Shown here: positions 1 through 62,600 of the stretch, piece by piece
How positions within the stretch are numbered: the stretch's first letter is position 1
Layout: each line of letters begins with the position of its first letter
Assembly: GCA_034430495.1 (NCBI GenBank)
Contig: DAOUEG010000115.1
Span: 1 to 62,600, forward strand
DNA length: 62,600 nt
Reading direction: 5' to 3'
DNA from: Dehalococcoidales bacterium
Lineage (GTDB): Bacteria; Chloroflexota; Dehalococcoidia; Dehalococcoidales; RBG-16-60-22
Program-made: the position numbers and the translations under genes
Notes under the pieces: generated by a model
The model's input: the letters and a program-made list of their open reading frames with translations, nothing else
What the model was told of the DNA's origin: nothing
Databases searched by the model: none

Positions 1-33
1 CATCCTGAGTCCGCCTGAGGCGGGCGAAGGATC
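1..33. repeat. REP-like palindromic unit, copy R1 (may be cut by window edge)
   Basis: Stem atcct(2-6)/aggat(28-32) encloses a TGAG...CGAA loop. The loop holds a nested hairpin ccgcc-tga-ggcgg. Same architecture as copies at 15128, 48025 and 53239. Confidence 0.6.
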
Positions 34-77
34 TCGGCCGGGTGGGGACGTTAGCTACGCCGGAGCATCCCCACTCC

Positions 78-122
78 GAGATTCTTCGGTCGCCCGCCTG
101 AGGCGAGCTCCCTCAGAATGAC
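78..122. repeat. REP-like palindromic unit, copy R2 (inverted relative to R1)
   Basis: Reverse complement reads gtcattctgagggagc-tcgcctcaggcggg-cgaccgaagaatctc. Stem attct(81-85)/agaat(115-119). About 75 percent identical by eye to the copy at 50582. Confidence 0.65.
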
Positions 123-140
123 TTTTTGGGGCAAAGCCCG

Positions 141-175
141 ACAAAAAGAAGGGGGCCCGTTTCCGGACCCCCTTC
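141..175 (-). terminator. Rho-independent terminator of dnaK
   Basis: Minus-strand RNA GAAGGGGGUCCG-GAAA-CGGGCCCCCUUC forms a 12-bp stem with a GNRA-type tetraloop, followed by UUUUUGU. It lies 22 nt after the dnaK stop. Confidence 0.85.
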
Positions 176-197
176 GGGATGGCTGAACGTGTGACGG

Positions 198-2123
<1,926 letters not shown>

Positions 2124-2654
2124 TTAGCTTTCCTCCTTAGCGTCCTCCTCACCGTTGCCCACGATGACGCGGGCCGGGCGGAGGAGCTTGTCATGCAACA
2201 TATAGCCTTTTTGAAATTCGCCCACCACGGTGCCCTCCGGGCCCTTGTCCTGGTGGACGGCCTCGTGGACGGTGGGGTCGAACGTCATGCCGAGCGAGAG
2301 GACCGGCTTCACGCCGATGCTCTCCAGCGTGGACCGGAACTTCTTGGCCACCAGGCGGGTGCCTTCCAGCCAGTCCTGGGCCTCGCCGTCCTCCGGGGCG
2401 TGGTCGAGGGCGCGTTCCAGGTCGTCGAGCACGGGCAGCAGCTTCCGCAGGAGCTCCGCGTTGGCGCTGAGGAGGAACTCCTTTCGCTCCTGCTCGGTGC
2501 GGCGCTTGTAGTTCATGAAATCGGCCTGGGTGCGCTGCCAGTTGGCGAGGTACTCCTCGGCCTTTTTCCGGTAATCGTTGACGGCTTCTTCCGGGGCGGC
2601 TTCCGCCTCTTCGGGAATGCCGTTATTCTCTGCTTCGTTCATCTCTGAAATCAT
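2124..2654 (-). CDS. grpE: Nucleotide exchange factor GrpE
   Basis: 176 aa directly upstream of dnaK. GrpE-like YKRRTEQE, LLPVLDDLERAL and GYMLHDKLLRPARV motifs. Confidence 0.95.
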   Translation of the reverse strand: MISEMNEAENNGIPEEAEAAPEEAVNDYRKKAEEYLANWQRTQADFMNYKRRTEQERKEFLLSANAELLRKLLPVLDDLERALDHAPEDGEAQDWLEGTRLVAKKFRSTLESIGVKPVLSLGMTFDPTVHEAVHQDKGPEGTVVGEFQKGYMLHDKLLRPARVIVGNGEEDAKEES

Positions 2655-2670
2655 GGGGCCTTGCTTCCTG

Positions 2671-3714
2671 TCAGGCGGTTTCCGTTTCGGCGGGGAAATC
2701 GCGGCCGTAGAGGCCCGCCACGAGCCGGTTGAGCACCGAGGCGAGGTAGTAGACGGCCGGGATGGTGTGGGAGTAGGGCATCCGGGTGGGGCCGACGACG
2801 GCGATGGTCCCGGTGGCTTCCTCCGGGAGGCCGTAGCGGGTCAGCACCACGGAGCAGTTCTGGATGGCGGTGTTCCGGTTCTCCTTGCCGATGACGACGT
2901 GGACGCCGGCGTCATGCGGGGAGTAGGGCAGGATGACCCTGAGCAGGCCGCGCTGCTCCACGAGCTCCATCAGGCTCTGCATCCGCTCGCTCTCGGCGAA
3001 CTCCGGCTGGTTGAGGATGAAGTGCCAGCCTTCCAGGATGGGCTCCTGGTACTCCTGGGTGTCCTCCGCCCGCATCATCTCCAGCACGAAGTCGGCCGCC
3101 TGCCGCTCCAGCGGGGAGAGCGCCGGCTTGAGGGCCCGTATCTGGCTGGTGGCGCGGCCACCGAAGAGGCTGTTGAGCTTGATATTGACCGGGGCCAGGG
3201 CCTCCTGGGTGACGGGTCCCGCGAAGGAGACGAGCTGCTGCTTGACCTTGGCGCCTTCCAGCACGGTGACGAGCAGGGCCCGCTCGTCCTGGACGGCGAT
3301 GAACTCGACGTGCTTGAGGTGGCAATCGGCCGTCTTGGGCAGGCTGACGAGGGCCACGTTGCGGGTCATCTGGGCGAGCAGGGAGGCGGTGAGGCTGACC
3401 CAGGACTCCACCTCGCGCTCCGCCTGGTGGAAGGTGTGGCTGATGAGCCGCTGTTCCTCGCTGGGGAGGTCGAGGGCGTTGATGGACTCCACGTAGTAGC
3501 GGTAGCCCTTGTCCGAGGGGATGCAGCCGGCCGACGTATGGGGGCGGATGAGGTAGCCCTCCCGCTCCAGGTAGGCCATGTCGTTGCGGATGGTGGCCGG
3601 GCTCACGCCGAGATTGGCGCGGTCCGCTATCTCCTGCGAGGGGACCGGGGCGACCCGCTCAATATACTGCCGGATGATATAGTTCAGTACCTTGCCGGCC
3701 CTGCCGGGAATCAT
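2671..3714 (-). CDS. hrcA: Heat-inducible transcription repressor HrcA
   Basis: 347 aa, first gene of hrcA-grpE-dnaK. N-terminal wHTH (VPSQEIA...SPATIRNDMAYLEREGYL). CIRCE operator lies upstream. Confidence 0.95.
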   Translation of the reverse strand: MIPGRAGKVLNYIIRQYIERVAPVPSQEIADRANLGVSPATIRNDMAYLEREGYLIRPHTSAGCIPSDKGYRYYVESINALDLPSEEQRLISHTFHQAEREVESWVSLTASLLAQMTRNVALVSLPKTADCHLKHVEFIAVQDERALLVTVLEGAKVKQQLVSFAGPVTQEALAPVNIKLNSLFGGRATSQIRALKPALSPLERQAADFVLEMMRAEDTQEYQEPILEGWHFILNQPEFAESERMQSLMELVEQRGLLRVILPYSPHDAGVHVVIGKENRNTAIQNCSVVLTRYGLPEEATGTIAVVGPTRMPYSHTIPAVYYLASVLNRLVAGLYGRDFPAETETA

Positions 3715-3731
3715 AGCTGCCGCCCTCCGAT

Positions 3732-3758
3732 TAGCAGTCTCCTCTGCCGACTGCTAAT
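3732..3758. promoter_or_regulatory. CIRCE operator (HrcA binding site)
   Basis: Perfect inverted repeat TTAGCAGTC-N9-GACTGCTAA. Consensus is TTAGCACTC-N9-GAGTGCTAA. It sits 18 nt upstream of the hrcA start. Confidence 0.9.
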
Positions 3759-3762
3759 TATA

Positions 3763-3791
3763 CTTTAGCACTTCGGGGCGCCCCTTGTCAA
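3763..3791 (-). promoter_or_regulatory. Sigma-70-type promoter of hrcA-grpE-dnaK
   Basis: Minus strand reads TTGACA-N18-TAAAGT, immediately upstream of CIRCE. Confidence 0.6.
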
Positions 3792-3860
3792 GGCAATTTG
3801 AACGTGTGCGGAGGGGCATTTTTCTTGATTAAACCGGCCCGTCCGTGCTAGTATGAAGAC

Positions 3861-4493
3861 GTGGATATCACGTGGCTGGGACACTCCTGTTTCCGTATCA
3901 AGGGCAGTCAGGCGGTCATCATTACCGACCCCGTCCCGGCCGAGACCGGCTATACCCTCGGCAAGCAGACGGCCGACATCGTCACCGTGAGCCACCCGCA
4001 CCCCTCCCACGCCTGGGTGGAGGGCGTCCAGGGCGACCCCAAGGTCATCAAGGGCCCGGGCGAGTACGAAATCAGTGGCGTGCTCGTCATCGGCGTCTCC
4101 ACCTACCATGACGCCGTCAAGGGCAACTCCCGCGGCAAGAACACCATGTACCTGATGGACATTGACGGCGTGGCGGTCTGCCACACCGGGGACCTCGGCC
4201 ACGTGCCGAGCGACGACCAGATAGAGGAAATGGGCAACGTGGACGTGCTGATGCTGCCGGTGGGCGGCGCCTCCACCATCAACGCCACGCTGGCCACCGA
4301 GGTGGTGCGCAAGATGGAGCCGCGCGTCGTGATCCCGATGCACTACAAGACGGAAAAGACGACCCGGGAGCTCGACGGCGTGGACCTCTTCCTCAAGGAG
4401 ATGGGGCAGAGCGGCATCGAGCCCAAGCCCCGCCTCTCCGTCACCCGCAACAACCTCCCCGCCAGCGCCCAGGTCTACGTCCTGACCGTCTAG
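3861..4493 (+). CDS. Metallo-beta-lactamase-fold hydrolase (UPF0173-like)
   Basis: 210 aa with a GTG start. MDITWLGHSCFRIKG...IITDP N-terminus and HxHxDH-like SHPHPSH motif. Confidence 0.8.
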   Translation: MDITWLGHSCFRIKGSQAVIITDPVPAETGYTLGKQTADIVTVSHPHPSHAWVEGVQGDPKVIKGPGEYEISGVLVIGVSTYHDAVKGNSRGKNTMYLMDIDGVAVCHTGDLGHVPSDDQIEEMGNVDVLMLPVGGASTINATLATEVVRKMEPRVVIPMHYKTEKTTRELDGVDLFLKEMGQSGIEPKPRLSVTRNNLPASAQVYVLTV

Positions 4494-5281
4494 CCGCCCC
4501 GCCCGTCCGCCAGGAACCCCGCCAGCAGCTCGTTGAAGGCGTCCGTGTCCGATTTGTGCGGCGCGTGGCCGGTGCCCGGCACGATTTCCAGCCTCGCCTG
4601 CGGGATGAGCCGCGCCGCCCGGCGGGCGTTGGCGACCGGCAGGTAGGGATCCCGGCGCTTCCAGACGATGAGGGTCGGCGCTTTCACCTTCGGCAGGTCC
4701 TCCACGCAGGCCCAGTCCGGGTCGTCGTCCTCGTGGGCGAGGAAGGTGGGGGCGGGCTGCGGGCGGTGGAGCCAGTCGCGGAGCCGGTTGAAGGCGGTCA
4801 CCAGAACGATGCCGAGCCACGAAGTCTTCCCCAGCCCGGCGGCGTCTATGAGCACGAGCTTGTCCACCAGGTCGGGCCGGTTGACGGCCACCCCGAGCGC
4901 CAGCCGCCCGCCGAAGGAATGGCCGACGAGGGAGGCCCGGCCGAGGCCGAGCGTCTCGATGAACTGCTCCAGGAAGGTGATGAACTCGGTGAGGTAGTAG
5001 CCGTCTTCCCGGCGCTCCGTTTCGCCGAAGCCGACGAGGTCCGGCGCGTAGAGGGTGAAGCGGTCGGCGAGGGCGGACAAGGTGCCGAGCCAGTCGCGGC
5101 GGTCCGAGGCGCCCCCGTGGACGAGCACCACGGCCGGCCCGGTCCCGGTCTGGTAGTAGCGGACGCGGTGGCCCATGACGAGGGTCTGGTTATCGGCTAT
5201 GGAAGAGGGCAGGGGTTCCGTTTTCGCCTCCGGTTGGCCGACCCCTGGACGATGCCGTATAATAGGGTAGCCCGCGACCAT
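4490..5281 (-). CDS. Alpha/beta-fold hydrolase
   Basis: VVLVHGG and GHSFGG nucleophile elbow, C-terminal GTGHAPH. The ORF-track start 5458 would overlap selD, so ATG 5281 was chosen. It has no clear SD, so the start is uncertain. Confidence 0.75.
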   Translation of the reverse strand: MVAGYPIIRHRPGVGQPEAKTEPLPSSIADNQTLVMGHRVRYYQTGTGPAVVLVHGGASDRRDWLGTLSALADRFTLYAPDLVGFGETERREDGYYLTEFITFLEQFIETLGLGRASLVGHSFGGRLALGVAVNRPDLVDKLVLIDAAGLGKTSWLGIVLVTAFNRLRDWLHRPQPAPTFLAHEDDDPDWACVEDLPKVKAPTLIVWKRRDPYLPVANARRAARLIPQARLEIVPGTGHAPHKSDTDAFNELLAGFLADGRGG

Positions 5282-5330
5282 TGTAGGGCATAGACGCGCG
5301 CCGGGACAAGCGCGGAGAGGAGGGGCCCGC

Positions 5331-6377
5331 ATGATAGCGCCACGCAAGCTGCGGCTGACCGAGACCGTCCACGGCTCCGGCTGAGCCTGCAAGATAGGTC
5401 CGGGCGACCTTGCCAAAGCGCTCGACGGCCTGCCGTTCCGGACGGACCCCAACCTCATCGCGGGGCCGGAGCGGGCGGAGGACGCCGGCGTCTATAAAAT
5501 CCGGGAGGACCTGGCGCTCGTCCAGACGGTGGACTTCTTCACGCCCATCGTGGACGACCCGTACGACTTCGGGCGTATCGCCGTGGCCAACTCCCTGAGC
5601 GATGTCTACGCCATGGGCGGCACGCCCCTGACGGCCATGAACGTCGTCTGCTTCCCCAAGGACAGCATGGACATCGAAGTACTGCGGGACGTGCTGCGGG
5701 GCGGGCTCGACGCCATGCACCAGGCCAGCGTCATCCTCGTCGGCGGGCACACCGTGGACGACCCGGAGCTCAAGTACGGCCTCTCGGTGACCGGCACCAT
5801 CCACCCGGACGAAGTCGTCCACAACCACGGCGCGCTCCCCGGCGACAAGCTCGTGCTGACCAAGCCCATCGGCACCGGCATCATCGGCACGGCCATCAAG
5901 CAGGGCACCGCCGGCGCCGACGCCATCAGGATGATTACCGATTCCATGACGGCCTTCAACGATGCCGCTTCCCGGGAGATGAAGCAGGCGGGCGCCCATG
6001 CCTGCACGGACATCACCGGCTTCGGGCTGCTGGGCCACGCCGCCGAGATGGTCGCCGGCGGCGACATCGGCTACCTCATCCGGGCGGCGGCGGTGCCGGT
6101 GTTCCAGCCGGCGGTGGCGCTCGTGGAGAAAGGCGTGGCCCCCGGCGGTCTGGGGCGGAACCGGGACTACCGCGGCGACATGGTGGTCATGGAGCCGACC
6201 GTGGCCGCGCCGATGCGGGAGCTGCTCTGGGACCCGCAGACCTCGGGCGGGCTGCTGGCGGCGGTGAGCGCGGATAAGGTGGAGGGGTTCGTGGCGGCGC
6301 TGCACCGGGCCGGGGTGAGGGCCGCCGTCATCGGGGAGGTTACCACGGAGCATCCGGGGCGTATACGGGTGGAATAA
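5331..6377 (+). CDS. selD: Selenide, water dikinase SelD, selenocysteine-containing (TGA 5382-5384 read as Sec)
   Basis: Same frame as track ORF 5529-6377. ATG 5331 follows SD-like GGAGAGGAGGGG. N-terminus ...TVHGSG-U-ACKIGPGDL aligns with the E. coli HGAGCGCK catalytic loop. A hairpin follows the UGA. Confidence 0.85.
5389..5413 (+). promoter_or_regulatory. SECIS-like stem-loop downstream of the selD UGA
   Basis: gcaa(5389-92)/ttgc(5410-13) plus ggtc(5397-5400)/gacc(5406-09), with a 4-nt bulge and apical loop CGGGC. The loop lies 17-21 nt after the UGA. Confidence 0.55.
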
Positions 6378-7027
6378 TGTGGCAGAAGTGGCTCAGGGCG
6401 CTGTGGCTGGCCATCGCCGACGCCTTCGACGACCTCTTCCTCTTCCCGACCTCGCTGGACCGCCAGAACGTCCGGCTCTGCGAGGCCATCGCGGCGCGCC
6501 TGCCGGTGCAGTTCTCCTACCGCGGCGGCGAGCGTACCGTGGAGCCGTTCTGCCTGGGGCTCGTCCACCGGGGCGGGCGGCGCAACATCTCCCTCCTCTG
6601 CTACCAGACGGGCGGCCACGCCGAGCTCGTCGGGGTGGAGGGGTGGAAGCTCTACCGCGCCCGGGAAATCCAGGACCTCGCCGTGGGGCGGGAACCGTTC
6701 GTCGGGGACCGCCCCGGCTACGACCCGGACGAAGTCCCCATGTACCGGGTCTACTGCCGGGCCGTCCCGGCGCGGAAGTGGTCCGGACCGGCGGCGCGGA
6801 GCATCGAGGAGCTGGTGCGCGGCGTTGACGACGAGGCGGTGCGGGAGAAGCTCCGCCTGACCCACGACGAGCTGATGCATATTTTCCGCCGCATGCACCC
6901 GGAGGCGGTACCGGACCTGGACGACCTCGGCGAGCTGGCGGAAAGGCCCCCCCAAAACGAGGAACCGGCGCCGCGTAACGTGGCACCGGCCCCGGACAAT
7001 CCCCTCCAGGAAAAACCTTCCGACTAG
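6377..7027 (+). CDS. Hypothetical protein (possible WYL-like beta-barrel domain)
   Basis: 216 aa of balanced composition. Its ATG overlaps the selD TAA by 1 nt. The segment VQFSYRGGERTVEPFCLGLV...GWKLYRAREI resembles WYL-type domains. Function unknown. Confidence 0.55.
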   Translation: MWQKWLRALWLAIADAFDDLFLFPTSLDRQNVRLCEAIAARLPVQFSYRGGERTVEPFCLGLVHRGGRRNISLLCYQTGGHAELVGVEGWKLYRAREIQDLAVGREPFVGDRPGYDPDEVPMYRVYCRAVPARKWSGPAARSIEELVRGVDDEAVREKLRLTHDELMHIFRRMHPEAVPDLDDLGELAERPPQNEEPAPRNVAPAPDNPLQEKPSD

Positions 7028-7377
7028 CGCAGCTGCGCCATCACCCTCTTCAGCAGTTCCTCGTCGTCGCGGACGCCGCGGACGTCCAGGTTGGTGCGGC
7101 GGAAGGCGCGGACCATGGCTTCGATTATCTTCGTCTTGCTCAGCTTGCGGCCGCCGCTGAACTTGGCGGTGGAGGCGAGCCCCTCCAGGTAGGCGTCCTC
7201 CTCCCGGTTGAGGAAGACGGACAGCTTGATCATGGCGGAGCGGGGCGGCTCCGCGGGCGGGGGCGGGGCCGTGTCCTCGGCGGGCGGGGTCTCCGGCGGG
7301 GCGGCCCGCTCCGAGCCGGTCAGCCGGTCGAGGGCCGTCCCGTAGGCGAGCTCCTCGGTAATCTTAGCGCGTTTCAT
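7024..7377 (-). CDS. Small ribbon-helix-helix-like protein, ParA partner candidate
   Basis: 117 aa. Overlaps the parA stop by 14 nt. Pro-rich linker, then a beta-alpha-alpha pattern IKLSVFLNREEDAYLEGLA...KTKIIEAMVRAF. Confidence 0.55.
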   Translation of the reverse strand: MKRAKITEELAYGTALDRLTGSERAAPPETPPAEDTAPPPPAEPPRSAMIKLSVFLNREEDAYLEGLASTAKFSGGRKLSKTKIIEAMVRAFRRTNLDVRGVRDDEELLKRVMAQLR

Positions 7378-8149
7378 GCATCACCTCCGCGGCAATTTGC
7401 CGGTACGCTGCCGCTCCGTCGGAGGTCGGGGCGTACGTCAGTATGGTCATCCCGGCGGCCGGCGCTTCCTTGAACCGGACGCTGACGGGAATGGTTATAT
7501 CGAAGACCCGTATCCGCTCCCCGAAGGCCCGCTTGGTGACCTCGATGACCTCGCGGGTGTGGAGGGTGCGGGTGTTGGTCATGGTGAAGAGGATGCCGAG
7601 GATCTCGAGGCGCGGGTTGAGGCGCTCCTGGACGCGGAGGATGGTCGTCAGAAGCTGGGCGAGGCCCTTCATGGCGAGGAAGTCCGCCTGCATGGGGATG
7701 AGGACGCTGTCCGAGGCGGCCAGGGCGTTGATGGTCAGCAGGCCGAGGCTGGGGAGGCAGTCAATCAGGACATAGTCGTAGTCCTCGCGGATGGGCTGGA
7801 GCATATCGCGGAGCATGAGCTCGCGGGTGAAGGCGGAGACGAGGTCGAGCTGGGCCTGGGAGAGCTCGATGTTGGCCGGGGCCAGGTCCACGCCGGGCAT
7901 ATCGGTAGGGATGGTGACCTCCCTGAGGGTGAGGCGGTTATCGCCGCGGATGGTGGAGGTGAGGACGTCGTAGACGGTCTGCTGGAGCTCGTCCGGGTTG
8001 ACGCCCATGCTGATGGTGAGGCTCGCCTGCGAGTCCCAGTCCACGAGCAGGACGCGCTGCTTCGCCTCGCTGAGCCCCTGGGCGAGGGCGGCGGCGGTGG
8101 TCGTCTTGCCGACGCCGCCTTTCTGGTTGACGATGCAGATGACCGGCAT
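7364..8149 (-). CDS. ParA/Soj-family partition ATPase
   Basis: Deviant Walker A at the N-terminus (MPVICIVNQKGGVGKTTT), with VLLVDWDSQ and IDCLPSLG. Start moved to ATG 8149, because the track extension reads through an AT-rich promoter region. Confidence 0.9.
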   Translation of the reverse strand: MPVICIVNQKGGVGKTTTAAALAQGLSEAKQRVLLVDWDSQASLTISMGVNPDELQQTVYDVLTSTIRGDNRLTLREVTIPTDMPGVDLAPANIELSQAQLDLVSAFTRELMLRDMLQPIREDYDYVLIDCLPSLGLLTINALAASDSVLIPMQADFLAMKGLAQLLTTILRVQERLNPRLEILGILFTMTNTRTLHTREVIEVTKRAFGERIRVFDITIPVSVRFKEAPAAGMTILTYAPTSDGAAAYRQIAAEVMHETR

Positions 8150-8171
8150 GATTGATACGGCTCTAGTATAC

Positions 8172-8181
8172 CGCAATTGCG
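8172..8181. promoter_or_regulatory. Perfect 10-bp palindrome, candidate operator in the parA promoter region
   Basis: CGCAATTGCG lies 23 nt upstream of the parA ATG and abuts a TATACT -10-like hexamer on the minus strand. Confidence 0.35.
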
Positions 8182-8292
8182 TAACTGCGTCTATCATCCC
8201 GAAAGGGGGCGACATCGCCGCCCGGTTGCCAAGCTGATAATTGAGAAAATTAAGAAATAGACAAAGAAAAATGAAAAAAGTTGAAAAAAGTA

Positions 8293-8321
8293 TTGACAAA
8301 GTTAAGACCCGGCCCTATAAT
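8293..8321 (+). promoter_or_regulatory. Consensus sigma-70 promoter for the DUF2089 operon
   Basis: TTGACA-N17-TATAAT is an exact consensus. Phased A-tracts and the tandem TGAAAAAAGT x2 (8272-8291) lie upstream, like an UP element. Confidence 0.75.
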
Positions 8322-8369
8322 GGTGGCAGAAAGAAAAGGAAGGCCGAGAAAAAACAGGGGACCGGAACC

Positions 8370-8735
8370 ATGACGAGAGAATGGCACGAACTGACCAAGA
8401 TGACCCAGGGGAAGGAGATCGTGGTGGAGCGGGTACGGGAAGTGGAGAGCGGCATCGCCATCGAGGGGAGCTTCGCGCTGCCGCCGCTGGCCAACCTCTC
8501 CGCGGAGGACCAGGTCTTCGTCATGGCGTTCGTCCGGTCCCACGGGTCCCTGAAGGACATGGAGAACCTGTTCGGCATCAGCTATCCCACGGTGAAGAAC
8601 CGTGTCAACCGCATCGCCCAGCAGCTCCAGTTCGTCGAGATCGTGGCGGGGCCGACCGAAGGTGATAACGTGGTCGGCGAGCTGGAGCGGGGCGAAATCA
8701 CGGTGGAGGAAGCTTTGAGGAGGTTGCAGAAATGA
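8370..8735 (+). CDS. DUF2089-family HTH protein lacking the N-terminal zinc ribbon
   Basis: 121 aa from ATG 8370. IEGSFALPPLANLSAEDQVFVMAFVRSHGSLKDMENLFGISYPTVKNRV matches the DUF2089 core. No CxxC pairs are present. Confidence 0.7.
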   Translation: MTREWHELTKMTQGKEIVVERVREVESGIAIEGSFALPPLANLSAEDQVFVMAFVRSHGSLKDMENLFGISYPTVKNRVNRIAQQLQFVEIVAGPTEGDNVVGELERGEITVEEALRRLQK

Positions 8736-9016
8736 ACCGACCGCCGCTTTGGCTGAATGTCCGTATCCGGGAGGAGGGCCGGCGCTTCGGGTGGTTTATC
8801 CCGCTGCCGCTGTTCCTGCTGGCCCCGGTCATCCTGGCCATTCTGCTCGTCCTCGTGCCGTTCATCCTCATCGGCGTGCTGCTGACCTGGGAGATGGGCT
8901 GGGGCAGGGTAGCCCTCAAGGGGCTGCTCGCCAGCTTCGGGCTCTTCTGGGCCATGCGCGGCCTGAAGGTGGACGTCCGGGGACGGCGACAAATCGTAAT
9001 GGTATCCGTAATCTAG
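8732..9016 (+). CDS. Small membrane protein (2 predicted TM helices)
   Basis: 94 aa with an ATGA overlap to the upstream gene. Hydrophobic stretches FIPLPLFLLAPVILAILLVLVPFILIGVLL and LLASFGLFWAM. Confidence 0.6.
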   Translation: MNRPPLWLNVRIREEGRRFGWFIPLPLFLLAPVILAILLVLVPFILIGVLLTWEMGWGRVALKGLLASFGLFWAMRGLKVDVRGRRQIVMVSVI

Positions 9017-9042
9017 GCGGAGGAAGTGAAGGAGGCAGTACC

Positions 9043-9477
9043 ATGAGCGACGCACGGAAGAGAATCCTGGAAATGCTGGCGGACAAGAAAATCAGCGCCG
9101 ACGAAGCCGACCGGCTCCTAGAGGCGCTAGGGAGCGGCGACAGCGGCGGGGGCCCGGTCCCGGTCGTGGAAGTGCCCCGGAAGGGCGCCGGGAAGTACCT
9201 GCGGGTCACCGTCACCCCCGGCGACGACCCGAAGAAGCATGACATCGTCAACGTGCGGGTGCCGATGTCCCTGATACGGGCGGGCATCAAACTGACGGCC
9301 CTCATACCGCAGCACGCGCAGGACAAGATTGACGAGGCCCTCAGGGACAAGGGCATCAACTTCGACATGCGGAGCATCAAGAAGGAAGACATGGAAGAAC
9401 TCATCGAGGCCCTGGCCGACATGGAGGTGAACGTGGACGGAGCGAGCGGGGAGAAGGTCAGGGTCTTCGTGGAGTAG
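9043..9477 (+). CDS. SHOCT-like domain protein
   Basis: 144 aa. Strong SD GGAGGAAGTGAAGGAGG. N-terminal KKISADEADRLLEAL is a SHOCT-type motif. Typical partner of DUF2089 genes. Confidence 0.65.
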   Translation: MSDARKRILEMLADKKISADEADRLLEALGSGDSGGGPVPVVEVPRKGAGKYLRVTVTPGDDPKKHDIVNVRVPMSLIRAGIKLTALIPQHAQDKIDEALRDKGINFDMRSIKKEDMEELIEALADMEVNVDGASGEKVRVFVE

Positions 9478-9485
9478 CCTGACGG

Positions 9486-9536
9486 GGCCGGGCGGGAGCA
9501 CCTCCCGCCCCGGCCTGTCCCGGGTCCGGCCCGGGA
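9486..9536 (+). terminator. Two tandem GC-rich hairpins after the SHOCT-like gene (no U-run)
   Basis: 9486-9515 forms a 13-bp stem with one bulge. 9518-9536 forms tcccggg/cccggga. No T-tract follows, so terminator function is uncertain. Confidence 0.4.
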
Positions 9537-9618
9537 GCGGAACCAATCCATTTCCAGTTCAAAGGTGGTTAGCGCCACGGAGGGGAGTCCGTGCGCCAAA
9601 AAACGGGGAGGTTGAGGA

Positions 9619-11904
9619 ATGAACACCCACACGGCAGGCAGGCAGAACTGGACGGAAAAGCTGGCGCGGGCCTGCGCCCGGCGCCCCTGGGTCACCGCGG
9701 GTATCTGGGTGGTGGCTATCGTCCTGGCGGTGATGGCGATGGGCCTCTGGCTCGACGACGCCCTCGTCACCGACGTCAGGCCCACCAACAACCCGGAATC
9801 GTCGGCGGCCCTGGACCTCATGAACAGTCGCCTCGGCCAGACCGAGGACACGACCCTGGACGAGATGATAATCGTCCGGTCGGGCACCTACACCGTTGAT
9901 GACCCGCAATTCGCGGCCGTCGTCAGCGGCCTCTACAACGATATCGCCGCGCAGGGACCGGACGTGTTCCTCGGCGGGGCCACTTACTACCTGACCCAGG
10001 ACCCGACCATGGTTTCCGCCGACCGGCACAGCACCATGATCCCCTTCGTCATGCCGGAGAACGGTGACGAAAAGGTGGCCGGGGTCTACGCGGCCGGCGA
10101 CGCCTACGCCAGCGATGACTTCCAGATTTACTACACCGGCTCGGCGTCCTGGGCGGCGGACTCCATGGAGCTCGGCGAGAGCACCATGGCCCGCGGCGAG
10201 ACCATCGGCATCGGCGCGGCGCTCGTCATCCTGGCCATCGTCTTCGGGGCGGTGGCGGCGGCGGTGCTGCCCGTTGGTCTCGGCGGGGTGGCCATCATGG
10301 TAGCCCTCGGCCTGACGGCCGTGGTCGGCACGGCCATGGACCTGACCTTCATGATAAGCAACATGATAACCATGATGGGCCTGGCGGTCGGCATTGACTA
10401 CTCGCTCTTCATTCTCACCCGCTTCCGGGAGGAGCGGGCCCGGGGTCTCAGCAAGCTGGACGCCATCGGCCGGACGGGGGCGACCGCCAACCGGGCCGTC
10501 TTCTTCAGCGGCCTGACGGTCATACTGGCCCTCTCCGGGCTGGTGATGTTCCCGCTCTCCATCTTCATCTCGATGGGCATCGGGTCCATCCTCGTCGTGA
10601 TCGTGGCCATCGCGGCCTCCATGACGCTGCTGCCGGCCATGATCGGCCTGCTCGGCGACAAGGTCAACGCCCTTCGCATCCCCTTCGTTCAGAAGAGACA
10701 GGCCGTCACCACCTACGAGACCAGCACCGGGTTCTGGGCCTGGATGACCCGGACGGTGACGCGGGTCCCGGTGGCCAGCCTGCTGGTGGCCGTCATCCTG
10801 CTGCTCGGGGCGGCGGTGCCGTTCCTCGACAAGCAGTCCGGGATGAGCGGCATCTCCGGCATGCCGGACTACCTGCGGGCCAAGCAGGGCTATATGGTGC
10901 TCCAGCAGGAGTTCCACGTCGGGCTGGACACGCCGGCCATCGTCGTCATTGACGGCGACGTGACGGACCCGGCCGTGACGGCGGGCGTCGAGAAACTCCA
11001 GGCCTCGCTGGCCGGTGACGCGGCCTTCGCGGGGTCGCAGTTCGTGCCGTACCCGGCTAGCCGCCTCGGCGTGCTCTACGCCGGCCTGAGCGGCGACAGC
11101 ATGAGCCGCGCCACCATGGAATCCGTGGAGCGGATGAGGGCGGACTACATTCCGGCGGCCTTCGCCGGCAGCGGCGCCGACGTGATGGTCACCGGCGATA
11201 CCGCCTTCATCGTGGACTTCAACGCCACCACGAGCCGGTACACGCCGTGGATATTCGGCTTCGTGCTCGGGCTGAGCTTCGTCATCCTGCTGCTGGCCTT
11301 CCGTTCCATCGTCATCTCTACCACGGCCATCATCATGAACCTGCTCTCGGTGGGGGCGGCCTACGGGCTGGTGGTGCTCGTCTTCCAGAAGGGCGTCGGG
11401 GCCGGTCTCTTCGGCTTCATCCAGGTGGACGTCATCGAGACCTGGCTGCCGCTCTTCCTCTTCGCGCTGCTCTTCGGGTTGAGCATGGACTACCACGTCT
11501 TCCTGCTGAGCCGGGTGCGCGAGCGCTACCTGCAGACCGGCGATAACGCCGAGGCCGTGTCCTTCGGGCTGCGGTCCACCGGGCGGCTCATCACCGGCGC
11601 GGCGCTCATCATGGTGGCGGTGTTCGGGGGTTTCGCCCTCGGCGACCTGGTGATGATGCAGCAGATGGGCTTCGGGCTGGCGGTGGCGGTGCTGCTGGAT
11701 GCGACGCTGGTACGCTGCGTGCTCGTCCCGGCGACGATGAAGCTGCTCGGCACGGCCAACTGGTACCTGCCGTCCTGGCTGCGCTGGCTGCCGGATATCA
11801 GCCTCGGCGACCAGGCCGAGGTTCCTTCCGGCGACAGGGCGCCGAAGCGAGCGAAAGCCCCGGCGGGCCTGCGGGCCATCCCCGTCCCCGCCGACGAGGA
11901 CTAG
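9619..11904 (+). CDS. MMPL-family (RND superfamily) membrane transporter
   Basis: 761 aa. Duplicated 6-TM bundles with GIDYSLF and GLSMDYHVFLLSRVRE motifs, and large extracytoplasmic loops. Confidence 0.9.
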   Translation: MNTHTAGRQNWTEKLARACARRPWVTAGIWVVAIVLAVMAMGLWLDDALVTDVRPTNNPESSAALDLMNSRLGQTEDTTLDEMIIVRSGTYTVDDPQFAAVVSGLYNDIAAQGPDVFLGGATYYLTQDPTMVSADRHSTMIPFVMPENGDEKVAGVYAAGDAYASDDFQIYYTGSASWAADSMELGESTMARGETIGIGAALVILAIVFGAVAAAVLPVGLGGVAIMVALGLTAVVGTAMDLTFMISNMITMMGLAVGIDYSLFILTRFREERARGLSKLDAIGRTGATANRAVFFSGLTVILALSGLVMFPLSIFISMGIGSILVVIVAIAASMTLLPAMIGLLGDKVNALRIPFVQKRQAVTTYETSTGFWAWMTRTVTRVPVASLLVAVILLLGAAVPFLDKQSGMSGISGMPDYLRAKQGYMVLQQEFHVGLDTPAIVVIDGDVTDPAVTAGVEKLQASLAGDAAFAGSQFVPYPASRLGVLYAGLSGDSMSRATMESVERMRADYIPAAFAGSGADVMVTGDTAFIVDFNATTSRYTPWIFGFVLGLSFVILLLAFRSIVISTTAIIMNLLSVGAAYGLVVLVFQKGVGAGLFGFIQVDVIETWLPLFLFALLFGLSMDYHVFLLSRVRERYLQTGDNAEAVSFGLRSTGRLITGAALIMVAVFGGFALGDLVMMQQMGFGLAVAVLLDATLVRCVLVPATMKLLGTANWYLPSWLRWLPDISLGDQAEVPSGDRAPKRAKAPAGLRAIPVPADED

Positions 11905-11922
11905 GTCAACCTTCGGTCACTC

Positions 11923-13143
11923 CTAACCGGCCCCGGACAGGGGCCGGTTCCTTTTTTCCGGCACGAGCCCGAAGAAGATTATGGCCAGCACCCCGAGCCC
12001 GGCCCAGACGAGGAACGGCGCGCCGGGGGCCGCGGCGGCCAGGGCGTTGCCGGCCGGCGGCGCGATAGTATAGCCGAGGCGGGTGAAGGAGTGGACGAGG
12101 CCGACGGCCGTGCCGGCGTTCTCCGGCCCGATGCCCTCCGCCTCCACGGCCATGGTGGCGGCGATGGCCCATATCATGTCCCGCACCATGCCGACCATCA
12201 CGGCGAAGAGCCAGACCGTCGGCGTGGTGAACCAGGTGAGCAGCAGCGTGCCGGCGACGGAGATGACGAGCGCCGGCATGAGCACCGTCTTGCGGCGGCC
12301 GAGCCGGTCCGAGAGGAGCGTGAAGGGAACGGCGCAGGAGGTACCGGCGGCGTTGAGGGCGGCCAGCGCCCCGTCCGCTGAAGCGGGCGTCCAGCCGGCG
12401 TTGCGCAGGTAGAGCGGCAGGTAGCCCATGACGCTCTTGTTGCTCCCGGCGAAGCCCATCATGGCGAGGGCGATGAGCCAGACGCTGCGGGAGCGCGTTA
12501 CCCGGCCGATGGACGCGCCGAAGGAAGCCTGGCGCTCGTGTATATCGGGTGACGATACGACCGGCGGCGCCGGCGCCGTGGCGAACCAGAGGACGCCGAG
12601 GAGGACGGAGACGCCGCCGTAGGCGACCAGAACGTGGTGCCAGCCGCCGAGCCAGGGGGACATCACCGTGGCGCTGAGGGCGGCCCCGGTCATCAGGCCG
12701 CCGCCGACGCAGGCCGTCAGCACGCCCTGGGCGGCCCCGAGGCCGCGGTCGTGGAACCACTGCGACACGCTCTTGACGACGATGACCGGCACCGCCTCGG
12801 CGAAGAGGCCGAAGACCACCGAGGTGCCGATGAGGGCGCCGAGGCTGGTCGAGAGGCCCCGTACCGCCCCGAATACCCCGGCCCCGATGCAGACCACCGC
12901 CAGCACCCGCCGCACGCCGTAGCGGTCCGCCAGCAGCCCGGCGACGATGATGCTGATGATGCCCGCCGCCGAGGAGGCCCCCCAGACCACCCCCACCTGG
13001 ACGATGGACAGGTTGAGCTCGGCGGCTATCTCGCTGAAGAGCACCGGCAGGGCCGCGGTGGAGAAGGCGAAGACGAAGAAGCTGATGGCGCATCCCAGGA
13101 TAAAGGCGTAGCGGCGCCGCCCGGGAGACACCGTCGCGTTCAT
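11923..13143 (-). CDS. MFS transporter
   Basis: 406 aa, about 12 hydrophobic segments, and an MFS loop motif GLLADRYGVRR. Its start lies 1 nt after the AOR stop (TGAcATG). Confidence 0.85.
   Translation of the reverse strand: MNATVSPGRRRYAFILGCAISFFVFAFSTAALPVLFSEIAAELNLSIVQVGVVWGASSAAGIISIIVAGLLADRYGVRRVLAVVCIGAGVFGAVRGLSTSLGALIGTSVVFGLFAEAVPVIVVKSVSQWFHDRGLGAAQGVLTACVGGGLMTGAALSATVMSPWLGGWHHVLVAYGGVSVLLGVLWFATAPAPPVVSSPDIHERQASFGASIGRVTRSRSVWLIALAMMGFAGSNKSVMGYLPLYLRNAGWTPASADGALAALNAAGTSCAVPFTLLSDRLGRRKTVLMPALVISVAGTLLLTWFTTPTVWLFAVMVGMVRDMIWAIAATMAVEAEGIGPENAGTAVGLVHSFTRLGYTIAPPAGNALAAAAPGAPFLVWAGLGVLAIIFFGLVPEKRNRPLSGAG
11925..11957 (+). terminator. Rho-independent terminator of the MMPL gene
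   Basis: aaccggcccc-ggaca-ggggccggtt followed by ccTTTTTT. It overlaps the 3' end of the convergent MFS gene. Confidence 0.7.
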
Positions 13144-13144
13144 G

Positions 13145-15061
13145 TCAGGCCAGCAGCCCGCGCGCCGCCAGGTCGTCGGCGACGTCCGCCAGGTCGAGCT
13201 CCTCCAGCTTCTTGCGGGTGGGGTAACCCGTCGCCGGGTCCCAGCCGCGCAGCTGGTAGAAGTCCGTCTTCATCCGCTCGAAGCCGCCCCGGTCGAGGGT
13301 CATCCCGGCGCGGGAGAAGATCTCGCCGTCCCGGCCGGGCACGAGCACCTCGTTGTTGAAGAAGATGTCGTTCCTCTCGATGGGCTCGGTGAAGAGGTAG
13401 TCGAGGACGCAGTCGCCCTCGCGGCCGGGCCAGCCCTGGCGGAGGAAGACGGCGCGCTGGAGGTTGAAGTTGCGCTCGCCGATGCGGTAGACGTCCTCCT
13501 CGCTCGCTATATCGGCGCCCGATACAGCCGCGTAGAGCTGCCCCTCGGTGACGGCGTCGGGCGTGCGGGCGAAGAGGCCGATGGTGTACTTGAGGTCGCA
13601 GACGATGAGGCTCTCCTTGACGTAGGCGCGGTCCTGGACCATCCTGGCGGCCAGGGCTTTGCCCTCGTAGGTGGAGAAGTCCGCCGCCAGCTCCGAGCCC
13701 CACATGCGCCTGGCGGCGGCGCGGAAGGCGGCGGAATCGAACTTCGCGCTCTTGTCGCCCAGGGCCCAGGGCAGCCAGGCCATGATGGGCGAGGCGACCT
13801 CGTGGAGCTGGTTGATGATGCGGCGCGGCTCGAAGGCGTAGATGAGGGCGGTGATGAGGGCGATGCGCGGGTCGTAGTCCCGCTTTTCCCCGTTGGCGGT
13901 GGCCACGAACCGGCCGAGCACGGCGGCCGCCTCCGGCCCGACGGCCGCGGCGGCGCCGATGACGCCCCGGGCCATAAACTCCCCGAAGCCCTCCCGGTAG
14001 ACCATCTTGCGGAGCACGTCCCGCACGAAGGCCTCGGTGCCCATGCCGGACAGGAACAGGCCGGTCTGTGCTTCCGTCAGCAGGCCGTGCCCGTAGCAGT
14101 ACTCCAGCCAGGTGATGACGGGGGAGGCGACGGTGGTATCCAGGCCGTAGCCGTCCGCCAGCCGGGCGGCCAGCATCCGGGTCTCGGTGCTCTCCACGGT
14201 GCCCTCGTGGAGGGCGTCCACCCAGAAGTCCGACTGCTGGCAGAGGGACTTGTAGAGGCGGCCTTCCCAGTCGTAGACCTGGCGGGAGCAGCCGCTGCCG
14301 CAGCCGAAGCAGACCCCCTTGCGGGTCAGGCCGGGGATGGACCAGGGCGGGTCCGGGGCGCCGGCGGCCCCGGGGAGCGGCCGGTTGAGCGTCCTGACCA
14401 GCTCCTTGAGGCGGTCCGGGTGGGCGGCCACCGGGCGGCGGCTGCCCCGGGCGGCGACGGCCTTGACGTTCTTGGAACCGAGCACCGCCCCGAGCCCGCC
14501 GGAGCCGGAGGCGCGGCCGTCCGAAAGGACGGTGGCGAAAGGAATGAGGTTCTCGCCGGCGGGGCCGATGGCCAGGGTGCTGAAATCCTCGCCGAGCCGC
14601 TGCTCGAGGGCGATGGTCGTCTCGAAGGTGGTGAGGCCGCAAAGGTCGGCGGCGTCGCGGAACTCGACGGTAGCGTCGTCAATGTAGAGGTAGCAGGGGG
14701 ACGACGCCTTCCCCACGATGACGAGGGCATCGTAGCCGGCCGCCTTGAGCCAGGCCCCGAAGCGCTCCCCGAGGTTGGCGTAGCTGCACAGGTTGCGGTC
14801 TCCCGCCGGGGACTTGCTGTAAATCTTCCAGCGGTAGCCGGCCACGCCGGGGAAACCGGCCAGCGGCCCGCTGGCGGCGATGAAGGCGTTCTCCGGGTCG
14901 AAGGCGTCCGCCTCCGGGGGGACGAGCTCCCAGTAGAGCCGGGCGGCGAGCCCCTGCCCGCCCATGTGCTTCCGCGTGTAGGGGGCGCTGTCAATCACCC
15001 GCGAGGTCCCGGTGGTGGCGTCGGCGATGAGGATGCCGCCGGCGTAGCCGTAGTCGGTCAT
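13145..15061 (-). CDS. Aldehyde:ferredoxin oxidoreductase family (tungstopterin) enzyme, paralog 1
   Basis: 638 aa. AOR N-domain GYAGGILIADATTG...GGQGLAARL and 4Fe-4S motif CFGCGSGC. Confidence 0.88.
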   Translation of the reverse strand: MTDYGYAGGILIADATTGTSRVIDSAPYTRKHMGGQGLAARLYWELVPPEADAFDPENAFIAASGPLAGFPGVAGYRWKIYSKSPAGDRNLCSYANLGERFGAWLKAAGYDALVIVGKASSPCYLYIDDATVEFRDAADLCGLTTFETTIALEQRLGEDFSTLAIGPAGENLIPFATVLSDGRASGSGGLGAVLGSKNVKAVAARGSRRPVAAHPDRLKELVRTLNRPLPGAAGAPDPPWSIPGLTRKGVCFGCGSGCSRQVYDWEGRLYKSLCQQSDFWVDALHEGTVESTETRMLAARLADGYGLDTTVASPVITWLEYCYGHGLLTEAQTGLFLSGMGTEAFVRDVLRKMVYREGFGEFMARGVIGAAAAVGPEAAAVLGRFVATANGEKRDYDPRIALITALIYAFEPRRIINQLHEVASPIMAWLPWALGDKSAKFDSAAFRAAARRMWGSELAADFSTYEGKALAARMVQDRAYVKESLIVCDLKYTIGLFARTPDAVTEGQLYAAVSGADIASEEDVYRIGERNFNLQRAVFLRQGWPGREGDCVLDYLFTEPIERNDIFFNNEVLVPGRDGEIFSRAGMTLDRGGFERMKTDFYQLRGWDPATGYPTRKKLEELDLADVADDLAARGLLA

Positions 15062-15095
15062 GTTCAGGTCCTTTTGTACGTGTATTTCACCCTCG

Positions 15096-15117
15096 CTCCC
15101 GCGCGCCGGCGCGGGAG
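15096..15117. repeat. GC hairpin between the AOR genes
   Basis: ctcccgcgc-gccg-gcgcgggag, a 9-bp perfect stem. Confidence 0.5.
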
Positions 15118-15127
15118 GGGAGGGAGG

Positions 15128-15163
15128 GGCCGCCCGCCCTGAGCACGTCGAAGGGCGAGCGGC
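15128..15163. repeat. REP-like palindromic unit, copy R3
   Basis: Stem ggccgcccgccct/agggcgagcggcc with one mismatch, around loop GAGCACGTCGA. Confidence 0.7.
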
Positions 15164-15178
15164 CCGCGTGGCGTCAGG

Positions 15179-17026
15179 CTAGCTCAGTCCGAGCTCCTTG
15201 AGCTTGGCCGGGGAGGGAGTGCCGGCCTTGTCCCAGCCGCGGACGGCGTAGTACTCGTCGAGCATCTCGTCGAGGTCTGCCTGCGTGATGACCTGGCCCT
15301 TGGAGTTGCCCTCCTTGATGGCCTCGGTCATGAGGCGCTTGGGCAGGCTATCGTCCTTCCGCGTGAAGCCGGCCCCGATGTTGAAGAGCCGGGCCACGTT
15401 GTTGAGCCGCTCGCCGATCTGCTCCACCTGCGCCGGCGTGAAGGCCGTGCCGGCGGCGGCGTTGACGAGGTCCGCCGTGTTCTGGCAGGCGACGGCGGGG
15501 ACGGCCATGTCGAGCAGGAAGGCGCACATGGTGGCGCAGTCGCAGGTAACGGAGCGGACGTCCTGGTTCCACTTGGTGAGCTTGCCCTTGCCCTCGGTCT
15601 TGGTCCTGTCCACCGGTTCCGGGATGGGGATGGAGAAAATCTCCTGGAAGGCGTAGCCGCGGTTGTGGTCCGCGCCGGTGTAGGAGGTGGCGTAGTTGAG
15701 GCCGTGGGCCTTGGCGCCGCGGACGTCGTAGGCGGGGAGCTCGAGCCCCTTTATCTGCATGGCGTAGTCCCCGGTGCCCTTGCCTACCTTCTCGGCGGCT
15801 TTCCTGGTGCCCTGGCCGAGCAGGTCGCCGAGGCCGTCGCGGAAGGCTATCTTGCGCAGCATGTCAATCATGGCGGCGTGGTTGCCCCAGGTGAGCTCCA
15901 GGCCGCCGGTGTCTTCCTTCGTCAGGAGGCCCTTCTCGTAGAGCTCCATGGCCCAGCCGATGGCCACCCCGGCGGAGATGGTATCAATGCCGAACTCGTC
16001 GCAGAGGCGGTCGGCGGCGATGACGGCGGGGAGGTAGTCCACCCCGCAGGTGGAGCCGAGCGAGTAGACGGTCTCGAACTCCGGCCCCTCGGCCAGGTAG
16101 CCGGCGTAGGGGCCCTCGGTGACGAGCTTGACCTGCGAGCAGGCCACCGGGCAGTCGTGGCAGGGGTTGCGGGTGACGATCATGGTGTCGTTGGCGTCCT
16201 TGCCGAGACCGGGGACCATGTTGACGGTGCCGGTGGCCGACCAGTTGCGGATGGAGAAGATGCCCATCTCGCTCATGGCGTCCACCACCATCGGCGTGCC
16301 GGCGTGCGAGAACTCCGGGTAGAGCACCGGGCTGGCCCGCATGGCGTCCAGCATGGCCTTGCGGGCCGTCTTGAACGCCTCCTGGTCCGCTACGCCCGGT
16401 TTGCCGGTGCCGCGGACGGCAATGGCCTTGAGGTTCTTGGCGCCCATGACCGCCCCGAGGCCCTTGCGGCCGGCCGCGCGGCGCTCGTTGACGATGCAGG
16501 CGATGGGCACCTGCCGGTCCCCGGCCGGTCCCGTGCAGGCGATGCGGTAGTTGTGGTCGTGGAGCTCCTCCTTGATGAACTCCTGCACGTCCGAGGTCTG
16601 CATCCCCACCAGGTGGGCGGCCTTGCGGAACCGCACCTCCCCGTCCTTGACCGAGACGTAGGTGGCGTCCTTCGCCTTGCCCTCGATGATAATCATGTCG
16701 TAGCCGGCCTGCTTCATCTCGGTGGGGAACTGCCCGCCGGAGAGCGCCATCCCAACCGCCCCGGTGAGCGGCGACTTGGCGGCGACCGCCATGCGGCTGG
16801 CGCAGGGCGCCCCGGTGGCCGTCAGCGGCCCGACGGCGAAGAGGAGCTTGTTGGCCTCGGAAAGCGCGGGCGTGGCCGCTGGCACCTCGTCGTAGAGGTA
16901 CTTGACCGCGAAGCCGGCCCCGCCGAGGTAGTCCTTCACGACCGGCTCCGGCAGGGCTTCCTCCGTGGCCTTTTGCGTCGTCAGGTTTATCCTGAGAATC
17001 TTGCCCGCATAACCACCTTTGTACAT
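15179..17026 (-). CDS. Aldehyde:ferredoxin oxidoreductase family enzyme, paralog 2
   Basis: 615 aa. GYAGKILRINLTTQK...LGGAGFAVKYL and CHDCPVAC cluster motif. Confidence 0.9.
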   Translation of the reverse strand: MYKGGYAGKILRINLTTQKATEEALPEPVVKDYLGGAGFAVKYLYDEVPAATPALSEANKLLFAVGPLTATGAPCASRMAVAAKSPLTGAVGMALSGGQFPTEMKQAGYDMIIIEGKAKDATYVSVKDGEVRFRKAAHLVGMQTSDVQEFIKEELHDHNYRIACTGPAGDRQVPIACIVNERRAAGRKGLGAVMGAKNLKAIAVRGTGKPGVADQEAFKTARKAMLDAMRASPVLYPEFSHAGTPMVVDAMSEMGIFSIRNWSATGTVNMVPGLGKDANDTMIVTRNPCHDCPVACSQVKLVTEGPYAGYLAEGPEFETVYSLGSTCGVDYLPAVIAADRLCDEFGIDTISAGVAIGWAMELYEKGLLTKEDTGGLELTWGNHAAMIDMLRKIAFRDGLGDLLGQGTRKAAEKVGKGTGDYAMQIKGLELPAYDVRGAKAHGLNYATSYTGADHNRGYAFQEIFSIPIPEPVDRTKTEGKGKLTKWNQDVRSVTCDCATMCAFLLDMAVPAVACQNTADLVNAAAGTAFTPAQVEQIGERLNNVARLFNIGAGFTRKDDSLPKRLMTEAIKEGNSKGQVITQADLDEMLDEYYAVRGWDKAGTPSPAKLKELGLS

Positions 17027-17057
17027 GGCAATTCCTCCTTCGTAGATTTGGGTGGTG

Positions 17058-17825
17058 CTAGACCAGCACGCTGCCGCCGTTGACGACGATATACTGGCCG
17101 GTGATGAAGTCCGCGTCCGCCGAGGCGAGGAAGACGGCCGTGCCGACCACGTCCGCCGGCTCCTCGCGGCGCTTGAGGCACTGCTGCTCGATGGTGGCCT
17201 GGAAGGACGCCTCGCTGCGGTCCTGGCCTAGGCTGGCCTCCGTCGCCGTGAACCCGGGGGCGATGCTGTTGACGTTGATGCCGTGCGGCCCGAGGTTCCG
17301 GGCCAGGGCCTGGGTCAGCGCGTAGACGGCGGCCTTGGAGCAGGCGTAGGGCATGAGCCCGGCGGACCCGGCCACCTTGAACACGTCCGAGGCGATGTTG
17401 ATAATCTTACCCTTGCCCCTCTTCACCATGAGCGGGGCGACCGCCTTGCAGACGAGGTAGGTGCCGGTGACGTTGATGCCGAACATCACGTCCCAGTCCT
17501 CCTTGACCCAGCCGTCCCAGGGGCGGCGCTCCACGCCGTAGTAGAGGGCGGCGTTGTTGAGCAAGATGTCCACGCCGCCGTAGAGCTTGTCCACTGTCAC
17601 GGCGATGGCCTCGGTGTCCTCCGGGGCGGAGATATCGGCGCGCATGGCCCGGGCCTCGCCGCCGTTATCACGGATCTCCTTGGCGGTAGCCTCCGCTCGC
17701 GCCAGGCTGATGTCCGGCAGCAGCAGCCTGGCCCCTTCCGCCGCGTAGCGGAGGGCGAACTGCTTGCCGAAGCCGCGCCCGGCCCCGGTGATGATGGCGA
17801 TTTTCCCCTGCAGTACGGGTGACAT
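17058..17825 (-). CDS. Short-chain dehydrogenase/reductase (SDR)
   Basis: 255 aa from ATG 17825 (SD AGGAGG). TGAGRGFG Rossmann motif, NNAA, and catalytic YxxxK (YACSKAA). Confidence 0.88.
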   Translation of the reverse strand: MSPVLQGKIAIITGAGRGFGKQFALRYAAEGARLLLPDISLARAEATAKEIRDNGGEARAMRADISAPEDTEAIAVTVDKLYGGVDILLNNAALYYGVERRPWDGWVKEDWDVMFGINVTGTYLVCKAVAPLMVKRGKGKIINIASDVFKVAGSAGLMPYACSKAAVYALTQALARNLGPHGINVNSIAPGFTATEASLGQDRSEASFQATIEQQCLKRREEPADVVGTAVFLASADADFITGQYIVVNGGSVLV

Positions 17826-17912
17826 GACAGCCTCCTGGGAACCCGGTCTCGTATACTCGGTGATTGTACACCGCCGCCGAGCCTGCGTCAAACACGAAAA
17901 CCGGCTCCCGGA

Positions 17913-17941
17913 TTGACATTCATGAAGCTGTTGTGTACTCT
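17913..17941 (+). promoter_or_regulatory. Sigma-70-type promoter of AOR paralog 3
   Basis: TTGACA-N17-TACTCT, 58 nt upstream of the ATG. SD AAAGGAG precedes the start. Confidence 0.55.
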
Positions 17942-17998
17942 GTAATGCGGAGCGAAGCACCACCCTTTCGGGAATTAGTGTAAAAAGGAGCATGCACT

Positions 17999-19849
17999 AT
18001 GGCACATGGTTTTATGGGTAAAATCCTCTGGGTTGACCTGGCAGCCAAGACCCTCACCGACGAGCCCCTCGATGAGCGGATGGGCCGCGACTACCTCGGC
18101 GGCTACGGCCTCGGGGCGAAAATCCTCTTCGACCGCCAGAAGGCGGGCGTTGACCCCCTCGGGCCGGACGCCATCCTCGGCCTCATGACCGGCGTCCTCA
18201 CCGGCACCGACGCCCTCGGCGGCTCGCGCTACATCATGGTCGGCAAGTCGCCGCTCACCGGCGGCTGGGGCGACGGCAACTCCGGCGGCGCCGTGGGCCC
18301 GAACCTCAAGTTCGCCGGCTACGACGCGGTCTTTTTCAAGGGCATCAGCGCCAAGCCGGTCTACCTCTACATCGAGAACGGCAAGGCGGAGCTCAAGGAC
18401 GCCGGCAGCCTCTGGGGCAAGGACACCTTCGAGACGCAGGACGTCCTGCGGGAGGCCCACGGCAAGGACGTGGAAGCCGCCTGCATCGGCCCGTCCGGCG
18501 AGAAGATGTGCCTGACGGCCGCGGTCATGAACAACAAGGGCCGCGCCGCCGCCCGCTCCGGCCTCGCGGCGGTGATGGGCTCCAAGAAGCTCAAGGCCAT
18601 CGCCGTGAAGGGCAACCTGGAGGTGCCGGTGGCGGACAAGGCCGCCTCCGCCGCCATGCGGAAGAAGCACCTCGCCAACATGGGCCCGGCCCAGCTGATG
18701 AAGGACTTCGGCACCTGCGGCATGTACGGTTTCACCGCCCAGGTGGACGACACGCCCTGCAAGAACTGGGGTGGCACCGCTGTGGTGGACTTCCCGGACT
18801 TCGAGAAAATCAACGGCCCCAACATCGTTGACAAGCAGGAACGGCGCTACGGCTGCTGGCACTGCCCCATCTCCTGCGGCGGCGTCATGAAGGCCTCCGC
18901 CCCGGACAGCGACTACCAGTGGGAGGCCGGCGCGCACAAGCCGGAGTACGAGACCCAGGCCATGTTCGGCGGCAACTGCCTCAACGATAACGTCGCCTCC
19001 ATCATCAAGGCCAACGACATCTGCAACCGCTACGGCCTGGATACCATCGCCGCCGGCTCCTGCATCGCCTTTACCATCGAGTGCTACGAGAACGGCATCC
19101 TGACCAAGGACGACACCGACGGCCTGGAGATGACCTGGGGCAACCACAAGAACATCATCGCCATGCTGGAGAAGCTGGCCAAGCGCGAGGGCTTCGGGGA
19201 TGTGATTGCGGACGGCACCAGGAACGCCGCCAAGAAGATCGGCAAGGGCGCCGAGAAGTTGGCCATGAACGTGGACGGCATCGAAATCCCGGCCCACGAT
19301 TCCCGCGGCGGCCTCAACTTCGCCATCGGCTACGTCGGCGAACCGTGCCCGGCCAAGCATACCCAGGGCGGCGAGGGCCCGCTGCCGAAGGGCGCCCTGC
19401 CGGAGTTCGACCGCGACGCCACCAAGGGCCGCGGCCCGGCCCACAAGCAGGGTGCCGCCTACACGGTGGCCTACAACGCCGCCGGGCTCTGCATGATCGT
19501 CATCGGCGACGGCTACGGCCACATTGACGACTTCGTCGAGGCGCTCCGCACCATTACCGGCTGGCCGATTGACAACGCCGAGGTCATCAAGACCGGCGAG
19601 CGCATCGAGACCATCCGGCAGGCCTTCAACATCCGCGAGGGCCTCACCACCCCGTGGCACTTCCCGGACCGCATGATCGGCAAGCCGCCCAAGACGGTCG
19701 GCCCGCGGGCCGGCGCCACCCTCAACCCGCCGGACCTCACCGACGAGTACTTTACCGAGCTCGGCTGGGACACCAGGACCGGCAAGCCGAGCAAGGCCAA
19801 GCTGGAAGCGCTCGGCATGGCCGACGTGGCCAAGGTGCTCTACCCGTAA
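17999..19849 (+). CDS. Aldehyde:ferredoxin oxidoreductase family enzyme, paralog 3
   Basis: 616 aa. GFMGKILWVDLAAK...LGGYGLGAKIL and CWHCPISC cluster motif. Confidence 0.9.
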   Translation: MAHGFMGKILWVDLAAKTLTDEPLDERMGRDYLGGYGLGAKILFDRQKAGVDPLGPDAILGLMTGVLTGTDALGGSRYIMVGKSPLTGGWGDGNSGGAVGPNLKFAGYDAVFFKGISAKPVYLYIENGKAELKDAGSLWGKDTFETQDVLREAHGKDVEAACIGPSGEKMCLTAAVMNNKGRAAARSGLAAVMGSKKLKAIAVKGNLEVPVADKAASAAMRKKHLANMGPAQLMKDFGTCGMYGFTAQVDDTPCKNWGGTAVVDFPDFEKINGPNIVDKQERRYGCWHCPISCGGVMKASAPDSDYQWEAGAHKPEYETQAMFGGNCLNDNVASIIKANDICNRYGLDTIAAGSCIAFTIECYENGILTKDDTDGLEMTWGNHKNIIAMLEKLAKREGFGDVIADGTRNAAKKIGKGAEKLAMNVDGIEIPAHDSRGGLNFAIGYVGEPCPAKHTQGGEGPLPKGALPEFDRDATKGRGPAHKQGAAYTVAYNAAGLCMIVIGDGYGHIDDFVEALRTITGWPIDNAEVIKTGERIETIRQAFNIREGLTTPWHFPDRMIGKPPKTVGPRAGATLNPPDLTDEYFTELGWDTRTGKPSKAKLEALGMADVAKVLYP

Positions 19850-19869
19850 AATAATTATCCGGTCACCCC

Positions 19870-19899
19870 GGGGCTCCCGATTTCGGGGGCCCCTTTTTT
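19870..19899 (+). terminator. Rho-independent terminator of AOR paralog 3
   Basis: ggggctcccg-attt-cgggggcccc (one mismatch) followed by TTTTTT. Confidence 0.8.
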
Positions 19900-19981
19900 G
19901 CGACAAGATCCTCTTGTTTACGCCCCGGGGACGGGGTATAATGCCTACGAATTTCGCCCCGTTGCAGGAGGGGGAGGCGCC

Positions 19982-20731
19982 ATGGCCGAGGTTTTTTTAC
20001 GCGTGACCAATCTCCACAAGAGCTTCCACGACTTCAAGGCCGTGGACGGCGTGTCTTTCACCATTGACAAGGGCGAGATTTTCGGGCTGCTCGGGCCGAA
20101 CGGCGCCGGCAAGACGACCACCATCCGCATGCTTTCCACCGTGCTCGCGCCGGACGAGGGCGAAATCACCATCGGCGGGCACGACCTCAAAAGCGAGGCC
20201 GAAGCTATCCGCAGCCTCATCGGGGTGTGCCCGCAGGAGCTCGCCCTCTACGAGGACCTCTCCGCCTTCGATAACATGGTCTTCTTCGGGCGGATGTCCG
20301 GGCTCGCCACGCCGGAAGCCAGGGAGCAGGCGCGGGCCAACCTCAAGCTGATGGGCCTCCAGGAACGGGCCAGGGGCAAGGTGGCCACCTTCTCCGGGGG
20401 CATGAAGCGGCGCATCAACCTGGCCATCGCTTTGATGGGCAGCCCGCGGTTCCTCTTCCTCGACGAGCCGACGGTGGGCATCGACCCCCAGTCCCGCAAC
20501 TACATCTTCGAGAACATCCAGGACCTCCAGAAGAAGGGCCTGACGGTGCTCTACACGACCCACTACATGGAGGAGGCCGACCGCCTCTGCAACCGGGTGG
20601 CCGTGATGGACGCCGGCAAGATTATCGCCATGGACACGCCGCGGAACCTCAAGGCGCAGATCGGCGACCCGGACAAGACGACGCTGGAGGACGTGTTCCT
20701 GAACCTGACCGGCCGGAGCCTGCGGGACTAG
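19982..20731 (+). CDS. ABC transporter ATP-binding protein (ABC-2 exporter type)
   Basis: Walker A GPNGAGKTT, signature FSGGMKRR, Walker B LFLDEPT. Start set at ATG 19982 (MAEVFLRVTNL). Confidence 0.92.
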   Translation: MAEVFLRVTNLHKSFHDFKAVDGVSFTIDKGEIFGLLGPNGAGKTTTIRMLSTVLAPDEGEITIGGHDLKSEAEAIRSLIGVCPQELALYEDLSAFDNMVFFGRMSGLATPEAREQARANLKLMGLQERARGKVATFSGGMKRRINLAIALMGSPRFLFLDEPTVGIDPQSRNYIFENIQDLQKKGLTVLYTTHYMEEADRLCNRVAVMDAGKIIAMDTPRNLKAQIGDPDKTTLEDVFLNLTGRSLRD

Positions 20732-20735
20732 CGGC

Positions 20736-21911
20736 ATGAAACGCGCCCTCTACATCACCCTCAACGAGGTGCGGCTCTTCCTCCAGGACAAGGGAGAGCT
20801 GGCCTTCGCGCTGCTGCTGCCCATCGCCACCTTCGCGCTGATGTACGGCGCCTTCGGGGGGAACACGCTCTTCAAGGCGACGGCGTACGTCGTCAACGAG
20901 GACGGCGGCCCGTACTCGCAACGGCTCGTCACGACGCTCGACGCCGTGGACGGCATCTCCGTTGACCTCATCAGCCTGAAAGAGGCCGAGCGCAAGCTGG
21001 AACGCTCGGACCTGCTGCTGGTGCTCGTCATCCCGGCGGATTTCTCGCAGACGCTCTCGTCCGGCGGCCAGGCGCAGCTCCTCTTCAAGCAGCGCGGTAA
21101 CGGCGGCCAGGAGGGGCAGATACTGGCCAGCATCATCCGGGGCGTGGCCGGGAGCATTGACCAGGAGTTCCAGGCGCGGGCCGGGGTGACGTCCTTCACC
21201 GAGGGCACCGGCATCACGCCGGACCAGGTGACGACGGCCGTGCAGCAGTACCTGACCCAGGAGCGGCAGGACCCGACGGTCACCGTCAGCGATGAGACCC
21301 TGGGCGGCGGACCGGACTTCATCACGACCTTCCTGCCCGGCATCATCACGATGTACGTGCTCTTCACCCTCACCATCAGTGCGCGCGCCATTGTCGAGGA
21401 GCGGCAGCGGGGCACCCTCGAGCGGCTGCTGACGACGCGGCTCTCGGCCACGGAGCTGTTCCTCGGCAAGTACTTCTCGGCCACGGCACGGGGGTTCGTG
21501 CAGACGTTCATATTGCTGGCGTTGTCCTACGCCGTGTTCCGGCTCTTCACGCCGCTCACCTTCCTCTACGCGCTCGTCATCGCGCTCGTCTTCGCGGCGG
21601 CGGCCGGGGCGCTGGGCCTCATCATCGCCGCCGTGGCCCGCAGCGAGGACGGGGCCATCTGGATAGGGGTGGTGTTCACCATGTTCACGGTGATGCTCGG
21701 GGGCACCTTCTTCGAGGTGACCGCCGGCTCGGTGCTGGCGAAGATAGGCACCATCTCCATCAACACCTACGCCAACGAGGCCTTCCGGACGGTCATCAAC
21801 CGGGGCGGCCTCGGTCAGACCTGGCCGCAGCTAGCCGTGCTCGGCGGGGTCATCGTCGTCGGTTTCATCGTCAGCCGGCTCCTGTTCCGGGTCGTGCCGG
21901 GGGGTAAGTAG
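20736..21911 (+). CDS. ABC-2 family transporter permease
   Basis: 391 aa. N-terminal TM helix, a large extracytoplasmic loop, then a C-terminal 5-TM bundle. Confidence 0.8.
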   Translation: MKRALYITLNEVRLFLQDKGELAFALLLPIATFALMYGAFGGNTLFKATAYVVNEDGGPYSQRLVTTLDAVDGISVDLISLKEAERKLERSDLLLVLVIPADFSQTLSSGGQAQLLFKQRGNGGQEGQILASIIRGVAGSIDQEFQARAGVTSFTEGTGITPDQVTTAVQQYLTQERQDPTVTVSDETLGGGPDFITTFLPGIITMYVLFTLTISARAIVEERQRGTLERLLTTRLSATELFLGKYFSATARGFVQTFILLALSYAVFRLFTPLTFLYALVIALVFAAAAGALGLIIAAVARSEDGAIWIGVVFTMFTVMLGGTFFEVTAGSVLAKIGTISINTYANEAFRTVINRGGLGQTWPQLAVLGGVIVVGFIVSRLLFRVVPGGK

Positions 21912-21916
21912 GGGCC

Positions 21917-23164
21917 ATGAAGACGTTCAAGCAGATCCTGTTCATGGCCCAGAAGGACCTCAAGGTGTTCGCCACGGACCGGACGTCCCTGTTCTTCTTC
22001 ATCGTGTTCCCCTTCATGTTCATCGTGCTGTTCAACTTCCTGCTCGGCAACGTGGGCGCCGAGGACAACCGCCAGGAGCTCCATATGGCCACGCTGGAGG
22101 GGCCCGGCAGCCTGAGCTACGATATACTCGGCGCCATGGAGACGCAGGACGCCTCCCAGCTCCCGCCCGGCCAGCCGGTCATCGTCTGGGACAAGGACGT
22201 GAGCGCGGCGCGGCAGCAGGTGGAGGACGGCGACCTGGGCGGCTACGTGCTCTTCCCGGCGGATTTCACCCAGGCCCTCAACGCGGGCGCCGGCGCCGGC
22301 CTCACCGTGGTGGCCAACGCGGACGCCACCAGCACGGAGGCAGCCCTGAACGGGCTGGCCCAGGCCATCGCCACGCAGCTCGCTACGTACCGGGTCACCG
22401 TGGCGGCCAGTGTCTCGCTGCTGGTGCAGAGCGGGCAGCTCGCTCAAGCCGATATTTCCCAGGCCGTACAGCAGATGATGGACCGCATACTGGCGAGCGG
22501 GCAGGCCGGCGCGCCGCCGGCCTTCATCACCTACCAGACGCAGAACTACGGGAACGTGGAGGGGACCAACGCGGCGGAGTTCGTGATACCGGGCTACCTG
22601 GTGATGTTCGTGTTCTTCGCCGCGGCCATCACGGCGGAGCAAATCGTCCGGGAGCGCGCCAACCATACCCTGGAGCGGCTGCTGACGACCTCCGTGCCGC
22701 GGCAGGCCGTCCTCTGGGGGATTTTCACCGGCATCTTCGCGCGGGGGCTGGTGCAGATCATCATCTTCTGGACGGTGGGCATTTTAGCCTTCCACGTGGA
22801 CCTGGGCGTCGCGCCGGCGGGCGTCATCATCCTCTCGCTGCTCATGGTGCTGATGTCCTCCGCCTTCGCGCTCATGCTTTCCACCATGGTGCGGACGCGC
22901 CGCTCCGCCGGGGCCCTGGCCAACATCACCTCGCTGATACTGGCGCCGCTGGGGGGCTGCTGGTGGCCGCTCTTCCTCTACCCGGAGTGGCTCCAGACCA
23001 TCGCCAAGATTACGCCGCACGCCTGGGCGACGGACGGTTTCAACCGGCTGATGCTCTACGGGTCGGACTTCTCCTCGGCGGTGCCGAACATGATAGCGCT
23101 CTTCGTCTTCGCCGTCATCTTCGGGGTCATCGCGGTCTGGCGGTTCCGCACCAGCGCCGTCTGA
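21917..23164 (+). CDS. ABC-2 family transporter permease (second subunit)
   Basis: 415 aa with the same topology as the preceding gene. Confidence 0.8.
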   Translation: MKTFKQILFMAQKDLKVFATDRTSLFFFIVFPFMFIVLFNFLLGNVGAEDNRQELHMATLEGPGSLSYDILGAMETQDASQLPPGQPVIVWDKDVSAARQQVEDGDLGGYVLFPADFTQALNAGAGAGLTVVANADATSTEAALNGLAQAIATQLATYRVTVAASVSLLVQSGQLAQADISQAVQQMMDRILASGQAGAPPAFITYQTQNYGNVEGTNAAEFVIPGYLVMFVFFAAAITAEQIVRERANHTLERLLTTSVPRQAVLWGIFTGIFARGLVQIIIFWTVGILAFHVDLGVAPAGVIILSLLMVLMSSAFALMLSTMVRTRRSAGALANITSLILAPLGGCWWPLFLYPEWLQTIAKITPHAWATDGFNRLMLYGSDFSSAVPNMIALFVFAVIFGVIAVWRFRTSAV

Positions 23165-23170
23165 GGCCGC

Positions 23171-25960
23171 CTAGTTCCGATTGATGATGTAGTGGGTGGT
23201 GCCGCTCGTCAGCGTCTCGCTGCGGACGGACAGGATGAGGTAGATGAAGGTCCAGGCGTCCGTCCCGGAATCCATGTCCAGGTGGAGCTCGGTATCGCCC
23301 GGCGTCAGGATGCCGGACGCCCAGGTGACCGCGAACGTATCCACGTCAACGCCGGGGTAGCTCATGTCCGGCCCGGCCCCGTTCCAGACGTTGTTCCAGG
23401 GGCTGGCGCTGTTGGAGAGGTAGGCGCTCGTACCGGACTGCTGGCCGGTAATCTCCAGGCTGTCGCCGGTATAGGCGGCGTCACCCTCGCCGACGAAGCA
23501 GGTGATGCGGGCGGCGTTCGTCTCGGTGATATTCCCGTTGGCGTCCCGGATGGGCTCCGGGACGACGAAGTTGGTGATATCGCCGCCGGGGACGCCGTCC
23601 TGGTCGAAGTCCAGGTTGGTGTTGCCGGGGTTATCGGCGAAGAAGTCCCGCAGGTACAGGTAGTGGCCGGCCGTCGTCGGGCTGGCGTAGATGAGGATCA
23701 TGGACCAGCCGGCGTGAGAGAGGTAGTTGCCGGTGCTGCCGTCAACGTCACCCACGGTGTAGTCCGCGTTGCCGGTATGGTGCTCTTCGCCCTCGTCCAC
23801 CGGGTACGTCTTGACGAGCCGGGACACGTCCGTCTTGCAGCGGTAGAAGTAGCCGCCGAGGCTCGTCGGGGCCAGCAGGACGGCCGAGCTATCGGCTTCG
23901 AGCGGGTCGCTCCCGACGTGCGGGTCGCCGTTGCCGTCGTAGTGGACCTGCTGGCCGTCAATCTCGAAGGTCGCCTCCGTGTCTGGCGGCAGGTTGCGGA
24001 CGAGGAAGTTATCAATGCTGACGGACTGGCCGTGCTCCAGGCCGACGGTATCGAACCGGATGGTGAACTGGCCGGTGGTGTACGCCGCCGGCACGTAGTA
24101 TTCATAGCTGTCGTTGGAACCGGTCACGTCGTCGCGGAAGGCCTCGATGGTATCGCTCCAGGTGGCGCCGTTGTCGCCGGAGACGGCGAAATCGAGGCCG
24201 TCGGACGAGGTCATCGGCACGGTAATCTTGATGTTGTCCACGAAGAGCGCGTCACTGCCGGCAAACCCGACGACCCTCAGGCTGAGCCTGAAGCCGGAGG
24301 TGCGGTATTCCGCAGGGATGGTAATGGTCCACGTTTCCGAGCCGCCGGACAGGTCGTCCCTGAAAACTTCATCGTACGAGCTCCAGGTGGTGCCGTTATC
24401 GGATGAAAACGCGTAGTCGAGCCCTTCCGACGAGCCGAGGTGCCAGTCGTCTTCCGACAGGTCCATGCTCAGGGTCAGGGGCGCGGCGCCGCCATAGCCG
24501 CTGAGGTCGATGGAGGTGTCCATGGTCAGGTTGGCCGCGGTGCCGCCGCTGTTATAGCGGGCGCGGAACCGGTTACTCGAGATAGACCAGGAGCCGCCGG
24601 CCGTCCAGTCGTCGAAGTTGTCACACGTTTCGAGGTACACGGACGCGTCCGAGGAGTCCTGGTCCCAGGTGATGAGTATGGAACCCGGGGTATAGTCGCT
24701 GAGGTCGAGCGTGTCCAGCGTGAGGTAGTCGGCATCGGCCGTGCCGCCGGTGTTCTCGCCCACGTACTCCCCGGACCCCTGCGACCAGTCCGAGGGAGAG
24801 GCCCGGAGCCAGTTGGTGGTGATATCGCCGCCGCTGTCGCTGAGCACGGTGACGATGTGAGAGTCGTCCAGCCAGCCGGTCCAGTAGAGGTAGGCGTCCA
24901 GGGCGTCGCCGTCGGAGGGAACGGAGGTGATGGAGGTGGTGCTCTCTGACAGCAGCGTATCGCGCCTGTCGTACGGGTAGTAGTTGTCCAGCATGAGCGA
25001 GTTGCCGATGGCGATGTACTCGCCGGTCATGGCGTCGCCCATCTGGCGGAGCTCGGACTTGGAGGAGTAGGCGGTAATGGTGGTCCCGCCGACGGTGGAG
25101 GTAATCTTGAAGATGCGGGTGTCCACGTCCCAGGAGATGGGGTACGGGCTCTCGGAGCCGTCCTCGAGCTCGGTGGTAATCCAGGCGATGGCGGTGGGCA
25201 TCTCGTCCGGGTTATCGTCCGGCGGCAGGTAGTCGAAGCTGAGGTCGAGGTGCATGGGGGAGTCCTCGGTGCTGACGTCGGGGAAGTCCGTGAAGAGGGG
25301 ATAGCTGCCGAAGTCGTAGCTCCAGACGATCGCCGTGCCGCCCGGAACGGTCGTTTCGCTGGGTTCCGAGTAGCAGGGGTCCCCGCCGTCCAGGTTTTCC
25401 AGGGTGCTGTTGCCGTTGTAGCGGAACCCCTGCGGCAGCCAGACGCCGATGGAGGTGACGGTCAGGTTCTCGCTGACGTCGGCCGGGTCGTAGTCTATCT
25501 TGATATCGTAGGGCTCGCCGGGAATGGCGCCGGCGGTGCCGGTGACGACGAGGCGCTCGCCTTCGATGATGGACTGGGCGTCCCCGGAGGTGAGGCCGAG
25601 GCTGTCCAGCGTCACATTGGAGGGTATCCAGACGTTCTGGATGGACACGTCCGCGGTGAGGCCGTTGAGCTCGTCGGTCTCGTAGCTGTACACGGTATCG
25701 AAGTCATACGGGCTGTAGCTCGGCCCGAAGTAGTCGTACTTGATGCGCCAGACGCCGTCCTCGATGCCGGAATCCGCCGTGTAGATCGTGTTGGTCTGGG
25801 CCTCGTACGTCTGGTTGGAGCGGAGCGCCGTCATGGACAGCGAAAGCGCCGGGACCAGCACGAGGCTGCCGATGACCAGCAAGATGAGGACCAGTATGAT
25901 GGCCTGGCCGCCCTGGGCGGCGTGGAAACCGGAGAGCCAGCGCTTGGCGTACTGTTTCAT
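23171..25960 (-). CDS. Large secreted/anchored protein with PilX-like N-terminal anchor and internal repeats (pilus-associated adhesin candidate)
   Basis: 929 aa. N-terminal AAQGGQAIILVLILLVIGSLVLV hydrophobic anchor. Acidic, Thr/Ser/Asp/Gly-rich, with almost no Lys. Two ~70-aa repeats. Last gene after two prepilin-like genes. Confidence 0.65.
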   Translation of the reverse strand: MKQYAKRWLSGFHAAQGGQAIILVLILLVIGSLVLVPALSLSMTALRSNQTYEAQTNTIYTADSGIEDGVWRIKYDYFGPSYSPYDFDTVYSYETDELNGLTADVSIQNVWIPSNVTLDSLGLTSGDAQSIIEGERLVVTGTAGAIPGEPYDIKIDYDPADVSENLTVTSIGVWLPQGFRYNGNSTLENLDGGDPCYSEPSETTVPGGTAIVWSYDFGSYPLFTDFPDVSTEDSPMHLDLSFDYLPPDDNPDEMPTAIAWITTELEDGSESPYPISWDVDTRIFKITSTVGGTTITAYSSKSELRQMGDAMTGEYIAIGNSLMLDNYYPYDRRDTLLSESTTSITSVPSDGDALDAYLYWTGWLDDSHIVTVLSDSGGDITTNWLRASPSDWSQGSGEYVGENTGGTADADYLTLDTLDLSDYTPGSILITWDQDSSDASVYLETCDNFDDWTAGGSWSISSNRFRARYNSGGTAANLTMDTSIDLSGYGGAAPLTLSMDLSEDDWHLGSSEGLDYAFSSDNGTTWSSYDEVFRDDLSGGSETWTITIPAEYRTSGFRLSLRVVGFAGSDALFVDNIKITVPMTSSDGLDFAVSGDNGATWSDTIEAFRDDVTGSNDSYEYYVPAAYTTGQFTIRFDTVGLEHGQSVSIDNFLVRNLPPDTEATFEIDGQQVHYDGNGDPHVGSDPLEADSSAVLLAPTSLGGYFYRCKTDVSRLVKTYPVDEGEEHHTGNADYTVGDVDGSTGNYLSHAGWSMILIYASPTTAGHYLYLRDFFADNPGNTNLDFDQDGVPGGDITNFVVPEPIRDANGNITETNAARITCFVGEGDAAYTGDSLEITGQQSGTSAYLSNSASPWNNVWNGAGPDMSYPGVDVDTFAVTWASGILTPGDTELHLDMDSGTDAWTFIYLILSVRSETLTSGTTHYIINRN

Positions 25961-25971
25961 ATCCCTTCTCT

Positions 25972-26493
25972 CTACAGGTGGGGCCGGGCCGCGACATCAC
26001 GGGTGCGGGTGACCTGGACGGCGTCCCGCCCCGTGCCGATGCCGATGGTAATACTGATGTTGTAGCTGTTATTGTCCGACGTGCAGTAGGTCAGCTCCTG
26101 GTCGTCGCTGACGTCGCCGGCGAGGAGGGTCGTGGTGCTGCCGGAGCCGTCGCTGTAGGTGCGGCGCAGCGCCCCGTCCTCGAGCGAGTAAGTGACGGTG
26201 TACACCGTGTTGTCCCACCAGGTCCAGGACATGACGAGGTCGTCCGAGTCCGGGAAGCCGGCGGTCCCGTTGACCGTCTGGGCCATCTGGATGTCCTGGC
26301 CGATCCAGTGCACCGCGTTCATGGCCTGCTGGCTGGCGGCGGTGTAGTCCGAGTTCCTGGCCGTCTCGCGGGTGACCTGGGCGATGGCCACGGACACGCC
26401 GAGACCGATGAAGGCCGTCAGCGCCAGGCTGAGGATCATCTCGATGACGGTAAACCCCTTTTCGCCGGGGCGGCGGCGTGCGAACCGCATCAT
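25972..26493 (-). CDS. Prepilin-type N-terminal cleavage/methylation domain protein (minor pilin/pseudopilin-like)
   Basis: 173 aa. Class III signal RRRPGEKG|FTVIEMILSLALTAF with Glu at +5. Confidence 0.8.
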   Translation of the reverse strand: MMRFARRRPGEKGFTVIEMILSLALTAFIGLGVSVAIAQVTRETARNSDYTAASQQAMNAVHWIGQDIQMAQTVNGTAGFPDSDDLVMSWTWWDNTVYTVTYSLEDGALRRTYSDGSGSTTTLLAGDVSDDQELTYCTSDNNSYNISITIGIGTGRDAVQVTRTRDVAARPHL

Positions 26494-26870
26494 CGGGTCA
26501 CCTTATAATCCTGGAGGGCGTAAATTTCGTGCCCGCGGCGCTCGATGGCCACCGTGAGCAGCTGGATATCGTTGGTGCGGATGTCCTCGACGGTCAGGTT
26601 GATGCTGTAGCCGGTATACTCGTCCGGCAGCGTCACGTTGTAGGTGGCGGCGAAGGGCATCTTCTTGACGCTGTCCATGGTGCTCTCGGCCAGCGTCTTG
26701 GCGCTGGCGTGCTCGTCGGCGGTCACGCGGGAGGTGGAGGTGGTGGCGGTGGCGCTGAGGAAGGCGGCCCCGATGATACCGAGCAGCGCGAGGGCCACCA
26801 GTACCTCGATGAGGCCCATCCCCAGTTCCTGCCAGCGATTGCGTTTCTTCCGGCGTACGTCCGGTTTCAT
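26490..26870 (-). CDS. Prepilin-type N-terminal cleavage/methylation domain protein
   Basis: 126 aa from ATG 26870. KKRNRWQELG|MGLIEVLVALALLGII with Glu at +5. ATGA-type overlap with the next pilin-like gene. Confidence 0.75.
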   Translation of the reverse strand: MKPDVRRKKRNRWQELGMGLIEVLVALALLGIIGAAFLSATATTSTSRVTADEHASAKTLAESTMDSVKKMPFAATYNVTLPDEYTGYSINLTVEDIRTNDIQLLTVAIERRGHEIYALQDYKVTR

Positions 26871-26940
26871 CTCAACCACTCCCGGTCCGCCGCAACGGCG
26901 AAAGGAGAACCCGCGGGCCGGCACGGTTTCCCCTCCCGGT

Positions 26941-26969
26941 AGTATGGCCCCCGTTGCCGGGGGTGTAAA
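26941..26969 (-). promoter_or_regulatory. Candidate promoter of the pilin-like operon
   Basis: Minus strand TTTACA-N17-CATACT. The spacer contains the hairpin cccccg-gcaa-cggggg. Confidence 0.35.
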
Positions 26970-27004
26970 TAGCCTTTTGGTCACTGGGACGTGGCCTCCG
27001 TTAC

Positions 27005-28030
27005 CTATGCGACGAGCGATTTCACGATGGGAGACTTGAGGAACGCCTTGACGACGGCGGGGTCGAACTGGGAGCCGGAGCAGCGCTTGATCTCGGCGAT
27101 GGCCCGGGCGGCCGGCATGGCGGCGCGGTAGGGCCGGTCCGAGGTCATGGCGTCGAAGGAGTCCGCCACGGCCAGGATGCGCGCCCCGAGCGGGATGGCC
27201 CGCCCGCTGAGGACCTGCCTGCCGTTCCGGGCATTGAAGCTGTCATGGTGGTGGCGTATCATCTCCACGATGGCCGTGTTGACGAGCGGCTGCACGATGC
27301 CGGGCCCGATGCTGCAGTGGGTCAGGATATAATCGTACTCGGCCGGGGTGAGCGAGCCGGGCTTGTTCTGGACGCTCGGGTCAATGCCTATCTTGCCGAT
27401 ATCGTGGAGGAGCGCCGCCCAGTGGAGGTTGTCGAGCTCCGCCGGCGACAGCCCGAGGGCCTGGCCGGTATCAATGGCGAGCTTGGTGACGCGGCGGGAG
27501 TGGCCGGCCGTGTAGGGGTCCTTGGCCTCCAGCGCGCTCACCAGGGACTCGACGGCGTCCATGAACAGCTTCTGGAGCTCGCGGGCCTGCTGCTCCACCT
27601 TGCCTTCCAGGTCCTGCCGCTTTTCCTTGAGGTTGAGCTCGAGCTGGCGCTTCCGCAGCACCGTCTCGATGTTGCCGACGAGCTGGCCCACGTCGAAGGG
27701 CTTGGTGATGTAGTCGAGCGCCCCGTTCTTCATGCAGGTCACGATGGTTTCCGGCTCGACGACGGCGGTGGCCATGATGATGGCCGTGTTCGGGTGCTTC
27801 TCCCGCAGCTGCGGCAACAGGTCGGCGCCGGTGGTGCCGGGCATCATGATATCCAGGATGACGAGGTCCGCCGGCCAGGCTTCGAGGTGGGCGAGGGCCT
27901 CGGCGGCGCTGCCGGCCTCGGCGCAGGCGAAACCGTTCCGCGTCAGACACTTGTTGAGGCTGCGGCGGACGGTCTTTTCGTCGTCAACGATGAGGATTGA
28001 TTCGCGGCTCGGCGCGGCCAGTAACGTCAT
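27005..28030 (-). CDS. Response regulator: REC domain fused to an HD-GYP-family HD domain with a degenerate GYP motif
   Basis: 341 aa. ILIVDDE...LVILDIMMPG receiver. HD motif LLHDIGK. HHHDSFNARNGRQV sits where canonical HD-GYP has HHExxDGxGYP. Confidence 0.85.
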   Translation of the reverse strand: MTLLAAPSRESILIVDDEKTVRRSLNKCLTRNGFACAEAGSAAEALAHLEAWPADLVILDIMMPGTTGADLLPQLREKHPNTAIIMATAVVEPETIVTCMKNGALDYITKPFDVGQLVGNIETVLRKRQLELNLKEKRQDLEGKVEQQARELQKLFMDAVESLVSALEAKDPYTAGHSRRVTKLAIDTGQALGLSPAELDNLHWAALLHDIGKIGIDPSVQNKPGSLTPAEYDYILTHCSIGPGIVQPLVNTAIVEMIRHHHDSFNARNGRQVLSGRAIPLGARILAVADSFDAMTSDRPYRAAMPAARAIAEIKRCSGSQFDPAVVKAFLKSPIVKSLVA

Positions 28031-30300
28031 GATGCAGGTTTCCTCTCTGTAGCGGTATCGGATGAAGCTCCCTCCGCCGGGGCGTCCCCGATGATGGGGA
28101 AGGTAATGGTGAAGGTGGCCCCCTGGCCGACCTCGCTCCGCACGCTTATCTTGCCGCCGTGCTTGACGGTGATGCCGTAGCAGATGCTGAGGCCGAGCCC
28201 GGTCCCCTTGCCGATTTCCTTGGTCGTGAAGAACGGGTCGAAGATACGCGGCAGGACGGATTTCTTGATGCCGCAGCCGTTGTCCTGGAAGCTGATTTTC
28301 ACCGAGTTGCCGGTGTGCCGCGTGGTGACGGTGAGCAGGCCGGGGCGGCCGACGGCTTCGATGGCGGCTTCCGCGTTGAGAACGATGTTGAGGAACACCT
28401 GCTGCAGCTGGTAGCGGTCAATGGCGACCTCCGGCAGGTTCCCGGCCAGGTTGGTGACCACGGTGATGTTGCCGGTGCTCGTCAGGTACTCCCGCAGCCG
28501 CAGCACGTCCCGGACGATGTCGTTGGGGTTGGCCCGTCCGCGGGCGTAGTTGTTGTTGCGGGTGAACAGCAGCACGTTGCGCACGATGCTGGCGGCCCGC
28601 TTGGCCTCGTCGTAGATGCAGGCGAGGTCTTCCCGGGACTCCCCGGCGACGCTGCCTTCGAGCAGCATCTGGGAGAGAGCCAGAATGCCGGTGAGCGGGT
28701 TGTTGAGCTCGTGGGCGAGCCCGGCCGCCATCTGGCCGATGGAGGCGAGCCGGTCGGTGAGGTAGAGCTTCTCCTTCTCCTCGACGGCGCGGGAGATATC
28801 GGAGAAGGTCATGAGCGTGCGGTTGTTCTCCATGCGGGTAATGACGCAGGCAAAAATCCGGTCCGTGCGGCCCTTCTGGTAGCGGAACTCGAGGGCGGCT
28901 TCCGCCCGGCGCCCGCGCTTGACCTCCCGGTAGGTCTCCAGGAGCTGTTTGACCGGTAAAATGTCTTTCAGCCGGCGTGCGGCCGCGGGCCGCCCGGCGA
29001 GGCCGAACATGCGGCGGAAGGCGGCGTTGACGAGGATGGCGTTGTCGCCTCTATCGGCCACGACGACGCCCTCCGTCATGGCGGCCAGTATGCTGTCCAC
29101 GAGCTCCTTGCTGACCTGGAGCTTGGATTCGGTCTCCTTCTGCCGGGTGATATCGTGGTAGATGCCGATGTAGGAGACGGTGTTGCCCTCCTCGTCCATG
29201 AGGGGGGAATAACGGCAATCGCAGATAATCACCTCGCCGTCCTTGCGGCGCTTGCGGATGACGCCGGTCCAGGGGTTGCCCCGGCCGAGATTGAGGTACA
29301 TCCGCGCCAGCGTCCGGCGGGGGAGCGGTTTATCATTGAAGAGCGAGAGCGGCTGGCCGGTCGCCTCTTCCAGCGTGTAGCCGAAGAGGTCCTGGGCCGT
29401 CTTGTTCAGGTAGACGATCTTGCGGTCGGCGTCCGCGACGACGGTGGCGTCCGAGACCTGCTCGGTGATGGAGCTGAGCAGGCGGAGCTGCTCTTCCGTT
29501 TCCCTGAGCTTGGTGATGTCCAGCACGTGCATCATGACGTGGGGCTGGCCGTCCAGAGTGATGACCCGGCCGGAGGCGTAGCCCATGCGGAACACGCCGG
29601 TCTTGGTGCGGTAGGGCAGCAGCTCGTCGTGGAACTCGCCGTGCTCCAGGAGCAGGTGGGCGACCCGTTCGAAGTCTGCCGGGCTGTCCCAGAGGCCGAG
29701 CTCGTCCGGGGTGCGGCCGATGACCTCGGCGCGGGTGTAGCCCTTGTCGCGGAGGAAGGCCTCGTTGACCTCCACGAACCGGGTGCTCGGCAGGTGGGCG
29801 ATGGAGATGCCGGCCGGGCTGGCGTTGAAGGCGGTGGTCAGGCGCTCCTCGGACTCGCGGAGGGCCTTCTGGGTGGCCTTGCGGCCGGTGATGTCGCGGC
29901 TGATGAAGACCACGTCCGTGGCGCGGCCGTCGGCATCGCGGATGACCGTCTTGGTCTGCTCGATCCAGACGTCGGAGCCGTTCTTGTGGGTCCAGCAGAA
30001 CTCCACCGGCGTGGTGCCCCAGGGATTGTCCGGGTCGGAGAGGGCCTGGAACTCCCGGTAGCGGTCGCTGCCGTCCGGTTCGATGCCGGGGACGCCGGGA
30101 TGGGCGTAAAACTCCTCCTGCGTGAAGCCGGTAATCGGGTAGCAGGCGGGGTTGACGTAGACGAGGTGCTGCGTCGGCGCGAGGCTGACGTGCAGTATCA
30201 TGTCGCTGGAGTTCTCCGCCAGGGCGCGGAAAAGGTCCGCGCTCTCCCCGGCGACGGCCGGGGCGGCGAGGTCCATGACTGCCTGTTTCGTTGCTTTCAT
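28027..30300 (-). CDS. Cytoplasmic multi-PAS sensor histidine kinase
   Basis: About 757 aa from ATG 30300. About four PAS repeats, H-box AHELNNPL, and N/G boxes (NIVLNA, DNGCGI, GTGLGLS). No TM segment. ATGA overlap with the regulator. Confidence 0.88.
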   Translation of the reverse strand: MKATKQAVMDLAAPAVAGESADLFRALAENSSDMILHVSLAPTQHLVYVNPACYPITGFTQEEFYAHPGVPGIEPDGSDRYREFQALSDPDNPWGTTPVEFCWTHKNGSDVWIEQTKTVIRDADGRATDVVFISRDITGRKATQKALRESEERLTTAFNASPAGISIAHLPSTRFVEVNEAFLRDKGYTRAEVIGRTPDELGLWDSPADFERVAHLLLEHGEFHDELLPYRTKTGVFRMGYASGRVITLDGQPHVMMHVLDITKLRETEEQLRLLSSITEQVSDATVVADADRKIVYLNKTAQDLFGYTLEEATGQPLSLFNDKPLPRRTLARMYLNLGRGNPWTGVIRKRRKDGEVIICDCRYSPLMDEEGNTVSYIGIYHDITRQKETESKLQVSKELVDSILAAMTEGVVVADRGDNAILVNAAFRRMFGLAGRPAAARRLKDILPVKQLLETYREVKRGRRAEAALEFRYQKGRTDRIFACVITRMENNRTLMTFSDISRAVEEKEKLYLTDRLASIGQMAAGLAHELNNPLTGILALSQMLLEGSVAGESREDLACIYDEAKRAASIVRNVLLFTRNNNYARGRANPNDIVRDVLRLREYLTSTGNITVVTNLAGNLPEVAIDRYQLQQVFLNIVLNAEAAIEAVGRPGLLTVTTRHTGNSVKISFQDNGCGIKKSVLPRIFDPFFTTKEIGKGTGLGLSICYGITVKHGGKISVRSEVGQGATFTITFPIIGDAPAEGASSDTATERKPAS

Positions 30301-30526
30301 CTGATGCCGCCGGGGGCGCCGTCCGCCCCCGTTTTTCCCACGTAATATGGCCCAATCGTACCACCCGCAGGGTAAACAACGGGTGAACGCCGCGCGCGCG
30401 GATATAAAAGTTCCGTAAAAATCCGCCCCTGTTTGAGCATGAGGCGGGCGCCGGGGCATGGTACAATGGCGGCATGACCCGGCGCCGGAGCAGCCGGGCG
30501 TTTCCCCCGGGGAGAAGGAGCCTGCC

Positions 30527-31750
30527 ATGAAGATAACCCTGCCGCAGCTGGCCTGGCACGGACGGGAGGACCGGGACTTCGAGCTGCCGGACGACTGGGA
30601 CGTCCGGACCTGCCCGATGGCCGGGCACGACCGCCCCCGCCTGTCCGACGCCGCCCTGCGGCGGGCCGTGCGCGGGCCCATCGGCATGGCGCCGCTGCGG
30701 GAGTACGCCCGGGGGAAAAAGCAGGCCGTCATCCTGTTCGACGACCTGGCCCGGGTGACGCGGGTCGCCGAAATCGTCCCGCACGTGCTGGCGGAGCTGG
30801 CGGCGGCGGGCCTCCGGGACGGTCAGATCCGCTTCGTCTGCGCCAACGGCTGCCACGGAGCGATGAACCGGACCGACTTCGAGAAGAAACTGGGCAGCGA
30901 CGTCCTGGCGCGGTTCCCGGTCTACAACCACTCGCCGTTCGATAACTGCGTGCCGGTGGGAACGACGAGCAGCGGTACGCCCCTCGTAATGAACGCCGAG
31001 GTCATGGCCTGCGACCTCAAGATAGGCATCGGCTCCATCGTGCCGCACATCATGGCCGGGTTCGGCGGCGGGAACAAGATAGTCCTGCCGGGCGTGGCCG
31101 CCTACGAGACGGTGGTGGCCCTCCACGCGCCGCGGCAGGCCGGCACCTCGACGGTGAGCGGCATGGGCGCGCTGGCGGACAACCCCCGGCGGCGGGACGT
31201 GGACGAGGCGGCGGCCATCGTGGGGCTGGACATGAAGATTGATGCCGTCGTCAACGCCCGCGGCGAGACGGTCAAGCTCTTCGCCGGGGCGCCGGGGCCC
31301 TGCTACGCCGCTGCCCTGGCCGAGGCCCGGAAGCACTACCTGACCCCGGCGGCGCGGGAGCAGGACGTCGTCATCGCCAACACCTTCGCCAAGGCCAACG
31401 AGGCGGTCTCCGGCCTCATGGTGGCGTTTCCCTCGGTGAAATCGTCCGGCGGGGACGTGGTGCTCATCGCCAACGCGCCGGACGGGCAGATGACCCACTA
31501 CCTGATGGGGCCGTGGGGGAACGACATCGGCGGCAAGCTCCAGCTCGTCATGACGGCGCCGGAAAACGTGGCGCGGCTCATCGTCTTCAGCGAGTACCCG
31601 GAGCTGGCGAGCCGGTACTACCTGGCGGACACCGGCAACGTATTCCTCGTGAACGACTGGGACGAGGTGGTACGGATGCTCGCCGGGCGGCACGGCCCGG
31701 GCACGCGGGCGGCGGTCTACCCGAGCGCGGATATCCAGTATTTCGGGTAA
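30527..31750 (+). CDS. LarA-like (nickel-pincer lactate racemase family, DUF2088) protein
   Basis: 407 aa from ATG 30527 (SD GGAGAAGGAG). DDLARVT, CANGCHG and IVPHIMAGFGGG motifs are typical of the LarA N-terminal domain. Confidence 0.75.
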   Translation: MKITLPQLAWHGREDRDFELPDDWDVRTCPMAGHDRPRLSDAALRRAVRGPIGMAPLREYARGKKQAVILFDDLARVTRVAEIVPHVLAELAAAGLRDGQIRFVCANGCHGAMNRTDFEKKLGSDVLARFPVYNHSPFDNCVPVGTTSSGTPLVMNAEVMACDLKIGIGSIVPHIMAGFGGGNKIVLPGVAAYETVVALHAPRQAGTSTVSGMGALADNPRRRDVDEAAAIVGLDMKIDAVVNARGETVKLFAGAPGPCYAAALAEARKHYLTPAAREQDVVIANTFAKANEAVSGLMVAFPSVKSSGGDVVLIANAPDGQMTHYLMGPWGNDIGGKLQLVMTAPENVARLIVFSEYPELASRYYLADTGNVFLVNDWDEVVRMLAGRHGPGTRAAVYPSADIQYFG

Positions 31751-31751
31751 A

Positions 31752-32804
31752 TCAGAAGCCGACCGGCGTGCCGGAAACCCGCACCAGCACTTTTACGAGG
31801 TTTTCCTTGTCCTTGAGCAGCCCCTCGAACCCCTCCTCGACGGCCCGCTCCAGCGGGACGATGGTGGAGACGAGCGGCGCGGCGTCGAGGCGGCCGGCGG
31901 CGAGCAGTTCGATGACCTCTTTCCCCTCGTCCACGTAGATAGAGCTGCCCACGATGGTTTTTTCGGAGAAGGTGATGGTGCGGTAATCGAGCGTGCCCGT
32001 TTGTTCGAAGACGCCGGCGACGGAAATCATGCCGCCGGGCCGGGCCAGATTGACGGCCAGCTGCGGGGTGTCCGGGTAGCCGACGCACTCCACCGCCGCG
32101 TCCGCGCCGAGGCCGTCCGTCAGCGCCCGTACCTTCGGGACGGGGTCGCCGTCCTCCAGGCAGAGCACGGCGTCGGTGCCGAGCCGCTCGGCGAGGCGCG
32201 CCCGGCCCCGGTGCTTGGCGACGAGATAGACGCCCTTCGCCCCCGCCCCCTTCGCCGCCAACAGCGCGGACAGGCCGATGGCCCCGTCCCCCACCACCGC
32301 CACCGAGGCGCCGGGAGCAACCTTCGCCTGCCGGACGGCGTGGAGGCCCACGGCCAGGGGCTCGACGAGGGCGGCCAGCTCGTCCGGGATGGCATCGGGG
32401 ACGACGTAGCAGGCGTAGGCGGGTGCCACGTAGTAGCCCGCCAGGCAGCCGTCCGCGGTGAGGCCGTTGAAGCCCGCCTCGACGCAGAGATTGACGCGGC
32501 CCAGTTTGCAGTAGTGGCACGTCCCGCAGTAGCGGTAGCCCACCCCGGAGACGCGGTCGCCGGGGGTGAAGCCTTTGACCCCCGGGCCGACGGCGGCGAC
32601 GGTGCCGCAGAACTCGTGCCCGAGGGTGAGGGGAGCCCTGGCGGCGTCCACCAGCACCGGGCCGTCGCTGTACTCCTTGAGGTCGGTGCCGCATATACCG
32701 GCCAGCGTCACCCGTATCTTGAGTTCGCCGGGGCCGGGAGACGGCTCCGGGACGTCGTCGAGCCGCAGGTCGCGCCGTCCGTGCCAGCGGAGAGCTTTCA
32801 TCAC
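31752..32804 (-). CDS. Zinc-dependent alcohol/polyol dehydrogenase (MDR family)
   Basis: 350 aa. GICGTDLKEY, GHEFCG, structural-Zn Cys cluster CGTCHYCKLGRVNLC, and GDGAIG Rossmann motif. Confidence 0.9.
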   Translation of the reverse strand: MMKALRWHGRRDLRLDDVPEPSPGPGELKIRVTLAGICGTDLKEYSDGPVLVDAARAPLTLGHEFCGTVAAVGPGVKGFTPGDRVSGVGYRYCGTCHYCKLGRVNLCVEAGFNGLTADGCLAGYYVAPAYACYVVPDAIPDELAALVEPLAVGLHAVRQAKVAPGASVAVVGDGAIGLSALLAAKGAGAKGVYLVAKHRGRARLAERLGTDAVLCLEDGDPVPKVRALTDGLGADAAVECVGYPDTPQLAVNLARPGGMISVAGVFEQTGTLDYRTITFSEKTIVGSSIYVDEGKEVIELLAAGRLDAAPLVSTIVPLERAVEEGFEGLLKDKENLVKVLVRVSGTPVGF

Positions 32805-32854
32805 TTACCTTCCTCGCAGGGTTAGGCCATTATCCTGACGCGGCGCGGACTTTG

Positions 32855-33715
32855 TCAACCCGCCTGGAACGCGTCGAGGAGGGGCGCCGCCTGCTTCGGG
32901 TCCAGCTTCTGCCGCACGACCGCCTGCCTGGCCAGCTGGGGGAGCCTGTCTTCGTAGACGGGGCGCTCCTTCCGGTAGATGATGCCGGTGGGGATGCGGT
33001 CGCCCCACTCCATCGCCTTGGTCATGGCGGCGGTCCAGTCGGACGGGTCGTGGCCCTCGTCCTCCACCTTGTAGACGCGTTCGCGGTACCACTGGTAGGT
33101 GTTGACGTGGTTGAAAGACACGCAGGGCTGGAGGATATCAACGAGGGCGAAGCCGTGGTGGCTGATGCCGGCCCGGATGAGGTCGGTGAGTTGGGGGACG
33201 TCCCCGGCGAAGCCGCGGGCCAGGAAGGTGACGTCCGAGGCGAGCGCTACGGCCAGCGGGCGGAAGGGCTCGCCGGAGCCGAGGGGCGTCGTCTTGGTGA
33301 CGGTGCCGAGGTCGCTCGTCGGGGAGGCCTGCCCCTTGGTGAGGCCGTAAATCTGGTTGTTGGTGGCCAGGTAGGTCAGGTCCACGTTGCGGCGCATGGC
33401 GGCCAGGAGGTGGTTGCCGCCCTCGCCGTAGGCCCCGCCGTCGCCGTCAATGCCGATGACGGTCAGCTTGTGGTTCACCAGCTTGGCCCCCTGGGCGGCG
33501 GGCAGGGAGCGGCCGTGGAGGCCGTTGAAGACGTTGCCGCGGGTATAGTGGGGCAGCTTGGGCCCCTGGCCGATGCCGGAGACGAAGAGGACGTCCCGCG
33601 GCGCCAGCCCGAGAGCCACGAGGGCCTCGTTGACGGCTTTCAAAATGCCGAAGTTGCCGCAGCCGGGACACCAGGCGATGGGGACGTTCGAGGCGTAGTC
33701 CTGCAGCGTTACCAT
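32855..33715 (-). CDS. korB: 2-oxoacid:ferredoxin oxidoreductase, beta (TPP-binding) subunit
   Basis: 286 aa. WCPGCGNFGIL and GIDGDGGAYGEGGNH TPP motif. Substrate (2-oxoglutarate or other) cannot be determined. Confidence 0.85.
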   Translation of the reverse strand: MVTLQDYASNVPIAWCPGCGNFGILKAVNEALVALGLAPRDVLFVSGIGQGPKLPHYTRGNVFNGLHGRSLPAAQGAKLVNHKLTVIGIDGDGGAYGEGGNHLLAAMRRNVDLTYLATNNQIYGLTKGQASPTSDLGTVTKTTPLGSGEPFRPLAVALASDVTFLARGFAGDVPQLTDLIRAGISHHGFALVDILQPCVSFNHVNTYQWYRERVYKVEDEGHDPSDWTAAMTKAMEWGDRIPTGIIYRKERPVYEDRLPQLARQAVVRQKLDPKQAAPLLDAFQAG

Positions 33716-35442
33716 GTCGAAACCTCCTTGCGCACGCGCCGGGCGATGCCCTCCGGCGTGAAGGGGCGGCCGTCATACTTCAGGATTTTGGCGTCCGCGA
33801 CGAGGCCGGTCTCCCGCCGCATGAGGCGGGCGAGCTGGCCGGAGGGGTTGTTCTCCACCACGATGGCCTTGCCGGTCTTCGCCACGGCGGCGGTCACCTG
33901 GGCCGAGGGGAACGGCCAGACCTGGCGGAGCTGGAGGGTGTCCGCCGGGATGCCCTCGTCCTTCAAAAGGGCGGCGGCCTCGCGGATGGCGCCTCCGGTG
34001 CTGCCCCAGCCGATGAGGGTGAGTATCGCGCCCTCCGTGCGGCGGGCGACCGGCCGCAGCACCTCGCGGGCGAGGCCGCGGTTCTTGCGCTGCCGCTTCT
34101 CCACCTGGCGGTTGCGGGTGGCGGCGTCCTCTATCATGTGGCCGTACTCGTCGTGCTCGTCGGAGTCCGTCACCACGAGGGCGGGGCCCCGGCCGGGGAG
34201 GGCCCGCTTGGAGATGCCGGAGCGGGTGATGGCGTGGCGCAGGTAGTCCTTGCAGGTCCGTATCTCGGCCTCGGAGAGCATCTCGCCGCGGTCAATGACG
34301 ACCTTGCTCAGGTCCGGCCGGGCGATGGTGGTGAAGGAGGTGGCCAGGTGGTGGTCCGAGAGGATGAAGACGGGGGTCTGGTACTTCTCCGCCAGGTTGA
34401 AGGCGGTGACGGCGGCCTCGAAGGCCTCGTCGGGCGTCGAAGGGGTCAGAATAGCGCGGGGAAACTCGCCGTGGCCGGCGTGGAGGGCGAACCAGAGCTC
34501 GCCCTGCTCGGTACGGGTGGGCAGGCCGGTGGCCGGGCCGGGCCGCTGGGCCAGGAAGATGACGACCGGCGTCTCCGTCATGCCGGCCAGCGCCAGCGCC
34601 TCCACCATGAGGGCGAAGCCGCCGCCGGAGGTGGCCACCATGGCGCGCGCCCCGGTGAAGCCGGCCCCGACGGCCATGTTCATGCCGGCGATCTCGTCCT
34701 CCACGTGGACGGCCACGGCGCCGAGGGCCCGGCCTTGGTTGGCGATGAACTCCATGACGGAGCTGGCCGGGGTCATGGGGTAGCCGGAGACGAAGCGGCA
34801 GCCGGCGGCAAGGGCGCCGAGGGCCACGGCATCGTTGCCGTTGATGAGCATCTGCCGTGCACCACCCGCTTTCTTGCGGCCGGCCGGGAACGCGACCGAC
34901 ACGCCCAGGTTGTGGATATAATCATAGCCGGCCCTGGCGGCGCCCCGGTTCTCCCTGACGGTCTTGGCGCCGTGGCGGCCGAACTCCTTTTGCAGGGTGG
35001 AGCCGAGGATATCAAGGTCGAACGAACCGGCGCCGAGCACGGCGCCGACGGCCACGGTGTTCTCCATGAGCTTGTTGCCGGCGGTCTCGGTGGCGAGCTT
35101 GGCGAGGGGCACGTTCACGAAGCGTTTGCCGCTGAGCGTCTCGCCGACGGTCTGGGCGTCGTAGATGACGATGCCGGTGGGGGCCAGCTCGCGGCGGTGG
35201 AGCTCGATGGTCTCCCGGTTGAGGGCCACGAGGATGTCCAGCTTCTCGTTGACGGCGCGGACGTCCGCCGTGGCGGCCCGGATGCGGAAGAAGTTGTGGC
35301 CGCCGCGCACGCGGCTCTCGTAGTCCTGGTCGGCGAAGACGGAGAGCCCGGCGGCAGCCAGCGAACCGGCGAGGATGGCCCCGACGGACTGCACGCCCTG
35401 GCCGGCCTCGCCGCCGACCATGATGACGATTTCGTTACTCAT
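33709..35442 (-). CDS. korA: 2-oxoacid:ferredoxin oxidoreductase, alpha subunit
   Basis: 577 aa from ATG 35442 (SD GGGAGG). GGEAGQGVQS N-terminus. Overlaps the beta subunit gene by 7 nt. Confidence 0.85.
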   Translation of the reverse strand: MSNEIVIMVGGEAGQGVQSVGAILAGSLAAAGLSVFADQDYESRVRGGHNFFRIRAATADVRAVNEKLDILVALNRETIELHRRELAPTGIVIYDAQTVGETLSGKRFVNVPLAKLATETAGNKLMENTVAVGAVLGAGSFDLDILGSTLQKEFGRHGAKTVRENRGAARAGYDYIHNLGVSVAFPAGRKKAGGARQMLINGNDAVALGALAAGCRFVSGYPMTPASSVMEFIANQGRALGAVAVHVEDEIAGMNMAVGAGFTGARAMVATSGGGFALMVEALALAGMTETPVVIFLAQRPGPATGLPTRTEQGELWFALHAGHGEFPRAILTPSTPDEAFEAAVTAFNLAEKYQTPVFILSDHHLATSFTTIARPDLSKVVIDRGEMLSEAEIRTCKDYLRHAITRSGISKRALPGRGPALVVTDSDEHDEYGHMIEDAATRNRQVEKRQRKNRGLAREVLRPVARRTEGAILTLIGWGSTGGAIREAAALLKDEGIPADTLQLRQVWPFPSAQVTAAVAKTGKAIVVENNPSGQLARLMRRETGLVADAKILKYDGRPFTPEGIARRVRKEVSTW

Positions 35443-35542
35443 GGGGATACCTCCCGATACTTCCATTCTGCCACAGCGGTTCAGGTACGTTCAAGGACAA
35501 ACGTCACGACCCCTCCGCCAATTCGCACCGGTCAAACCAAGC

Positions 35543-35551
35543 TGGTATAAT
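35543..35551 (+). promoter_or_regulatory. Extended -10 promoter element upstream of moxR-like gene
   Basis: TGgTATAAT lies 33 nt upstream of the ATG. The -35 is weak. Confidence 0.5.
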
Positions 35552-35583
35552 GGGTTGGATTTTTCAGAACCGGCGGGGTAAGC

Positions 35584-36561
35584 ATGGCAGAGAGCAACGT
35601 CCTCAGGATACAGTCAACCGTGGCCAAGGTGATAGAAAACGTGGCCCGCGTCATCGTAGGGAAGGACGAGGTGGTGGAGCTCGCGGCCATCGCGCTGCTG
35701 TGCGAAGGCCACATTCTGCTGGAGGACGTGCCGGGGCTCGGCAAGACGGTGCTGGCCAAGTCCCTGGCGAAGTCGCTCGGCTGCTCCTTCCGGCGCATCC
35801 AGTGCACCCCGGACCTGCTGCCGGCGGACATCACCGGCACCTACATCTTCAATCAGCGGACGTCCGATTTCGAGTTCCGGCCCGGTCCGGTCATCGCGCA
35901 GGTGGTGCTGGCGGACGAAATCAACCGCGCCACGCCGCGCACGCAGAGCGCGCTCTTGGAGGCGATGCAGGAGCGGCAGGTGACGACCGAGGGCGAGACG
36001 CGCCCGCTACCCCGCCCGTTCCTCGTCATGGCGACGCAGAACCCCATCGAGCTGGAAGGCACCTTCCCGCTGCCGGAGGCGCAGCTCGACCGCTTCCTCG
36101 TCAAGATAACGATGGGCTACCCGAGCGTCGCGGAGGACAAGCAGATCCTGGCCCGGTTCCGCACCGAGGACCCGCTCGACGAGCTCCAGCCGGTCATCAC
36201 CGCCGAGGAGCTGCTCGAAATGCAGCAAGCCGTGCGCGAGGTGCACCTGACCGGGGACGTGGAGGACTACATCGTGCGGCTCATCCACGCTACCCGCGAA
36301 CACGAGGCCCTCGAGCTCGGCGCGAGCCCCCGCGCCATGCTGGCCCTCTACAACGCCGCCCAGGCCCTGGCCGCCGTGCGGGGACGGGACTACGCCACCC
36401 CGGACGATATCAAGCACCTCGCCACGCCGGTGCTCGTCCACCGCCTCATCCCCCGGGCCGAGAGCCGGCTGCGCGGCCGGCGCGCCGAGGAAACGTTACA
36501 GGAAATCATGGCCAAGGTCTTCGTGCCGGTGGAGGCGGAGGAAGCAGCCGGGGAAAGCTAG
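35584..36561 (+). CDS. MoxR-family AAA+ ATPase
   Basis: 325 aa. Walker A GLGKT, Walker B LADEINR, and ATQNP sensor motif. Confidence 0.9.
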   Translation: MAESNVLRIQSTVAKVIENVARVIVGKDEVVELAAIALLCEGHILLEDVPGLGKTVLAKSLAKSLGCSFRRIQCTPDLLPADITGTYIFNQRTSDFEFRPGPVIAQVVLADEINRATPRTQSALLEAMQERQVTTEGETRPLPRPFLVMATQNPIELEGTFPLPEAQLDRFLVKITMGYPSVAEDKQILARFRTEDPLDELQPVITAEELLEMQQAVREVHLTGDVEDYIVRLIHATREHEALELGASPRAMLALYNAAQALAAVRGRDYATPDDIKHLATPVLVHRLIPRAESRLRGRRAEETLQEIMAKVFVPVEAEEAAGES

Positions 36562-36564
36562 GCC

Positions 36565-37821
36565 ATGCGGAGCGATAGCTGGCTGCTGCTGGCAGCCCTC
36601 ATCCTTGTCATCTCCCTGGCGCTGCACCAGGTCCCCCTGGCGCTCATTTCACTGCTGTTCCTGCTGGCCGGGGGCGTCTCGCGGCTGTGGAACCGCTACT
36701 GCCTGAGCCGGGTGGAGTACAAGCGTCGGCTGACGGCCAACCGGGTGTTCTTCGGGGACGAGACCGTCTTCGAGATCGAAATCGCCAACCGCAAGCCGCT
36801 GCCGCTGCCCTGGCTCCACATCGAGGACGAGCTGCCGGAGCAGGTGACCCTGCTCAAGGGCAAGGCCCAGCAGGCCGCCGACGACCGGGTCGTCCTCAGC
36901 AACATGCTGCCCATCAATATGTACCACCGTGTCATCCGGCGCTTCCCGCTGAAGTGCGACCGGCGGGGGGCGTTCCTCTTCGGGCCGACCCGCCTCCACT
37001 CCGGCGACCTCTTCGGGTTCTTCCGGCGCACCATGATGATAGAGACGATGGACACGCTGCTCGTCTACCCGCGGCTCGTGCCGCTCGAGGAGCTCGGCAT
37101 CCCCTCGCACCAGTTCTTCGGGGACATCCGCCTCAAGCAGCACCTCTTCCAGGACCCGGTGCTGACCGCCGGGGTGCGGGACTACCACCCGGGCGACAGC
37201 CTGAAACGTATCCACTGGAAGAGCACGGCCCGGCTGGGGAAATTACAGACGAAGCTCTTCGAGCCGACGACGACGGTGGACATCAGCATGTTCCTCGACG
37301 TGCGGACGCTCGACGCGCCCTTCTGGGGCAGCGTGCAGCAGCTCCAGGAGCTGGCCATCATCACGGCGGCGAGCATCGCGCAGGGGGCCCTCGAAGCCGG
37401 GTTCCGGGTGGGGCTCTACGTCAACCAGATAACCCGGTTCTCCAGGGGCCTGGCGCGGGTGCCCCACAGCCAGCATCCGGAGCAGCTGGAGCGCATCCTG
37501 GAGACGCTGGCCCAGGTCCACCAGGTGGACAACATCAAGCTGGAGAACTACATCCGCCAGGAGGCGGCGGCCCTGCCCTACGGCAGCACCATCGTGGCGG
37601 TGACGGCGGTCCCCCGGCCGGAGCTGCTGGCGACGCTGCTCGATATGCAGCGCCTGGGCCGGAGCGCCGCGCTGGTGAAGGTGGGCGGCCCGCCGCCGGA
37701 CGTCAGCCGGACGCTGCGCGCCTACCACGTCACCGATGAGGCCGCCTGGAACGTGGTGGAGAAAATCGGCCTCAAGGAAGCCGGCAGCACGGCGAGCGGA
37801 AGTGATGGAAAAAAGCAATAA
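36565..37821 (+). CDS. DUF58 (vWA-like) domain protein
   Basis: 418 aa. N-terminal 2 TM helices, the DYHPGDSLKRIHWKSTAR signature of DUF58, and its position after MoxR. Confidence 0.8.
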   Translation: MRSDSWLLLAALILVISLALHQVPLALISLLFLLAGGVSRLWNRYCLSRVEYKRRLTANRVFFGDETVFEIEIANRKPLPLPWLHIEDELPEQVTLLKGKAQQAADDRVVLSNMLPINMYHRVIRRFPLKCDRRGAFLFGPTRLHSGDLFGFFRRTMMIETMDTLLVYPRLVPLEELGIPSHQFFGDIRLKQHLFQDPVLTAGVRDYHPGDSLKRIHWKSTARLGKLQTKLFEPTTTVDISMFLDVRTLDAPFWGSVQQLQELAIITAASIAQGALEAGFRVGLYVNQITRFSRGLARVPHSQHPEQLERILETLAQVHQVDNIKLENYIRQEAAALPYGSTIVAVTAVPRPELLATLLDMQRLGRSAALVKVGGPPPDVSRTLRAYHVTDEAAWNVVEKIGLKEAGSTASGSDGKKQ

Positions 37822-39295
37822 AATAGACTGGCTGGCCACCGTGCTCTACCCGCTGGCGGTCGTGCTCATGGAGGCCTTCTGGGTCTTCCCCTGGCTCTAC
37901 TGGCTGGGGAGCTGGCCGATGTACGCCGAGCCGCGCCAGCCGCTGAGCCTGGCGGCCGTCATCGTGGTGCTGGCGGCGGCGCTCGCCCTGACGAAGCTCG
38001 TCAGCCGCCACGAGGAGTGGCCGCTGGCGGCGGTCCGGACGGCGGTCGTCGGGCTGGGCGTGGCGGCGTTCTTCATCGTGTTGCGGCTGGCCTACCCGCC
38101 GCCCGCCGGGACGGGCTGGTTCGTCTATCTCCACGGTTTGCTCGACCAGACCTTCCAGCACCCCAGCACCATCGTGCTGGCGGGGCCGGCGATCGTTTAC
38201 CTCTGGTGGCGGGGCATCACGCTGGGGCGGACGACCACCTATTTCCGGGACGTGTACCGGCTCTTCATCATGGGCCTCGCGGCGCTCATCGTGCTGCTCA
38301 TCCTCTGGCAGGTCAGCGGCTACAACGAGCGGTTCAGCGCGCCGGGGCAGGACGTGGCGATGTACGTCATCGCCTTCTTCTTCTTCGGCCTGCTGGCCAT
38401 CGCCGTCTGCCACCTCTACGCGATACGCCGGACGATGCCGAAGGAGGAAGCGGCCCTCACCTCCGTGCGGCGCTGGCTGCCCATCATGCTGGCGGTGGTC
38501 GGCGGCATGGTGCTCGTCGGCTTCGGCGTGGGGGCGATATTCTCGCCGGAGTTCTTCGATTCGGTCGGCCGCATCGCCCACACGGTGGGCCACGCCCTCA
38601 GTACCGCCGCCGAGTACATTTTGATACCCCTCGGCTACGTCATGGAGGCGGTGCTGTGGGTGCTGCGGTGGTTCATCAACCTCATCCGGGGGAACCTCTC
38701 GGGCGTGGAGCAGGCGTCGAGCGCCAACCAGACGCCGTTGTTCCAGAACGTTGACACCAAGGCCTGGCCGCCGGAGATTCTCGCCGCGCTCAAGTGGGGC
38801 GTCCTCGTGATCATCCTCGGGCTGGTGGTGTTCTTCATCGCCCGGGCGGTGACGCGCTCCCGGCGGCGGCGGAACGCGGAGGACATCGAAGAAATCAACG
38901 AGTCCCTCTTCAGCTGGGCGGGCCTCCGCGACGATTTGAAAGACCTCTTCGGCCACCTGCGGAACCGTTTTGCCCCCAAGCGGCGGCCGCGGCCGCGCAC
39001 GTTTGATGATACCGCCGGGACGCTCGACGTGCGGGAAATTTACCGGCGGCTGCTGTGGGAATCGGCCCGCTCCGGGCTGCCGCGGCGCCCCGGGGAAACG
39101 GTGGAGGAGTACGCGCGGCGCCTGGGGCGGCTGGTACCGGACAGCGCCGCGCCGCTCGAAGGCATCAACCCGGCCTACTCGGAAGCGCGCTACGGCGACC
39201 GGCAACTGGCCGGGGAGCGGGTGCAGGGCGCCAACCAGCTCTGGCGGAGCCTGCGCGGCGTGCTGCGCAGGCTCCGCGGCGAGCCGGGACCGTAA
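37805..39295 (+). CDS. Polytopic membrane protein with C-terminal DUF4129-like domain
   Basis: About 496 aa from ATG 37805, overlapping the DUF58 gene. Multiple TM helices. C-terminal IYRRLLWESARSGLPRRPGETVEEYARRL...YSEARYG motif. Confidence 0.7.
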   Translation: MEKSNKIDWLATVLYPLAVVLMEAFWVFPWLYWLGSWPMYAEPRQPLSLAAVIVVLAAALALTKLVSRHEEWPLAAVRTAVVGLGVAAFFIVLRLAYPPPAGTGWFVYLHGLLDQTFQHPSTIVLAGPAIVYLWWRGITLGRTTTYFRDVYRLFIMGLAALIVLLILWQVSGYNERFSAPGQDVAMYVIAFFFFGLLAIAVCHLYAIRRTMPKEEAALTSVRRWLPIMLAVVGGMVLVGFGVGAIFSPEFFDSVGRIAHTVGHALSTAAEYILIPLGYVMEAVLWVLRWFINLIRGNLSGVEQASSANQTPLFQNVDTKAWPPEILAALKWGVLVIILGLVVFFIARAVTRSRRRRNAEDIEEINESLFSWAGLRDDLKDLFGHLRNRFAPKRRPRPRTFDDTAGTLDVREIYRRLLWESARSGLPRRPGETVEEYARRLGRLVPDSAAPLEGINPAYSEARYGDRQLAGERVQGANQLWRSLRGVLRRLRGEPGP

Positions 39296-39323
39296 AATTC
39301 ACCATCTGTGAGGTTCATTGCCC

Positions 39324-40565
39324 ATGACGACCGATGCCAGGCAGCTCCGGAAAGAACGCGAGGAACGCATCATGAACGCCATCCGGTTCAAGCCGAACGA
39401 CCGGGTGCCGGTGGACACGCCCATCGGCTACTTCCCGGCCCGGGTGGCCGGTATACCCTGCTCGGCGGCGTTCTATGATTTCGACGCGTGGTACGACGCC
39501 TACGATACGACCATACCGGACTACCCGGCGGACATGATATTCGTGCAGGGGTTTCAGCCGGGCACGGCGCTGGAAATCCTCCAGCCGCAGCAGAGCCGCT
39601 GGCCGGGCTTCAACACGGACCCCAACCACGGCCACCAGTCCATGGAGATAGAGAACATGCGGGCGGACGAGTACGACGCCTTCCTGGAAGACCCGTCCGA
39701 TTACCTGTTCCGCGTCCATACCTCGCGGGTGGCGCCGAAGCTGGCCGGGCTGGCGAAGTTCCCCCGCCTGAGCGAGCTGCACGGCTTCATGGGGGCGAAC
39801 GCCATCGCGGCGGCCCTCGCCCAGGATGACGTGGCCCTGGCGGTTCAGACGTTGATGGAGACCGGGCGGGAGCGGGAGAAGTGGCGGGACCGGATCGAGA
39901 AGTTCAATAAAATGGTCGAAGGGCACGGCTTTCCCCAGTACTTCCAGGGCGCATGGATGCCGCCCTACGACCTGATGTCCCACTCCATCCGCGGCATGGA
40001 GGGCGTTATGCAGGACATCTTCCGGCAGCCGGACAAGCTCATCGCCGCCTGCGAGAAAATCCTGGAGATTGAGCTCCGGCGGCCGGACCCGTTCCCGAGC
40101 GAGAACGGCTACACCCGCATCTTTATGACCAACACGCGCGGCTCCGACGACTTCATGTCCACCAGGCACTTCGACAAGTTCTACTGGCCCACCTTCAGGA
40201 AGCTCGTCCACGCCCTCATCGAGCGGGGGCTCACGCCGTGCATCTTCTTCGAGGGCAACTTCACCTCGCGGCTCGAATATCTGCTGGAGTTCCCGAAGGG
40301 CAGCCTCTGCGCCAAGCTGGACACGACGGATATCTTCAAGGCCAAGCGGATACTCGGGGGCCACGTCTGTATCGAGGGGAACGTGCCGTCCTCGCTGCTC
40401 CAGGTGGGCACCGTCGAGCAGGTCAAGGACCACTGCAAGCGGCTCATTGATGCCTGCGCGCCCGGCGGCGGCTTTATCCTGGCCCCCCGCAGCTCCACCG
40501 ACGAGGTCAAGCCGGAGAACCTGCGGGCCATGATTGACTGCGCTACCGAGTACGGCGTCTACTAA
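39324..40565 (+). CDS. Uroporphyrinogen decarboxylase (URO-D) family protein, MtaA/CmuA-like methyltransferase candidate
   Basis: 413 aa from ATG 39324. TIM-barrel URO-D-like C-terminal region (CIFFEGNFT...HVCIEGNVP...GGGFILAP). Function uncertain. Confidence 0.6.
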   Translation: MTTDARQLRKEREERIMNAIRFKPNDRVPVDTPIGYFPARVAGIPCSAAFYDFDAWYDAYDTTIPDYPADMIFVQGFQPGTALEILQPQQSRWPGFNTDPNHGHQSMEIENMRADEYDAFLEDPSDYLFRVHTSRVAPKLAGLAKFPRLSELHGFMGANAIAAALAQDDVALAVQTLMETGREREKWRDRIEKFNKMVEGHGFPQYFQGAWMPPYDLMSHSIRGMEGVMQDIFRQPDKLIAACEKILEIELRRPDPFPSENGYTRIFMTNTRGSDDFMSTRHFDKFYWPTFRKLVHALIERGLTPCIFFEGNFTSRLEYLLEFPKGSLCAKLDTTDIFKAKRILGGHVCIEGNVPSSLLQVGTVEQVKDHCKRLIDACAPGGGFILAPRSSTDEVKPENLRAMIDCATEYGVY

Positions 40566-41734
40566 GTCCCGAGCTTGTTCATCAGGTGTGAGAGGGCGAA
40601 GCTGAGGGTGCGGCGGATGTACTGCTGCGGGCGGCCGGGGAAGTCCGGCGTGCGGGTCTCCGTGCCTTCCGCCGCGGCGATGGTGAGGAACGAGGCGGTC
40701 TTCATGCCGTCGCCCTCCGGGACGCAGTAGCCGTCAATCGCCAGCGCCAGGTCCGCCCCGTAGAAATCGCGGGCCCGCTCGGCCAGTTCCCTGGAACGCG
40801 CCTCCCCGGCCCCGGCGGCGTCCGCCGGTAAGACGAGGCCGCCCTTGAAGAAGCGGACGCTGTCCGGCGCTTCGGCGAAGAGCTGCGTGAGCTGGCCTCC
40901 CGTGAACGTCTCGGCGACGGCCAGCGTGCGGCCCGTTGCCACCAGCCGCCGCCCGATGGAGCTTTCCATGGTGTCGTCGTCGGCGCCCCAGACGTTCTGG
41001 CCGATGACGCCGCGGATCTCCTCCTCCCGCGCCGCCGCCAGTCTGGCGGCCTCTTCCCGGGTGGGCGCCTTGGCGGTGATGCGGAGGTGGATGCCGTCCG
41101 CCTTGGCGTAGATGCCGAGGGTGGGGTTGCTGCCGGAGAGGAAGGGGGTCATCAGCTCGTCCACGAGGCCCTCGGACATGCCGAAGGTCTTGAGCGTGTG
41201 GGACAGGATGACGGCGCCGCTCTTTTTCTCCAGCCGCGGCAGCACCTGCTGGAACCACATGTCCTGGCACTCGATGGGCGGGCCGGGCATGAGGACGATG
41301 ATGCGGCCCTCCTTCTCCACCCACCAGCCGGGCGCCGTGCCGGCCCGGTTGGGCAGCGCCGTGGCGGAGGGAATGAGGGTGGCCTGCTTCAGGTTGTTGT
41401 CCGGCATCTCGATGTTGCGCCGGGTGAAAAACCGGGTCAGCGTCTGCCGCAACTCCGGCCGGACGGTCATCTCCTCGCCGACGAGGGCGGCGGTCACCTC
41501 GCGGGTGATGTCCCCCTTGGTCGGGCCGAGGCCGCCGGTGGTGATGATGAGGTCCGCCCGCTCCCAGGCCCGGCGGAGGACGCTCGAGTAGCGCTCGAAG
41601 TTGTCCCCGACGACGGAGGAGAAGTGGAGGTCAATGCCGAGCGCCGCGAGCTGCCTGGCCAGGAACGAAGTATTGGTATCAGCTATCTCCCCGAGGAGGA
41701 GCTCGGAGCCGCTGGTGATGATCTCTGCTTTCAT
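40562..41734 (-). CDS. cinA: CinA-family competence/damage-inducible protein (MoCF-binding plus PncC-like domains)
   Basis: 390 aa from ATG 41734. MKAEIITSGSELLLGEIADTNTSFLARQL and TTGGLGPT. Confidence 0.88.
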   Translation of the reverse strand: MKAEIITSGSELLLGEIADTNTSFLARQLAALGIDLHFSSVVGDNFERYSSVLRRAWERADLIITTGGLGPTKGDITREVTAALVGEEMTVRPELRQTLTRFFTRRNIEMPDNNLKQATLIPSATALPNRAGTAPGWWVEKEGRIIVLMPGPPIECQDMWFQQVLPRLEKKSGAVILSHTLKTFGMSEGLVDELMTPFLSGSNPTLGIYAKADGIHLRITAKAPTREEAARLAAAREEEIRGVIGQNVWGADDDTMESSIGRRLVATGRTLAVAETFTGGQLTQLFAEAPDSVRFFKGGLVLPADAAGAGEARSRELAERARDFYGADLALAIDGYCVPEGDGMKTASFLTIAAAEGTETRTPDFPGRPQQYIRRTLSFALSHLMNKLGT

Positions 41735-41791
41735 GGGACCTTCCTTGCGGGTGCTCTCCCCATTATGGGGGAAGAGGCGGCAATGCTCAAG

Positions 41792-41821
41792 TTGGCGTAG
41801 CGGGCCGGAAACTGGTACTAT
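41792..41821 (+). promoter_or_regulatory. Candidate promoter of the MFS-pyk unit
   Basis: TTGGCG-N18-TACTAT. Confidence 0.45.
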
Positions 41822-41841
41822 TGAGGTAACCTTTTGAAGGA

Positions 41842-41873
41842 GCAGATGCGCCATCGGCACCTGCCCCTTTTTT
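41842..41873 (+). terminator. Intrinsic-terminator-like hairpin in the 5' leader (attenuator candidate)
   Basis: gcagatgc...gcacctgc stem (8 bp, one mismatch) followed by cccTTTTTT. It overlaps a 9-codon mini-ORF (41846-41875) and lies 23 nt before the MFS ATG. Confidence 0.45.
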
Positions 41874-41895
41874 GATTGGACAGAGTAGGCCCGCT

Positions 41896-43119
41896 ATGTT
41901 CAAAGAGGACTCCCGCTACCGCTGGTACGCGCTGCTGCTGGCCACGCTCACCTACGGCGCCATCGCCGGGGCGGAGCGGCTGTCCATGCCGGTGCTCTTC
42001 CCCGCCATCGCCAGGGACCTCCATCTGAGCCTGGTGCAGATAGGCACGGTCTGGGGCATGGACCCGCTCGCCGGGGTGTTCATCGGGCTGCCGGGCGGGC
42101 TGCTGGTGGACCGCTTCGGCCTCAAGCGGACGCTGACCATCGTCTGTATCTTCGCCGGGATATTCGGGGCGCTGCGCGGCTTTTCCGTTGACTTCATCAC
42201 CATGTCCGTCTTCATGTTCCTCTTCGGCATCATGGCGGCCATCACGCCGAGCGTGGTGCCCAAGGTAACGGCGGTCTGGTTCGACGGCAAGCAGCTCGCC
42301 AATGCCAACGGCCTGCTCAACGTGGCGTGGTCGGTCGGGGCCGTCTTCGCCACGATGTCGAGCGCCACGGTGCTGGCCCCCTTCCTGGGCGGCTGGCGGG
42401 GCGTGCTCTTCCTCTTCGCGGCCCCGCCCCTTCTGCTCGGGCTGGCGTGGTGGTTCACCGGCCGCGAGCCGCACAGGCCCATCCGGGCTTACGAGACCGG
42501 CGAAACGGAGACGGTGCCGTTCAAACAGGCGCTCTCCCACGTGCTGCGCATCAAGAACGTCTGGATCCTCGGCCTTACCCTGACGAGCTACTGGGGCGCC
42601 AACATGGGCTTCGGCGGCTACCTGACGCTCTACCTGGAGGACTCCCTCCACTGGTCAACGGCGGCGGCCGGCGGCGCCATGACCCTGCTCAGCGGCATCG
42701 GCATCCTCGGCGTCATGCCGATGGTCTGGTACTCCAATAAGATAGGCTCGCGGAAGGCGGTCATCGGCATCGCCGCGGCGGTGGTGGGGGTCAGCATGGC
42801 GGCGGTGCCCTTCGTCAGCGGCAGCGCCCTGTGGCTGCTCATCGTCGTCGGCGGGCTGCTGCGGGCCGGCGCCACCGCCCTCAGCAACACCATGCTCTTC
42901 GAGATGAAGGGCGTCGGCGGCAAGTACGCCGGGACGGCCATCGGCCTGACGAACACCCTCGGCATGGTGGGGGCCTTCCTCTCGCCGCCCATCGGCAATA
43001 GCCTGAGTTCCATCAGCGATGGCGCTCCCATCCTGTTCTGGGCGGCCCTGTCGCTCCTCACGCTGCCCTTGCTTTTCTTCATCAAAGAGCGCAACATACA
43101 CGAAGAGCCAGCCTACTAA
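41896..43119 (+). CDS. MFS transporter
   Basis: 407 aa from ATG 41896 (the track uses TTG 41872). 12 hydrophobic segments and GGLLVDRFGLKR loop motif. Confidence 0.85.
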   Translation: MFKEDSRYRWYALLLATLTYGAIAGAERLSMPVLFPAIARDLHLSLVQIGTVWGMDPLAGVFIGLPGGLLVDRFGLKRTLTIVCIFAGIFGALRGFSVDFITMSVFMFLFGIMAAITPSVVPKVTAVWFDGKQLANANGLLNVAWSVGAVFATMSSATVLAPFLGGWRGVLFLFAAPPLLLGLAWWFTGREPHRPIRAYETGETETVPFKQALSHVLRIKNVWILGLTLTSYWGANMGFGGYLTLYLEDSLHWSTAAAGGAMTLLSGIGILGVMPMVWYSNKIGSRKAVIGIAAAVVGVSMAAVPFVSGSALWLLIVVGGLLRAGATALSNTMLFEMKGVGGKYAGTAIGLTNTLGMVGAFLSPPIGNSLSSISDGAPILFWAALSLLTLPLLFFIKERNIHEEPAY

Positions 43120-43134
43120 GCCGGGAGGTGCGCG

Positions 43135-44577
43135 ATGCCCCGAGCGAGAACCTATCAGCCGAGGGCCAAAATCATCGCCACCATAGGCCCGGCGACCGCC
43201 AAAACGACGGTGCTCGGGCGCATGGTGCGGGCCGGCATGAACGTCGCCCGGCTCAACCTCTCCCACGGCACCTTTTCCGAACACGAGACGTACATCAGCC
43301 GGGTGCGCGAGGCCGCCGCGGCGGCCGGCAAGCCGGTGGCCGTCCTCATTGACTTGCCGGGCCCCAAGTACCGCATCGGAAAGCTGGAAGGCGGGCAGGT
43401 GACGCTGCGGCGCGGCCAGACGGTGCGGCTCACCGGCGATGACGTCACCGGCGATAAGAACACGCTGCCGGTGACCCTGCCGAGCCTGGACAAGAGTGTC
43501 CGCCCCCACGATACCGTCATCCTCGACGACGGCACCATCTTGCTCCGGGTGCGCGCCATCGAAGGGGGCAGCATCGTCTGCCGGGTCACCGTGGGCGGGG
43601 TGCTCATTCAGGGGCGGGGGCTCGTCGTGCCCGGCATGAAAATCTCCGTGCCCTTCATGACGGAGCGGCTGCGGGAGTGCCTGGCCTTCGCGGTGACGCA
43701 GCAGCCGGACTACCTGGCGCTCTCCTTCGTGACGACGGCCGAGGACATCGCCGGCGTGCGGGCGGTTTTGAAGGAGCTCGGCACGAGCGTCCCCGTCGTC
43801 GCCAAGATAGAGCGCGCCGAGGCGCTGGAGAATTTCGCCAGGATACTGGACGCGGTGGACGGCGTCATGGTGGCCCGGGGCGACCTGGGCGTGGAGCTGC
43901 CGCTGGAACGCGTGCCGCTCATCCAGAAGGACCTCATCCGGGCCTGCAACCGGGTCGGCAAGCCGGTCATCACCGCCACCGAGATGCTCGAGTCCATGAT
44001 CAACGAGGCCCGGCCCACCCGCGCCGAGGCGACGGACGTGGCCAACGCCATCTTCGACGGCACGGACGCCATCATGCTGTCCGGGGAGACCTCCATCGGC
44101 AAGTACCCGGTGGACGCGGTGCGGACGATGGCCCGCATCGCCCGGGCGGCCGAGAAGAAGCTCCGCTACGACGAGCTGCTGGCCGAGCGCCGCCAGTGGC
44201 TCTGCGCCGAGACCGACGAGGTCATCAGCTTCAACGCCTGCCAGACGGCCTACAGCCTCAACGCGGCCTGCATCGTGGCCTTCACCCAGTCCGGCAGCAC
44301 GGCGCGGCGCATCGCCCGGTACCGCCCGAGCGTCCCGGTGCTGGCCCTGACGCCGGACCCGCGGGTGCTGCGGCGGCTGCTCCTCTACTGGGGCGTGCGG
44401 CCGGAGACGGTCACCGGCGCGCCGGACCGGCTCGGCGATGTCTTCACCTTCGCGGCGGCCAGGGCCCGCGACCTGGGCCTGGCCAGACCGGGGGACAACA
44501 TCATCATCTCCGCGGGGATACCCATCGGCGAGGCGGGGACGACCAACCTGCTCAAGGTGGAGCAGGTAACGGCCTGA
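43135..44577 (+). CDS. pyk: Pyruvate kinase
   Basis: 480 aa. KIIATIGPA, MNVARLNLSHG, MVARGDLGVE, and a C-terminal regulatory domain. Confidence 0.95.
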   Translation: MPRARTYQPRAKIIATIGPATAKTTVLGRMVRAGMNVARLNLSHGTFSEHETYISRVREAAAAAGKPVAVLIDLPGPKYRIGKLEGGQVTLRRGQTVRLTGDDVTGDKNTLPVTLPSLDKSVRPHDTVILDDGTILLRVRAIEGGSIVCRVTVGGVLIQGRGLVVPGMKISVPFMTERLRECLAFAVTQQPDYLALSFVTTAEDIAGVRAVLKELGTSVPVVAKIERAEALENFARILDAVDGVMVARGDLGVELPLERVPLIQKDLIRACNRVGKPVITATEMLESMINEARPTRAEATDVANAIFDGTDAIMLSGETSIGKYPVDAVRTMARIARAAEKKLRYDELLAERRQWLCAETDEVISFNACQTAYSLNAACIVAFTQSGSTARRIARYRPSVPVLALTPDPRVLRRLLLYWGVRPETVTGAPDRLGDVFTFAAARARDLGLARPGDNIIISAGIPIGEAGTTNLLKVEQVTA

Positions 44578-44585
44578 ACCCCGTT

Positions 44586-44614
44586 TTGACAAACCCCGCC
44601 CGTTCCCTTACGAT
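44586..44614 (+). promoter_or_regulatory. Sigma-70-type promoter of bicupin paralog 1
   Basis: TTGACA-N17-TACGAT. SD GAAGGAG precedes the ATG. Confidence 0.6.
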
Positions 44615-44647
44615 GCTACCAATGTTCCGTCCGAAGGAGATTTCGCC

Positions 44648-45556
44648 ATGCCATCCAGCTACGCAAACTACCTCCACAAGCTGACCTTCAGCAACGACGG
44701 CCCCGGCTACTACCGGCAGGTGACCACCATTGATTTGAGCCCGTGGGACATTGACACCCGCATCCAGTACGGCGTCTACGAGGCGGCCGGGCCGCTGGCG
44801 GCGGAGAGCCCGGTGGCCCACACCCACGATTTCGACCAGGTGATGCTCTTCTACGGCGCCGACGCCGCCGACATGGGCGAGCTCGGGGCGGAGATTGAGT
44901 TCCGCCTCAGCGAGACGGCGGAGCGGTTCATGATAACCTCTTCCACGGCGGTGGCGATACCGAAGGGGATGCCGCACTTCCCGGCGGAAATCCAGCGCAT
45001 GAACAGGCGGTTCGTCGGCGTGACGGTGTCCGCGTCATCGGCCTACCGCGAGAAGGCGTACGACATCAGCAAGGAGACGCTCGACAAGGCGCCCTACGGC
45101 AGCTTCATGGGCGGGCTCCGCAAGCACGTCATCCCCATGGCCTTCCAGCGCAAGGGGCCGTGGAGCTACGGCCCGAGCAACCGGGACGATTCCGGCGGCA
45201 GCCTGACCTTCATCCGCGGCAACGACGTGGGCTTCGAGTTCCTCATCATGCTGGAGAGCATCAAGAAGGTGCCCTACCGCTTCGGGCCGGACCCGGACAG
45301 GCCCCACGCCCATGCCCAGCCGGAGATTCTGTTCTTCCTGGGGACGGACCTGGACGACGTATCGAAGCTCAACGGGGAGGCGGAGATCTGTCTCGGCAAG
45401 GAGATGGAGCGCCACACCATCACGGAGCCGACGGCGGTGGTGGTGCCGAAGGGTCTGGCCCACAACCCGCTCGTGATGACGAAGCTGGAAAAACCGTTCC
45501 TGCTGATGGACGTGCGGCCCTTCGGGAGCGGACCGATGAACGCGGGCCGGGGCTAG
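44648..45556 (+). CDS. Uncharacterised bicupin-like protein, paralog 1
   Basis: 302 aa. Two internal repeats, each with HxH...(D/E)...F.G.D...LG.E.E then P(K/A)G..H.P (HTHDFDQVMLFYG...IPKGMPHFP and HAHAQPEILFFLG...VPKGLAHNP). Confidence 0.6.
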   Translation: MPSSYANYLHKLTFSNDGPGYYRQVTTIDLSPWDIDTRIQYGVYEAAGPLAAESPVAHTHDFDQVMLFYGADAADMGELGAEIEFRLSETAERFMITSSTAVAIPKGMPHFPAEIQRMNRRFVGVTVSASSAYREKAYDISKETLDKAPYGSFMGGLRKHVIPMAFQRKGPWSYGPSNRDDSGGSLTFIRGNDVGFEFLIMLESIKKVPYRFGPDPDRPHAHAQPEILFFLGTDLDDVSKLNGEAEICLGKEMERHTITEPTAVVVPKGLAHNPLVMTKLEKPFLLMDVRPFGSGPMNAGRG

Positions 45557-45559
45557 CGG

Positions 45560-45829
45560 TCAGCGTTCGGCGGCGAGCTCGTCGTACACGTCCATGACGA
45601 GGGCCGGGCAGACCCTGGTGCGCCGGATGATGTCCGAGTAGAGGACGGTGCCGTCCTCGGTGAGGATGCGGCGGACCTCTTCCTTGACCTCCGTCCGGGG
45701 CACGCTCCGCAGGACGATGACGTTCTTCTTGGCGGTCTTCTGCTCGAGCTCGGCGAGGCGTTCTTTCACCTGGCGAAGCTCGTCCTCGGCGCCGAAGTAG
45801 TGGTTGACCATGCGGGACCGAAACGCCAT
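45560..45829 (-). CDS. Small hypothetical protein (coiled-coil plus possible winged-helix)
   Basis: 89 aa from ATG 45829. Has its own promoter TTGGCA-N17-TATACT. No recognisable family. Confidence 0.5.
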   Translation of the reverse strand: MAFRSRMVNHYFGAEDELRQVKERLAELEQKTAKKNVIVLRSVPRTEVKEEVRRILTEDGTVLYSDIIRRTRVCPALVMDVYDELAAER

Positions 45830-45862
45830 ACGGCCACCCCCCTTCACGAGAGTCCTAACCGC

Positions 45863-45891
45863 AGTATAGTCCTGCCGCTGCCGGTTGCCAA
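45863..45891 (-). promoter_or_regulatory. Sigma-70-type promoter of the 89-aa ORF
   Basis: Minus strand TTGGCA-N17-TATACT. Confidence 0.55.
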
Positions 45892-45908
45892 GTCCCACCT
45901 CAGGCGGG

Positions 45909-46145
45909 CTACTTGATGAATTTCTCCACGTAGGCGGCAAAATCAGCCACCGTGGCCAGCGCCGCCATGCGGTCCTTGTCTATGTCCACCTCGATATCGT
46001 AGACGGTTTCCAGGCTGACGATTATCTGCACCCAGTGGAGCGAGTCCGCCTTGATGTCCTTCAGCGGCGTCTCCGGCTTGAGGGAATCCTCCGGGACGCG
46101 GGCCACCCGGGCGATGCTTTTCCTCAGTTCGTCAATGACGGCCAT
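45909..46145 (-). CDS. Acyl-carrier-protein-like phosphopantetheine carrier
   Basis: 78 aa. IKADSLHWVQIIVSLETVYDIEVDID matches the ACP helix II motif with the DSL serine. Acidic. Confidence 0.8.
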   Translation of the reverse strand: MAVIDELRKSIARVARVPEDSLKPETPLKDIKADSLHWVQIIVSLETVYDIEVDIDKDRMAALATVADFAAYVEKFIK

Positions 46146-46161
46146 GGGCGGCCTCCTTTTC

Positions 46162-47223
46162 TTACCAGCTGTGGTCGAGCGCGTCTTTCGGACAGACGGT
46201 TCGGCAGGTCGTCCCGTTACCGGCGGCGCAGGCTTCTTGTCCGGGGCAGGCGAAGGAGAGTTTCTTCCGCAGCTCCTCCCGGACGATGGCCGTGGGACGG
46301 GCGCCGTTCTCGCTCAGCATGAAGATGCCGGCCGGGCAGGCCTCGACGCACTCGCCGCAGCCGTCGCACTTCTCGGTGTCAATGGTGATGAAGTACTCGC
46401 CGGTGCCGTCCGAGTAACCGTACTGGATTTTCTTGATGGTGGCGGCCCCGCCGTGAAAACGCTCCTCGGCGTAGAGGGCGGCGCCGAGCGCCCCGCAGAG
46501 CTGGGGGTCGTCGGCGAGCATGGGCTCCAGCCCGACTTTTTCTTTTAGCTTGGCCACCATGCCCCTGTTCTTGGAGATGCCGCCGGTGATGGCGAACTGG
46601 GGCTCGATGGCGATGCGCTTGAGCAAATTGAGCGAGCGGGTGGCGATGGCCTCGTGGAGGCCGGCGAGGATGTCCTCCTTGGGCACGCCCTTGCGGTAGT
46701 AGTTGAGCGCCTCCGTCTTGGCGAAGACGGCGCAGATGGTGTTGAAGGGGATGGGGTTCTGCGACCGCAGCGAGACGTCCCCGATGTCTTCCAGCTTCAG
46801 GCCGAGCACGTCCGCTATCATCTCCAGGAAGCGGCCGGTGCCGCCGGCGCACTTGTCGTTCATGACGAAGTTGGTGACGTTGCCGTTGCCGTCGCTGTTG
46901 ATGCCCTTGCAGTCCTGCCCGCCCATGTCGAGGATGGTGCGGACCCCGGGGAAGTACCAGTTGATGCCCCGGGCGTGGGCGCTTATCTCCGAGACGTTCT
47001 CCTGCGCGAAGGGCACGAGCACGCGCCCGTAGCCGGTGGCGACGGTGTAGGTGATGTCTTCACGGGCGATGCCGGTGCCGGCGAGGACGGTGTCGAGTAA
47101 TGTTTCCGAGGTGCGGACGCTCTCCGCCCCGGTGTCCATGATGGCGGACGCGGCGATTTCCCGGTCCTTCATGACGACCGCCTTGGCGGCGCGGGAGCCG
47201 ATGTCTATCCCGGCGAAAATCAC
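46162..47223 (-). CDS. BcrAD_BadFG-family ATPase (BCR/HAD electron-activating subunit) fused to a C-terminal ferredoxin-like domain
   Basis: 353 aa from GTG 47223 (GTGA overlap). AGIDIGSRAAK, DMGGQDCK and NDKCAGGTGRF. C-terminal CDGCGECVEACP plus CPGQEAC...CRTVCP. Confidence 0.8.
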   Translation of the reverse strand: MIFAGIDIGSRAAKAVVMKDREIAASAIMDTGAESVRTSETLLDTVLAGTGIAREDITYTVATGYGRVLVPFAQENVSEISAHARGINWYFPGVRTILDMGGQDCKGINSDGNGNVTNFVMNDKCAGGTGRFLEMIADVLGLKLEDIGDVSLRSQNPIPFNTICAVFAKTEALNYYRKGVPKEDILAGLHEAIATRSLNLLKRIAIEPQFAITGGISKNRGMVAKLKEKVGLEPMLADDPQLCGALGAALYAEERFHGGAATIKKIQYGYSDGTGEYFITIDTEKCDGCGECVEACPAGIFMLSENGARPTAIVREELRKKLSFACPGQEACAAGNGTTCRTVCPKDALDHSW

Positions 47224-48014
47224 GGCGCCATCCCCTTGTCGAGGCTCTCCTGCGCCAGCACCGCCGCCCCGTAAGCCACCGTCAGTTGCGGGCGCTCTCC
47301 CACCAGTACCGGGAAGCCGAGCTCCTTCTCCAGCGCCCTGACCAGTCCCTTGTTGAGGGCCACGCCGCCGGTGACGGCCACCTCGCGGCTCACGCCGACG
47401 CGTTTGGCCATGGACATGAGCCGGGAGACGACGGACTCGAAGATGCCGAGGGCTATCTCGTCCCGGGGCGTCGGCGGCACGCGGTGGATGTGGGAGATGA
47501 CCTCCGACTCCGCGAAGACAGCGCAGGTAGGGGTGATGTCCGCCCCCCTGGCCGCCCCGATGGAGACGGCCGCCATCTCTTCCAATGGCATTTCCAGGAG
47601 CTTGGCCATCTGGGTGAGGAAGAGGCCGGTACCGGCGGCGCACTTGTCGTGGTTGGCCCAGTCCGTTACCCGGCCGCGTTCGTTGATACGGACGACGGTG
47701 CTGCTCTCGGCGCCGATGTCAATGACGAGGCGGGCGGCCGGCAGATCCCGGGACACCCCGCGGGCGAGGCAGGTGGTGAGGGATTTTTGCCCGTGGCTGA
47801 AAGCGACCTCCTTGGCCTCGTTGCCCGTGGCGACGATGAAGGCGTCGCCTTCGAGGGAGAGGCCGGCGGTCCGGCACGCCTCGTCCAACGCGGCGCGGGC
47901 GGACTTTTCCGCTTCCTCGGCGGAGGGGACGACGGCCGCGGCGAGCACGGCGCCGCTCTCCGTGACGACGGCCTTGGTCGTCAGGTGGCCGATATCAATG
48001 CCGACGGCTTTCAT
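47220..48014 (-). CDS. BcrAD_BadFG-family ATPase (second, non-identical subunit)
   Basis: 264 aa. VGIDIGHLTTK, DIGAESS and HDKCAAGTGLF. Confidence 0.85.
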   Translation of the reverse strand: MKAVGIDIGHLTTKAVVTESGAVLAAAVVPSAEEAEKSARAALDEACRTAGLSLEGDAFIVATGNEAKEVAFSHGQKSLTTCLARGVSRDLPAARLVIDIGAESSTVVRINERGRVTDWANHDKCAAGTGLFLTQMAKLLEMPLEEMAAVSIGAARGADITPTCAVFAESEVISHIHRVPPTPRDEIALGIFESVVSRLMSMAKRVGVSREVAVTGGVALNKGLVRALEKELGFPVLVGERPQLTVAYGAAVLAQESLDKGMAP

Positions 48015-48024
48015 GGGCTCTTGC

Positions 48025-48056
48025 CGCTCGTCCTGAGCCTGTCGAAGGATGAGCGA
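48025..48056. repeat. REP-like palindromic unit, copy R4 (inside the operon)
   Basis: Stem cgctcgtcct/aggatgagcg (one G-T pair) around loop GAGCCTGTCGA. Confidence 0.75.
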
Positions 48057-48065
48057 TGGTTCTCC

Positions 48066-49328
48066 TTACCTGTCTTCGAGGAGCTCGAAGAAGCCCTCCA
48101 GTTTTTCCCGCAGCTCCGCCTGGCTGGTGACGGTGGGGTCTACCACGTCGCAGTCGAGCGTGAGGACGGGCACGTCCAGGTCGTTCAGGGTGTCCTTGAA
48201 CAGCTTGATGGTGGCGCAGGAGTGGCGGCAGCCGACGTCCGCGTAGTAGATGGCGCCGTCAATCTTGTAGGCGTCCACCGCAGTGGAGATGCTGCCGAGG
48301 GCGCGGTCGTCCATCGGGCCGTACATGCGGGCCTCGGGTATCATGTAGGACTTCTCCGCCACGCTTTCAAGAGGTTTCGACGGGTCGAGCCTCCCCTCCC
48401 CCCAGTAGGTGAAGAAGGGCTCGATGACGGACACCGCGCCGAACTCGATGGACATCTTCTCCAGGAAGGCCATCGAGTACATCGGCGGGATGAAGAGGCT
48501 CATCAAGCGGAACCGCTCCCGGGGCACGGCGCCCTCGCCGGCGGCGATTTTCGCTTCCAGCTCGCCGATGAGCGTCTCCAGGTAGGCGATGCCCTCCGGC
48601 TGGCCGGGGAAGAGGTAGTCAATGGTGACGAGCTCGAGGAAGCCCATCGGGCTGAACGGCGTGGGAACGTTCTTGCGGAGCTCGTTGACGCGGCGGGTGA
48701 GCTCTATCTGGCGGTCCATGCGGGCCACCGTCTCGGCGAGGACGTCCATGTCGAGCTTCTTGCCGGAGTGCTCTTCCAGGAAGGCGATCATGCCGCGGTA
48801 CTCGTTGACGAGGTAGGCTTTCTCCTCCGGGCTCGCCTGGAAGGGGCGGTCAATGAAGTAGCCGGGGCAGTGGCAGAGCTCCATGATGAGTTCGCCGCTC
48901 TTGGCGGTGTTATCGCAGACCATGTTGGACCACAGCATGACGTCCGGGCAGGGGACGGCCCCGGTGGCGAAGGCGCCGGCCAGGCCGCGGTGCGGGGTGC
49001 AGATCTCCTGCGCGAGGCCGAGGGCGGAGCCGGCGGCCAGGATATCGCCGCACTCCCCGGTGAAGAGGGAGGTCATCCAGGTGGTGGTCTCGGTGTGCAT
49101 GGGGACGAGGCCCATCGCGTGGATGAGCTCGGAGGGGAAGAAGACGGTGTGCGCCGCCACGAAATCGCCGTGCTGCCTGGCGTTCTGGAGGCGCTCGAAG
49201 TACCCCAGGAGCATGTCGTAGTACATGACCTGGGAGCGGCGGGCGGCGGGGTCCGCTTCCGTCATCCGCTTGATGAGACGGCAGGCCCGGATAATGGCCT
49301 GTATCTTGCTCCCGGAGGTCGTCGTCAT
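48066..49328 (-). CDS. 2-hydroxyacyl-CoA dehydratase / benzoyl-CoA reductase catalytic subunit family (HGD-D)
   Basis: 420 aa. FFPSELIHAMGLVP, conserved Cys (EICTPHR, VGCRHSC), and the C-terminal LLEDR-type end typical of the family. Confidence 0.8.
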   Translation of the reverse strand: MTTTSGSKIQAIIRACRLIKRMTEADPAARRSQVMYYDMLLGYFERLQNARQHGDFVAAHTVFFPSELIHAMGLVPMHTETTTWMTSLFTGECGDILAAGSALGLAQEICTPHRGLAGAFATGAVPCPDVMLWSNMVCDNTAKSGELIMELCHCPGYFIDRPFQASPEEKAYLVNEYRGMIAFLEEHSGKKLDMDVLAETVARMDRQIELTRRVNELRKNVPTPFSPMGFLELVTIDYLFPGQPEGIAYLETLIGELEAKIAAGEGAVPRERFRLMSLFIPPMYSMAFLEKMSIEFGAVSVIEPFFTYWGEGRLDPSKPLESVAEKSYMIPEARMYGPMDDRALGSISTAVDAYKIDGAIYYADVGCRHSCATIKLFKDTLNDLDVPVLTLDCDVVDPTVTSQAELREKLEGFFELLEDR

Positions 49329-50494
49329 TTCTTGCGGCCCTCGATCATCTCGATAAAAGCCTGGACGCGGGTGGCGATCTGGCCGGAGCCCGACGTGCCG
49401 TACTCCAGGTCCAGCCCGAGCACCGGCACGCCGATGGCCGCCAGCCGCTTGGTCAATAGCGGTACATCATGCGCGTAGGGGACGCAGTAGCGGATAATCT
49501 GGCTGACGACGCCGTCCACCCTGAATTTTTCCACGTACTCGATGATACGGTTGAACCGCTCGTCCGAGGGGTACATGCGGGCGCAGGGGAAGTTGTTGAG
49601 GTAGCGGTGGGCGAGGGCCTCCTGAAGGCTGTCGAATTTCTCCGGGTAGACGAGGTCGCCCCAGTAGCGGGTGCTCGTGCAGAGCTCGTCGGTGACGACG
49701 AGGCCGCCCTCGTTCTCGATGGAAGCGATGAACTCCGGGTTGGTGAGCACGGAGCCGACCACCATGAGGCGGGCGCGGTAGGTGTGCGCGACCTTCGAGG
49801 CTTCTATCTCTTCGAGCAGCTCCTTGAGCCACTCGTTGAAGAGCTCCTTGGGCATGCGGTAGCTGGCGTTGGAGACCTCCATGACCTCGGCGCCGGTGAC
49901 GGGCGGGTGGTCCCGCGTGCGGTACTCGTAGAGGGCGTGGAGGAGGCGGCGGGACTCGTTGTAGAGCTCGATGGAGGCGCGCAGGGCGTCGTCCGGGATC
50001 TCCGTTTCGAGGAACTCCTCGAGGTGCTGCTGGAAGCGGACGACCTCGCGGTGGTAGAGGAGCACGGCCTCCTCGGAGTATTTCCGCGGCACGCTCAGCA
50101 CGTGGTGGAACGGGGTGCCGATGTAGGTGCGCCAGACGTCGAAGAGGCGGCGGGCGCCGTCGCAGGTGGAAGCCCCCACCACGCCATCGAGGAAATCGTA
50201 CTCCCCGGCGAGCCCCATCTGGAGGCAGGAGCGGGAGAAGGAGCAGTTGTTGACGTAGAGGTAGGCGTTGCCGTCGTCGAGGTCCGTCTCACGGTCGTAG
50301 CCGGTGATGCGGACGGACAAAAGGCCGGCGGCGTGGAGGATTTCCTCCGGCACGTAGGTGCAGAGAAACCCGAAGACCCTGCCCCCCCGCTGTTTCCGCT
50401 CCCGTATCTGGGCGGTGTCGGGGAAGGTCCGGTTGACCTCGCGGAATTTCTCGAGCGTTTGCAGCCCGCTGGATTTTGCTGTTCCTGTTGCCAT
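49325..50494 (-). CDS. 2-hydroxyacyl-CoA dehydratase / benzoyl-CoA reductase catalytic subunit family (HGD-D), second subunit
   Basis: About 389 aa. FLCTYVPEEILHAAGLL, NNCSFSRSC and STCDGARR. ATG 50494 is preferred over TTG 50524, which would abut the predicted -10. Confidence 0.8.
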   Translation of the reverse strand: MATGTAKSSGLQTLEKFREVNRTFPDTAQIRERKQRGGRVFGFLCTYVPEEILHAAGLLSVRITGYDRETDLDDGNAYLYVNNCSFSRSCLQMGLAGEYDFLDGVVGASTCDGARRLFDVWRTYIGTPFHHVLSVPRKYSEEAVLLYHREVVRFQQHLEEFLETEIPDDALRASIELYNESRRLLHALYEYRTRDHPPVTGAEVMEVSNASYRMPKELFNEWLKELLEEIEASKVAHTYRARLMVVGSVLTNPEFIASIENEGGLVVTDELCTSTRYWGDLVYPEKFDSLQEALAHRYLNNFPCARMYPSDERFNRIIEYVEKFRVDGVVSQIIRYCVPYAHDVPLLTKRLAAIGVPVLGLDLEYGTSGSGQIATRVQAFIEMIEGRKK

Positions 50495-50526
50495 AGCGAG
50501 ATGTGAGAGCCCGTGCCTTGTCAATC

Positions 50527-50556
50527 AGTATACCGGGGGCGAGCCTGACGGCGCAA
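50527..50556 (-). promoter_or_regulatory. Candidate promoter of the BCR/HAD-like operon
   Basis: Minus strand TTGCGC-N18-TATACT. Confidence 0.45.
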
Positions 50557-50581
50557 CCCGGGTTTAATCGCGTTTCTATTT

Positions 50582-50629
50582 GTCATTGCGAGGAGCCCGG
50601 CTGAGGCGGGCGACGTGGCAATCCCTCGG
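50582..50629. repeat. REP-like palindromic unit, copy R5
   Basis: gtcattgcgaggagc-ccggctgaggcggg-cgacgtggcaatccctcgg. attgc/gcaat pairing and a nested cccg/cggg hairpin. Confidence 0.7.
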
Positions 50630-50634
50630 CCCGC

Positions 50635-51453
50635 TCAGGAAATAAGGTAGCCGCCGTCCACCACGACCATCTCGCCGGTGATATAGGAAGCCATTTCCGA
50701 GGCCAGGAAGAGGGCCGCCCGGGCGATATCGTCCGCCTCCCCCAGCCGGCCGAGGGCCATGCGGGCCATGAAATTCTTGAGTTCCTTTTTCTGCGCCCGG
50801 AGGTCGTCCGGGGAACCCTCGCCGGGCGCGACGCTGGTGGCGAGGGCGCGGGTGAGGATGGCGCCGGGGGCGATGGCGTTGACGCGGATATCGTGCGGGC
50901 CGAGCTCCCGGGCCAGGCTCTTCGTCAGCATGAGCACGCCGCCCTTGGAGGCATCGTAGGCGGTCATGCCCGCCGCCGAGGGGTGGAGGGCCTCGATGGA
51001 GGCCAGGTTGATGATGGCCCCGGGGCGGTGGTGCTCCCGCATCCACGCCGCGGCGTACCTGGAGCAGAGCCAGGTGCCGGTGAGGTTGACGGACGTTACC
51101 TTCTCGAAGTCCGCGGCGGACATCTCTTCGAGGAACATCCTCGGGTAGATGCCGGCGTTGTTGACGAGGACGTCAATGGAGCCGGGCTTCTCCGCCGCCG
51201 CGGCCACCATCGCCCTGACGCTCGCCTCGTCGGCGACGTCGCACTGCGCGGCGAAGGCCTGGTAGCCCTGTCTGGCGAGGTCGGCAGCGGAGGCAGCGGC
51301 GGCGGTCTCGTCAATATCGGCCAATACCACGGCGGCCCCGGCCTCGGCGAGGCGCGCGGCGATGGCCAGGCCGAGACCGGCTGCCCCGCCGGTGACGATG
51401 GCCCCCTTGCCCTTCAGGCTCAGCAGATCCGTAATGGGAACGAAGTCCGGCAT
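50635..51453 (-). CDS. Short-chain dehydrogenase/reductase (SDR)
   Basis: 272 aa from ATG 51453 (SD GAGGTGG). TGGAAGLG, NNAG and YDASKGG. Confidence 0.88.
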   Translation of the reverse strand: MPDFVPITDLLSLKGKGAIVTGGAAGLGLAIAARLAEAGAAVVLADIDETAAAASAADLARQGYQAFAAQCDVADEASVRAMVAAAAEKPGSIDVLVNNAGIYPRMFLEEMSAADFEKVTSVNLTGTWLCSRYAAAWMREHHRPGAIINLASIEALHPSAAGMTAYDASKGGVLMLTKSLARELGPHDIRVNAIAPGAILTRALATSVAPGEGSPDDLRAQKKELKNFMARMALGRLGEADDIARAALFLASEMASYITGEMVVVDGGYLIS

Positions 51454-51567
51454 AACCACCTCGCGTTCCTGAGTATCATACGGGGAACGGGGAGGGGGCG
51501 TCAACACTTTACCGCCCGTCCGGGGGGGAGTACACTATGGTGGCAATTCTCAGCGGGGAGGCAAAGC

Positions 51568-52008
51568 ATGAACCGGCAGGAATACCTCGACTACATCGGC
51601 CATTTCAACCACAGGCGCTACGACCAGCTCAAGGGTTACTTCACCGACGACGTCACCGTGGAGTACTTCGACGACGCCTACGGGCCCTACGCCCCGGCCC
51701 GGACGCTCCACGGCCCGGAGGAGTTCGCGCAAAACTATAGGGCGCTCCACGCCCACACGCGGGAGATATTGGAGCTCGGCGCCTTCTGGAGCGAGGGGAG
51801 CCAGCTCTTCGCGGAGCTCTACACGGAGTTCCACACCTTCAAGGACCCGCCGCCGGAATCCGGCCGGACGTGGCAGAAGGGCAACGTCACCATCATGACC
51901 AACTGGGTGCTCTACGATTTCGACGACAAAGGCAAGATGAAGCGCATCCGCATCGCCCATTTCCGGAACTCGGACCCGAAGACGGCTCGCTACTCCGCGG
52001 ACTCGTAA
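51568..52008 (+). CDS. NTF2/SnoaL-like fold protein
   Basis: 146 aa. Size and pattern (REEYLDYI..., late W/Y-rich beta sheet) are typical of SnoaL-like proteins. Weak call. Confidence 0.5.
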   Translation: MNRQEYLDYIGHFNHRRYDQLKGYFTDDVTVEYFDDAYGPYAPARTLHGPEEFAQNYRALHAHTREILELGAFWSEGSQLFAELYTEFHTFKDPPPESGRTWQKGNVTIMTNWVLYDFDDKGKMKRIRIAHFRNSDPKTARYSADS

Positions 52009-52077
52009 CACGCGTGTTGCGGGCGGGGTACCGTTCGTGTAAGATAGGGGCGACCGCGTCCCGGACAGGAGACTACC

Positions 52078-53229
52078 ATGCTTGTTGTCTGGCTCATCAT
52101 CAGCGCCATCGTGAGCACCTCCATCGCCATCGGCGTGCTGGCGGCGAAACGGGTGGGGCTCAGCGGCTGGGACATCGCCCTGACCTACCTCGGCGCGGTC
52201 GGTTTCCCGGCCGTCGTCTACCTGCTCGTAGATACCTTTTTCGTCAAGGAAAAGCCATCCAAGGAAGGGAGCACGAACGTCATGGCCAGAGAAAAGGAAT
52301 TTTCCAATCTCGTCAAGAGCATGATTATCAAGGACCCGCCGGCGGGCCTCTACCCGGAAAAACGCATCTGGATGGAGGCGAAGGACCTCGAGGGGTTCAA
52401 CGCCCACTTCTCCTTCGGGTTCGTCAGCCGGCCCACCACCTTCCACCCGCTGGAAGGCGCCCTCGTCCACCCCTACGACGAGCTGCTCGTCTTCGAGGGG
52501 ACGGACACCTCGAGCATCCTCAAGCTCGGCGCGGAGGTCTCCATCGAGCTCGGTGAGGAGCGCGAGGAGTACGTGTTCAACGAGCCGACCGTCGTCCTCG
52601 TCCCGAAGGGCGTCCCCCACGGCCCGGCCAAGGTGCGGAGCCTGGAGCGGCCCATCGCCCACTACAGCATCGGCCTGGCGCCGGAGTACCGGGCGGAGGC
52701 CGTCAAGGCCGCCGACCTCAAGCCCGCCGTGGCGGGCGACAGGTACGCCAGGTACGTCAAGAAGATGGTTACCACCGTGGACGAGAGCCAGGCGAACGGC
52801 CGGATGCCCTCCGTCATCGGGCGGGACGGCATCATGCGGCCGGCGGAGTTCGGCGTGGGGCCGGGCAACGGCGACCAGATTGTCTGGCTCTACGGGGACG
52901 ACCTCGAAGGCTTCAACGTCAACTTCACCTGGGGCTTCTACTCCCGGTGCGGCAAGTGGCACCGCGGCGGCGAGGCCCACACCCACCCGGAGGCGGAAAT
53001 CCTCTGCTTCGTGGGGCTCGATACCGACCACCTGGACTACCTCGGCGCGGAGCTGGAGCTGGGTTTGGGGCCGGACTACGAGCGGCACGTTTTCAACACG
53101 CCGACCGTCGCCATCTGCCCGGCCGGGTTCCCGCACCTGCCGCTCATCACCCGATGGGTGGACAAGCCGTACGGGTTCTTCGTCATCTGCCTCAGCGGCG
53201 AGCACGCCTCGCCGTGGGTGGAAGCGTAG
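52078..53229 (+). CDS. Membrane-anchored bicupin-like protein, paralog 2
   Basis: 383 aa. Two N-terminal TM helices, then two cupin-like repeats (HPYDELLVFEG...VPKGVPHGP and HTHPEAEILCFVG...CPAGFPHLP). Confidence 0.6.
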   Translation: MLVVWLIISAIVSTSIAIGVLAAKRVGLSGWDIALTYLGAVGFPAVVYLLVDTFFVKEKPSKEGSTNVMAREKEFSNLVKSMIIKDPPAGLYPEKRIWMEAKDLEGFNAHFSFGFVSRPTTFHPLEGALVHPYDELLVFEGTDTSSILKLGAEVSIELGEEREEYVFNEPTVVLVPKGVPHGPAKVRSLERPIAHYSIGLAPEYRAEAVKAADLKPAVAGDRYARYVKKMVTTVDESQANGRMPSVIGRDGIMRPAEFGVGPGNGDQIVWLYGDDLEGFNVNFTWGFYSRCGKWHRGGEAHTHPEAEILCFVGLDTDHLDYLGAELELGLGPDYERHVFNTPTVAICPAGFPHLPLITRWVDKPYGFFVICLSGEHASPWVEA

Positions 53230-53238
53230 GATTCGCGG

Positions 53239-53271
53239 CCGCTCACGGTGAGCCTGTCGAACCGTGAGCGG
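53239..53271. repeat. REP-like palindromic unit, copy R6
   Basis: Perfect 10-bp stem ccgctcacgg/ccgtgagcgg around loop TGAGCCTGTCGAA. Confidence 0.8.
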
Positions 53272-53289
53272 GAGAAACCAAACGACGTG

Positions 53290-53316
53290 ACGGGGGCCCG
53301 GCGCGGCCCCCGTTTT
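53290..53316 (+). terminator. Terminator-like hairpin abutting the next start codon
   Basis: acgggggcc-cggcgc-ggcccccgt (9 bp) followed by TTT(T)c, then ATG at 53318. Confidence 0.5.
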
Positions 53317-53317
53317 C

Positions 53318-54400
53318 ATGGAGGTCCGCATCAAGTATCGTCCTTTCGGCACCACCGGACGCGAGGTGTCCGTGCTCGGGCTGGCGCTCGGCAACGTGCC
53401 GCCGGAAGCGGTCGAGGCCGTGCTCCGGGCGGCGCTGGCGCGGGGCATCACCTATCTGGAAATCGGCCGGCATGAAGAGCAGGTCTGCCGCCTCGTCGGG
53501 CGGGCGGTGCGGGAAGCCGGAACGGACGTCTTTATCACCGTCAGCGTCCCGCCGGGGCATTTCGATACGGGGTTCGACCTGAAAGCCTGGCTCCGGGAGC
53601 GGGCCGGCTGGCTGGGGGTAAAAGCCCTCGACGGGCTGGACTTCGCCGGGCTCGACCGCAACACCTGGCCGCGCCTGCGGGAGGCGGGGCTGCTGAAAAA
53701 AGCGGACGGTCTGGCAAGACACCTCGGGTTCTCGTTCTACGACCAGGCGCTCTACCTGCGGCCCGTTCTGCGGGAGTTCGGCGGATGGGCCTTCTGCCGG
53801 GTCAACGCCAGCTTCATGGACGCCGACCGCCTGCCGGGGGCGGAGGGGCTCATCGCCGCGGCGGCAGAAGCGGGACTGGCGGTGGTGGCGGCCGAGCCGC
53901 TGCTGGAAGGCCGGCTGCTGAACAACCTCCCTGAAAGCGTGGCGCAGCTCTGGGGCGAGCGCTCCGCGGCCGGGTACGCCCTCCGCTGGGCCTGGCACCA
54001 GTCCCCGGTGGCGACGGCCGCCGTCACCCTGCGCACGCCGGACGAGGTGAACGAATACGCGGATATCGCGGACGGGCCGGAGCTCTTATCCGTACGAGAG
54101 GAAGTCCTCGTCAGCCGCGTGCGGGACGCCTACCGGGCGCTGCGGCCCGTCCCCTGCACCACCTGCCGGGCCTGCATGCCGTGCCCGCGGGGCGTTGACG
54201 CACCGCGTATTTTCGAGCTCTACAACGACGCCGTCATGTACGGAGACCGCGCCTATGGCCGGGCCGTGTACGAGCGGGAAGGGCACGATATCACCCTCTG
54301 CGATGAGTGCGGCGATTGCGCCCGGCGCTGCGGACGCCACATTGACATCCCGGCGCGGGTCAGGGAAGCGGTCGCCGGCCTGCGCCGGCCGGAACCATAA
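53318..54400 (+). CDS. Aldo/keto reductase-family protein with C-terminal 4Fe-4S ferredoxin-like domain
   Basis: 360 aa. YRPFGTTGREVSVLGLAL is AKR-type. C-terminal CTTCRACMPCP and CDECGDCARRC motifs. Confidence 0.75.
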   Translation: MEVRIKYRPFGTTGREVSVLGLALGNVPPEAVEAVLRAALARGITYLEIGRHEEQVCRLVGRAVREAGTDVFITVSVPPGHFDTGFDLKAWLRERAGWLGVKALDGLDFAGLDRNTWPRLREAGLLKKADGLARHLGFSFYDQALYLRPVLREFGGWAFCRVNASFMDADRLPGAEGLIAAAAEAGLAVVAAEPLLEGRLLNNLPESVAQLWGERSAAGYALRWAWHQSPVATAAVTLRTPDEVNEYADIADGPELLSVREEVLVSRVRDAYRALRPVPCTTCRACMPCPRGVDAPRIFELYNDAVMYGDRAYGRAVYEREGHDITLCDECGDCARRCGRHIDIPARVREAVAGLRRPEP

Positions 54401-54438
54401 CGGCATTGGCATTCCGCCGGAGTATCCCCTATAATCAA

Positions 54439-55932
54439 ATGAGCCACATGGACAATCAAAGGGTTCCCCTCAGCAAGGACACGGTCTTCTGGCAGGCGCT
54501 CTTCGCGGCGAAATCAATCGCCGTCATCGGCGCCAAGGACGTGCCCGGCACCTGGGGGTTCGATGCCCTCCACGCCGCGGTGGACTCCAGAAAGACGGAC
54601 CCGGAGCGGCGCGTCTACCCGGTCAATCCCAGCTGCGACAAGCTCATGGGGCTGACCTGCCGCAAGACCATCACGGAGATCCCCGGCCCGGTGGAGCTGG
54701 CGGTCATCGTGGTGCCGGCCCGGGCGGCGCCGCAGGTGTTTCGGCAGGCGGCGGAGAAGGGCGTCAAGGCGGTGGTCATCGTCTCGGCCGGGTTCGCCGA
54801 GGTGGACGCGGCCGGGGCGGCCCTCCAGGAAGAGATAATGGCGACGGCGAAGGAGTACGGCCTGCACTTCGTCGGGCCGAACTGCATCGGCCACGCCGAT
54901 TTCTTCACCCGGGTGGCCAGCGCCGGTCTGGCGAGCCGCCTCCCCTCCGGCCCCGTGTCCCTCGTCACCCAGAGCGGCACCCTCGGCGCCAGCCTCATGC
55001 AGACGGTGACGAGCCGGACGCTCGGGCTGGCCAAGCTCGTCAGCACCGGCAACGAGGCGAGCATCCACCTCGAGGACTGCCTCGAGTTTTTCGGCGACGA
55101 CCCCAAGACAGAGATCATCGCCTGCTACATCGAGGGCCTGCGCCAGGGGCGCCGCTTCTACGAGCTGGCCAGGGAGATTACGAAGAAGAAACCCATCGTC
55201 GTCATCAAGTCCGGCGGCACCGGGGAGGCGGCCAAGGCGGCCCACTCCCACACCGGGGCGCTCTCCGGGGCGGACGCCATCTACGAGGCGGCCTTCCGGC
55301 AGGCGGGCGTTATCCGGGCCGAGGACGAGGACGAGCTGGCGGACATCGCCCAGGGGCTGTGCTACCAGCCGCTGCCGAAGGGCAACCGTATCGCTATTTT
55401 GACGATGGGCGGCGGCTTCGGCGTGGTGACGGCGGAGGCCTGCGAGCGGGAAGGGCTCGCCATCGCCCACCTCCAGGACAAGACGATCAAGCGGCTCGAC
55501 GGCCTGCTGCCGGCCCGCTGGAACCGGGGCAACCCGGTGGACATGGTGGGGCTGCGGCCCGGGGCCGGGGACACGACCGTGCCCGGCTGCCTCCACGCCC
55601 TCCTCGACGACGCCAACGTGGACGCCGTCATCTCCCTCCTGCCGCCGAACCCCGGCATGTTCCAGGAAGTGATGCGGCTGAGCCCGGAAAAACTCAGGGA
55701 AGCCGCCGAGGCCAACGAGCGGTCCGTGGACAAGCTGGCCGGGGAGCTGAAAAGCACCTACGGCAAGCCGGTCTACATCATCAGCCGGTTCTCCCTGCGC
55801 GGCGAGCCCATCAAGACCGGCTACGTGCCCACCCACCAGATGCCGGAGTACACCCACAGCCGGCGGGGGGCCAAGGCCATCGGCCGGCTCGTCTGGTACC
55901 AGCACTACCTCGCCATGAGGAAGAAGCAGTAA
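54439..55932 (+). CDS. ADP-forming acyl-CoA synthetase (NDP-forming, acetate-CoA ligase family), alpha/CoA-binding subunit
   Basis: KSIAVIGAKD CoA-binding Rossmann fold, GPNCIG, SQSGTLG, and GHTGALSG-like AHSHTGALSG phosphohistidine loop. Start uncertain (ATG 54439 or TTG 54406). Confidence 0.85.
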   Translation: MSHMDNQRVPLSKDTVFWQALFAAKSIAVIGAKDVPGTWGFDALHAAVDSRKTDPERRVYPVNPSCDKLMGLTCRKTITEIPGPVELAVIVVPARAAPQVFRQAAEKGVKAVVIVSAGFAEVDAAGAALQEEIMATAKEYGLHFVGPNCIGHADFFTRVASAGLASRLPSGPVSLVTQSGTLGASLMQTVTSRTLGLAKLVSTGNEASIHLEDCLEFFGDDPKTEIIACYIEGLRQGRRFYELAREITKKKPIVVIKSGGTGEAAKAAHSHTGALSGADAIYEAAFRQAGVIRAEDEDELADIAQGLCYQPLPKGNRIAILTMGGGFGVVTAEACEREGLAIAHLQDKTIKRLDGLLPARWNRGNPVDMVGLRPGAGDTTVPGCLHALLDDANVDAVISLLPPNPGMFQEVMRLSPEKLREAAEANERSVDKLAGELKSTYGKPVYIISRFSLRGEPIKTGYVPTHQMPEYTHSRRGAKAIGRLVWYQHYLAMRKKQ

Positions 55933-55933
55933 G

Positions 55934-56617
55934 ATGCCGAAGAAAGCGGAGCCCCCCGAGGAACGACTCGTCAACGAGGTCGAGACCAAGGAGCGCCTCA
56001 GGAAGGCCGGTATACCGGTCATCGAGACACGGCTGGCCCGCACCCGCGCCGAGGCCGTCGAAACGGCCAAAGCCCTCGGCTTCCCGGCGGCCATGAAGAT
56101 CGTCTCGCCGGACGCCATCCACAAGACGGACGTCGGCGGGGTGAAGCTGGACCTCAGGAACGCGGCCCAGGCCGGCCAGGCCTACTCGGACATCATCGCC
56201 AACGTCAGGCAGCACGTGCCGAAGGCGAAAATCGAGGGCGTATCGGTGCAGCGGATGGCCGAGCCGGGCGTGGAAATCATCATCGGCATGACGATAGACC
56301 CGCAGTTCGGGCCGGTCATCATGTTCGGGCTGGGCGGCATCTTCGTCGAGGTCTTGAAGGACGTGTCCTTCCGGCTCGTACCGGTGGCCCGCATTGATGC
56401 CGCCGAGATGATACAGGAGATCCGGGGCAAGGCGCTGCTCGAGGGCTACCGAGGCCAGCCGCCGGTCAACCTCCCGGCGTTGGAGAAACTCATCGTCAAG
56501 GTGTCCGATTTCATCGAGAAGAACCCGGACGTGAAGGAGCTCGACCTCAACCCGCTCATCGCCACGGACAAGGGCATCGTGGCGGTGGACGCGCGCATGG
56601 TGCTCAAGGCAGACTAG
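55934..56617 (+). CDS. ADP-forming acyl-CoA synthetase, beta (ATP-grasp) subunit
   Basis: 227 aa. ATP-grasp pattern (GFPAAMKIVSPDAIHKTDVGGV) and ELDLNPL near the C-terminus. Confidence 0.85.
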   Translation: MPKKAEPPEERLVNEVETKERLRKAGIPVIETRLARTRAEAVETAKALGFPAAMKIVSPDAIHKTDVGGVKLDLRNAAQAGQAYSDIIANVRQHVPKAKIEGVSVQRMAEPGVEIIIGMTIDPQFGPVIMFGLGGIFVEVLKDVSFRLVPVARIDAAEMIQEIRGKALLEGYRGQPPVNLPALEKLIVKVSDFIEKNPDVKELDLNPLIATDKGIVAVDARMVLKAD

Positions 56618-56622
56618 GCTCG

Positions 56623-56666
56623 GTCATTACGAGGAGTCTTCCTCGGGCGGACGACCCGGCACTCTC
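56623..56666. repeat. REP-like palindromic unit, copy R7
   Basis: gtcattacgaggag-tcttcctcgggcgg-acgacccggcactctc. The first 14 nt are near-identical to R5. Contains a cgagg/cctcg hairpin. Confidence 0.6.
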
Positions 56667-56673
56667 TCTGTTG

Positions 56674-56709
56674 GTCATGCTGAGGGAGCGGAGCGACCGA
56701 AGAGGCTCG
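56674..56709. repeat. REP-like palindromic unit, copy R8 (short, degenerate stem)
   Basis: gtcatgctgagggagc-ggag-cgaccgaagaggctcg. Matches R2 (reverse complement) but lacks the nested hairpin. Confidence 0.6.
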
Positions 56710-56710
56710 T

Positions 56711-57367
56711 TCAGAACGCCATTGTTTTCAGGTCGTCGGCCACTCTCAGCTGCGGCCCGGTGAGGGTCTGCACCTCCTCCGGCGTCCAGCCGGGGGCGGT
56801 CTCCTTCAGCAGCAGGCCGTCCGGCGTGACCTCGATGACGGCGATGTCCGTGATGATGAGGTCCACGCAGGCGGGCGCCGTGAGCGGGTAGGTGCACTTT
56901 TTGAGGATTTTCGGCTCGTTGTTCTTCGTCGTGTGCTTCAGCACGCAGATGAGGTAGTGGGCGCCGAAGGCGAGGTCCATCGCCCCGCCCATGTTGCCGG
57001 GACGGCCGAGGCCGGTCGTCCAGTTGGCGAGGTCGCCCCGCTCCGAGACCTGCATCCCGCCGAGCACGCAGAGGTCAATGTGGCGGCCCCGTATCATGGC
57101 GAAGGACTCGTCGTGCTGGAAAAAACACATCCCCGGCTTGGGCGTGGCGAACTGGCCGGTGGCGTTGACGAGGTGGAAGTCCTGCTCCTCCTCGCGCTCC
57201 GGCGTCGGTCCGTAGCCGAGGCAGTCGAGCCCGGCGGCGACGGCCATCGTTAAGCTGTCCTCGTCCCAGTTCGCGACGGCCCGGCCGGTGGTGGCGGACC
57301 AGTCGCGGGTGCCGGGACCGAGCCGCCGCAGCGGCACGTAGGCCCCGCAGGAAACGATGCCGGTCAT
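56711..57367 (-). CDS. Chimeric ORF: HMG-CoA-synthase/thiolase-fold N-terminus (about 55 aa) fused in frame to a 5'-truncated 3-oxoacid CoA-transferase subunit B. Likely gene remnant.
   Basis: MTGIVSCGAYVPLRRL...WDEDSLTMAVAAGLDCL is the HMGCS-like start. From DFHLVNATGQ...MIRGRHIDLCVLGGMQVS...NMGGAMDL it matches AtoA/ScoB. The SENG catalytic-Glu region is absent. Confidence 0.6.
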   Translation of the reverse strand: MTGIVSCGAYVPLRRLGPGTRDWSATTGRAVANWDEDSLTMAVAAGLDCLGYGPTPEREEEQDFHLVNATGQFATPKPGMCFFQHDESFAMIRGRHIDLCVLGGMQVSERGDLANWTTGLGRPGNMGGAMDLAFGAHYLICVLKHTTKNNEPKILKKCTYPLTAPACVDLIITDIAVIEVTPDGLLLKETAPGWTPEEVQTLTGPQLRVADDLKTMAF

Positions 57368-57383
57368 CCGCTGAAGTCCTTTC

Positions 57384-57755
57384 TCACGCGTCCGGGCCTT
57401 TCTCCTGGTCCTCTTTTTCGCGATTCACGTAGTCCTGGTACCACTTCAGGCCGGAGCCGAAGATATCGGCGATGGCGATGCCGGACTTTTGTGATTTTTC
57501 CTCTTGCCGCTTGATTTGTTCCTTCACCTCGTCCAGCTTCGCCAGCAGCTCCCGGTGCCGCTCTTCCGCCCGCGCCTCCGCCTGTCCCAGCCGGAACGCC
57601 AGCAAAGCGAGGGCCAGCAGGCCGACCCCGCCGAGCTCCAGCCCGACGCGCGCCGCGACGCTGTCCACGAACCCGGAACTGACGATGCCGCCGATGCCGG
57701 CCAGGGCCAGTATCAGCGCGGCCAGGAGGTAAATCTTGGTGGTGGTGTTTGACAT
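57384..57755 (-). CDS. Small membrane protein with C-terminal coiled coil
   Basis: 123 aa. Two hydrophobic helices, then a charged EARAEERHRELLAKLDEVKEQIKRQEEK segment. Confidence 0.55.
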   Translation of the reverse strand: MSNTTTKIYLLAALILALAGIGGIVSSGFVDSVAARVGLELGGVGLLALALLAFRLGQAEARAEERHRELLAKLDEVKEQIKRQEEKSQKSGIAIADIFGSGLKWYQDYVNREKEDQEKGPDA

Positions 57756-57917
57756 GGGTTTTTCTCGCTCGTTTGGTTGAAAAGACGCCCGCCCGCCTCA
57801 GCGGTTACGCCCAAGTTTAGTCAAAGTACGCGGCCTTGTCAAAAAGGCGACGAAATCCGGTTTCCGGCCGGCCGGGACGCGTGCTATAATCGTGTGACCG
57901 AACAAGGAGGCACCGGT

Positions 57918-58895
57918 ATGAACATTCTCATCATGGGCGGCAGCGGGCTCTTCGGGCGGAAGACCGCGGCGGCCCTGCTCAGGGAAAAAGACGTGAAGCG
58001 CGTCGTCTCGCTCGACCTCGCCCCGCCGCCGGACTGGTTCCTGAAGGGCCTCGGCGCGGGAAAGGAGAAGTTCCACTACGTCCGCGGCAACGTGACGGAG
58101 CTCGAGGACGTCCTCAACGTCATGCGGACGCAGGCCATTGACCGGGTCATCAACTGGGCCTTCATCATGGTGGGCGGGGGCACCCGCATGGACCCGCGCC
58201 TGGTGACGAAGGTAAACGTCATGGGCATGAGCAACGCCTTCGAGGCCGCCAAGCTGATGGGCGCCAACCGCGTTGTCTACGCGAGCTCGGAGACCGTCTA
58301 CGGCCCCCAGGGCATGTACGGCGAGCGGCCGGTGACCGAGGACGACCCGACCAATCCCACTCACTCCTACGCGGTCTGCAAGAAGTACGCTGAAATCCTC
58401 GCGGGGGAATACTCCATGCAGTTCGGGATGCACTTCACCGGCCTGCGCCCGACCATCGGCTTCGGCCACGGGGGACGCTCGCCCGCGCAGTACTGGTCGG
58501 ACATGGCCTCCCTCTGCGCCGTCGGCAAGCCGTTCCACATGGAGGACGACGGCAACCGGCCGGAATCGCTCGTTTACGCGGACGACGTGGCCGAGTTCAC
58601 CAGGCGGGCCATCATGGCGGAATCATCCCCGCACCCGGTCTACAACGTCGGCGGACCGCCCAAGACGCCGCGGGACATGGCGGCGGTCATCAAGCAGTAT
58701 CTCCCGGACGCCAGCATCACCTTCGGGACGCGGGTGTCGGACAGCTTCCCCGGCGAGGCGGGGCTGCCGTGGCTGGTGAGCGGGGAGCGGGCCAAGCAGG
58801 ACTTCGGGTTCGAGTGCCTGCCGCTCGAAGAGGCCGTCCTCCGCCACCTCAACGACGCCCGGCTCGAGGCCGGGATGCCGGCCGTCAAGGGGTAG
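57918..58895 (+). CDS. NAD-dependent epimerase/dehydratase (extended SDR)
   Basis: 325 aa from ATG 57918 (SD AAGGAGG). MGGSGLFG Rossmann motif and YAVCK catalytic YxxxK. Confidence 0.85.
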   Translation: MNILIMGGSGLFGRKTAAALLREKDVKRVVSLDLAPPPDWFLKGLGAGKEKFHYVRGNVTELEDVLNVMRTQAIDRVINWAFIMVGGGTRMDPRLVTKVNVMGMSNAFEAAKLMGANRVVYASSETVYGPQGMYGERPVTEDDPTNPTHSYAVCKKYAEILAGEYSMQFGMHFTGLRPTIGFGHGGRSPAQYWSDMASLCAVGKPFHMEDDGNRPESLVYADDVAEFTRRAIMAESSPHPVYNVGGPPKTPRDMAAVIKQYLPDASITFGTRVSDSFPGEAGLPWLVSGERAKQDFGFECLPLEEAVLRHLNDARLEAGMPAVKG

Positions 58896-58917
58896 CGCGG
58901 GCGCGGCCATCCGCCCT

Positions 58918-59847
58918 CTAGTCCTTCTTGTGCGACCCCGTATAGGTGTGCGACGGCCCGGCGGAAAAGACGAGCGTCGGCGTCTTGATGTCGTGGAATT
59001 CCCACGGGCAATGTTTCGTTTTCTTCGGGATGCAGACGAGCGTGCTCTTGGTGGTGGCGTGGTACTCGTCCCCGAGGACGATTGACATCTCCCCGCCGAG
59101 GTCGCGCGGCCTGGCCGGGTCGGCCCCGGCCATGGCGATGAGCTCCGGCCACTCGTGGTCGTGCTCGCTCGCCGGGGCGGCGCCGGTACCCCGGAATATC
59201 CACACGAAGTCCACGTAGAAGGCGCCCGGCACCCGGTCTTCCTCGATGTGCATGATGCGTGCGCCCGTGAGGTTGGGGTTCGGCGGGGGCGGCGGCGGCG
59301 CGTCCTTCTTCTTGCCGGCCGCCACGGTGAAGTCCTTGTACAGCTCGTCCACGATGGCGTACTTCTTTTCCCCGGCCGGTTCCGTCACCTGCGGGACGAC
59401 GGTGCGGGTGTAGCGGGGCGTGATGGCGATGGTGATGAAGAAGGTGGGCCGGACGATTTTGTCGAAGCGTATCGGGCCGTGGACGACGCCGGCCGGGATG
59501 AAGATGATGCTGTTGCGCCTGATGGTCTCCTTCCGGCCGTCCAGCCAGACGGTAATCTCGCCGCCCATGTCCTGCGGGTCGTCAATGTGCCCGCCGGCGA
59601 AGGCGATGATATGGTCGAAATCGTGCCTGTGCGGTACGCCGGCCGGCTCCGCGGCGGCGCCTTCCCAGAGCCACAGGCTGTCCACGTAGAAGAAGCCGTC
59701 CTGCTTGTCGGCGCTCGTGCTCATGAGGTGGGTGGTCTTCACGCCGGGGACGGTGTCTTTTGACGTTTTCCCGCTCGCGTCGGCCAGCTCCATGACGTAG
59801 TTATCGGGGTCGTGAACCAGGCAATCTGCGTACTGCTGCGTCGCCAT
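58918..59847 (-). CDS. Uncharacterised bicupin-like protein, paralog 3
   Basis: 309 aa. SD AGGAGGAGG. Repeats HRHDFDHIIAFAG...IPAGVVHGP and EHDHEWPELIAMAG...IPKKTKHCP. Confidence 0.6.
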   Translation of the reverse strand: MATQQYADCLVHDPDNYVMELADASGKTSKDTVPGVKTTHLMSTSADKQDGFFYVDSLWLWEGAAAEPAGVPHRHDFDHIIAFAGGHIDDPQDMGGEITVWLDGRKETIRRNSIIFIPAGVVHGPIRFDKIVRPTFFITIAITPRYTRTVVPQVTEPAGEKKYAIVDELYKDFTVAAGKKKDAPPPPPPNPNLTGARIMHIEEDRVPGAFYVDFVWIFRGTGAAPASEHDHEWPELIAMAGADPARPRDLGGEMSIVLGDEYHATTKSTLVCIPKKTKHCPWEFHDIKTPTLVFSAGPSHTYTGSHKKD

Positions 59848-59904
59848 CGTGCCTCCTCCTGCCTTGGTGATAGCTCGGCGGCATTATAGCACAGGCCGGC
59901 GGCC

Positions 59905-59936
59905 GGGAAAAGGAAAGGCCCGCCGGAGGGCGGGCC
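59905..59936 (-). terminator. Rho-independent terminator of the split transketolase genes
   Basis: Minus strand ggcccgcc-ctcc-ggcgggcc (8 bp) followed by TTTCCTTTTCC. A TATAAT box (59883-59888, minus) follows for the bicupin gene. Confidence 0.7.
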
Positions 59937-59962
59937 CCGGTGGTTCTCGGTTCTCCGTGCGG

Positions 59963-60916
59963 CTAGGCGAGCATCGCCTTGACCGCGGCGACGGCCGCGC
60001 TCTGGTCGTAGCCGTACTTCTTGCGCAGCTCCTCGCCCTTGCCGAAGCCGGCGTACACCTGCGGGATGCCGAGCCGCTTGAAGTGCCTGGGGTAAATCCC
60101 CCCGTCGAGCAGCGCGTCTGCCACGCAGCTGGCCAGGCCGCCGTCCATGAGGTGGTCCTCCAGCACGAGGATGTTGCCGGTCTCCCTGACCGCCTTGTAG
60201 ACGAGGTCCGTATCGAGCGGCTTGATGGAGTACATGTCAATGACGCGGGTGCTGATGCCCTCCCGCTGGAGGGTATCCGCCGCGCCGAGGGCGTCGAAGA
60301 CGAGCTCCCCGTGGGAGATGATGGTGGCGTCCGTGCCCTCGCGGGGGGTGAGGCCCATGCCTATCCTGTACTCGTAGGTGCCGGGCTCGTAGAGCATCCG
60401 GTCCTTCTTGCCCTGCGCCAGCCGGATGTAGAGGGGGTGCGGGTAGTCCATACTGAGCAGCATGATGTCCCGGACCATGTTGGGGTCGCCGATGGAGAGG
60501 ACGGTCATGTTCACGAGCGATTTCATGATGGAGATGTCCTCCATGGCGTTGTGGGTCGAGCCGCCCTCGGAGGTGAGGCCGCCGCCCGTGCCGACGAAGC
60601 GGACCGGCAGGTCCTGGTAGCATATCGCCGTGCGGTTCTGCTCGCAGGCGCGCATCGTCATGAAGGGTATCATGCCGGCGATGAAGGGGATGTTGCCCTC
60701 CAGCGCCAGCCCGGCGGCGATGCCGGCCAGGTTCTGCTCGGCCACGCCGACGTCAATGTAGCGGTCCGGGAAGTCCTGCTTGAAGGTCTTGATACTGCCG
60801 CCCGTGTCCGCCGTGAGCGCCCAAACGGTATCGTACTTCTCGCCGAGCTCGTGCATGGTATCGCCCATGACGGAGCGGGCGGAGAGAAACTCGCCGAAGT
60901 TGAAGGTTACTTTCAT
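59963..60916 (-). CDS. Transketolase, C-terminal (pyrimidine-binding) subunit
   Basis: 317 aa. GVAEQNLAGIAAGLALEG and IGDPNM... motifs. ATGA overlap with the N-terminal subunit gene. Confidence 0.9.
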   Translation of the reverse strand: MKVTFNFGEFLSARSVMGDTMHELGEKYDTVWALTADTGGSIKTFKQDFPDRYIDVGVAEQNLAGIAAGLALEGNIPFIAGMIPFMTMRACEQNRTAICYQDLPVRFVGTGGGLTSEGGSTHNAMEDISIMKSLVNMTVLSIGDPNMVRDIMLLSMDYPHPLYIRLAQGKKDRMLYEPGTYEYRIGMGLTPREGTDATIISHGELVFDALGAADTLQREGISTRVIDMYSIKPLDTDLVYKAVRETGNILVLEDHLMDGGLASCVADALLDGGIYPRHFKRLGIPQVYAGFGKGEELRKKYGYDQSAAVAAVKAMLA

Positions 60917-61779
60917 GACGCGGAGCCCTCCTTGATCTTGGCGTAGTCGGCCTCGATATCGGCCAGGGCCTTCTTCGTGTCCTCGGCGCTGAGGGCCCCG
61001 GCGTGCCAGCCGAGGTCGTGCTCCATGAACCGGACGCCCTTGCCCTTCAGCGTGCTGGCGATGATAGCGGTCGGCCTCCCGTTGGTGACGGGCGGCAGGT
61101 TATCGAGGGCCTCGACGATCTGGCCCATGTCGTGGCCGTCTATCTCGACGACGTTCCAGTTGAAGGCCCGCCACTTGTCCGGGTAGGGCTCGAGGTGCAT
61201 GTAGTCGTTATCGAAGCTCGTCATGAGCTGCCGGTTGCGGTCCACCACGCCGATGAGGTTGCCGAGCCCGTAGGAGCCGGCCGTGTTGGCGGCCTCCCAG
61301 ACCTCGCCCTCGCAGGTCTCGCCGTCGCCCATCATGCAGAAGACGCGGTGGGTCTCCTTCTTCTGGCGGGCGGAGAAGGCGAGCCCCACCGCCACCGCCA
61401 GTCCCTGTCCGAGCGAGCCGGTGGAGCACTCGACGCCGGGGAGCTGAATCTTGCAGGGGTGCATGCCGTAGGCGCTGCCCAGCTTGCCGTAGGTGCGGAC
61501 GATTTCGTCGTAATCGAAGTAGCCCCGCAATGACATGGCGATGTACATGCAGACGGCCCCGTGGCCCTTGCTGAGCAGGAAGCGGTCCCGGGTGGGGGCG
61601 TGGATGTCCCCGGGGTCCACGTTCATGCCGTGGTGGTAGAGACCGATGAGGAGGTCCGTCATGGAGAGGTCCCCCCCGATGTGCACCACGCCGTCATAGC
61701 TGCCGCACAGGTTGATGAGCTTCTTGCGCATCTCGTAGGCGAGGTCCTGCAGGCGCCGGACCTCTTTTGGATCTGCCAT
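60913..61779 (-). CDS. Transketolase, N-terminal (TPP-binding) subunit
   Basis: 288 aa. SKGHG, GSLGQGL, and GDGETCEGEVWEA TPP motif. Confidence 0.9.
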   Translation of the reverse strand: MADPKEVRRLQDLAYEMRKKLINLCGSYDGVVHIGGDLSMTDLLIGLYHHGMNVDPGDIHAPTRDRFLLSKGHGAVCMYIAMSLRGYFDYDEIVRTYGKLGSAYGMHPCKIQLPGVECSTGSLGQGLAVAVGLAFSARQKKETHRVFCMMGDGETCEGEVWEAANTAGSYGLGNLIGVVDRNRQLMTSFDNDYMHLEPYPDKWRAFNWNVVEIDGHDMGQIVEALDNLPPVTNGRPTAIIASTLKGKGVRFMEHDLGWHAGALSAEDTKKALADIEADYAKIKEGSAS

Positions 61780-61827
61780 ACCCTGTCCTCCTCGTGGGAA
61801 AATCGGTTTGCTGCAAAAACGGCCCGG

Positions 61828-62600
61828 TCAGGGCTTGATGAGAATCTTGATGGACGTGCCGGCCTTGTGGAGCTCGAAGGCGTGCCTGATGTCCCTGAGC
61901 GGGATGATGTCCGTGATGAGGGCGTCGAGCTCCAGCTTGGGGAGCAAACTGAGCGCCCGCGGGAACGAGTACGGGGAGACGAAGGTGGAGGTGATGGTGA
62001 GCTCCTTGGCGTACAGGGTGAAGGGCGAAACGGGGATCTTCACGTCCTTGCCGTAGACGGCCGCCCAGAGGATGGTGGCCTTGTTGTCCGCCAGCTCGAT
62101 GCACTGCTCGGCGGCCTTGACGTTGCCGGAGGCGTCAATGACGACGTCGAAGCCGCGGCCGTCGGTGAGCCGCTTCCCGGCGGCGACGAGGTCCTCGCCG
62201 AAGGGGTCCACGGCGAGGTCCGCGCCGAGCCTGAGGGCGAGCTCTCGCTTCTCCCTGACTGGCTCGGAAACCATGGCGCGGGCGGCCCCGGCCTTGAGGG
62301 CCATCTCCAGGCAGAGGAGGCCAATGGGCCCGCCCCCGGCGATGGCGACGGTGCTGCCGGTGCGGACGCCCGCCTGGTCAATGGCGTGGACGGCCACCGA
62401 GACCGGTTCCAGCAGCGCGCCCTGCTCCATGGTGAGGTCGTCGGAGAGGGGATAGATGCAGCTCTCCGGGTAGACGGCGTACTCCGCGAAGGAGCCGGAA
62501 GAGCCTTCGCCGGTGCGGCAGAAGTGCTCCATCCCGTTGCGGCAGTACCAGCAGGCCCCGCAGGAGGACCGGAAGTTCATGGCGACGCGCTGGCCGACCT
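61828..62600 (-). CDS. Zinc-dependent alcohol dehydrogenase (MDR family), 5'-partial at window edge
   Basis: Structural-Zn motif CGACWYCRNGMEHFC and GGGPIG Rossmann motif. The reading frame stays open to position 62600, so about 90 N-terminal residues lie outside the window. Confidence 0.88.
   Translation of the reverse strand, partial: VGQRVAMNFRSSCGACWYCRNGMEHFCRTGEGSSGSFAEYAVYPESCIYPLSDDLTMEQGALLEPVSVAVHAIDQAGVRTGSTVAIAGGGPIGLLCLEMALKAGAARAMVSEPVREKRELALRLGADLAVDPFGEDLVAAGKRLTDGRGFDVVIDASGNVKAAEQCIELADNKATILWAAVYGKDVKIPVSPFTLYAKELTITSTFVSPYSFPRALSLLPKLELDALITDIIPLRDIRHAFELHKAGTSIKILIKP

What the first reader, a model, noticed from the sequence alone, without database searches (positions are those of the whole stretch)
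23171..26870. Orphan pilin-like trio: two prepilin-type proteins plus a 929-aa repeat-rich surface protein, without any assembly genes
Three genes are tightly packed on the minus strand. Two are small proteins with class III signal peptides and Glu+5 (G|MGLIEVLV and G|FTVIEMIL). The third is a 929-aa protein with a PilX-like hydrophobic N-terminal anchor (QGGQAIILVLILLVIGSLVLV) but no G/FxxxE cleavage motif. That protein is extremely acidic and Thr/Ser/Asp/Gly-rich, with almost no Lys, as expected for an extracellular adhesin or tip protein. No PilB/PilC/PilD/PilM-Q, Tad or T2SS genes are in the window. The cluster is either a minor-pilin/tip-adhesin module served by machinery encoded elsewhere, or part of an uncharacterised surface filament.
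Basis: partly seen in the sequence, partly recalled or inferred. Interest (0 to 1): 0.75.

Follow-up and report, generated by a model that had tools for sequence, protein, structure and literature searches.

The report
Detached type IV pilus tip cassette
These three genes look like a spare "tip kit" for a type IV pilus: two small minor pilins plus a giant acidic pilin-anchored surface protein, which relatives of this Dehalococcoidia bacterium carry inside complete pilus operons but which here sits apart next to a sensor kinase and response regulator.

Summary
Three tightly packed minus-strand genes encode a 126-aa and a 173-aa prepilin (Gly-1, Glu+5) and a 929-aa very acidic protein. The 62.6-kb window, which is a whole contig, has no pilus assembly gene.

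Two details need correcting:
- The large protein lacks Glu5 but has an invariant Gly18 before its hydrophobic helix. This is the GspK/PilX-type pattern.
- It is not repeat-rich. It has one clear internal duplication.

The trio is a conserved cassette. The large protein has at least 276 relatives in Dehalococcoidia genomes, and the two pilin genes accompany it in about 78 of 87 examined loci. In 13 of the 86 loci found through the large protein, the cassette lies inside a complete monoderm type IV pilus operon (PilB, PilC, PilM/N, PilT, with major pilin and prepilin peptidase nearby). Two MAG assemblies carry both an operon-embedded trio and an orphan trio; the orphan in one of them is window-type.

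Orphan copies evolve under purifying selection (dN/dS 0.23-0.37). They keep their own conserved promoter and, in 31 distinct loci plus the window, follow a PAS kinase and a response regulator with an HD-GYP-like domain.

Best reading: a paralogous minor-pilin priming/tip complex in gene order I-J-K, whose cap subunit is itself a modular adhesin-like protein, served by machinery encoded elsewhere. This is a new variant of a known kind and moderately interesting.

The parts
26490..26870 (-). Minor pilin 1 (126 aa). Class III signal, cleavage predicted after Gly17, Glu+5 present. Resembles I-type minor pilins (GspI/PilV/ComGE).
   Evidence: -: sequence and conservation.
- TIGR02532 scores 17.3 bits, above its 16.3 cut-off.
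- GspI, PilV and ComGE models match 7 of 7 family members, all below curated cut-offs.
25972..26493 (-). Minor pilin 2 (173 aa). GFTVIE motif, cleavage predicted after Gly13. J-type-like. Its start overlaps the stop of pilin 1 by 4 nt.
   Evidence: -: sequence, conservation and overlap.
- PRK10557 matches 7 of 7 members, HpsC 5 of 7 (best 5.8e-10), and ComGF, GspH and GspJ 4 of 7 each, all below cut-offs.
- The profile matches prepilin N-termini in the PDB.
23171..25960 (-). Large (929 aa) acidic modular protein with a K-type (no Glu5) pilin-like N-terminus. Proposed cap and adhesin of the tip complex.
   Evidence: -: ORF, homologs, conservation and composition.
- AF2 model: pLDDT 84.9, pTM 0.68.
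- No Pfam family reaches its threshold.
25907..25960 (-). Leader of the large protein (residues 1-18), ending in invariant Gly18. Predicted prepilin-peptidase site; cleavage is inferred, not shown.
   Evidence: - Gly18 is invariant in 58 sequences.
- PilX_N and the tapirin N-terminus match below threshold.
25739..25906 (-). Residues 19-74. Predicted long alpha-1 helix of about 56 residues with a hydrophobic N-terminal half, the length expected of a pilin stalk helix.
   Evidence: - AF2 predicts helix 2-74 in the full-length model and 2-47 plus 57-75 in the N-domain model.
- The hydropathy peak is at residues 21-39.
25055..25738 (-). Residues 75-302. Conserved beta-sandwich head domain attached to the helix.
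   Evidence: - AF2 pLDDT is above 80 across the core.
- Foldseek gives only weak cohesin and Ig-like hits (best E 7e-4) and no solved minor pilin.
23981..25054 (-). Residues 303-660. Variable middle region with two nested jelly-roll modules that carry Asp-box motifs (SSDNGTTW at 519, SGDNGATW at 594). Homologs carry different numbers of modules.
   Evidence: - Internal duplication and motifs.
- Reelin subrepeat-B-like hits.
- Homolog lengths range from about 600 to 1900 aa, with conserved ends.
23174..23980 (-). Residues 661-929. The most conserved domain (87% identity to the closest homolog). Rich in invariant Asp and Gly, with a DFDQDG (DxDxDG) loop at residue 784 that may bind Ca2+.
26941..26969 (-). 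Sigma-70-like promoter (TTTACA, 17 nt spacer, CATACT) in the intergenic region between the response regulator and pilin 1. It is conserved across eight loci, together with upstream (A/G)TGAC elements.
27005..28030 (-). Response regulator: receiver domain plus an HD-GYP-family (HD_5) domain with a degenerate GYP motif. It lies immediately upstream of the trio in 31 distinct loci plus the window.
28027..30300 (-). Cytoplasmic multi-PAS histidine kinase (HisKA plus HATPase_c). The ORF runs to 30732, but the likely start is Met145 at 30300.
   Evidence: The same gene is present in L001-L003 and L005.

Best explanation
The three genes encode a paralogous minor-pilin priming/tip complex for a monoderm type IV pilus whose motor and major pilin are encoded elsewhere in the genome.

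**Proposed mechanism**
1. A prepilin peptidase cuts all three proteins after their conserved Gly (G17, G13, G18).
2. In the membrane, the small I-like and J-like pilins and the large protein bundle through their N-terminal helices.
3. The large protein lacks Glu5, so it can only sit on top as the cap.
4. PilB and PilC then add major pilin underneath.
5. The acidic 90-kDa ectodomain ends up at the pilus tip. It consists of a beta-sandwich head, Asp-box jelly-roll modules and a conserved Asp/Gly-rich C-terminal domain. There it most likely acts as an adhesin, possibly binding glycans.

This cassette is a second, detached copy. It has its own promoter and sits next to a PAS kinase and a receiver/HD-GYP-like regulator, which suggests it is an alternative tip deployed on a signal.

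**Shown:** motifs, conservation, synteny, operon embedding in relatives, co-occurrence with a pilus operon in two MAGs, purifying selection, and predicted folds.

**Inferred:** cleavage, I-J-K stacking, tip location, adhesion, and regulation by the neighbouring two-component pair.
For: **Prepilin signals**
- Both small proteins have prepilin signals with invariant Gly-1 and Glu5.
- Gene order, rising size (126, 173, 929 aa) and the Glu5 pattern (+, +, -) match gspI-J-K, pilV-W-X and comGE-F-GG. In that published complex the K subunit lacks Glu5 and caps the assembly (PMC9934059, read).

**The large protein**
- It has invariant Gly18, one hydrophobic segment and a predicted alpha-1 helix of about 56 residues after the Gly. 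Everything else is beta-rich and confidently modelled.

**Genomic context in relatives**
- In L007 the order is PilB-PilC-[p1-p2-big]-PilO-like-PilM/N-PilT, followed by a major pilin and a prepilin peptidase.
- The same or a permuted layout occurs in L026-L029, L038, L040, L045, L063, L071, L077, L078, L082, L087 and L088.
- Assembly CAZQQL01 holds a window-type orphan (L009: large protein 54% and regulator 76% identical to the window's) and a pilus operon with a trio (L077). The tetranucleotide correlation between the two loci is 0.93.
- Assembly DUEV01 likewise holds L064 (orphan) and L026 (operon-embedded).

**Selection and regulation**
- Against the 79%-identical homolog, dN/dS is 0.37, 0.29 and 0.23 for the three genes. 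The flanking ABC-2 transporter genes give 0.22-0.24.
- A conserved promoter lies upstream of pilin 1.

**Precedent**
- Myxococcus xanthus has three minor-pilin/PilY1 clusters serving one machine and one major pilin (PMC7541494).
- Streptococcus sanguinis has modular pilins with lectin modules at the pilus tip (PMC9934059).
Against: - No assembly gene and no major pilin lies in the 62.6-kb contig, and the rest of this organism's genome is unavailable.
- All assignments to I-, J- or K-type families are below curated cut-offs.
- The N-domain model found no solved minor pilin (GspK, PilX, ComZ) by Foldseek, only weak cohesin and Ig-like beta-sandwiches.
- An attempt to find PilB on the same large contigs as orphan trios, by matching contig lengths, found none among the top 120 PilB hits.
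- MAG co-occurrence depends on correct binning.
- The regulator has no DNA-binding domain and its GYP motif is degenerate, so how, or whether, it controls the cassette is unknown.
Confidence: 0.75

Rival explanations
1. The large protein is a stand-alone cell-surface protein, held in the membrane by its N-terminal helix on the wall-less, S-layer-covered Dehalococcoidia cell. The two pilins form only a short stub or pseudopilus that presents or exports it. No long pilus is involved.
For: - Most cassettes (about 85% of loci) are not next to pilus genes.
- The globular part has no detectable pilin fold.
- Its composition is typical of extracellular or S-layer-like proteins, and a Nitrosopumilus S-layer protein is among the full-length Foldseek hits.
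Against: - Homologous cassettes lie between PilC and PilM/N in operons that also encode the retraction ATPase PilT and a separate major pilin. This argues for a real extending and retracting pilus.
- The invariant Gly-1 and the pilin-length helix argue for incorporation into a filament.
- Even a stub would need the prepilin peptidase and the PilB/PilC machinery.
Confidence: 0.12
2. The cassette belongs to a DNA-uptake (Com-type) pilus or a type II secretion-like pseudopilus, not to an adhesive pilus.
For: - ComGE is the best NCBIfam match of pilin 1, and ComGF and ComGD match pilin 2.
- GspI, GspJ and GspH models also match.
- HpsC, a polysaccharide-secretion pseudopilin, matches 5 of 7 pilin-2 homologs.
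Against: - All these hits are below cut-off and largely confined to the shared N-terminal region.
- The embedding operons have PilT and PilM/N, as in type IVa pili.
- The mature large protein has pI 4.05 and only 7 Lys, which is poorly suited to binding DNA.
- Published surveys find no secretins in Chloroflexota (PMC12488501), as expected for monoderms.
Confidence: 0.08
3. The orphan trio is a decaying or silent remnant of a pilus operon broken up by rearrangement.
For: It is detached from any machinery, and the window has no major pilin.
Against: - All three ORFs are intact and have native codon usage.
- dN/dS is 0.23-0.37, equal to the flanking housekeeping-type transporter genes.
- The same layout, kinase-regulator-trio with a convergent ABC-2 transporter, persists in loci whose large proteins are only 38-79% identical to the window's.
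- The promoter is conserved.
Confidence: 0.03

Closest known systems
GspH-I-J-K / FimU-PilV-W-X minor (pseudo)pilin tip and priming complex of type II secretion systems and type IVa pili
   Same: - An operon of consecutive pilin genes of increasing size.
- The last subunit lacks Glu5 and would cap the complex.
- Pilin 1 resembles GspI/PilV and pilin 2 resembles J-type pilins at sub-threshold level.
- In relatives the genes sit in the pilus operon.
   Different: - There are three subunits rather than four, with no clear H/FimU.
- The K-like subunit is 929 aa (up to about 1900 aa in homologs), against roughly 200-330 aa by my recollection.
- Its globular part shows no detectable GspK or PilX fold.
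- No PilY1 is present.
- The host is a monoderm with no secretin.
Streptococcus sanguinis PilA-PilB-PilC tip complex of modular pilins (PMC9934059, PMC8179133)
   Same: - A monoderm type IV pilus.
- A three-pilin operon-encoded complex proposed to sit at the tip.
- Bulky adhesive modules (lectin, vWA) are grafted onto pilin moieties.
- One subunit lacks Glu5.
   Different: - In S. sanguinis the Glu5-less subunit (PilA) is small and the modular pilins keep Glu5. Here the Glu5-less subunit carries all the modules.
- There is no sequence homology.
- The modules differ: Asp-box jelly rolls and a novel C-terminal domain.
Myxococcus xanthus cluster_1 to cluster_3 (minor pilins plus PilY1) serving one machine (PMC7541494)
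   Same: - Several paralogous tip/priming cassettes per genome, located away from the core pilus genes.
- All are served by a single machine and a single major pilin.
- Dehalococcoidia genomes likewise carry two or more trios.
   Different: - The Myxococcus cassettes have four minor pilins plus the non-pilin PilY1.
- Here the adhesin is fused to the cap pilin.
- The association with a PAS kinase and an HD-GYP-like regulator is specific to this lineage.
[quoted passage not shown]
   Same: - The N-terminal 53 residues match the NCBIfam tapirin model at residues 16-68 (E 5e-4 to 2e-3; 6 of 15 homologs).
- Both are large surface proteins genomically linked to a monoderm pilus.
   Different: - The match is 16-18 bits against a cut-off of 600.
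- The rest of the protein is unrelated. The tapirin C-terminal domain is described as structurally unique and is not matched here.

Membership tests
Type IV prepilins (class III signal peptide; TIGR02532 / PF07963) | A short basic leader ending in Gly, then about 20 hydrophobic residues with Glu at +5. | tested here: met
   - Pilin 1 has ELG|MGLIE and pilin 2 has EKG|FTVIE. Gly-1 and Glu5 are invariant in seven homologs each.
- TIGR02532 scores 17.3 bits against a 16.3 cut-off for pilin 1.
- For pilin 2 the window copy scores 13.5 bits, below cut-off, but 7 of 7 family members match, best 7.9e-8.
- PF07963 scores 20.8 and 18.3 bits against a cut-off of 21.2.
I-type minor pilins (GspI / PilV / ComGE) | A match to the family models over the globular domain. 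| tested here: inconclusive
   - The gspI model matches over 94 of its 101 positions at E 8e-6 (26 bits, cut-off 44).
- PilV scores 27 bits against a cut-off of 52.
- ComGE, GspI and PilV each match 7 of 7 homologs.
J-type minor pilins (GspJ / PilW / ComGF) | A match to the family models beyond the N-terminal helix. | tested here: inconclusive
   - PRK10557 matches 7 of 7 members, HpsC 5 of 7, and ComGF, GspH and GspJ 4 of 7.
- All are far below cut-offs, and for the window protein the matches cover only about the N-terminal 70 residues.
K-type cap pilins (GspK / PilX / ComGG) | A prepilin-like N-terminus with Gly-1 but no Glu5. | tested here: met
   Gly18 is invariant and position +5 is Leu (Met in L004b and L007).
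K-type cap pilins (GspK / PilX / ComGG) | A family model match (PF14341 PilX_N, or the GspK or ComGG models), or fold similarity to solved K subunits. | tested here: not met
   - PilX_N scores 13-15 bits against a cut-off of 25.5, with 5 of 15 homologs matching at E 1e-3 or weaker.
- No GspK or ComGG hit appears.
- Foldseek of the N-domain model finds no minor pilin.
Type IV pilus gene cluster component | Encoded together with the PilB ATPase, the PilC platform, PilM/N and a prepilin peptidase. | tested here: not met
   - Not met in the window.
- Met for homologous trios in 13 of the 86 loci found through the large protein, and in two further loci found through PilB.
Modular pilins (pilin moiety plus grafted functional modules) | A class III-type N-terminal helix followed by extra folded domains. 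| tested here: met
   - The AF2 model shows helix 2-74 followed by several beta-sandwich and jelly-roll domains.
- The number of modules varies among homologs.
- Processing and incorporation into a pilus were not tested.
PilY1 / PilC tip adhesins | A C-terminal beta-propeller (PF05567), often with an N-terminal vWA domain. | tested here: not met
   No such Pfam hit, and no PilY1 among the PDB sequence or fold hits.
Tapirin (NF051896) | A full-length match at or above 600 bits. | tested here: not met
   16-18 bits, covering the N-terminal 53 residues only.
HD-GYP c-di-GMP phosphodiesterases (the neighbouring response regulator) | An HD_5 domain with the metal-binding His and Asp residues and the GYP motif. 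| tested here: inconclusive
   - HD_5 scores 93.7 bits against a cut-off of 27.2.
- HHExxDGxGYP is replaced by HHHDSYDGxGLNQ in orthologs and by HHHDSFNARNGRQ in the window.
- Enzymatic activity cannot be tested with these tools.

The most novel reading that the evidence does not exclude
Dehalococcoidia use interchangeable three-gene tip cassettes. Several paralogs occur per genome: some inside the pilus operon, others detached and paired with a PAS kinase and an HD-GYP-like regulator. In each cassette the Glu5-less cap pilin is itself a giant modular adhesin. One pilus machine could then swap its tip, and so its binding specificity, in response to a signal. The regulator might act through c-di-GMP on the MshEN domain of PilB. 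This would be a tip-complex architecture and control logic not described for any type IV pilus.
Probability: 0.3. Interest if true: 0.55.

Novelty: new variant of a known kind. Interest (0 to 1): 0.4.

Why it matters
Type IV pili of Chloroflexota, and especially of the wall-less, mostly uncultured Dehalococcoidia, are almost unstudied.

This analysis defines a large unannotated protein family. It has 368 clusters at 50% identity with E <= 1e-30, no Pfam model, and is labelled 'hypothetical' in every source that names it clearly (a few JGI entries say PilX or Flp). The analysis ties that family to the pilus tip.

If the model is right, three things follow:
- It gives a minimal three-subunit priming complex for monoderm pili, in which cap and adhesin are one polypeptide.
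- It shows that pilus tips are exchanged through paralogous cassettes, much as in Myxococcus.
- It gives annotators a rule for naming these genes, and experimentalists a candidate surface adhesin for attachment or cell-cell contact in subsurface Dehalococcoidia.

Tried and rejected
1. **PDB sequence searches.** Profiles of the three proteins recovered only generic prepilin N-termini for the pilins. The large protein gave marginal hits to Reelin and a rhamnose-glucuronate lyase.
2. **Foldseek of the full-length model.** It returned only generic jelly-roll and CBM-like multidomain hits with TM-scores below 0.2.
3. **N-domain model.** I modelled residues 1-350 to test for a GspK or PilX fold. No pilin hit appeared.
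4. **PilB on the same contigs as orphan trios.** I compared 'longest contig' lengths from a PilB search with the contig lengths of trio loci. Only machinery-linked loci already known re-appeared (contigs of 74554, 55469 and 32497 bp); none of the contigs above 1 Mb that carry orphans matched.
5. **A false lead on co-occurrence.** Two PilB operons (L087, L088) share ENA accession ERZ25039515 with orphan locus L001. GC content (0.54, 0.61, 0.44) and tetranucleotide profiles show three different genomes, so that accession is a metagenome, not a MAG. I rejected it as co-occurrence evidence.
6. **Tad/Flp and archaellum readings.** Some JGI entries name the large protein 'Flp pilin'. I rejected both readings because the signals are of the bacterial GFxxxE type and the embedding operons are of the PilB/PilC/PilM/PilT type.
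7. **'Repeat-rich' claim.** BLAST self-comparison found nothing. Only the targeted alignment revealed the single duplication.

Full report
**1. What is in the sequence**

Three minus-strand ORFs occupy 23171-26984.
- The most upstream one most plausibly starts at the ATG at 26870, giving 126 aa. Homologs are 115-126 aa, a GGGAG ribosome-binding site precedes this ATG, and a conserved promoter lies further upstream.
- It overlaps the 173-aa gene by four bases (ATGA). Eleven bases separate that gene from the 929-aa gene, which has an AGAAGGGA ribosome-binding site.
- GC3 of 0.82-0.94 matches neighbouring real genes.

The two small proteins carry ELG|MGLIE and EKG|FTVIE.
- Gly-1 and Glu+5 are invariant in seven orthologs each.
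- TIGR02532 is passed by the 126-aa protein (17.3 bits against a 16.3 cut-off).
- All seven members of the 173-aa family match TIGR02532.
- No other prepilin motif exists in any frame of the window.

The large protein is as acidic as claimed: pI 4.05, D+E 15.1%, 9 Lys, and S+T+D+G 40.8% against a 26.1% background. It has a single hydrophobic segment.

Pfam scans of the GC3-supported ORFs of the 62.6-kb window found only metabolism, chaperones, transporters and regulators, and no pilus assembly family. The window is an entire contig.

**2. Two corrections to the finding**

The large protein does lack Glu5, but it is not motif-less. Gly18, immediately before QAIILVLILLVIG, is invariant in 58 homologs. 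AlphaFold predicts a continuous helix through residue 74, which is about 56 residues after that Gly and the length of a pilin alpha-1 helix. Gly-1 without Glu5 is the signature of the cap subunit (GspK/PilX type) of minor-pilin complexes, as summarised in PMC9934059.

'Repeat-rich' is overstated. There is one strong duplication, 509-579 against 584-654 (z = 24), each copy with an Asp-box (SxDxGxTW). A weak one pairs 391-438 with 457-503. The order N1-N2-C1-C2 suggests one jelly-roll module nested inside another.

**3. A conserved cassette**

The large protein has 131 word-index hits, all from Dehalococcoidia or Chloroflexota metagenome-assembled genomes. None has a Pfam domain that explains it. 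An exhaustive profile search finds 368 clusters at 50% identity with E <= 1e-30. Their lengths run from about 600 to 1900 aa, with conserved N- and C-terminal parts and a variable middle.

A scan of GTDB species genomes found at least 276 encoding stretches, all in Dehalococcoidia-type MAGs. In about 78 of 87 loci examined, both small pilin genes sit directly upstream of the large gene. The three-gene block is therefore syntenic as a unit. The remaining loci are mostly truncated.

**4. The decisive context**

In locus L007 the trio lies inside a complete monoderm type IV pilus operon. The order is a response regulator, PilB (MshEN plus T2SSE), PilC (T2SSF), pilin, pilin, the large protein, a PilO-like protein, a PilM/N fusion and PilT. 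A divergent 121-aa canonical major pilin and a prepilin peptidase follow.

tblastn mapping shows the same layout, or the permuted PilB-PilC-x-PilM/N-PilT-[trio], in L026-L029, L038, L040, L045, L063, L071, L077, L078 and L082. That is 13 of the 86 loci found through the large protein. L087 and L088, found through PilB, show it too. Some operons hold two trios in tandem (L078, L028).

Two assemblies contain both kinds of trio.
- CAZQQL01 has L009, a window-type orphan whose large protein is 54% and regulator 76% identical to the window's. It also has L077, a trio inside a pilus operon. Tetranucleotide correlation between the two loci is 0.93.
- DUEV01 has L064 (orphan) and L026 (embedded).

This is the best available answer to whether machinery exists elsewhere. 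A published survey found type IVa pilus loci without secretins in 340 of 3,780 Chloroflexota genomes (PMC12488501).

**5. The orphan copies are maintained**

Against the 79%-identical homolog on L089, which has the same layout, dN/dS is 0.37, 0.29 and 0.23 for the three genes. The adjacent ABC-2 transporter genes give 0.22-0.24.

The 134-bp region upstream of pilin 1 holds a sigma-70-like promoter, TTTACA-17-CATACT. Its TTTACA and TAATAC-like hexamers, and upstream (A/G)TGAC elements, are conserved across the eight aligned loci, whose large proteins are 38-79% identical to the window's.

In 31 distinct loci plus the window the trio is preceded by a multi-PAS histidine kinase and a receiver/HD_5 regulator. 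In 34 loci a convergent ABC-2 transporter follows. The regulator is more conserved than the trio (70-79% identity). Its GYP motif is replaced by GLN in orthologs and by NGR in the window.

**6. Structure**

The full-length model is confident (pLDDT 84.9, pTM 0.68). It shows helix 2-74 followed by all-beta domains.
- Foldseek against the PDB gives Reelin repeats (probability 1.0) and other jelly-roll or CBM-like folds at low TM-score, as expected for a multidomain query. This agrees with the weak Reelin subrepeat-B sequence hits.
- A separate model of residues 1-350 has core pLDDT above 80 and shows a beta-sandwich head. It is only weakly similar to cohesin and Ig-like domains (best E 7e-4) and matches no solved minor pilin.

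The K-type assignment therefore rests on the N-terminus, gene order and context, not on the globular fold.

The C-terminal 270 residues are the most conserved part (87% identity to the closest homolog). They are rich in invariant Asp and Gly and include a DFDQDG loop.

**7. Family assignments**
- Pilin 1 matches GspI, PilV and ComGE models in 7 of 7 family members. The GspI match covers 94 of 101 model positions.
- Pilin 2 matches PRK10557 in 7 of 7 members, HpsC in 5 of 7, and ComGF, GspH and GspJ in 4 of 7.
- The large protein's N-terminus matches PilX_N and the tapirin N-terminus.

All of these are below curated cut-offs. They show resemblance, not membership.

**8. Interpretation**

The best-supported model, at about 0.75, is a paralogous minor-pilin priming/tip complex arranged like I-J-K. 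Its Glu5-less cap subunit is itself a modular, probably adhesive, protein. It would be assembled by a type IV pilus machine encoded elsewhere.

Two precedents exist:
- The S. sanguinis PilABC tip complex of modular pilins (PMC9934059).
- The three minor-pilin/PilY1 clusters that serve one machine in M. xanthus (PMC7541494).

What differs here:
- There are three subunits.
- The cap and the adhesin are fused in one polypeptide.
- The family is unannotated and restricted to Dehalococcoidia.
- The detached copies are associated with a kinase and an HD-GYP-like regulator.

Cleavage, stacking order, tip location, ligand and regulation are all inferences. A speculative link is that PilB in these operons carries an MshEN domain with tandem RLGxxLV-like motifs. 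By my recollection that domain binds c-di-GMP in other systems, so an HD-GYP-type enzyme next to the cassette could couple tip choice to pilus activity. The degenerate GYP motif leaves this open.

**9. Rivals**
- A stand-alone membrane-anchored surface protein with a stub pseudopilus: 0.12.
- A DNA-uptake or secretion pseudopilus: 0.08. The PilT-containing operons and the very acidic ectodomain argue against it.
- A decaying remnant: 0.03. Purifying selection and the conserved promoter argue against it.

**10. Verdict**

The feature is a new variant of a known kind and of moderate interest. The key gap is that this organism's own pilus machinery could not be inspected.

Noticed in passing
window 27005-28030 (-), and orthologs in L001-L003, L005, L008-L014 and others: The response regulator upstream of the trio has an HD-GYP-family (HD_5) domain. 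The canonical HHExxDGxGYP is HHHDSYDGxGLNQ in about 30 orthologs and HHHDSFNARNGRQ in the window (HHHDSYRPRNGKQ in L089). This is a conserved 'HD-GLN' variant of unknown activity. The regulator is 70-79% identical across loci, which is more conserved than the pilins.
   Followed up: partly
window 26871-27004 (-); alignment A5: The intergenic region between the regulator and pilin 1 holds a conserved TTTACA-17-TAATAC-type promoter. Lower-GC relatives also have two (A/G)TGAC elements about 22 bp apart upstream of it, which may be an operator for an unidentified DNA-binding regulator. The adjacent response regulator has no DNA-binding domain.
   Followed up: partly
L007 2845-5535 and 14190-15572; L045, L071: In one operon type PilB is 896 aa, with an N-terminal Mrr_cat-like (restriction-endonuclease-fold) region fused to MshEN plus T2SSE. 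A separate protein combining TackOD1 with an Mrr_cat-like domain, 42% identical to that region, lies between the major pilin and the prepilin peptidase.
   Followed up: no
L004 5047-15037 (GCA_016932435.1): Two complete trios are arranged head to head, with no regulator and no machinery within 10 kb. A 755-aa Lys/Glu-rich protein of unknown function follows them.
   Followed up: no
window 23981-25054 (-), residues 303-660 of the large protein: The two Asp-box jelly-roll modules appear nested, in the order N-half 1, N-half 2, C-half 1, C-half 2. This suggests one module was inserted into another. Homologs of about 770-800 aa appear to lack one module, and homologs up to 1900 aa carry more.
   Followed up: partly
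window 28027-30732 (-) and 30458-31750 (+): The mechanical ORF of the histidine kinase extends 144 codons upstream of the likely start (Met145 at 30300), through an Arg/Ser/Pro-rich stretch. That stretch overlaps the 5' end of the divergent Lar_N-family gene and is probably not translated.
   Followed up: partly
window 13145-19849, 32855-35466, 47220-50524: The metabolic context is typical of fermentative anaerobic Dehalococcoidia. It includes three aldehyde:ferredoxin oxidoreductase paralogs, a 2-oxoacid:ferredoxin oxidoreductase, and a 2-hydroxyacyl-CoA dehydratase with its activator. The AFOR genes and ABC-2 transporter next to the trio recur in relatives (L002, L003, L005).
   Followed up: no
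window 35584-39295 (+): A MoxR AAA+ ATPase, a DUF58 protein and a DUF4129 protein form a three-gene cluster of unknown role, unrelated to the finding.
   Followed up: no

Follow-up and report, generated by a model that had tools for sequence, protein, structure and literature searches.

Identification of three paralogous genes

The 62,600-nucleotide stretch of Dehalococcoidales DNA analyzed here, from now on referred to as the window, contains three divergent cupin-like genes, raising the questions of whether they form a genuine family, how this family relates to characterized cupins and which chemistry its members may carry out. An earlier note on this DNA had claimed three open reading frames (ORFs) of shared architecture, and all three are found: A (44648-45556, plus strand), B (52078-53229, plus strand) and C (58918-59847). 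C is encoded on the minus strand, a detail omitted from the earlier note. Composition is of the coding type throughout (GC3 of 0.93, 0.92 and 0.91 for A, B and C, respectively). BLASTP comparisons yielded E-values of 1.3e-29 for A-B, 9e-18 for A-C and 5e-13 for B-C, and off-diagonal matches connected the N-terminal half of one paralogue with the C-terminal half of another. In a six-frame profile scan of the window, family members corresponded exactly to these three ORFs, and loosened motifs did not occur in the window outside of them. A, B and C are real genes and distant homologous paralogues.

A encodes a protein of 302 amino acids with predicted N- and C-terminal modules spanning residues 1 to about 150 and about 151 to 302. 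C encodes 309 amino acids and, like A, is cytoplasmic and without a signal peptide. The ORF of B is longer (383 amino acids), with residues 1-68 forming a two-helix hydrophobic extension present only in its closest relatives. Most B orthologues, which are 67-84% identical across many metagenome-assembled genomes (MAGs), start at the equivalent of Met69 (nt 52282), where the core of the protein begins.

Internal duplication and predicted fold

The internal duplication proposed from the sequence alone is strongly reproduced by profile comparison: aligning the N- and C-terminal halves of A orthologues with hhalign resulted in a probability of 99.9% and an E-value of 4.5e-32 over 127 columns. Each paralogue is a tandem duplication of a cupin module of about 150 amino acids. 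AlphaFold2 models of A (pLDDT 90.1, pTM 0.89) and B (pLDDT 87.4, pTM 0.88) are all-beta. A check of both models against the PDB with Foldseek, as the earlier note had suggested, returned more than 250 matches at E≤1e-3. The best 50 matches per model are bicupins, led by oxalate decarboxylase (OxdC), MncA, vicilins (seed globulins) and quercetinase. The structural likeness is to bicupins in general only, with TM-scores around 0.55 (range 0.43-0.58) and 9-12% identity. The predicted fold is that of a bicupin in which the double-stranded beta-helix barrel occurs twice per chain.

Conserved motifs and putative metal sites

Cupin motif 1 is generally described as G(X)5HXH(X)3-4E(X)6G and motif 2 as G(X)5PXG(X)2H(X)3N. 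The earlier note had assigned to every half a motif 1 of the form H-x-H-x3-(D/E)-x-(I/L/M)-x-F-x-G. Taken literally, this pattern is present in the C-terminal halves of A and B and absent from the other four halves. The corresponding motif 2 pattern holds for five of the six halves, the exception being the C-terminal half of C, which reads IPKKTKHCP. Judged by the general cupin definition, motif 1 is canonical in all three C-terminal halves and variable in the N-terminal ones, where A carries Gln64 and C carries His79 at the acidic position, while B has lost the first histidine (L-V-H-P). The motif-2 histidine is followed by x-Pro in place of the classical asparagine-containing ending.

Based on alignment to known ligand positions, each barrel is predicted to retain a mononuclear metal site composed of two histidines and a Glu or Gln from motif 1 and one histidine from motif 2. 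In A, the predicted ligands are His58/His60/Gln64/His110 in the N-terminal site, accompanied by Glu82/Glu84, and His220/His222/Glu226/His272 in the C-terminal site, accompanied by Glu244/Glu246. The predicted sites of B are (L)/His/Glu/His and His/His/Glu/His, and those of C are His73/His75/His79/His123 and His229/His231/Glu235/His279. The C-terminal His/His/Glu/His arrangement is invariant across the three subfamilies (354 orthologues). The N-terminal site instead follows a signature fixed for each subfamily, namely H/H/Q/H in A, (L/I/V)/H/E/H in B and H/H/(H/Q/E)/H in C. Among 97 divergent cluster representatives, ligand positions are retained in 83-92 and the second motif-1 histidine in 89. 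The metal ligands suggested in the earlier note therefore remain plausible, as they lie in motif 1 or motif 2 and are conserved throughout the family.

The strand between the two motifs carries a further conserved acidic residue or pair (LGAExE). Ser or Thr takes the place of the second glutamate of ExE in the N-terminal half of B and in each half of C, which rules out a universal catalytic role for this residue. Together with a conserved N-terminal KY...L.F segment, the LGAExE strand is family-specific and absent from cupins of the OxdC/MncA/germin type.

Distribution and database placement

Clustering at 50% identity divides the family into 1,281 clusters, almost all of which come from Dehalococcoidia MAGs. 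Single MAGs encode several paralogues, and relatives contain tandem triplications; describing the family as lineage-expanded was fair. At least three subfamilies (A, B and C), which are old paralogues, can be distinguished, and the family is largely confined to uncultured anaerobic Dehalococcoidia.

The earlier note could not match the three proteins to a characterized cupin enzyme, and searches of Pfam, NCBIfam and PDB sequences likewise place none of them. At E≤1, neither A nor B matches any Pfam or NCBIfam model, and C reaches 22.2 bits against Cupin_2 (PF07883), below the gathering threshold of 27.2 bits. Of 100 divergent members, 30 match the generic Cupin_2 model (E≤0.01) and none matches any specific enzyme family. 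Specifically, A, B, C and these 100 members gave no Pfam or NCBIfam match to cupin-type phosphoglucose isomerase (PGI, PF06560), phosphomannose isomerase types I and II, KduI or RmlC, nor to the Cupin_1 and pirin models. PDB phmmer and full-length profile searches with A and B found no real match, and PDB sequence and profile searches overall returned nothing better than E~0.003. A PDB match to cytochrome c555 is an artefact of a covalently linked trimer in which three repeats of about 8 bits each are summed. Literature searches on bicupins in Dehalococcoidia, on cupins with transketolase in Chloroflexi, on COG1453 and on the PDB codes turned up nothing of relevance.

One member of the family carries a fused 2x[4Fe-4S] ferredoxin domain. 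Two apparent fusions of an ECH domain to a bicupin (P0442 and P0426) resemble chimeric gene calls in which the cupin modules are truncated, and were thus not used as Rosetta-stone evidence. The three subfamilies represent a new family of known fold, without a Pfam or NCBIfam model and without a solved structure.

Comparison with characterized cupins

Bicupins of the OxdC/MncA/germin type (PDB IDs: 1j58, 1uw8, 2vqa) likewise consist of two tandem barrels and rank first among the Foldseek matches of the A and B models (E~4e-13); however, identity is 9-12%, TM-scores are 0.53-0.58 and the rmsd is 6-10 Å. OxdC has a His/His/Glu/His site in each of its barrels. It also possesses a substrate-binding arginine three residues before the first ligand histidine as well as a lid glutamate; in the sequence of A, the arginine position is occupied by Ser55. 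OxdC requires O2, whereas the hosts of this family are anaerobes.

The quercetin 2,3-dioxygenase YxaG of Bacillus subtilis (PDB IDs: 1y3t, 2h0v) is a bicupin of similar length (337 amino acids). A profile of C matches YxaG at E-values of 0.005-0.07 over only about 33 residues per domain, PDB sequence searches with A and B gave no match to quercetinase or pirin bicupins, and YxaG appears in the Foldseek results for A and B at TM-scores of 0.43-0.50. The family motif-2 histidine (PxGxxH) aligns with the iron ligand His275 of YxaG. The chemistry of YxaG is O2-dependent, while the family lacks any flavonoid-related context.

The best PDB profile matches, obtained with two independent profiles, are 6j4b and 7eqk, at marginal E-values of 0.0027-0.009 over 57-64 residues. 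They share the motifs PHxHxxDE...GAxIEV...IPxGxxHC with the family. Judging from chain length and their mutual similarity, these entries are probably the beta-methyl-indolepyruvate epimerases MarH and StnK3. StnK3 is a 129-amino-acid cupin-fold epimerase that acts beside a 2-oxo group, for which enolization chemistry of the kind proposed below has been described (PMC4742848). The two matched proteins are single barrels of 126-131 amino acids from actinomycete antibiotic clusters, whereas the family described here is a fused double barrel found in primary or catabolic contexts of anaerobes. Cupin-type PGI (PDB IDs: 1j3p, 4lta) and cupin aldose-ketose isomerases are metal-dependent, O2-independent enzymes with a glutamate base, and PDB profile similarity to cupin PGI is non-significant (E-values of 0.18-1.3) and covers motif 2 only.

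Genome neighborhoods of the three subfamilies

The earlier note had described the three genes as interleaved with oxidoreductase and CoA-metabolism genes. These neighboring genes are not conserved partners of A; conserved partners exist for B and C only.

C is the last gene of an operon on the minus strand. Directly upstream lies a split transketolase identified by Pfam (59963..61779; N-terminal half 60913-61779, C-terminal half 59963-60916), preceded by a Zn-dependent medium-chain alcohol or polyol dehydrogenase (Zn-ADH, 61828..62600; Pfam ADH_zinc_N and Glu_dehyd_C). The Zn-ADH is the first visible gene of the operon, its frame being open to the window edge and the gene cut by the window end. 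In relatives, a VOC gene leads the operon, and the order VOC, Zn-ADH, N- and C-terminal transketolase halves and bicupin C was found in five of six independent contexts. Split transketolase followed by C recurs in loci L014/L015, L097, L178 and L179. In the sixth context, C follows glmS, PGM/PMM and two sugar-1-phosphate nucleotidyltransferases. An NAD-dependent epimerase/dehydratase family gene (Pfam; 57777..58895, plus strand) is convergent with C, an arrangement seen in four of the six contexts, with orthologues in L012/L013, L014/L015 and L179. A cupin-type isomerase role would suit this sugar-phosphate and transketolase setting. Sugar cleavage that depends on transketolase requires isomerases and an alcohol dehydrogenase at its end, as the sulfo-TK pathway illustrates (PMC9594981). 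The isomerase of that pathway, SqwI, was rejected as a relative; it belongs to the RpiB/LacAB family and is not a cupin (PMC9594981), leaving an analogy in pathway logic only. DUF4867, a cupin of unknown role from sulfoglycolysis clusters that accompanies sugar pathways (PMC11968277), was likewise rejected because there is no Pfam match to it, and is a parallel case of a cupin beside sugar enzymes only.

B is found next to an aldo-keto reductase (AKR, 53318..54400, plus strand) with a C-terminal 4Fe-4S dicluster domain (Pfam Aldo_ket_red and Fer4_9/Fer4_17). Among 48 metagenome loci that extend far enough downstream, the AKR lies downstream of B in 44 (42 at position +1 on the same strand, the rest at +2 or +3), and the Fe-S domain is present in the copies checked. 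B followed by AKR also occurs in L008, L010, L011 and L096, and further contexts include IclR-B-AKR-TRAP transporter and B-AKR-MFS_2-GH3. Upstream of B, an NADPH-FMN reductase or flavodoxin-like gene, a short-chain dehydrogenase/reductase (SDR) and ABC exporters are often encoded, with a MarR regulator gene in L008 as well. Searching the PDB with the AKR and epimerase partner genes returned distant generic matches only. The near-obligate pairing of B and AKR is similar to that of KduI and KduD, where a bicupin 5-keto-4-deoxyuronate isomerase is encoded beside the reductase consuming its product. This is a functional analogy without any claim of homology. KduD is an SDR whereas the partner of B is an AKR, and neither A, B and C nor the 100 divergent members match the KduI model.

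A appears to be expressed on its own. The 70-nt gap separating it from an upstream pyruvate kinase gene contains a match to a sigma-70-like promoter consensus, TTGACA-17 nt-TACGAT (44586..44614, plus strand), and a Shine-Dalgarno-like GAAGGAG (44633..44639, plus strand) is read 8 nt before the ATG. Both elements reported in the earlier note are thus present as sequence matches. The putative promoter agrees with the consensus at 10 of 12 positions, and a scan found four such sites in the region compared with 0.2 expected from shuffles. Across 80 genome loci, A has no conserved partner gene. Its neighbors change below about 65% identity, and adjacency to pyruvate kinase is seen only at ≥65% identity. 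An MFS transporter is nearby in 8 of these loci and an epimerase together with a steroid-reductase-like gene in 5. In an A-like paralogue subgroup, a MeaB-type G3E GTPase comes next in 9 of 43 loci. The window also encodes pyruvate:ferredoxin oxidoreductase (PFOR) and a BCR/2-hydroxyacyl-CoA-dehydratase-type enzyme. The BCR/2-hydroxyacyl-CoA-dehydratase-like cluster next to A was discarded as a functional partner, since it lies on the other strand and does not accompany A orthologues elsewhere. Given the lack of conserved neighbors, any chemistry proposed for A is extrapolated from paralogues at about 25% identity.

Proposed function and alternatives

The earlier reading of these proteins as bicupins forming an enzyme family of undescribed function is supported by the predicted fold, the conserved putative ligands and the absence of placement by any HMM. 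As the most likely of the readings considered, we tentatively hypothesize that they are O2-independent, metal-dependent enolizing isomerases or epimerases, a proposal that we put forward as a plausible candidate rather than as an assignment. In its favor are the conserved putative ligands, the profile matches to the probable MarH and StnK3, the anaerobic hosts and the gene contexts of B and C. The invariant C-terminal His3-Glu site would bind a divalent metal (Fe2+, Mn2+, Zn2+ or Ni2+), which would coordinate the carbonyl or alpha-hydroxy-carbonyl of a small polar substrate. A nearby glutamate could then shift a proton via a metal-stabilized enediolate or enolate, resulting in isomerase, epimerase or tautomerase activity without O2, with the diverged N-terminal site setting the specificity of each subfamily. 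C may catalyze the isomerization step of the Zn-ADH/split-transketolase sugar-cleavage operon, B may feed a carbonyl product to its AKR partner in a manner resembling KduI/KduD, and A, transcribed alone, may act on a probably anionic metabolite. Candidate substrate classes are sugars or sugar phosphates, or alternatively 2-oxo acids or acyl-CoA. It should be noted that, counting against an isomerase, the closest Foldseek structures are OxdC, MncA, seed globulins and quercetinase and not sugar isomerases.

An unlikely but serious alternative is that the family comprises non-redox cupin lyases, hydrolases, decarboxylases or ring-opening enzymes, comparable to KdgF, ureidoglycine aminohydrolase, ureidoglycolate lyase or DMSP lyase, in which the metal would act as a Lewis acid without isomerization. 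The H/H/E/H site and the extra acidic residues are equally compatible with such chemistry, and in some genomes B lies near TRAP or GPH-type transporters and a GH3 glycosidase, as would be expected of uronate or sugar-acid enzymes. Cupins of unknown role occur beside sugar pathways elsewhere, as exemplified by DUF4867 (PMC11968277). However, the family shows no HMM or PDB similarity to the KdgF, ureidoglycine/ureidoglycolate or DMSP lyase families, and its weak profile relatives are presumed epimerases and quercetinase only.

O2- or ROS-dependent function, as a dioxygenase, oxidase or OxdC-like enzyme detoxifying oxygen or electrophiles or cleaving aromatic rings in a micro-oxic niche, seems rather improbable. 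The prominence of OxdC and YxaG in the Foldseek results and the match of the C profile to YxaG (E-value of 0.005) are consistent with it, as is the VOC/glyoxalase gene heading the C operon. The FMN reductase, SDR and exporter genes preceding B, together with the ferredoxin-fused member, also hint at redox or detoxification chemistry instead of isomerization. On the other hand, the hosts are anaerobic and carry PFOR and oxygen-sensitive BCR/HAD-type enzymes, making O2-dependent chemistry less likely. Further, the OxdC arginine is replaced in A, the structural likeness is generic and Cupin_1 and pirin models do not match. Lastly, a non-catalytic role as a metal store, buffer, chaperone or sensor like MncA, or as a redox partner subunit of the Fe-S AKR, is very improbable: MncA is among the top structural matches, two metal sites per chain are predicted, and the MeaB linkage and the ferredoxin fusion would fit, but A and C lack signal peptides, the MeaB linkage may reflect shared synteny among close MAGs, and distinct, strictly fixed N-site signatures combined with operon linkage of B and C to enzymes form a pattern typical of enzymes with distinct substrates.

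Implications for Dehalococcoidia

Anoxic sediments, aquifers and the subsurface harbor abundant Dehalococcoidia, most of which are uncultured and have a poorly charted carbon metabolism. As the family has neither a Pfam or NCBIfam model nor a structure, annotation pipelines label its members 'hypothetical', and a family model alone would improve the annotation of thousands of metagenomic proteins. The tight and reproducible partners of B (AKR) and C (Zn-ADH/split-transketolase operon) provide handles for function and for two pathway modules. Returning to the proposed isomerase or epimerase activity, it is conceivable, if somewhat doubtful in its full extent, that this previously unrecognized enzyme family supplies missing steps in uncharacterized anaerobic carbon pathways of Dehalococcoidia. 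C would then serve as isomerase in a new route that relies on transketolase to cleave an unusual sugar (for example deoxy, sulfo or polyol-derived), B and the ferredoxin-linked AKR would represent a new two-component system reducing a carbonyl substrate with low-potential electrons, and A would be an enzyme that works alone on a common metabolite throughout the class.

Three paralogous bicupins

Three paralogous bicupin ORFs, each with two cupin modules in one chain and referred to as A (44648-45556, plus strand), B (52078-53229, plus strand) and C (58918-59847, minus strand), were found where an earlier note had placed them. Their GC3 values of 0.93, 0.92 and 0.91, respectively, show the third-position bias typical of real genes (window GC 66-67%), and when all six frames of the window were scanned with a family HMM, these three alone matched. 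The promoter-like TTGACA-17-TACGAT and the Shine-Dalgarno sequence GAAGGAG noted for A were located at 44586-44614 and 44633-44639. Homology is shown by pairwise BLASTP (A-B 1.3e-29, A-C 9e-18, B-C 5e-13), including off-diagonal alignments in which the N-half of one paralogue matches the C-half of another. The internal duplication was likewise borne out by a profile-profile comparison of residues 1-150 with 151-302, built from 40 A-type sequences (probability 99.9%, E 4.5e-32, 127 columns); the match takes in the N-terminal KY..Y..L.F segment, and each paralogue thus represents a tandem duplication of a module of about 150 amino acids. Residues 1-68 of B (nt 52078-52281, plus strand) form a hydrophobic, two-helix extension conserved at the protein level in the closest relatives only (80-89% identity). 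Most B orthologues comprise 311-320 amino acids and begin at the position of the Met of nt 52282. A Shine-Dalgarno-like sequence precedes both starts (nt 52078 and nt 52282), and the extension may represent a membrane anchor gained recently or else an alternative start.

Fold and nearest structures

AlphaFold2 models based on family alignments were confident and all-beta for A (pLDDT 90.1, pTM 0.89) and B (pLDDT 87.4, pTM 0.88). In Foldseek searches of the PDB (more than 250 matches at E<=1e-3), the best 50 matches of each model are bicupins, comprising quercetinase YxaG, oxalate decarboxylase, MncA and 7S/11S seed globulins (E about 1e-13 to 1e-10, TM 0.43-0.58, identity 6-12%), and none is a close relative; the predicted bicupin fold of A and B is thereby confirmed. 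In Pfam and NCBIfam scans, A and B had no match at E<=1 and C a sole, sub-threshold match to Cupin_2. PDB sequence searches and full-length profile searches with A and B gave no real match, and profile matches to cupin-type PGI were not significant. The C profile weakly matches YxaG (E 0.005), and the motif-2 His of the family aligns with the YxaG position which we take to be ligand His275. Two small cupins, 6j4b (126 aa) and 7eqk (131 aa), are matched at E 0.003-0.009 both by a profile pooled over single modules and by an independent profile of the C subfamily, with common motifs PHxHxxDE...GAxIEV...IPxGxxHC. These two are presumably the epimerases MarH and StnK3, in keeping with the 129 amino acids of StnK3 and its 82% identity to MarH (PMC4742848).

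Family size and distribution

Searching 1.84 billion cluster representatives with the family profile yielded 1,281 clusters at E<=1e-3, of which 762 also pass E<=1e-10. Generic Cupin_2 is matched by 30 of 100 family members and a specific enzyme family by none, which supports the earlier reading as an uncharacterised bicupin family. Nearly all named matches come from Dehalococcoidales or Dehalococcoidia MAGs; a few carry the labels Desulfobacteraceae, Desulfatiglans, Thermodesulfobacteriota, Bathyarchaeia or Acidobacteria, and the matches listed include no cultured organism. In several MAGs an A orthologue (50-66% identity) is accompanied by a second A-like paralogue (43-47%). The latter (L061, L064 and other loci) has a MeaB-type G3E GTPase downstream in 9/43 loci and QueA upstream in 6, which may be only shared synteny among closely related MAGs. 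In two relatives, C-type genes are tripled in tandem after transketolase genes (L178, 8001-11656; L179, 6271-10088), with a PhdYeFM/YoeB-type toxin-antitoxin pair between copies. Among representative sequences, bicupin P0483 carries a C-terminal 2x[4Fe-4S] ferredoxin domain; P0442 and P0426, in which an enoyl-CoA hydratase (crotonase) domain is joined to truncated cupin modules, are probably neighbouring genes fused through frameshift or assembly error.

Metal sites

Taken literally, the motif-1 pattern originally proposed for every half fits the C-halves of A and B and none of the other four. In the N-halves, A has Gln64 in place of the cupin ligand Glu, C has His79 at that position and B lacks the first His (LVHPYDE); motif 2 of the C C-half reads IPKKTKHCP. 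Judged from orthologous sequences, these deviations are not random drift; each subfamily has a fixed signature. The N site is H/H/Q/H plus Glu82/Glu84 in A (118 orthologues), (L/I/V)/H/E/H plus Glu/Ser in B (119) and H/H/(H/Q/E)/H plus mostly Glu (102/117), then Thr/Ser, in C. The C-terminal H/H/E/H site is invariant across the three subfamilies (354/354 sequences). Among 97 divergent full-length representatives, ligand positions are retained in 83-92, but the N site's first His in just 62.

Genome neighborhoods

An aldo-keto reductase (AKR; 53318-54400, plus strand) is the near-obligate partner of B. Of the 48 metagenome loci that extend far enough downstream, 42 have an AKR gene directly after B in the same orientation, and the count rises to 44 when positions +2/+3 are included. 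The pairing also occurs in the window and in the relatives' loci L008, L010/L011 and L096, and the AKR of the window and some relatives bears a C-terminal 4Fe-4S dicluster domain. Among the variable flanks of B are an FMN reductase, SDRs and a pair of ABC exporter genes, additionally MarR in L008; one genome has IclR-B-AKR-TRAP transporter, another B-AKR-MFS_2-GH3. A LarA-like (Lar_N) gene (30458-31750, plus strand) and a MoxR AAA+/DUF58/DUF4129 triad (35584-39295, plus strand) of the window also lie near the L008 pair, indicating larger-scale synteny.

C is the last gene of a conserved operon ordered VOC/glyoxalase, Zn-ADH, transketolase N-half, transketolase C-half, C. This order is found in L014, L097, L178 and L179, and in the window, where it is cut at the ADH and VOC is not visible. 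In L012 the genes ahead of C are glmS, a phosphohexomutase and two sugar-1-P nucleotidyltransferases. Of the six C contexts, 4 include a convergent NAD-epimerase/dehydratase gene. Between the AKR and C lie an ADP-forming acyl-CoA synthetase encoded as two subunits (54406-55932 and 55934-56617), a lone 3-oxoacid CoA-transferase B-like subunit below the NCBIfam cut-off (56711-57367) and a 123-aa membrane/coiled-coil ORF without family match (57384-57755). In L012 and L014, similar CoA-transferase and synthetase genes lie at a distance of a few kb from C.

A stands by itself, with no neighbor family in more than about 8/36 A-type loci. Its upstream neighbor is pyruvate kinase solely in relatives at >=65% identity, and orthologues at 57-60% have unrelated neighbors. 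The adjacent BCR/2-hydroxyacyl-CoA-dehydratase-like cluster (45909-50524, minus strand; two HGD-D subunits and two BcrAD/BadFG ATPases, all below every NCBIfam equivalog cut-off) was rejected as a partner, being on the opposite strand and not conserved. One of its ATPases carries a fused 2x[4Fe-4S] ferredoxin domain; an SDR heads the cluster (50635-51507), and a 78-aa ACP-like ORF (45909-46145) and an ORF of ~89 aa follow it. Elsewhere, a 929-aa ORF (23171-25960, minus strand) has coding-type GC3 (0.91) and no Pfam match at E<=1e-4.

Proposed function

A, B and C very probably represent a real, uncharacterised, metal-binding bicupin family. Each duplicated cupin has two conserved metal-type sites, with N-site chemistry fixed but different in the three subfamilies; the partners are carbohydrate genes for C and a carbonyl reductase for B, and the host is anaerobic, also encoding PFOR and BCR-type enzymes. 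We tentatively propose an enolising enzyme (isomerase, epimerase or tautomerase) that depends on a divalent metal and not on O2. Metal at the invariant C-terminal His3-Glu site would polarise a carbonyl or alpha-hydroxy-carbonyl group, and a Glu of the LGAE strand would shuttle the proton. C could be the isomerase required by transketolase-based sugar cleavage, by analogy with the sulfo-TK pathway (PMC9594981), and B might hand its product to the AKR, resembling the KduI/KduD pair. A non-redox lyase or hydrolase is unlikely. An O2- or ROS-dependent dioxygenase, oxidase or decarboxylase, as the structural neighbors of the family and the redox-rich flanks of B would suggest, seems more doubtful still, and a non-catalytic metal-binding protein is highly improbable.

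Because their fold and metal motifs are classical for cupins, these proteins do not amount to a new kind, and an uncharacterised cupin family in uncultured bacteria would not surprise specialists. The family is nevertheless distinct and sizeable, without model, structure or characterised member. It is marked by a strand motif of its own and by two gene partnerships, B-AKR and transketolase-C, that recur reproducibly and are apparently undescribed in the literature; these two modules provide testable leads.

Follow-up and report, generated by a model that had tools for sequence, protein, structure and literature searches.

What might an ATP-driven, "benzoyl-CoA-reductase-like" iron-sulfur enzyme, apparently encoded in an uncultured Dehalococcoidia genome, be doing beside an acyl carrier protein (ACP)? 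The question is raised by five minus-strand open reading frames in the window, by which we mean the whole 62,600-nt stretch of contig DAOUEG010000115.1 that was analysed. A first-pass annotation had read these as two HGD-D proteins, two different BcrAD_BadFG ATPases and one carrier protein; all five sit on the strand and at the coordinates it gave, and Pfam searches agree with its family calls. Neighbouring genes show 4-nt overlaps or short gaps, and codon-position GC (GC3 0.79–0.94) supports them as real genes.

49325..50494, minus strand: subunit A, BzdN-like electron-transfer subunit, 389 aa from ATG (HGD-D, Pfam 321 bits)
48066..49328, minus strand: subunit B, catalytic-type subunit (HGD-D, Pfam 196 bits), ATGA overlap with A
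47220..48014, minus strand: subunit C, ATPase 1 (BcrAD_BadFG, Pfam 126 bits)
46162..47223, minus strand: subunit D, ATPase 2 (BcrAD_BadFG, Pfam 205 bits) with a C-terminal 2x[4Fe-4S] ferredoxin domain, GTGA overlap with C
45909..46145, minus strand: ACP of the 'KADSLHWVQII' subfamily, 78 aa (PP-binding, Pfam 42.5 bits)

The system is widespread, with 418 relatives found in GTDB genomes, of which the best 80 are all from Dehalococcoidia or Chloroflexota. In an NCBIfam profile search none of subunits A–D reached the cutoff of any characterised family, and none of them falls in a characterised clade. Our best explanation, which taken as a whole we judge somewhat more probable than its opposite, is a four-subunit enzyme, specific to Dehalococcoidia, that belongs to the benzoyl-CoA reductase/2-hydroxyacyl-CoA dehydratase/double-cubane-protein superfamily and has the architecture of BzdNOPQ. 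Its most likely function, held with the same slight preference, is that of a permanent ATP-coupled low-potential reductase of an acyl thioester, probably acyl-ACP, in lipid acyl-chain supply. Our literature search found neither a published description of this lipid-linked system nor, as the annotation had supposed, a paper tying this enzyme class to an ACP.

Subunit A has BzdN as its best PDB match (8s02_B, 182 bits) and scores 91 bits against MbdN. Translation could instead begin at a TTG at 50524, but the homologs measure 388–392 aa. Six invariant Cys residues (C45, C84, C111, C272, C304 and C337) align with the [8Fe-9S] ligands of BzdN (C36/73/100/263/293/327), and with all six kept A is predicted to carry an [8Fe-9S] double cubane, a ligand set so far known in the net reductases BzdN and DCCP. 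The best NCBIfam match of A was the double-cubane reductase model, at 244 bits against a cutoff of 350. A is consistently paired with a distinct B, in which C110, C138 and C367 align with BzdO C95/128/380 and are predicted to hold a single three-Cys [4Fe-4S] cluster with an open iron site; a family-specific second Cys follows four residues on (C367-x3-C371), and C371 is invariant. The AlphaFold model of B (pLDDT 90.3) has HadB (TM 0.83–0.87), MbdO (0.83) and BzdO (0.83) as structural neighbours, with N/beta subunits lower (0.64–0.71), and HadB also gives the top score with the B-family profile (97 bits). None of the alignable benzoyl-binding residues of BzdO is kept, the benzoyl-ring and thioester-oxygen residues Y97, H131, Q274, Y298 and L383 corresponding in B to P112, T141, I280, F306 and S370, respectively. 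Both subunits are acidic (net charge −11 for A and −20 for B), so docking of an acidic ACP gains no support from net charge.

The ASKHA motifs of subunit C, like its two bridging-cluster Cys (C125 and C164), are kept in 64 orthologs. Subunit D, whose ferredoxin domain has Fer4 family matches at residues 279–350 (~46165–46401) and eight invariant Cys (C286, C289, C292, C296, C326, C332, C340 and C344), has MbdQ (244 bits) and HadI (230 bits) as its best PDB matches, both being ~270 aa and without this extension. D also keeps the two bridging-cluster Cys, two different ATPases are always co-encoded, and B–C fusion proteins occur in relatives L023, L038, L082, L084 and L092. Together with the six ligands of A, these features bear out the annotation's reading of a benzoyl-CoA-reductase-like rather than a single-activator layout. 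Furthermore, because the two ATPases always occur together, B is sometimes fused to C and a ferredoxin domain is fused to D, we consider a permanent, stoichiometric A-B-C-D complex most likely, rather than transient activation.

Upstream of A lies an SDR gene, here SDRup, flanked by two candidate promoters:

51475..51504, minus strand: promoter-like site TTGACG-18-TATGAT, 10/12 consensus matches, called by consensus match alone
50635..51453, minus strand: SDRup, 272 aa from ATG at 51453 (Pfam adh_short_C2 217 bits, adh_short 183 bits)
50527..50556, minus strand: TTGCGC-N18-TATACT, in the 140-nt SDR–A spacer

SDRup directly precedes A, in the same orientation, in 46/63 related loci. It is a classical N-S-Y-K short-chain dehydrogenase with generic SDRs as its nearest PDB structures, and an Asp after β2, invariant in 51 orthologs, indicates the NAD(H) type. 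A consensus promoter scan of the region returned three 10/12-type sites against 0.6 expected from shuffles. The TTGCGC site, which the annotation had proposed as the operon promoter, is present at 50556–50527, but its −35 hexamer has only 3/6 matches and it fell below the scan threshold and went unlisted; it is a weak candidate and possibly an internal promoter. Given the better site upstream and the SDR–A synteny, the transcription unit probably starts one gene earlier, at SDRup, with 51475–51504 as its probable start.

The commonest locus order is SDR-DegV-A-B-C-D-PlsX-ACP, with AcpS on the opposite strand. DegV is present in 39/63 related loci, while in the 51 informative loci, defined by at least 2.5 kb of DNA after D, PlsX was found in 38 and ACP in 40; D-to-PlsX gaps are mostly 13–67 nt and PlsX-to-ACP gaps no more than 62 nt. 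In 15 loci a FASII block adjoins the reductase genes, just upstream in five and directly 3' in ten, where it contains a HadAB-like pair, PlsX, ACP, FabL, FabF and FabG. FabF, FabG, FabL and PlsX all exceed their respective NCBIfam equivalog cutoffs, and FabH is absent from the FASII-type loci. No gene family beyond this lipid/SDR/reductase set is common to the 85 loci, and CoA ligase, dienoyl-CoA hydratase, hydroxyacyl-CoA dehydrogenase and ring hydrolase genes are not conserved among them. The lipid-gene synteny survives in loci with wholly different outer flanks, and the more distant B relatives L089, L090 and L091 are without PlsX and ACP, which indicates that this link is specific to the present clade. 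Judged from gene order, the enzyme sits in a setting of fatty-acid and phospholipid metabolism. The annotation was correct that the operon holds neither a CoA ligase nor a CoA transferase; two genes of these kinds lie 4–6 kb away, in no gene cluster common to related loci:

54406-56617, plus strand: ADP-forming acyl-CoA synthetase
56711-57367: CoA-transferase fragment

Overall, the annotation's benzoyl-CoA-reductase-like layout and ACP linkage stand, its promoter is weak, and it overlooked SDRup, the ferredoxin domain of D and the lipid context, the last because PlsX, DegV/FakB-like, AcpS and FabF/G/L neighbours are missing from the window.

The ACP gene begins 16 nt downstream of D and is preceded by a strong Shine-Dalgarno sequence, AAGGAGG. 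Its predicted phosphopantetheine Ser35 (codon 46041–46043), already picked out by the annotation, aligns with Ser36 of E. coli AcpP and is invariant in 47/47 locus copies; with the co-conservation in 40/51 loci, a check the annotation had named, this argues against chance adjacency of the ACP. The subfamily is small: we found only 117 homolog clusters, at least 112 carrying the DSLHW motif, and in a reciprocal search from the ACP 4/4 long-contig contexts were C-D-PlsX-ACP. The protein is no free-standing dedicated carrier but a derived, less acidic form of the PlsX-linked lipid ACP of this lineage; by position it is the ortholog of the ACP that sister genomes carry within their FASII block. 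The ACP is missing nearby in 11/51 loci, in the close relative L006 PlsX follows D and ACP is absent, and in the window ACP follows D and PlsX is absent, so the enzyme has no strict need for an ACP gene in cis. From gene order alone the neighbouring ACP is most likely the substrate carrier, but it could merely belong to a general lipid operon, the reductase using a CoA ester, acyl-phosphate or phospholipid. Downstream of it is one further ORF:

45560..45829, minus strand: ORF of 89 aa, with its own promoter-like site at 45863-45891 (TTGGCA-17-TATACT, 10/12 consensus matches)

This ORF matched no Pfam or NCBIfam family and has a counterpart at the same place in L006 (61% identity); its membership in the system is uncertain.

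As the enzyme adjoins ACP and lipid genes rather than aromatic-degradation genes, it probably catalyses an undescribed step of membrane fatty-acid metabolism. Taking the clusters from conserved ligands and their order by analogy with BzdNO, MbdONPQ and DCCP, electrons from an external donor would enter both [4Fe-4S] clusters in the ferredoxin domain of D and pass to a [4Fe-4S] cluster bridging the C/D heterodimer. From there ATP hydrolysis would bring them to very low potential and on to the [8Fe-9S] double cubane in A. Last in line would be B, at whose three-Cys [4Fe-4S] cluster the acyl-thioester carbonyl may be reduced by ketyl or hydrogen-atom-transfer radical chemistry. The net reaction would be a two-electron reduction of a hard-to-reduce acyl-ACP, in which, as candidates, a 2-substituent is reductively removed or a conjugated or cyclic acyl group is reduced, with the NAD-type SDR performing an adjacent hydroxyl/keto step. 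PlsX, ACP, AcpS and the fatty-acid-binding DegV proteins would share this role in supplying acyl chains for membrane lipids, joined in some genomes by FabF/FabG/FabL and the HadAB-like dehydratase.

Other members of the superfamily suggest other functions. An aromatic acyl-CoA reductase that is truly of class I (Bzd-type) and degrades benzoate-like compounds, with ACP and PlsX adjacent by phylogenetic inertia, would fit the identical four-subunit layout, the BzdN match of A, the naming of many orthologs by JGI as 'bzd-type benzoyl-CoA reductase N subunit' and the same reading of Dehalococcoidia bzd-like genes in papers. However, scores fall far below the Bzd/Bcr equivalog cutoffs (bits/cutoff: A 186/454, B 48/449, C 103/380, D 222/380), the BzdO residues that contact the benzoyl thioester are not kept in B, none of the CoA ligase, hydratase, dehydrogenase and hydrolase genes named above is conserved, and the lipid synteny persists whatever the outer flanks, making this reading improbable; our preferred explanation rejects a role in benzoate degradation. 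We give a modest chance to a 2-hydroxyacyl-thioester dehydratase with ketyl-radical electron recycling, in which C/D act only as activator, the SDR makes a 2-hydroxyacyl group and A/B convert it to a 2-enoyl thioester for fatty-acid synthesis, for example as primer. HadB is closest to B by both profile and model, a hydroxyl/keto-type SDR is conserved 5' of A, and the FASII-type loci without FabH have FabL (an enoyl-ACP reductase) and FabF downstream. Against this, A has the complete six-Cys site typical of reductases, and known dehydratases use one homodimeric activator in small amounts, whereas the present system has two distinct ATPases, of which D bears a fused ferredoxin domain and C is in some genomes fused to B; the HadB and HadC cutoffs are far off (77 vs 750 and 175 vs 700), and the SDR is outside the D-2-hydroxyacid dehydrogenase family of known pathways.

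PlsA/PlsR belong to the same superfamily, act in lipid metabolism and join two ATPase modules to modules of the HGD-D type, which, like the gene context, speaks for an ether-lipid/plasmalogen-type ester reductase resembling PlsA/PlsR or Ger and acting on a phospholipid ester or acyl-phosphate instead of acyl-ACP. PlsA-type proteins are long fusions with DUF2229, but no A–D subunit has this domain in Pfam searches, and L017 and L050 encode a separate >1100-aa BcrAD_BadFG and DUF2229 protein near the cluster, so that role seems already filled. With all four subunits apparently soluble, no membrane-anchoring feature noticed in them, and tight coupling to PlsX and ACP rather than PlsY or PlsC, we regard the ester reductase as having a low probability. 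We find it very improbable that the enzyme is DCCP-like and reduces some small molecule that has nothing to do with lipids: the double-cubane model is the best NCBIfam match of A, but below cutoff, DCCP is homodimeric while A always occurs with B, and the conserved lipid neighbourhood would be left unexplained.

To our knowledge PlsAR, the anaerobic plasmalogen synthase, has no link to an ACP. The (R)-2-hydroxyisocaproyl-CoA dehydratase HadBC (PDB 3O3M, 4EHT) is alike in that HadB is as close to B as any reductase subunit, and its activator HadI shares the ATPase fold and cluster Cys of C/D; HadI is, however, a single homodimeric activator, the cluster of HadC is a simple [4Fe-4S] one rather than a double cubane (PMC11971306), and the Had genes are encoded with a CoA transferase and D-2-hydroxyacid dehydrogenase, without an ACP. 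DCCP/DCCP-R (PDB 6ENO, 7YYL) have the same six-Cys [8Fe-9S] site as A and also use ATP to drive reduction at low potential, but DCCP is a homodimer served by one homodimeric ATPase, with no ACP or lipid context. MbdONPQ, the 3-methylbenzoyl-CoA reductase of Thauera chlorobenzoica (PDB 9G87, 9GAI), is likewise a permanent four-subunit complex, with MbdQ most similar to D and MbdO superposing on the B model, although A is much less similar to MbdN and the aromatic-pathway context is missing here. With BzdNOPQ the system shares four genes equal in order and type, the six-Cys [8Fe-9S] and three-Cys [4Fe-4S] sites of A and B, and a heterodimeric ATPase with bridging-cluster Cys in both subunits. 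It differs in sequence (~20–30% identity, far under family cutoffs), in the benzoyl/thioester-binding residues of B and its extra invariant C371, in having its ferredoxin fused to D where that of Bzd is a separate protein, and in its neighbours, which are ACP, PlsX, DegV and FASII genes in place of the benzoyl-CoA pathway.

The operon occupies positions 45909-50494, where five tightly packed minus-strand open reading frames (ORFs) have exactly the coordinates and overlaps claimed for them in the first-pass annotation, and Pfam searches bore out their assignment as two HGD-D subunits, two BcrAD_BadFG ATPases and a carrier protein. Third-position GC content (GC3) in these ORFs is 0.79-0.94, in a window of 66% GC, and because of these GC3 values we regard them as real genes. 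The features are listed below in the direction of transcription.

Features of the operon and its upstream region
51504-51475, minus strand: promoter-like site ahead of the SDR gene, 10/12 consensus matches
50635-51453, minus strand: SDR, a classical short-chain dehydrogenase gene immediately upstream of A
50556-50527, minus strand: candidate promoter of the first-pass annotation; present, weak, 3/6 in the -35 hexamer, below the consensus-scan listing
49325-50494, minus strand: A, BzdN-like subunit of 389 aa (Pfam HGD-D, 321 bits)
48066-49328, minus strand: B, catalytic-type subunit with an ATGA overlap with A (Pfam HGD-D, 196 bits)
47220-48014, minus strand: C, ATPase (Pfam BcrAD_BadFG, 126 bits)
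46162-47223, minus strand: D, ATPase with a GTGA overlap with C (Pfam BcrAD_BadFG, 205 bits)
45909-46145, minus strand: ACP, carrier protein of 78 aa, 16 nt past D, with an AAGGAGG ribosome-binding site (Pfam PP-binding, 42.5 bits)

The promoter proposed earlier was thus found in the sequence but failed the consensus scan, while the stronger site before the SDR gene, the SDR gene itself and a ferredoxin domain in D had been missed or underplayed. Scans of the whole 62.6-kb window detected no Rfam families or tRNA genes, so the spacers are not accounted for by a riboswitch or RNA element. After the operon lies an 89-aa ORF of no known family (45560-45829, minus strand) with its own promoter-like site (45863-45891).

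Subunit A has BzdN (182 bits), DCCP (158 bits) and HadC (151 bits) as its best PDB relatives. The BzdNO structure paper identifies C36, C73, C100, C263, C293 and C327 of BzdN as [8Fe-9S] ligands, and the invariant C45, C84, C111, C272, C304 and C337 of A align with all six. In every case the partner of A is a distinct subunit, B, bearing a three-Cys site. Against NCBIfam models, A scored 186 bits for BzdN (cutoff 454), 175 for HadC (cutoff 700) and 244 for the double-cubane reductase (cutoff 350), B scored 48 for BzdO (cutoff 449) and 77 for HadB (cutoff 750), and C and D scored 103 and 222, respectively, for BzdQ (cutoff 380). Scores against Bcr models were as low as those against Bzd models, and no subunit reaches an equivalog cutoff for Bzd, Bcr, Had or double-cubane reductase. 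None falls inside a characterised clade, an outcome that would have counted against the earlier reading.

The family profile of B matched HadB, DCCP, MbdO and BzdO with 97, 93, 91 and 88 bits, respectively, which by this measure makes B equidistant from every characterised catalytic subunit. Its AlphaFold model (pLDDT 90.3) gave TM-scores of 0.83-0.87 with HadB, 0.83 with MbdO and BzdO and 0.76 with DCCP, and fitted N/beta-type subunits less well (0.64-0.71). C110, C138 and C367 of B correspond by alignment to the BzdO [4Fe-4S] ligands C95, C128 and C380, and an additional C371, which does vary in the wider alignment (A2), is invariant among the 76 orthologs from the loci. The BzdO residues that contact the benzoyl group or thioester oxygen, Y97, H131, Q274, Y298 and L383, are replaced by P112, T141, I280, F306 and S370 in B, with BzdO Trp46, Ser44 and Glu65 lying outside the reliably aligned region of this comparison. 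Among 1.84 billion representative proteins we recovered 186 relatives of B at E < 1e-30, and these form a broad uncharacterised clade. The nearest outgroups are second copies, B', which lie between B and C in two loci (L089, 9001-10254; L090, 3163-4413), are 43-44% identical to B, and suggest alternative substrate-specific subunits served by one A/C/D set. L090 also carries an FrhB/FdhB-like Fe-S protein after D, and a more distant A-B-C-D set in L091 has its ferredoxin as a separate small gene; PlsX and ACP are absent from all three of these loci. In several Dehalococcoidia (L023, L038, L082, L084 and L092), B and C form a single 696-aa protein (8001-10091 in L092).

C and D both retain the ASKHA motifs and the two bridging-cluster Cys, and are well diverged from each other (126 versus 205 bits in Pfam). 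Two distinct ATPases are thus encoded together with both HGD-D subunits, and the proposed benzoyl-CoA reductase (BCR) layout, rather than a single-activator one, was upheld. D scores best with MbdQ (244 bits) and then HadI (230 bits); both are ~270 aa and, unlike D, have no ferredoxin extension; in D this is a C-terminal two-cluster domain (aa 279-350) with eight invariant Cys. A role for C and D in phosphorylating DegV-bound acids, as a fatty-acid kinase, was also considered and was rejected since the Fe-S ligands and ferredoxin domain are all kept. The SDR is of NAD type, with Y184-x3-K188 and an invariant D64, and a PDB search with it returned generic neighbours only, with no functional hint.

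The PP-binding match of the ACP spans the full Pfam model and includes the Asp-Ser-Leu phosphopantetheine site. BLASTP against E. coli AcpP returned no alignment; in a multiple alignment Ser35 aligns with AcpP Ser36 and is invariant in 47/47 locus copies, which places it at the predicted phosphopantetheine site. The best NCBIfam score of the ACP was 42.6 against a cutoff of 66, and all AcpP cutoffs were missed. It lacks the acidic recognition helix II (DSLDxVE...EEE), having KADSLHWVQII instead, whereas the ACP at the same position in loci with a block for type II synthesis of fatty acids (FASII) has a canonical ADSLD(I/V)VQIL helix. Net charges were -4.4 for the ACP of window-type loci, -10.4 for that of FASII-type loci and -15.4 for E. 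coli AcpP. Only 117 homolog clusters of the ACP were found in 5.8 billion proteins, at least 112 of them with the DSLHW of KADSLHWVQII, and 4/4 homologs examined on long contigs sit behind C-D-PlsX. Neither plsX nor fab genes adjoin the ACP in the window; in related loci it follows PlsX, and FabL-FabF-FabG neighbour only the canonical DSLD-type ACP of sister genomes. The ACP is therefore a derived form of the lipid ACP of this lineage and not an unrelated stand-alone carrier, which weakens its reading as a carrier devoted to the radical enzyme and strengthens that of a radical enzyme in lipid acyl-chain metabolism.

More than 1500 homologs of A were found, the best 120 of which are 67-91% identical, and a search covering a single genome from each GTDB species gave 418 relatives (closest 91% identity), the best 80 of them all from Dehalococcoidia or Chloroflexota metagenome-assembled genomes. 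These matches assign the window to an uncultured member of the Dehalococcoidia, and the A-B-C-D set is a widespread trait of that class. The ORFs in all six frames of 84 related loci, within flanks of 8-10 kb, were compared with the window proteins and with those encoded near one homolog, and the order A-B-C-D was constant in every locus long enough to display it. The majority architecture, which includes the window, is SDR-(DegV)-A-B-C-D-(PlsX)-ACP, and AcpS is encoded on the other strand. At 10 loci a MaoC/HadAB-like pair, PlsX, ACP, FabL, FabF, FabG and DegV directly follow A-B-C-D, and at five others this FASII block is located just upstream of the cluster (four divergent and one, L035, on the same strand). 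FabF, FabG, FabL and PlsX each exceed their own NCBIfam equivalog cutoffs, and AcpS and DegV are also clear. Counting the 51 loci with ≥2.5 kb after D, ACP is present in 40 (36 within 2 kb) and PlsX in 38, so that chance adjacency of the carrier was not borne out; SDR and DegV occur in 46 and 39, respectively, of the 63 loci with ≥2.5 kb before A. Spacing is mostly 13-67 nt from D to PlsX and ≤62 nt from PlsX to ACP. When all ORFs of the 85 loci were clustered, the common neighbours were only SDR, DegV, PlsX, ACP, AcpS, FabF and the MaoC-like pair, and the outer flanks were wholly unlike one another. The association of A-B-C-D with ACP and lipid-synthesis genes is real, widespread and conserved. 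ACP is absent nearby in 11/51 loci; a close relative of the window, L006, has PlsX and no ACP between D and a conserved small ORF. That small ORF (11170-11466) is 61% identical to the 89-aa ORF of the window and is preceded by PlsX instead of ACP. In one window-type locus (L086, 12063-13916), a fused acetyl-CoA carboxylase carboxyltransferase (Carboxyl_trans and ACCA, 617 aa) lies 5 kb after ACP, which hints that window-type genomes can make malonyl-CoA.

Elsewhere in the window, three paralogous aldehyde:ferredoxin oxidoreductase (AOR) genes with AFOR_N and AFOR_C domains (13145-15061 and 15179-17026, minus strand; 17999-19849, plus strand) cluster with an MFS transporter (11923-13143, minus) and another SDR (17058-17993, minus), so that tungsten/molybdenum-type AOR genes are unusually concentrated here, and an MMPL-family (RND-like lipid exporter) gene lies at 9619-11904 (plus). 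Proteins without a Pfam family at 44648-45556 (plus), 52078-53229 (plus) and 58918-59847 (minus) all repeat the motif [VI]PKG.PH.P and look like bicupins; at least the first and last are related (26% identity), one of the three has a weak Cupin_2 match, and the 383-aa member, which begins with a hydrophobic N-terminal segment, is conserved beside the SDR gene in L005-L007. Near the operon, and outside every gene cluster common to the related loci, are an aldo/keto reductase carrying a fused 4Fe-4S dicluster domain (53318-54400, plus), the alpha and beta subunits of an ADP-forming acyl-CoA synthetase (54406-56617, plus) and a 218-aa CoA-transferase fragment (56711-57367, minus).

Conserved sequence predicts five Fe-S sites: the ferredoxin domain of D would hold two, C and D would share a bridging one, A would carry the double cubane, and B a three-Cys cluster with a free iron site. 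C and D also supply two ATP-binding ASKHA domains. By analogy with BzdNO, MbdONPQ and DCCP:DCCP-R, electrons would enter through the ferredoxin domain fused to D, be pushed to very low potential by ATP hydrolysis at C/D, and pass from the double cubane of A to the B cluster, where the carbonyl-conjugated system of an acyl thioester would be reduced. Four features, a heterodimeric ATPase, fusion of B with C, the ferredoxin joined to D and a reductase-type double cubane, point to a permanent complex with stoichiometric electron use, i.e. a reductase, and not a transiently primed dehydratase. An ATP-driven radical enzyme acting on a carrier-tethered substrate had been proposed earlier; the association with ACP and lipid genes proved conserved, whereas the idea that ACP carries the thioester, like that of the SDR performing an adjoining hydroxyl or keto step, is suggested by gene order. 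As candidate reactions, an acyl-ACP might lose a 2-hydroxyl or another 2-substituent reductively, a conjugated or cyclic acyl-ACP might be reduced to give an unusual primer or chain, or salvaged fatty acids (via DegV and PlsX) might be converted into usable chains; sequence cannot choose among these. Replacement of the FASII dehydratase or enoyl reductase by A-B-C-D was rejected, as both a HadAB-like pair and a FabL that passes its equivalog cutoff accompany A-B-C-D in FASII-type loci.

The boldest reading, possible though somewhat short of probable, is a double-cubane, ATP-driven Birch/ketyl-type reductase for which acyl-ACP is the direct substrate, in a regular step of bacterial acyl-chain supply for fatty acids or phospholipids that uses a specialised, weakly acidic ACP. 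An electron-recycling 2-hydroxyacyl dehydratase supplying FASII would be compatible with the closeness of B to HadB and with the SDR, but fits poorly with the double cubane, the presence of two ATPases and the fusions, and we consider it unlikely. Catabolic reduction of an aromatic acyl-CoA, in line with the names given by JGI to A orthologs, is contradicted by the active-site residues, the missed cutoffs and the missing pathway, given that no CoA ligase, dienoyl-CoA hydratase, dehydrogenase or ring hydrolase of benzoyl-CoA metabolism is among the shared neighbours of the 85 loci; this we judge very improbable. We give equally little credence to a PlsAR-like ester reductase working on a phospholipid or acyl-phosphate, which would suit the lipid context but for the absence of DUF2229 from A-D, such a protein being separate where it does occur near the cluster (>1100 aa, with BcrAD_BadFG; L017, 2-3313; L050, 1-3609). 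That protein, which has the architecture of the 'CoA enzyme activase' / PlsA type, lies ~2.5 kb upstream of SDR-DegV-A-B-C-D. A DCCP-like reductase of small molecules would leave the synteny unexplained and is barely plausible.

No characterised member of this radical superfamily is known to act on anything but CoA esters or small molecules. Dehalococcoidia rank with the most abundant bacteria of marine and terrestrial subsurface sediments, and a lipid role for the enzyme, if true, points to an unknown step in the building or recycling of membrane acyl chains by these energy-starved organisms. An acyl-ACP reductase would give the BCR/HAD/DCCP superfamily its first carrier-protein-dependent member, its place in a lipid pathway would widen the known scope of this radical chemistry, and subsurface Dehalococcoidia would have a new O2-independent radical reaction, either for lipid biosynthesis or for salvaging fatty acids from the environment. 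The step is directly testable because the operon is conserved and could be co-expressed with ACP and AcpS. In a literature search that scarcely covered subscription journals, we found nothing tying BCR, HAD or double-cubane enzymes to ACP, PlsX or lipid synthesis, and likewise nothing relevant to these enzymes in work on Dehalococcoidia lipids. Published papers interpret bzd-like genes of Dehalococcoidia as benzoate degradation. The common metagenomic annotation of such genes as aromatic degradation is called into question, and if the 418-genome set encodes a lipid enzyme, many inferences of aromatic degradation and marker-gene surveys would be wrong.

Compared with known systems, A-D resemble a Bzd-type class I BCR in that two HGD-D subunits and two different BcrAD_BadFG ATPases are encoded together, and share its six [8Fe-9S] Cys (A) and three [4Fe-4S] Cys (B), but not the benzoyl-binding residues of BzdO or equivalog-level scores. 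The 2-hydroxyacyl-CoA dehydratases (Hgd/Had/Fld/Lcd), with which B is predicted to share the catalytic-subunit fold and three-Cys [4Fe-4S] site, have a single homodimeric catalytic activator in place of two distinct ATPases. DCCP is a homodimer of one six-Cys subunit, whereas A partners the distinct B, and PlsA/PlsR differ from A-D in having DUF2229 fused to their BcrAD_BadFG modules. We place the operon with the radical reductases of BzdNOPQ architecture, from which it departs in its new, conserved association with ACP and lipid-synthesis genes, in the ferredoxin fused to D and in its divergent active site.
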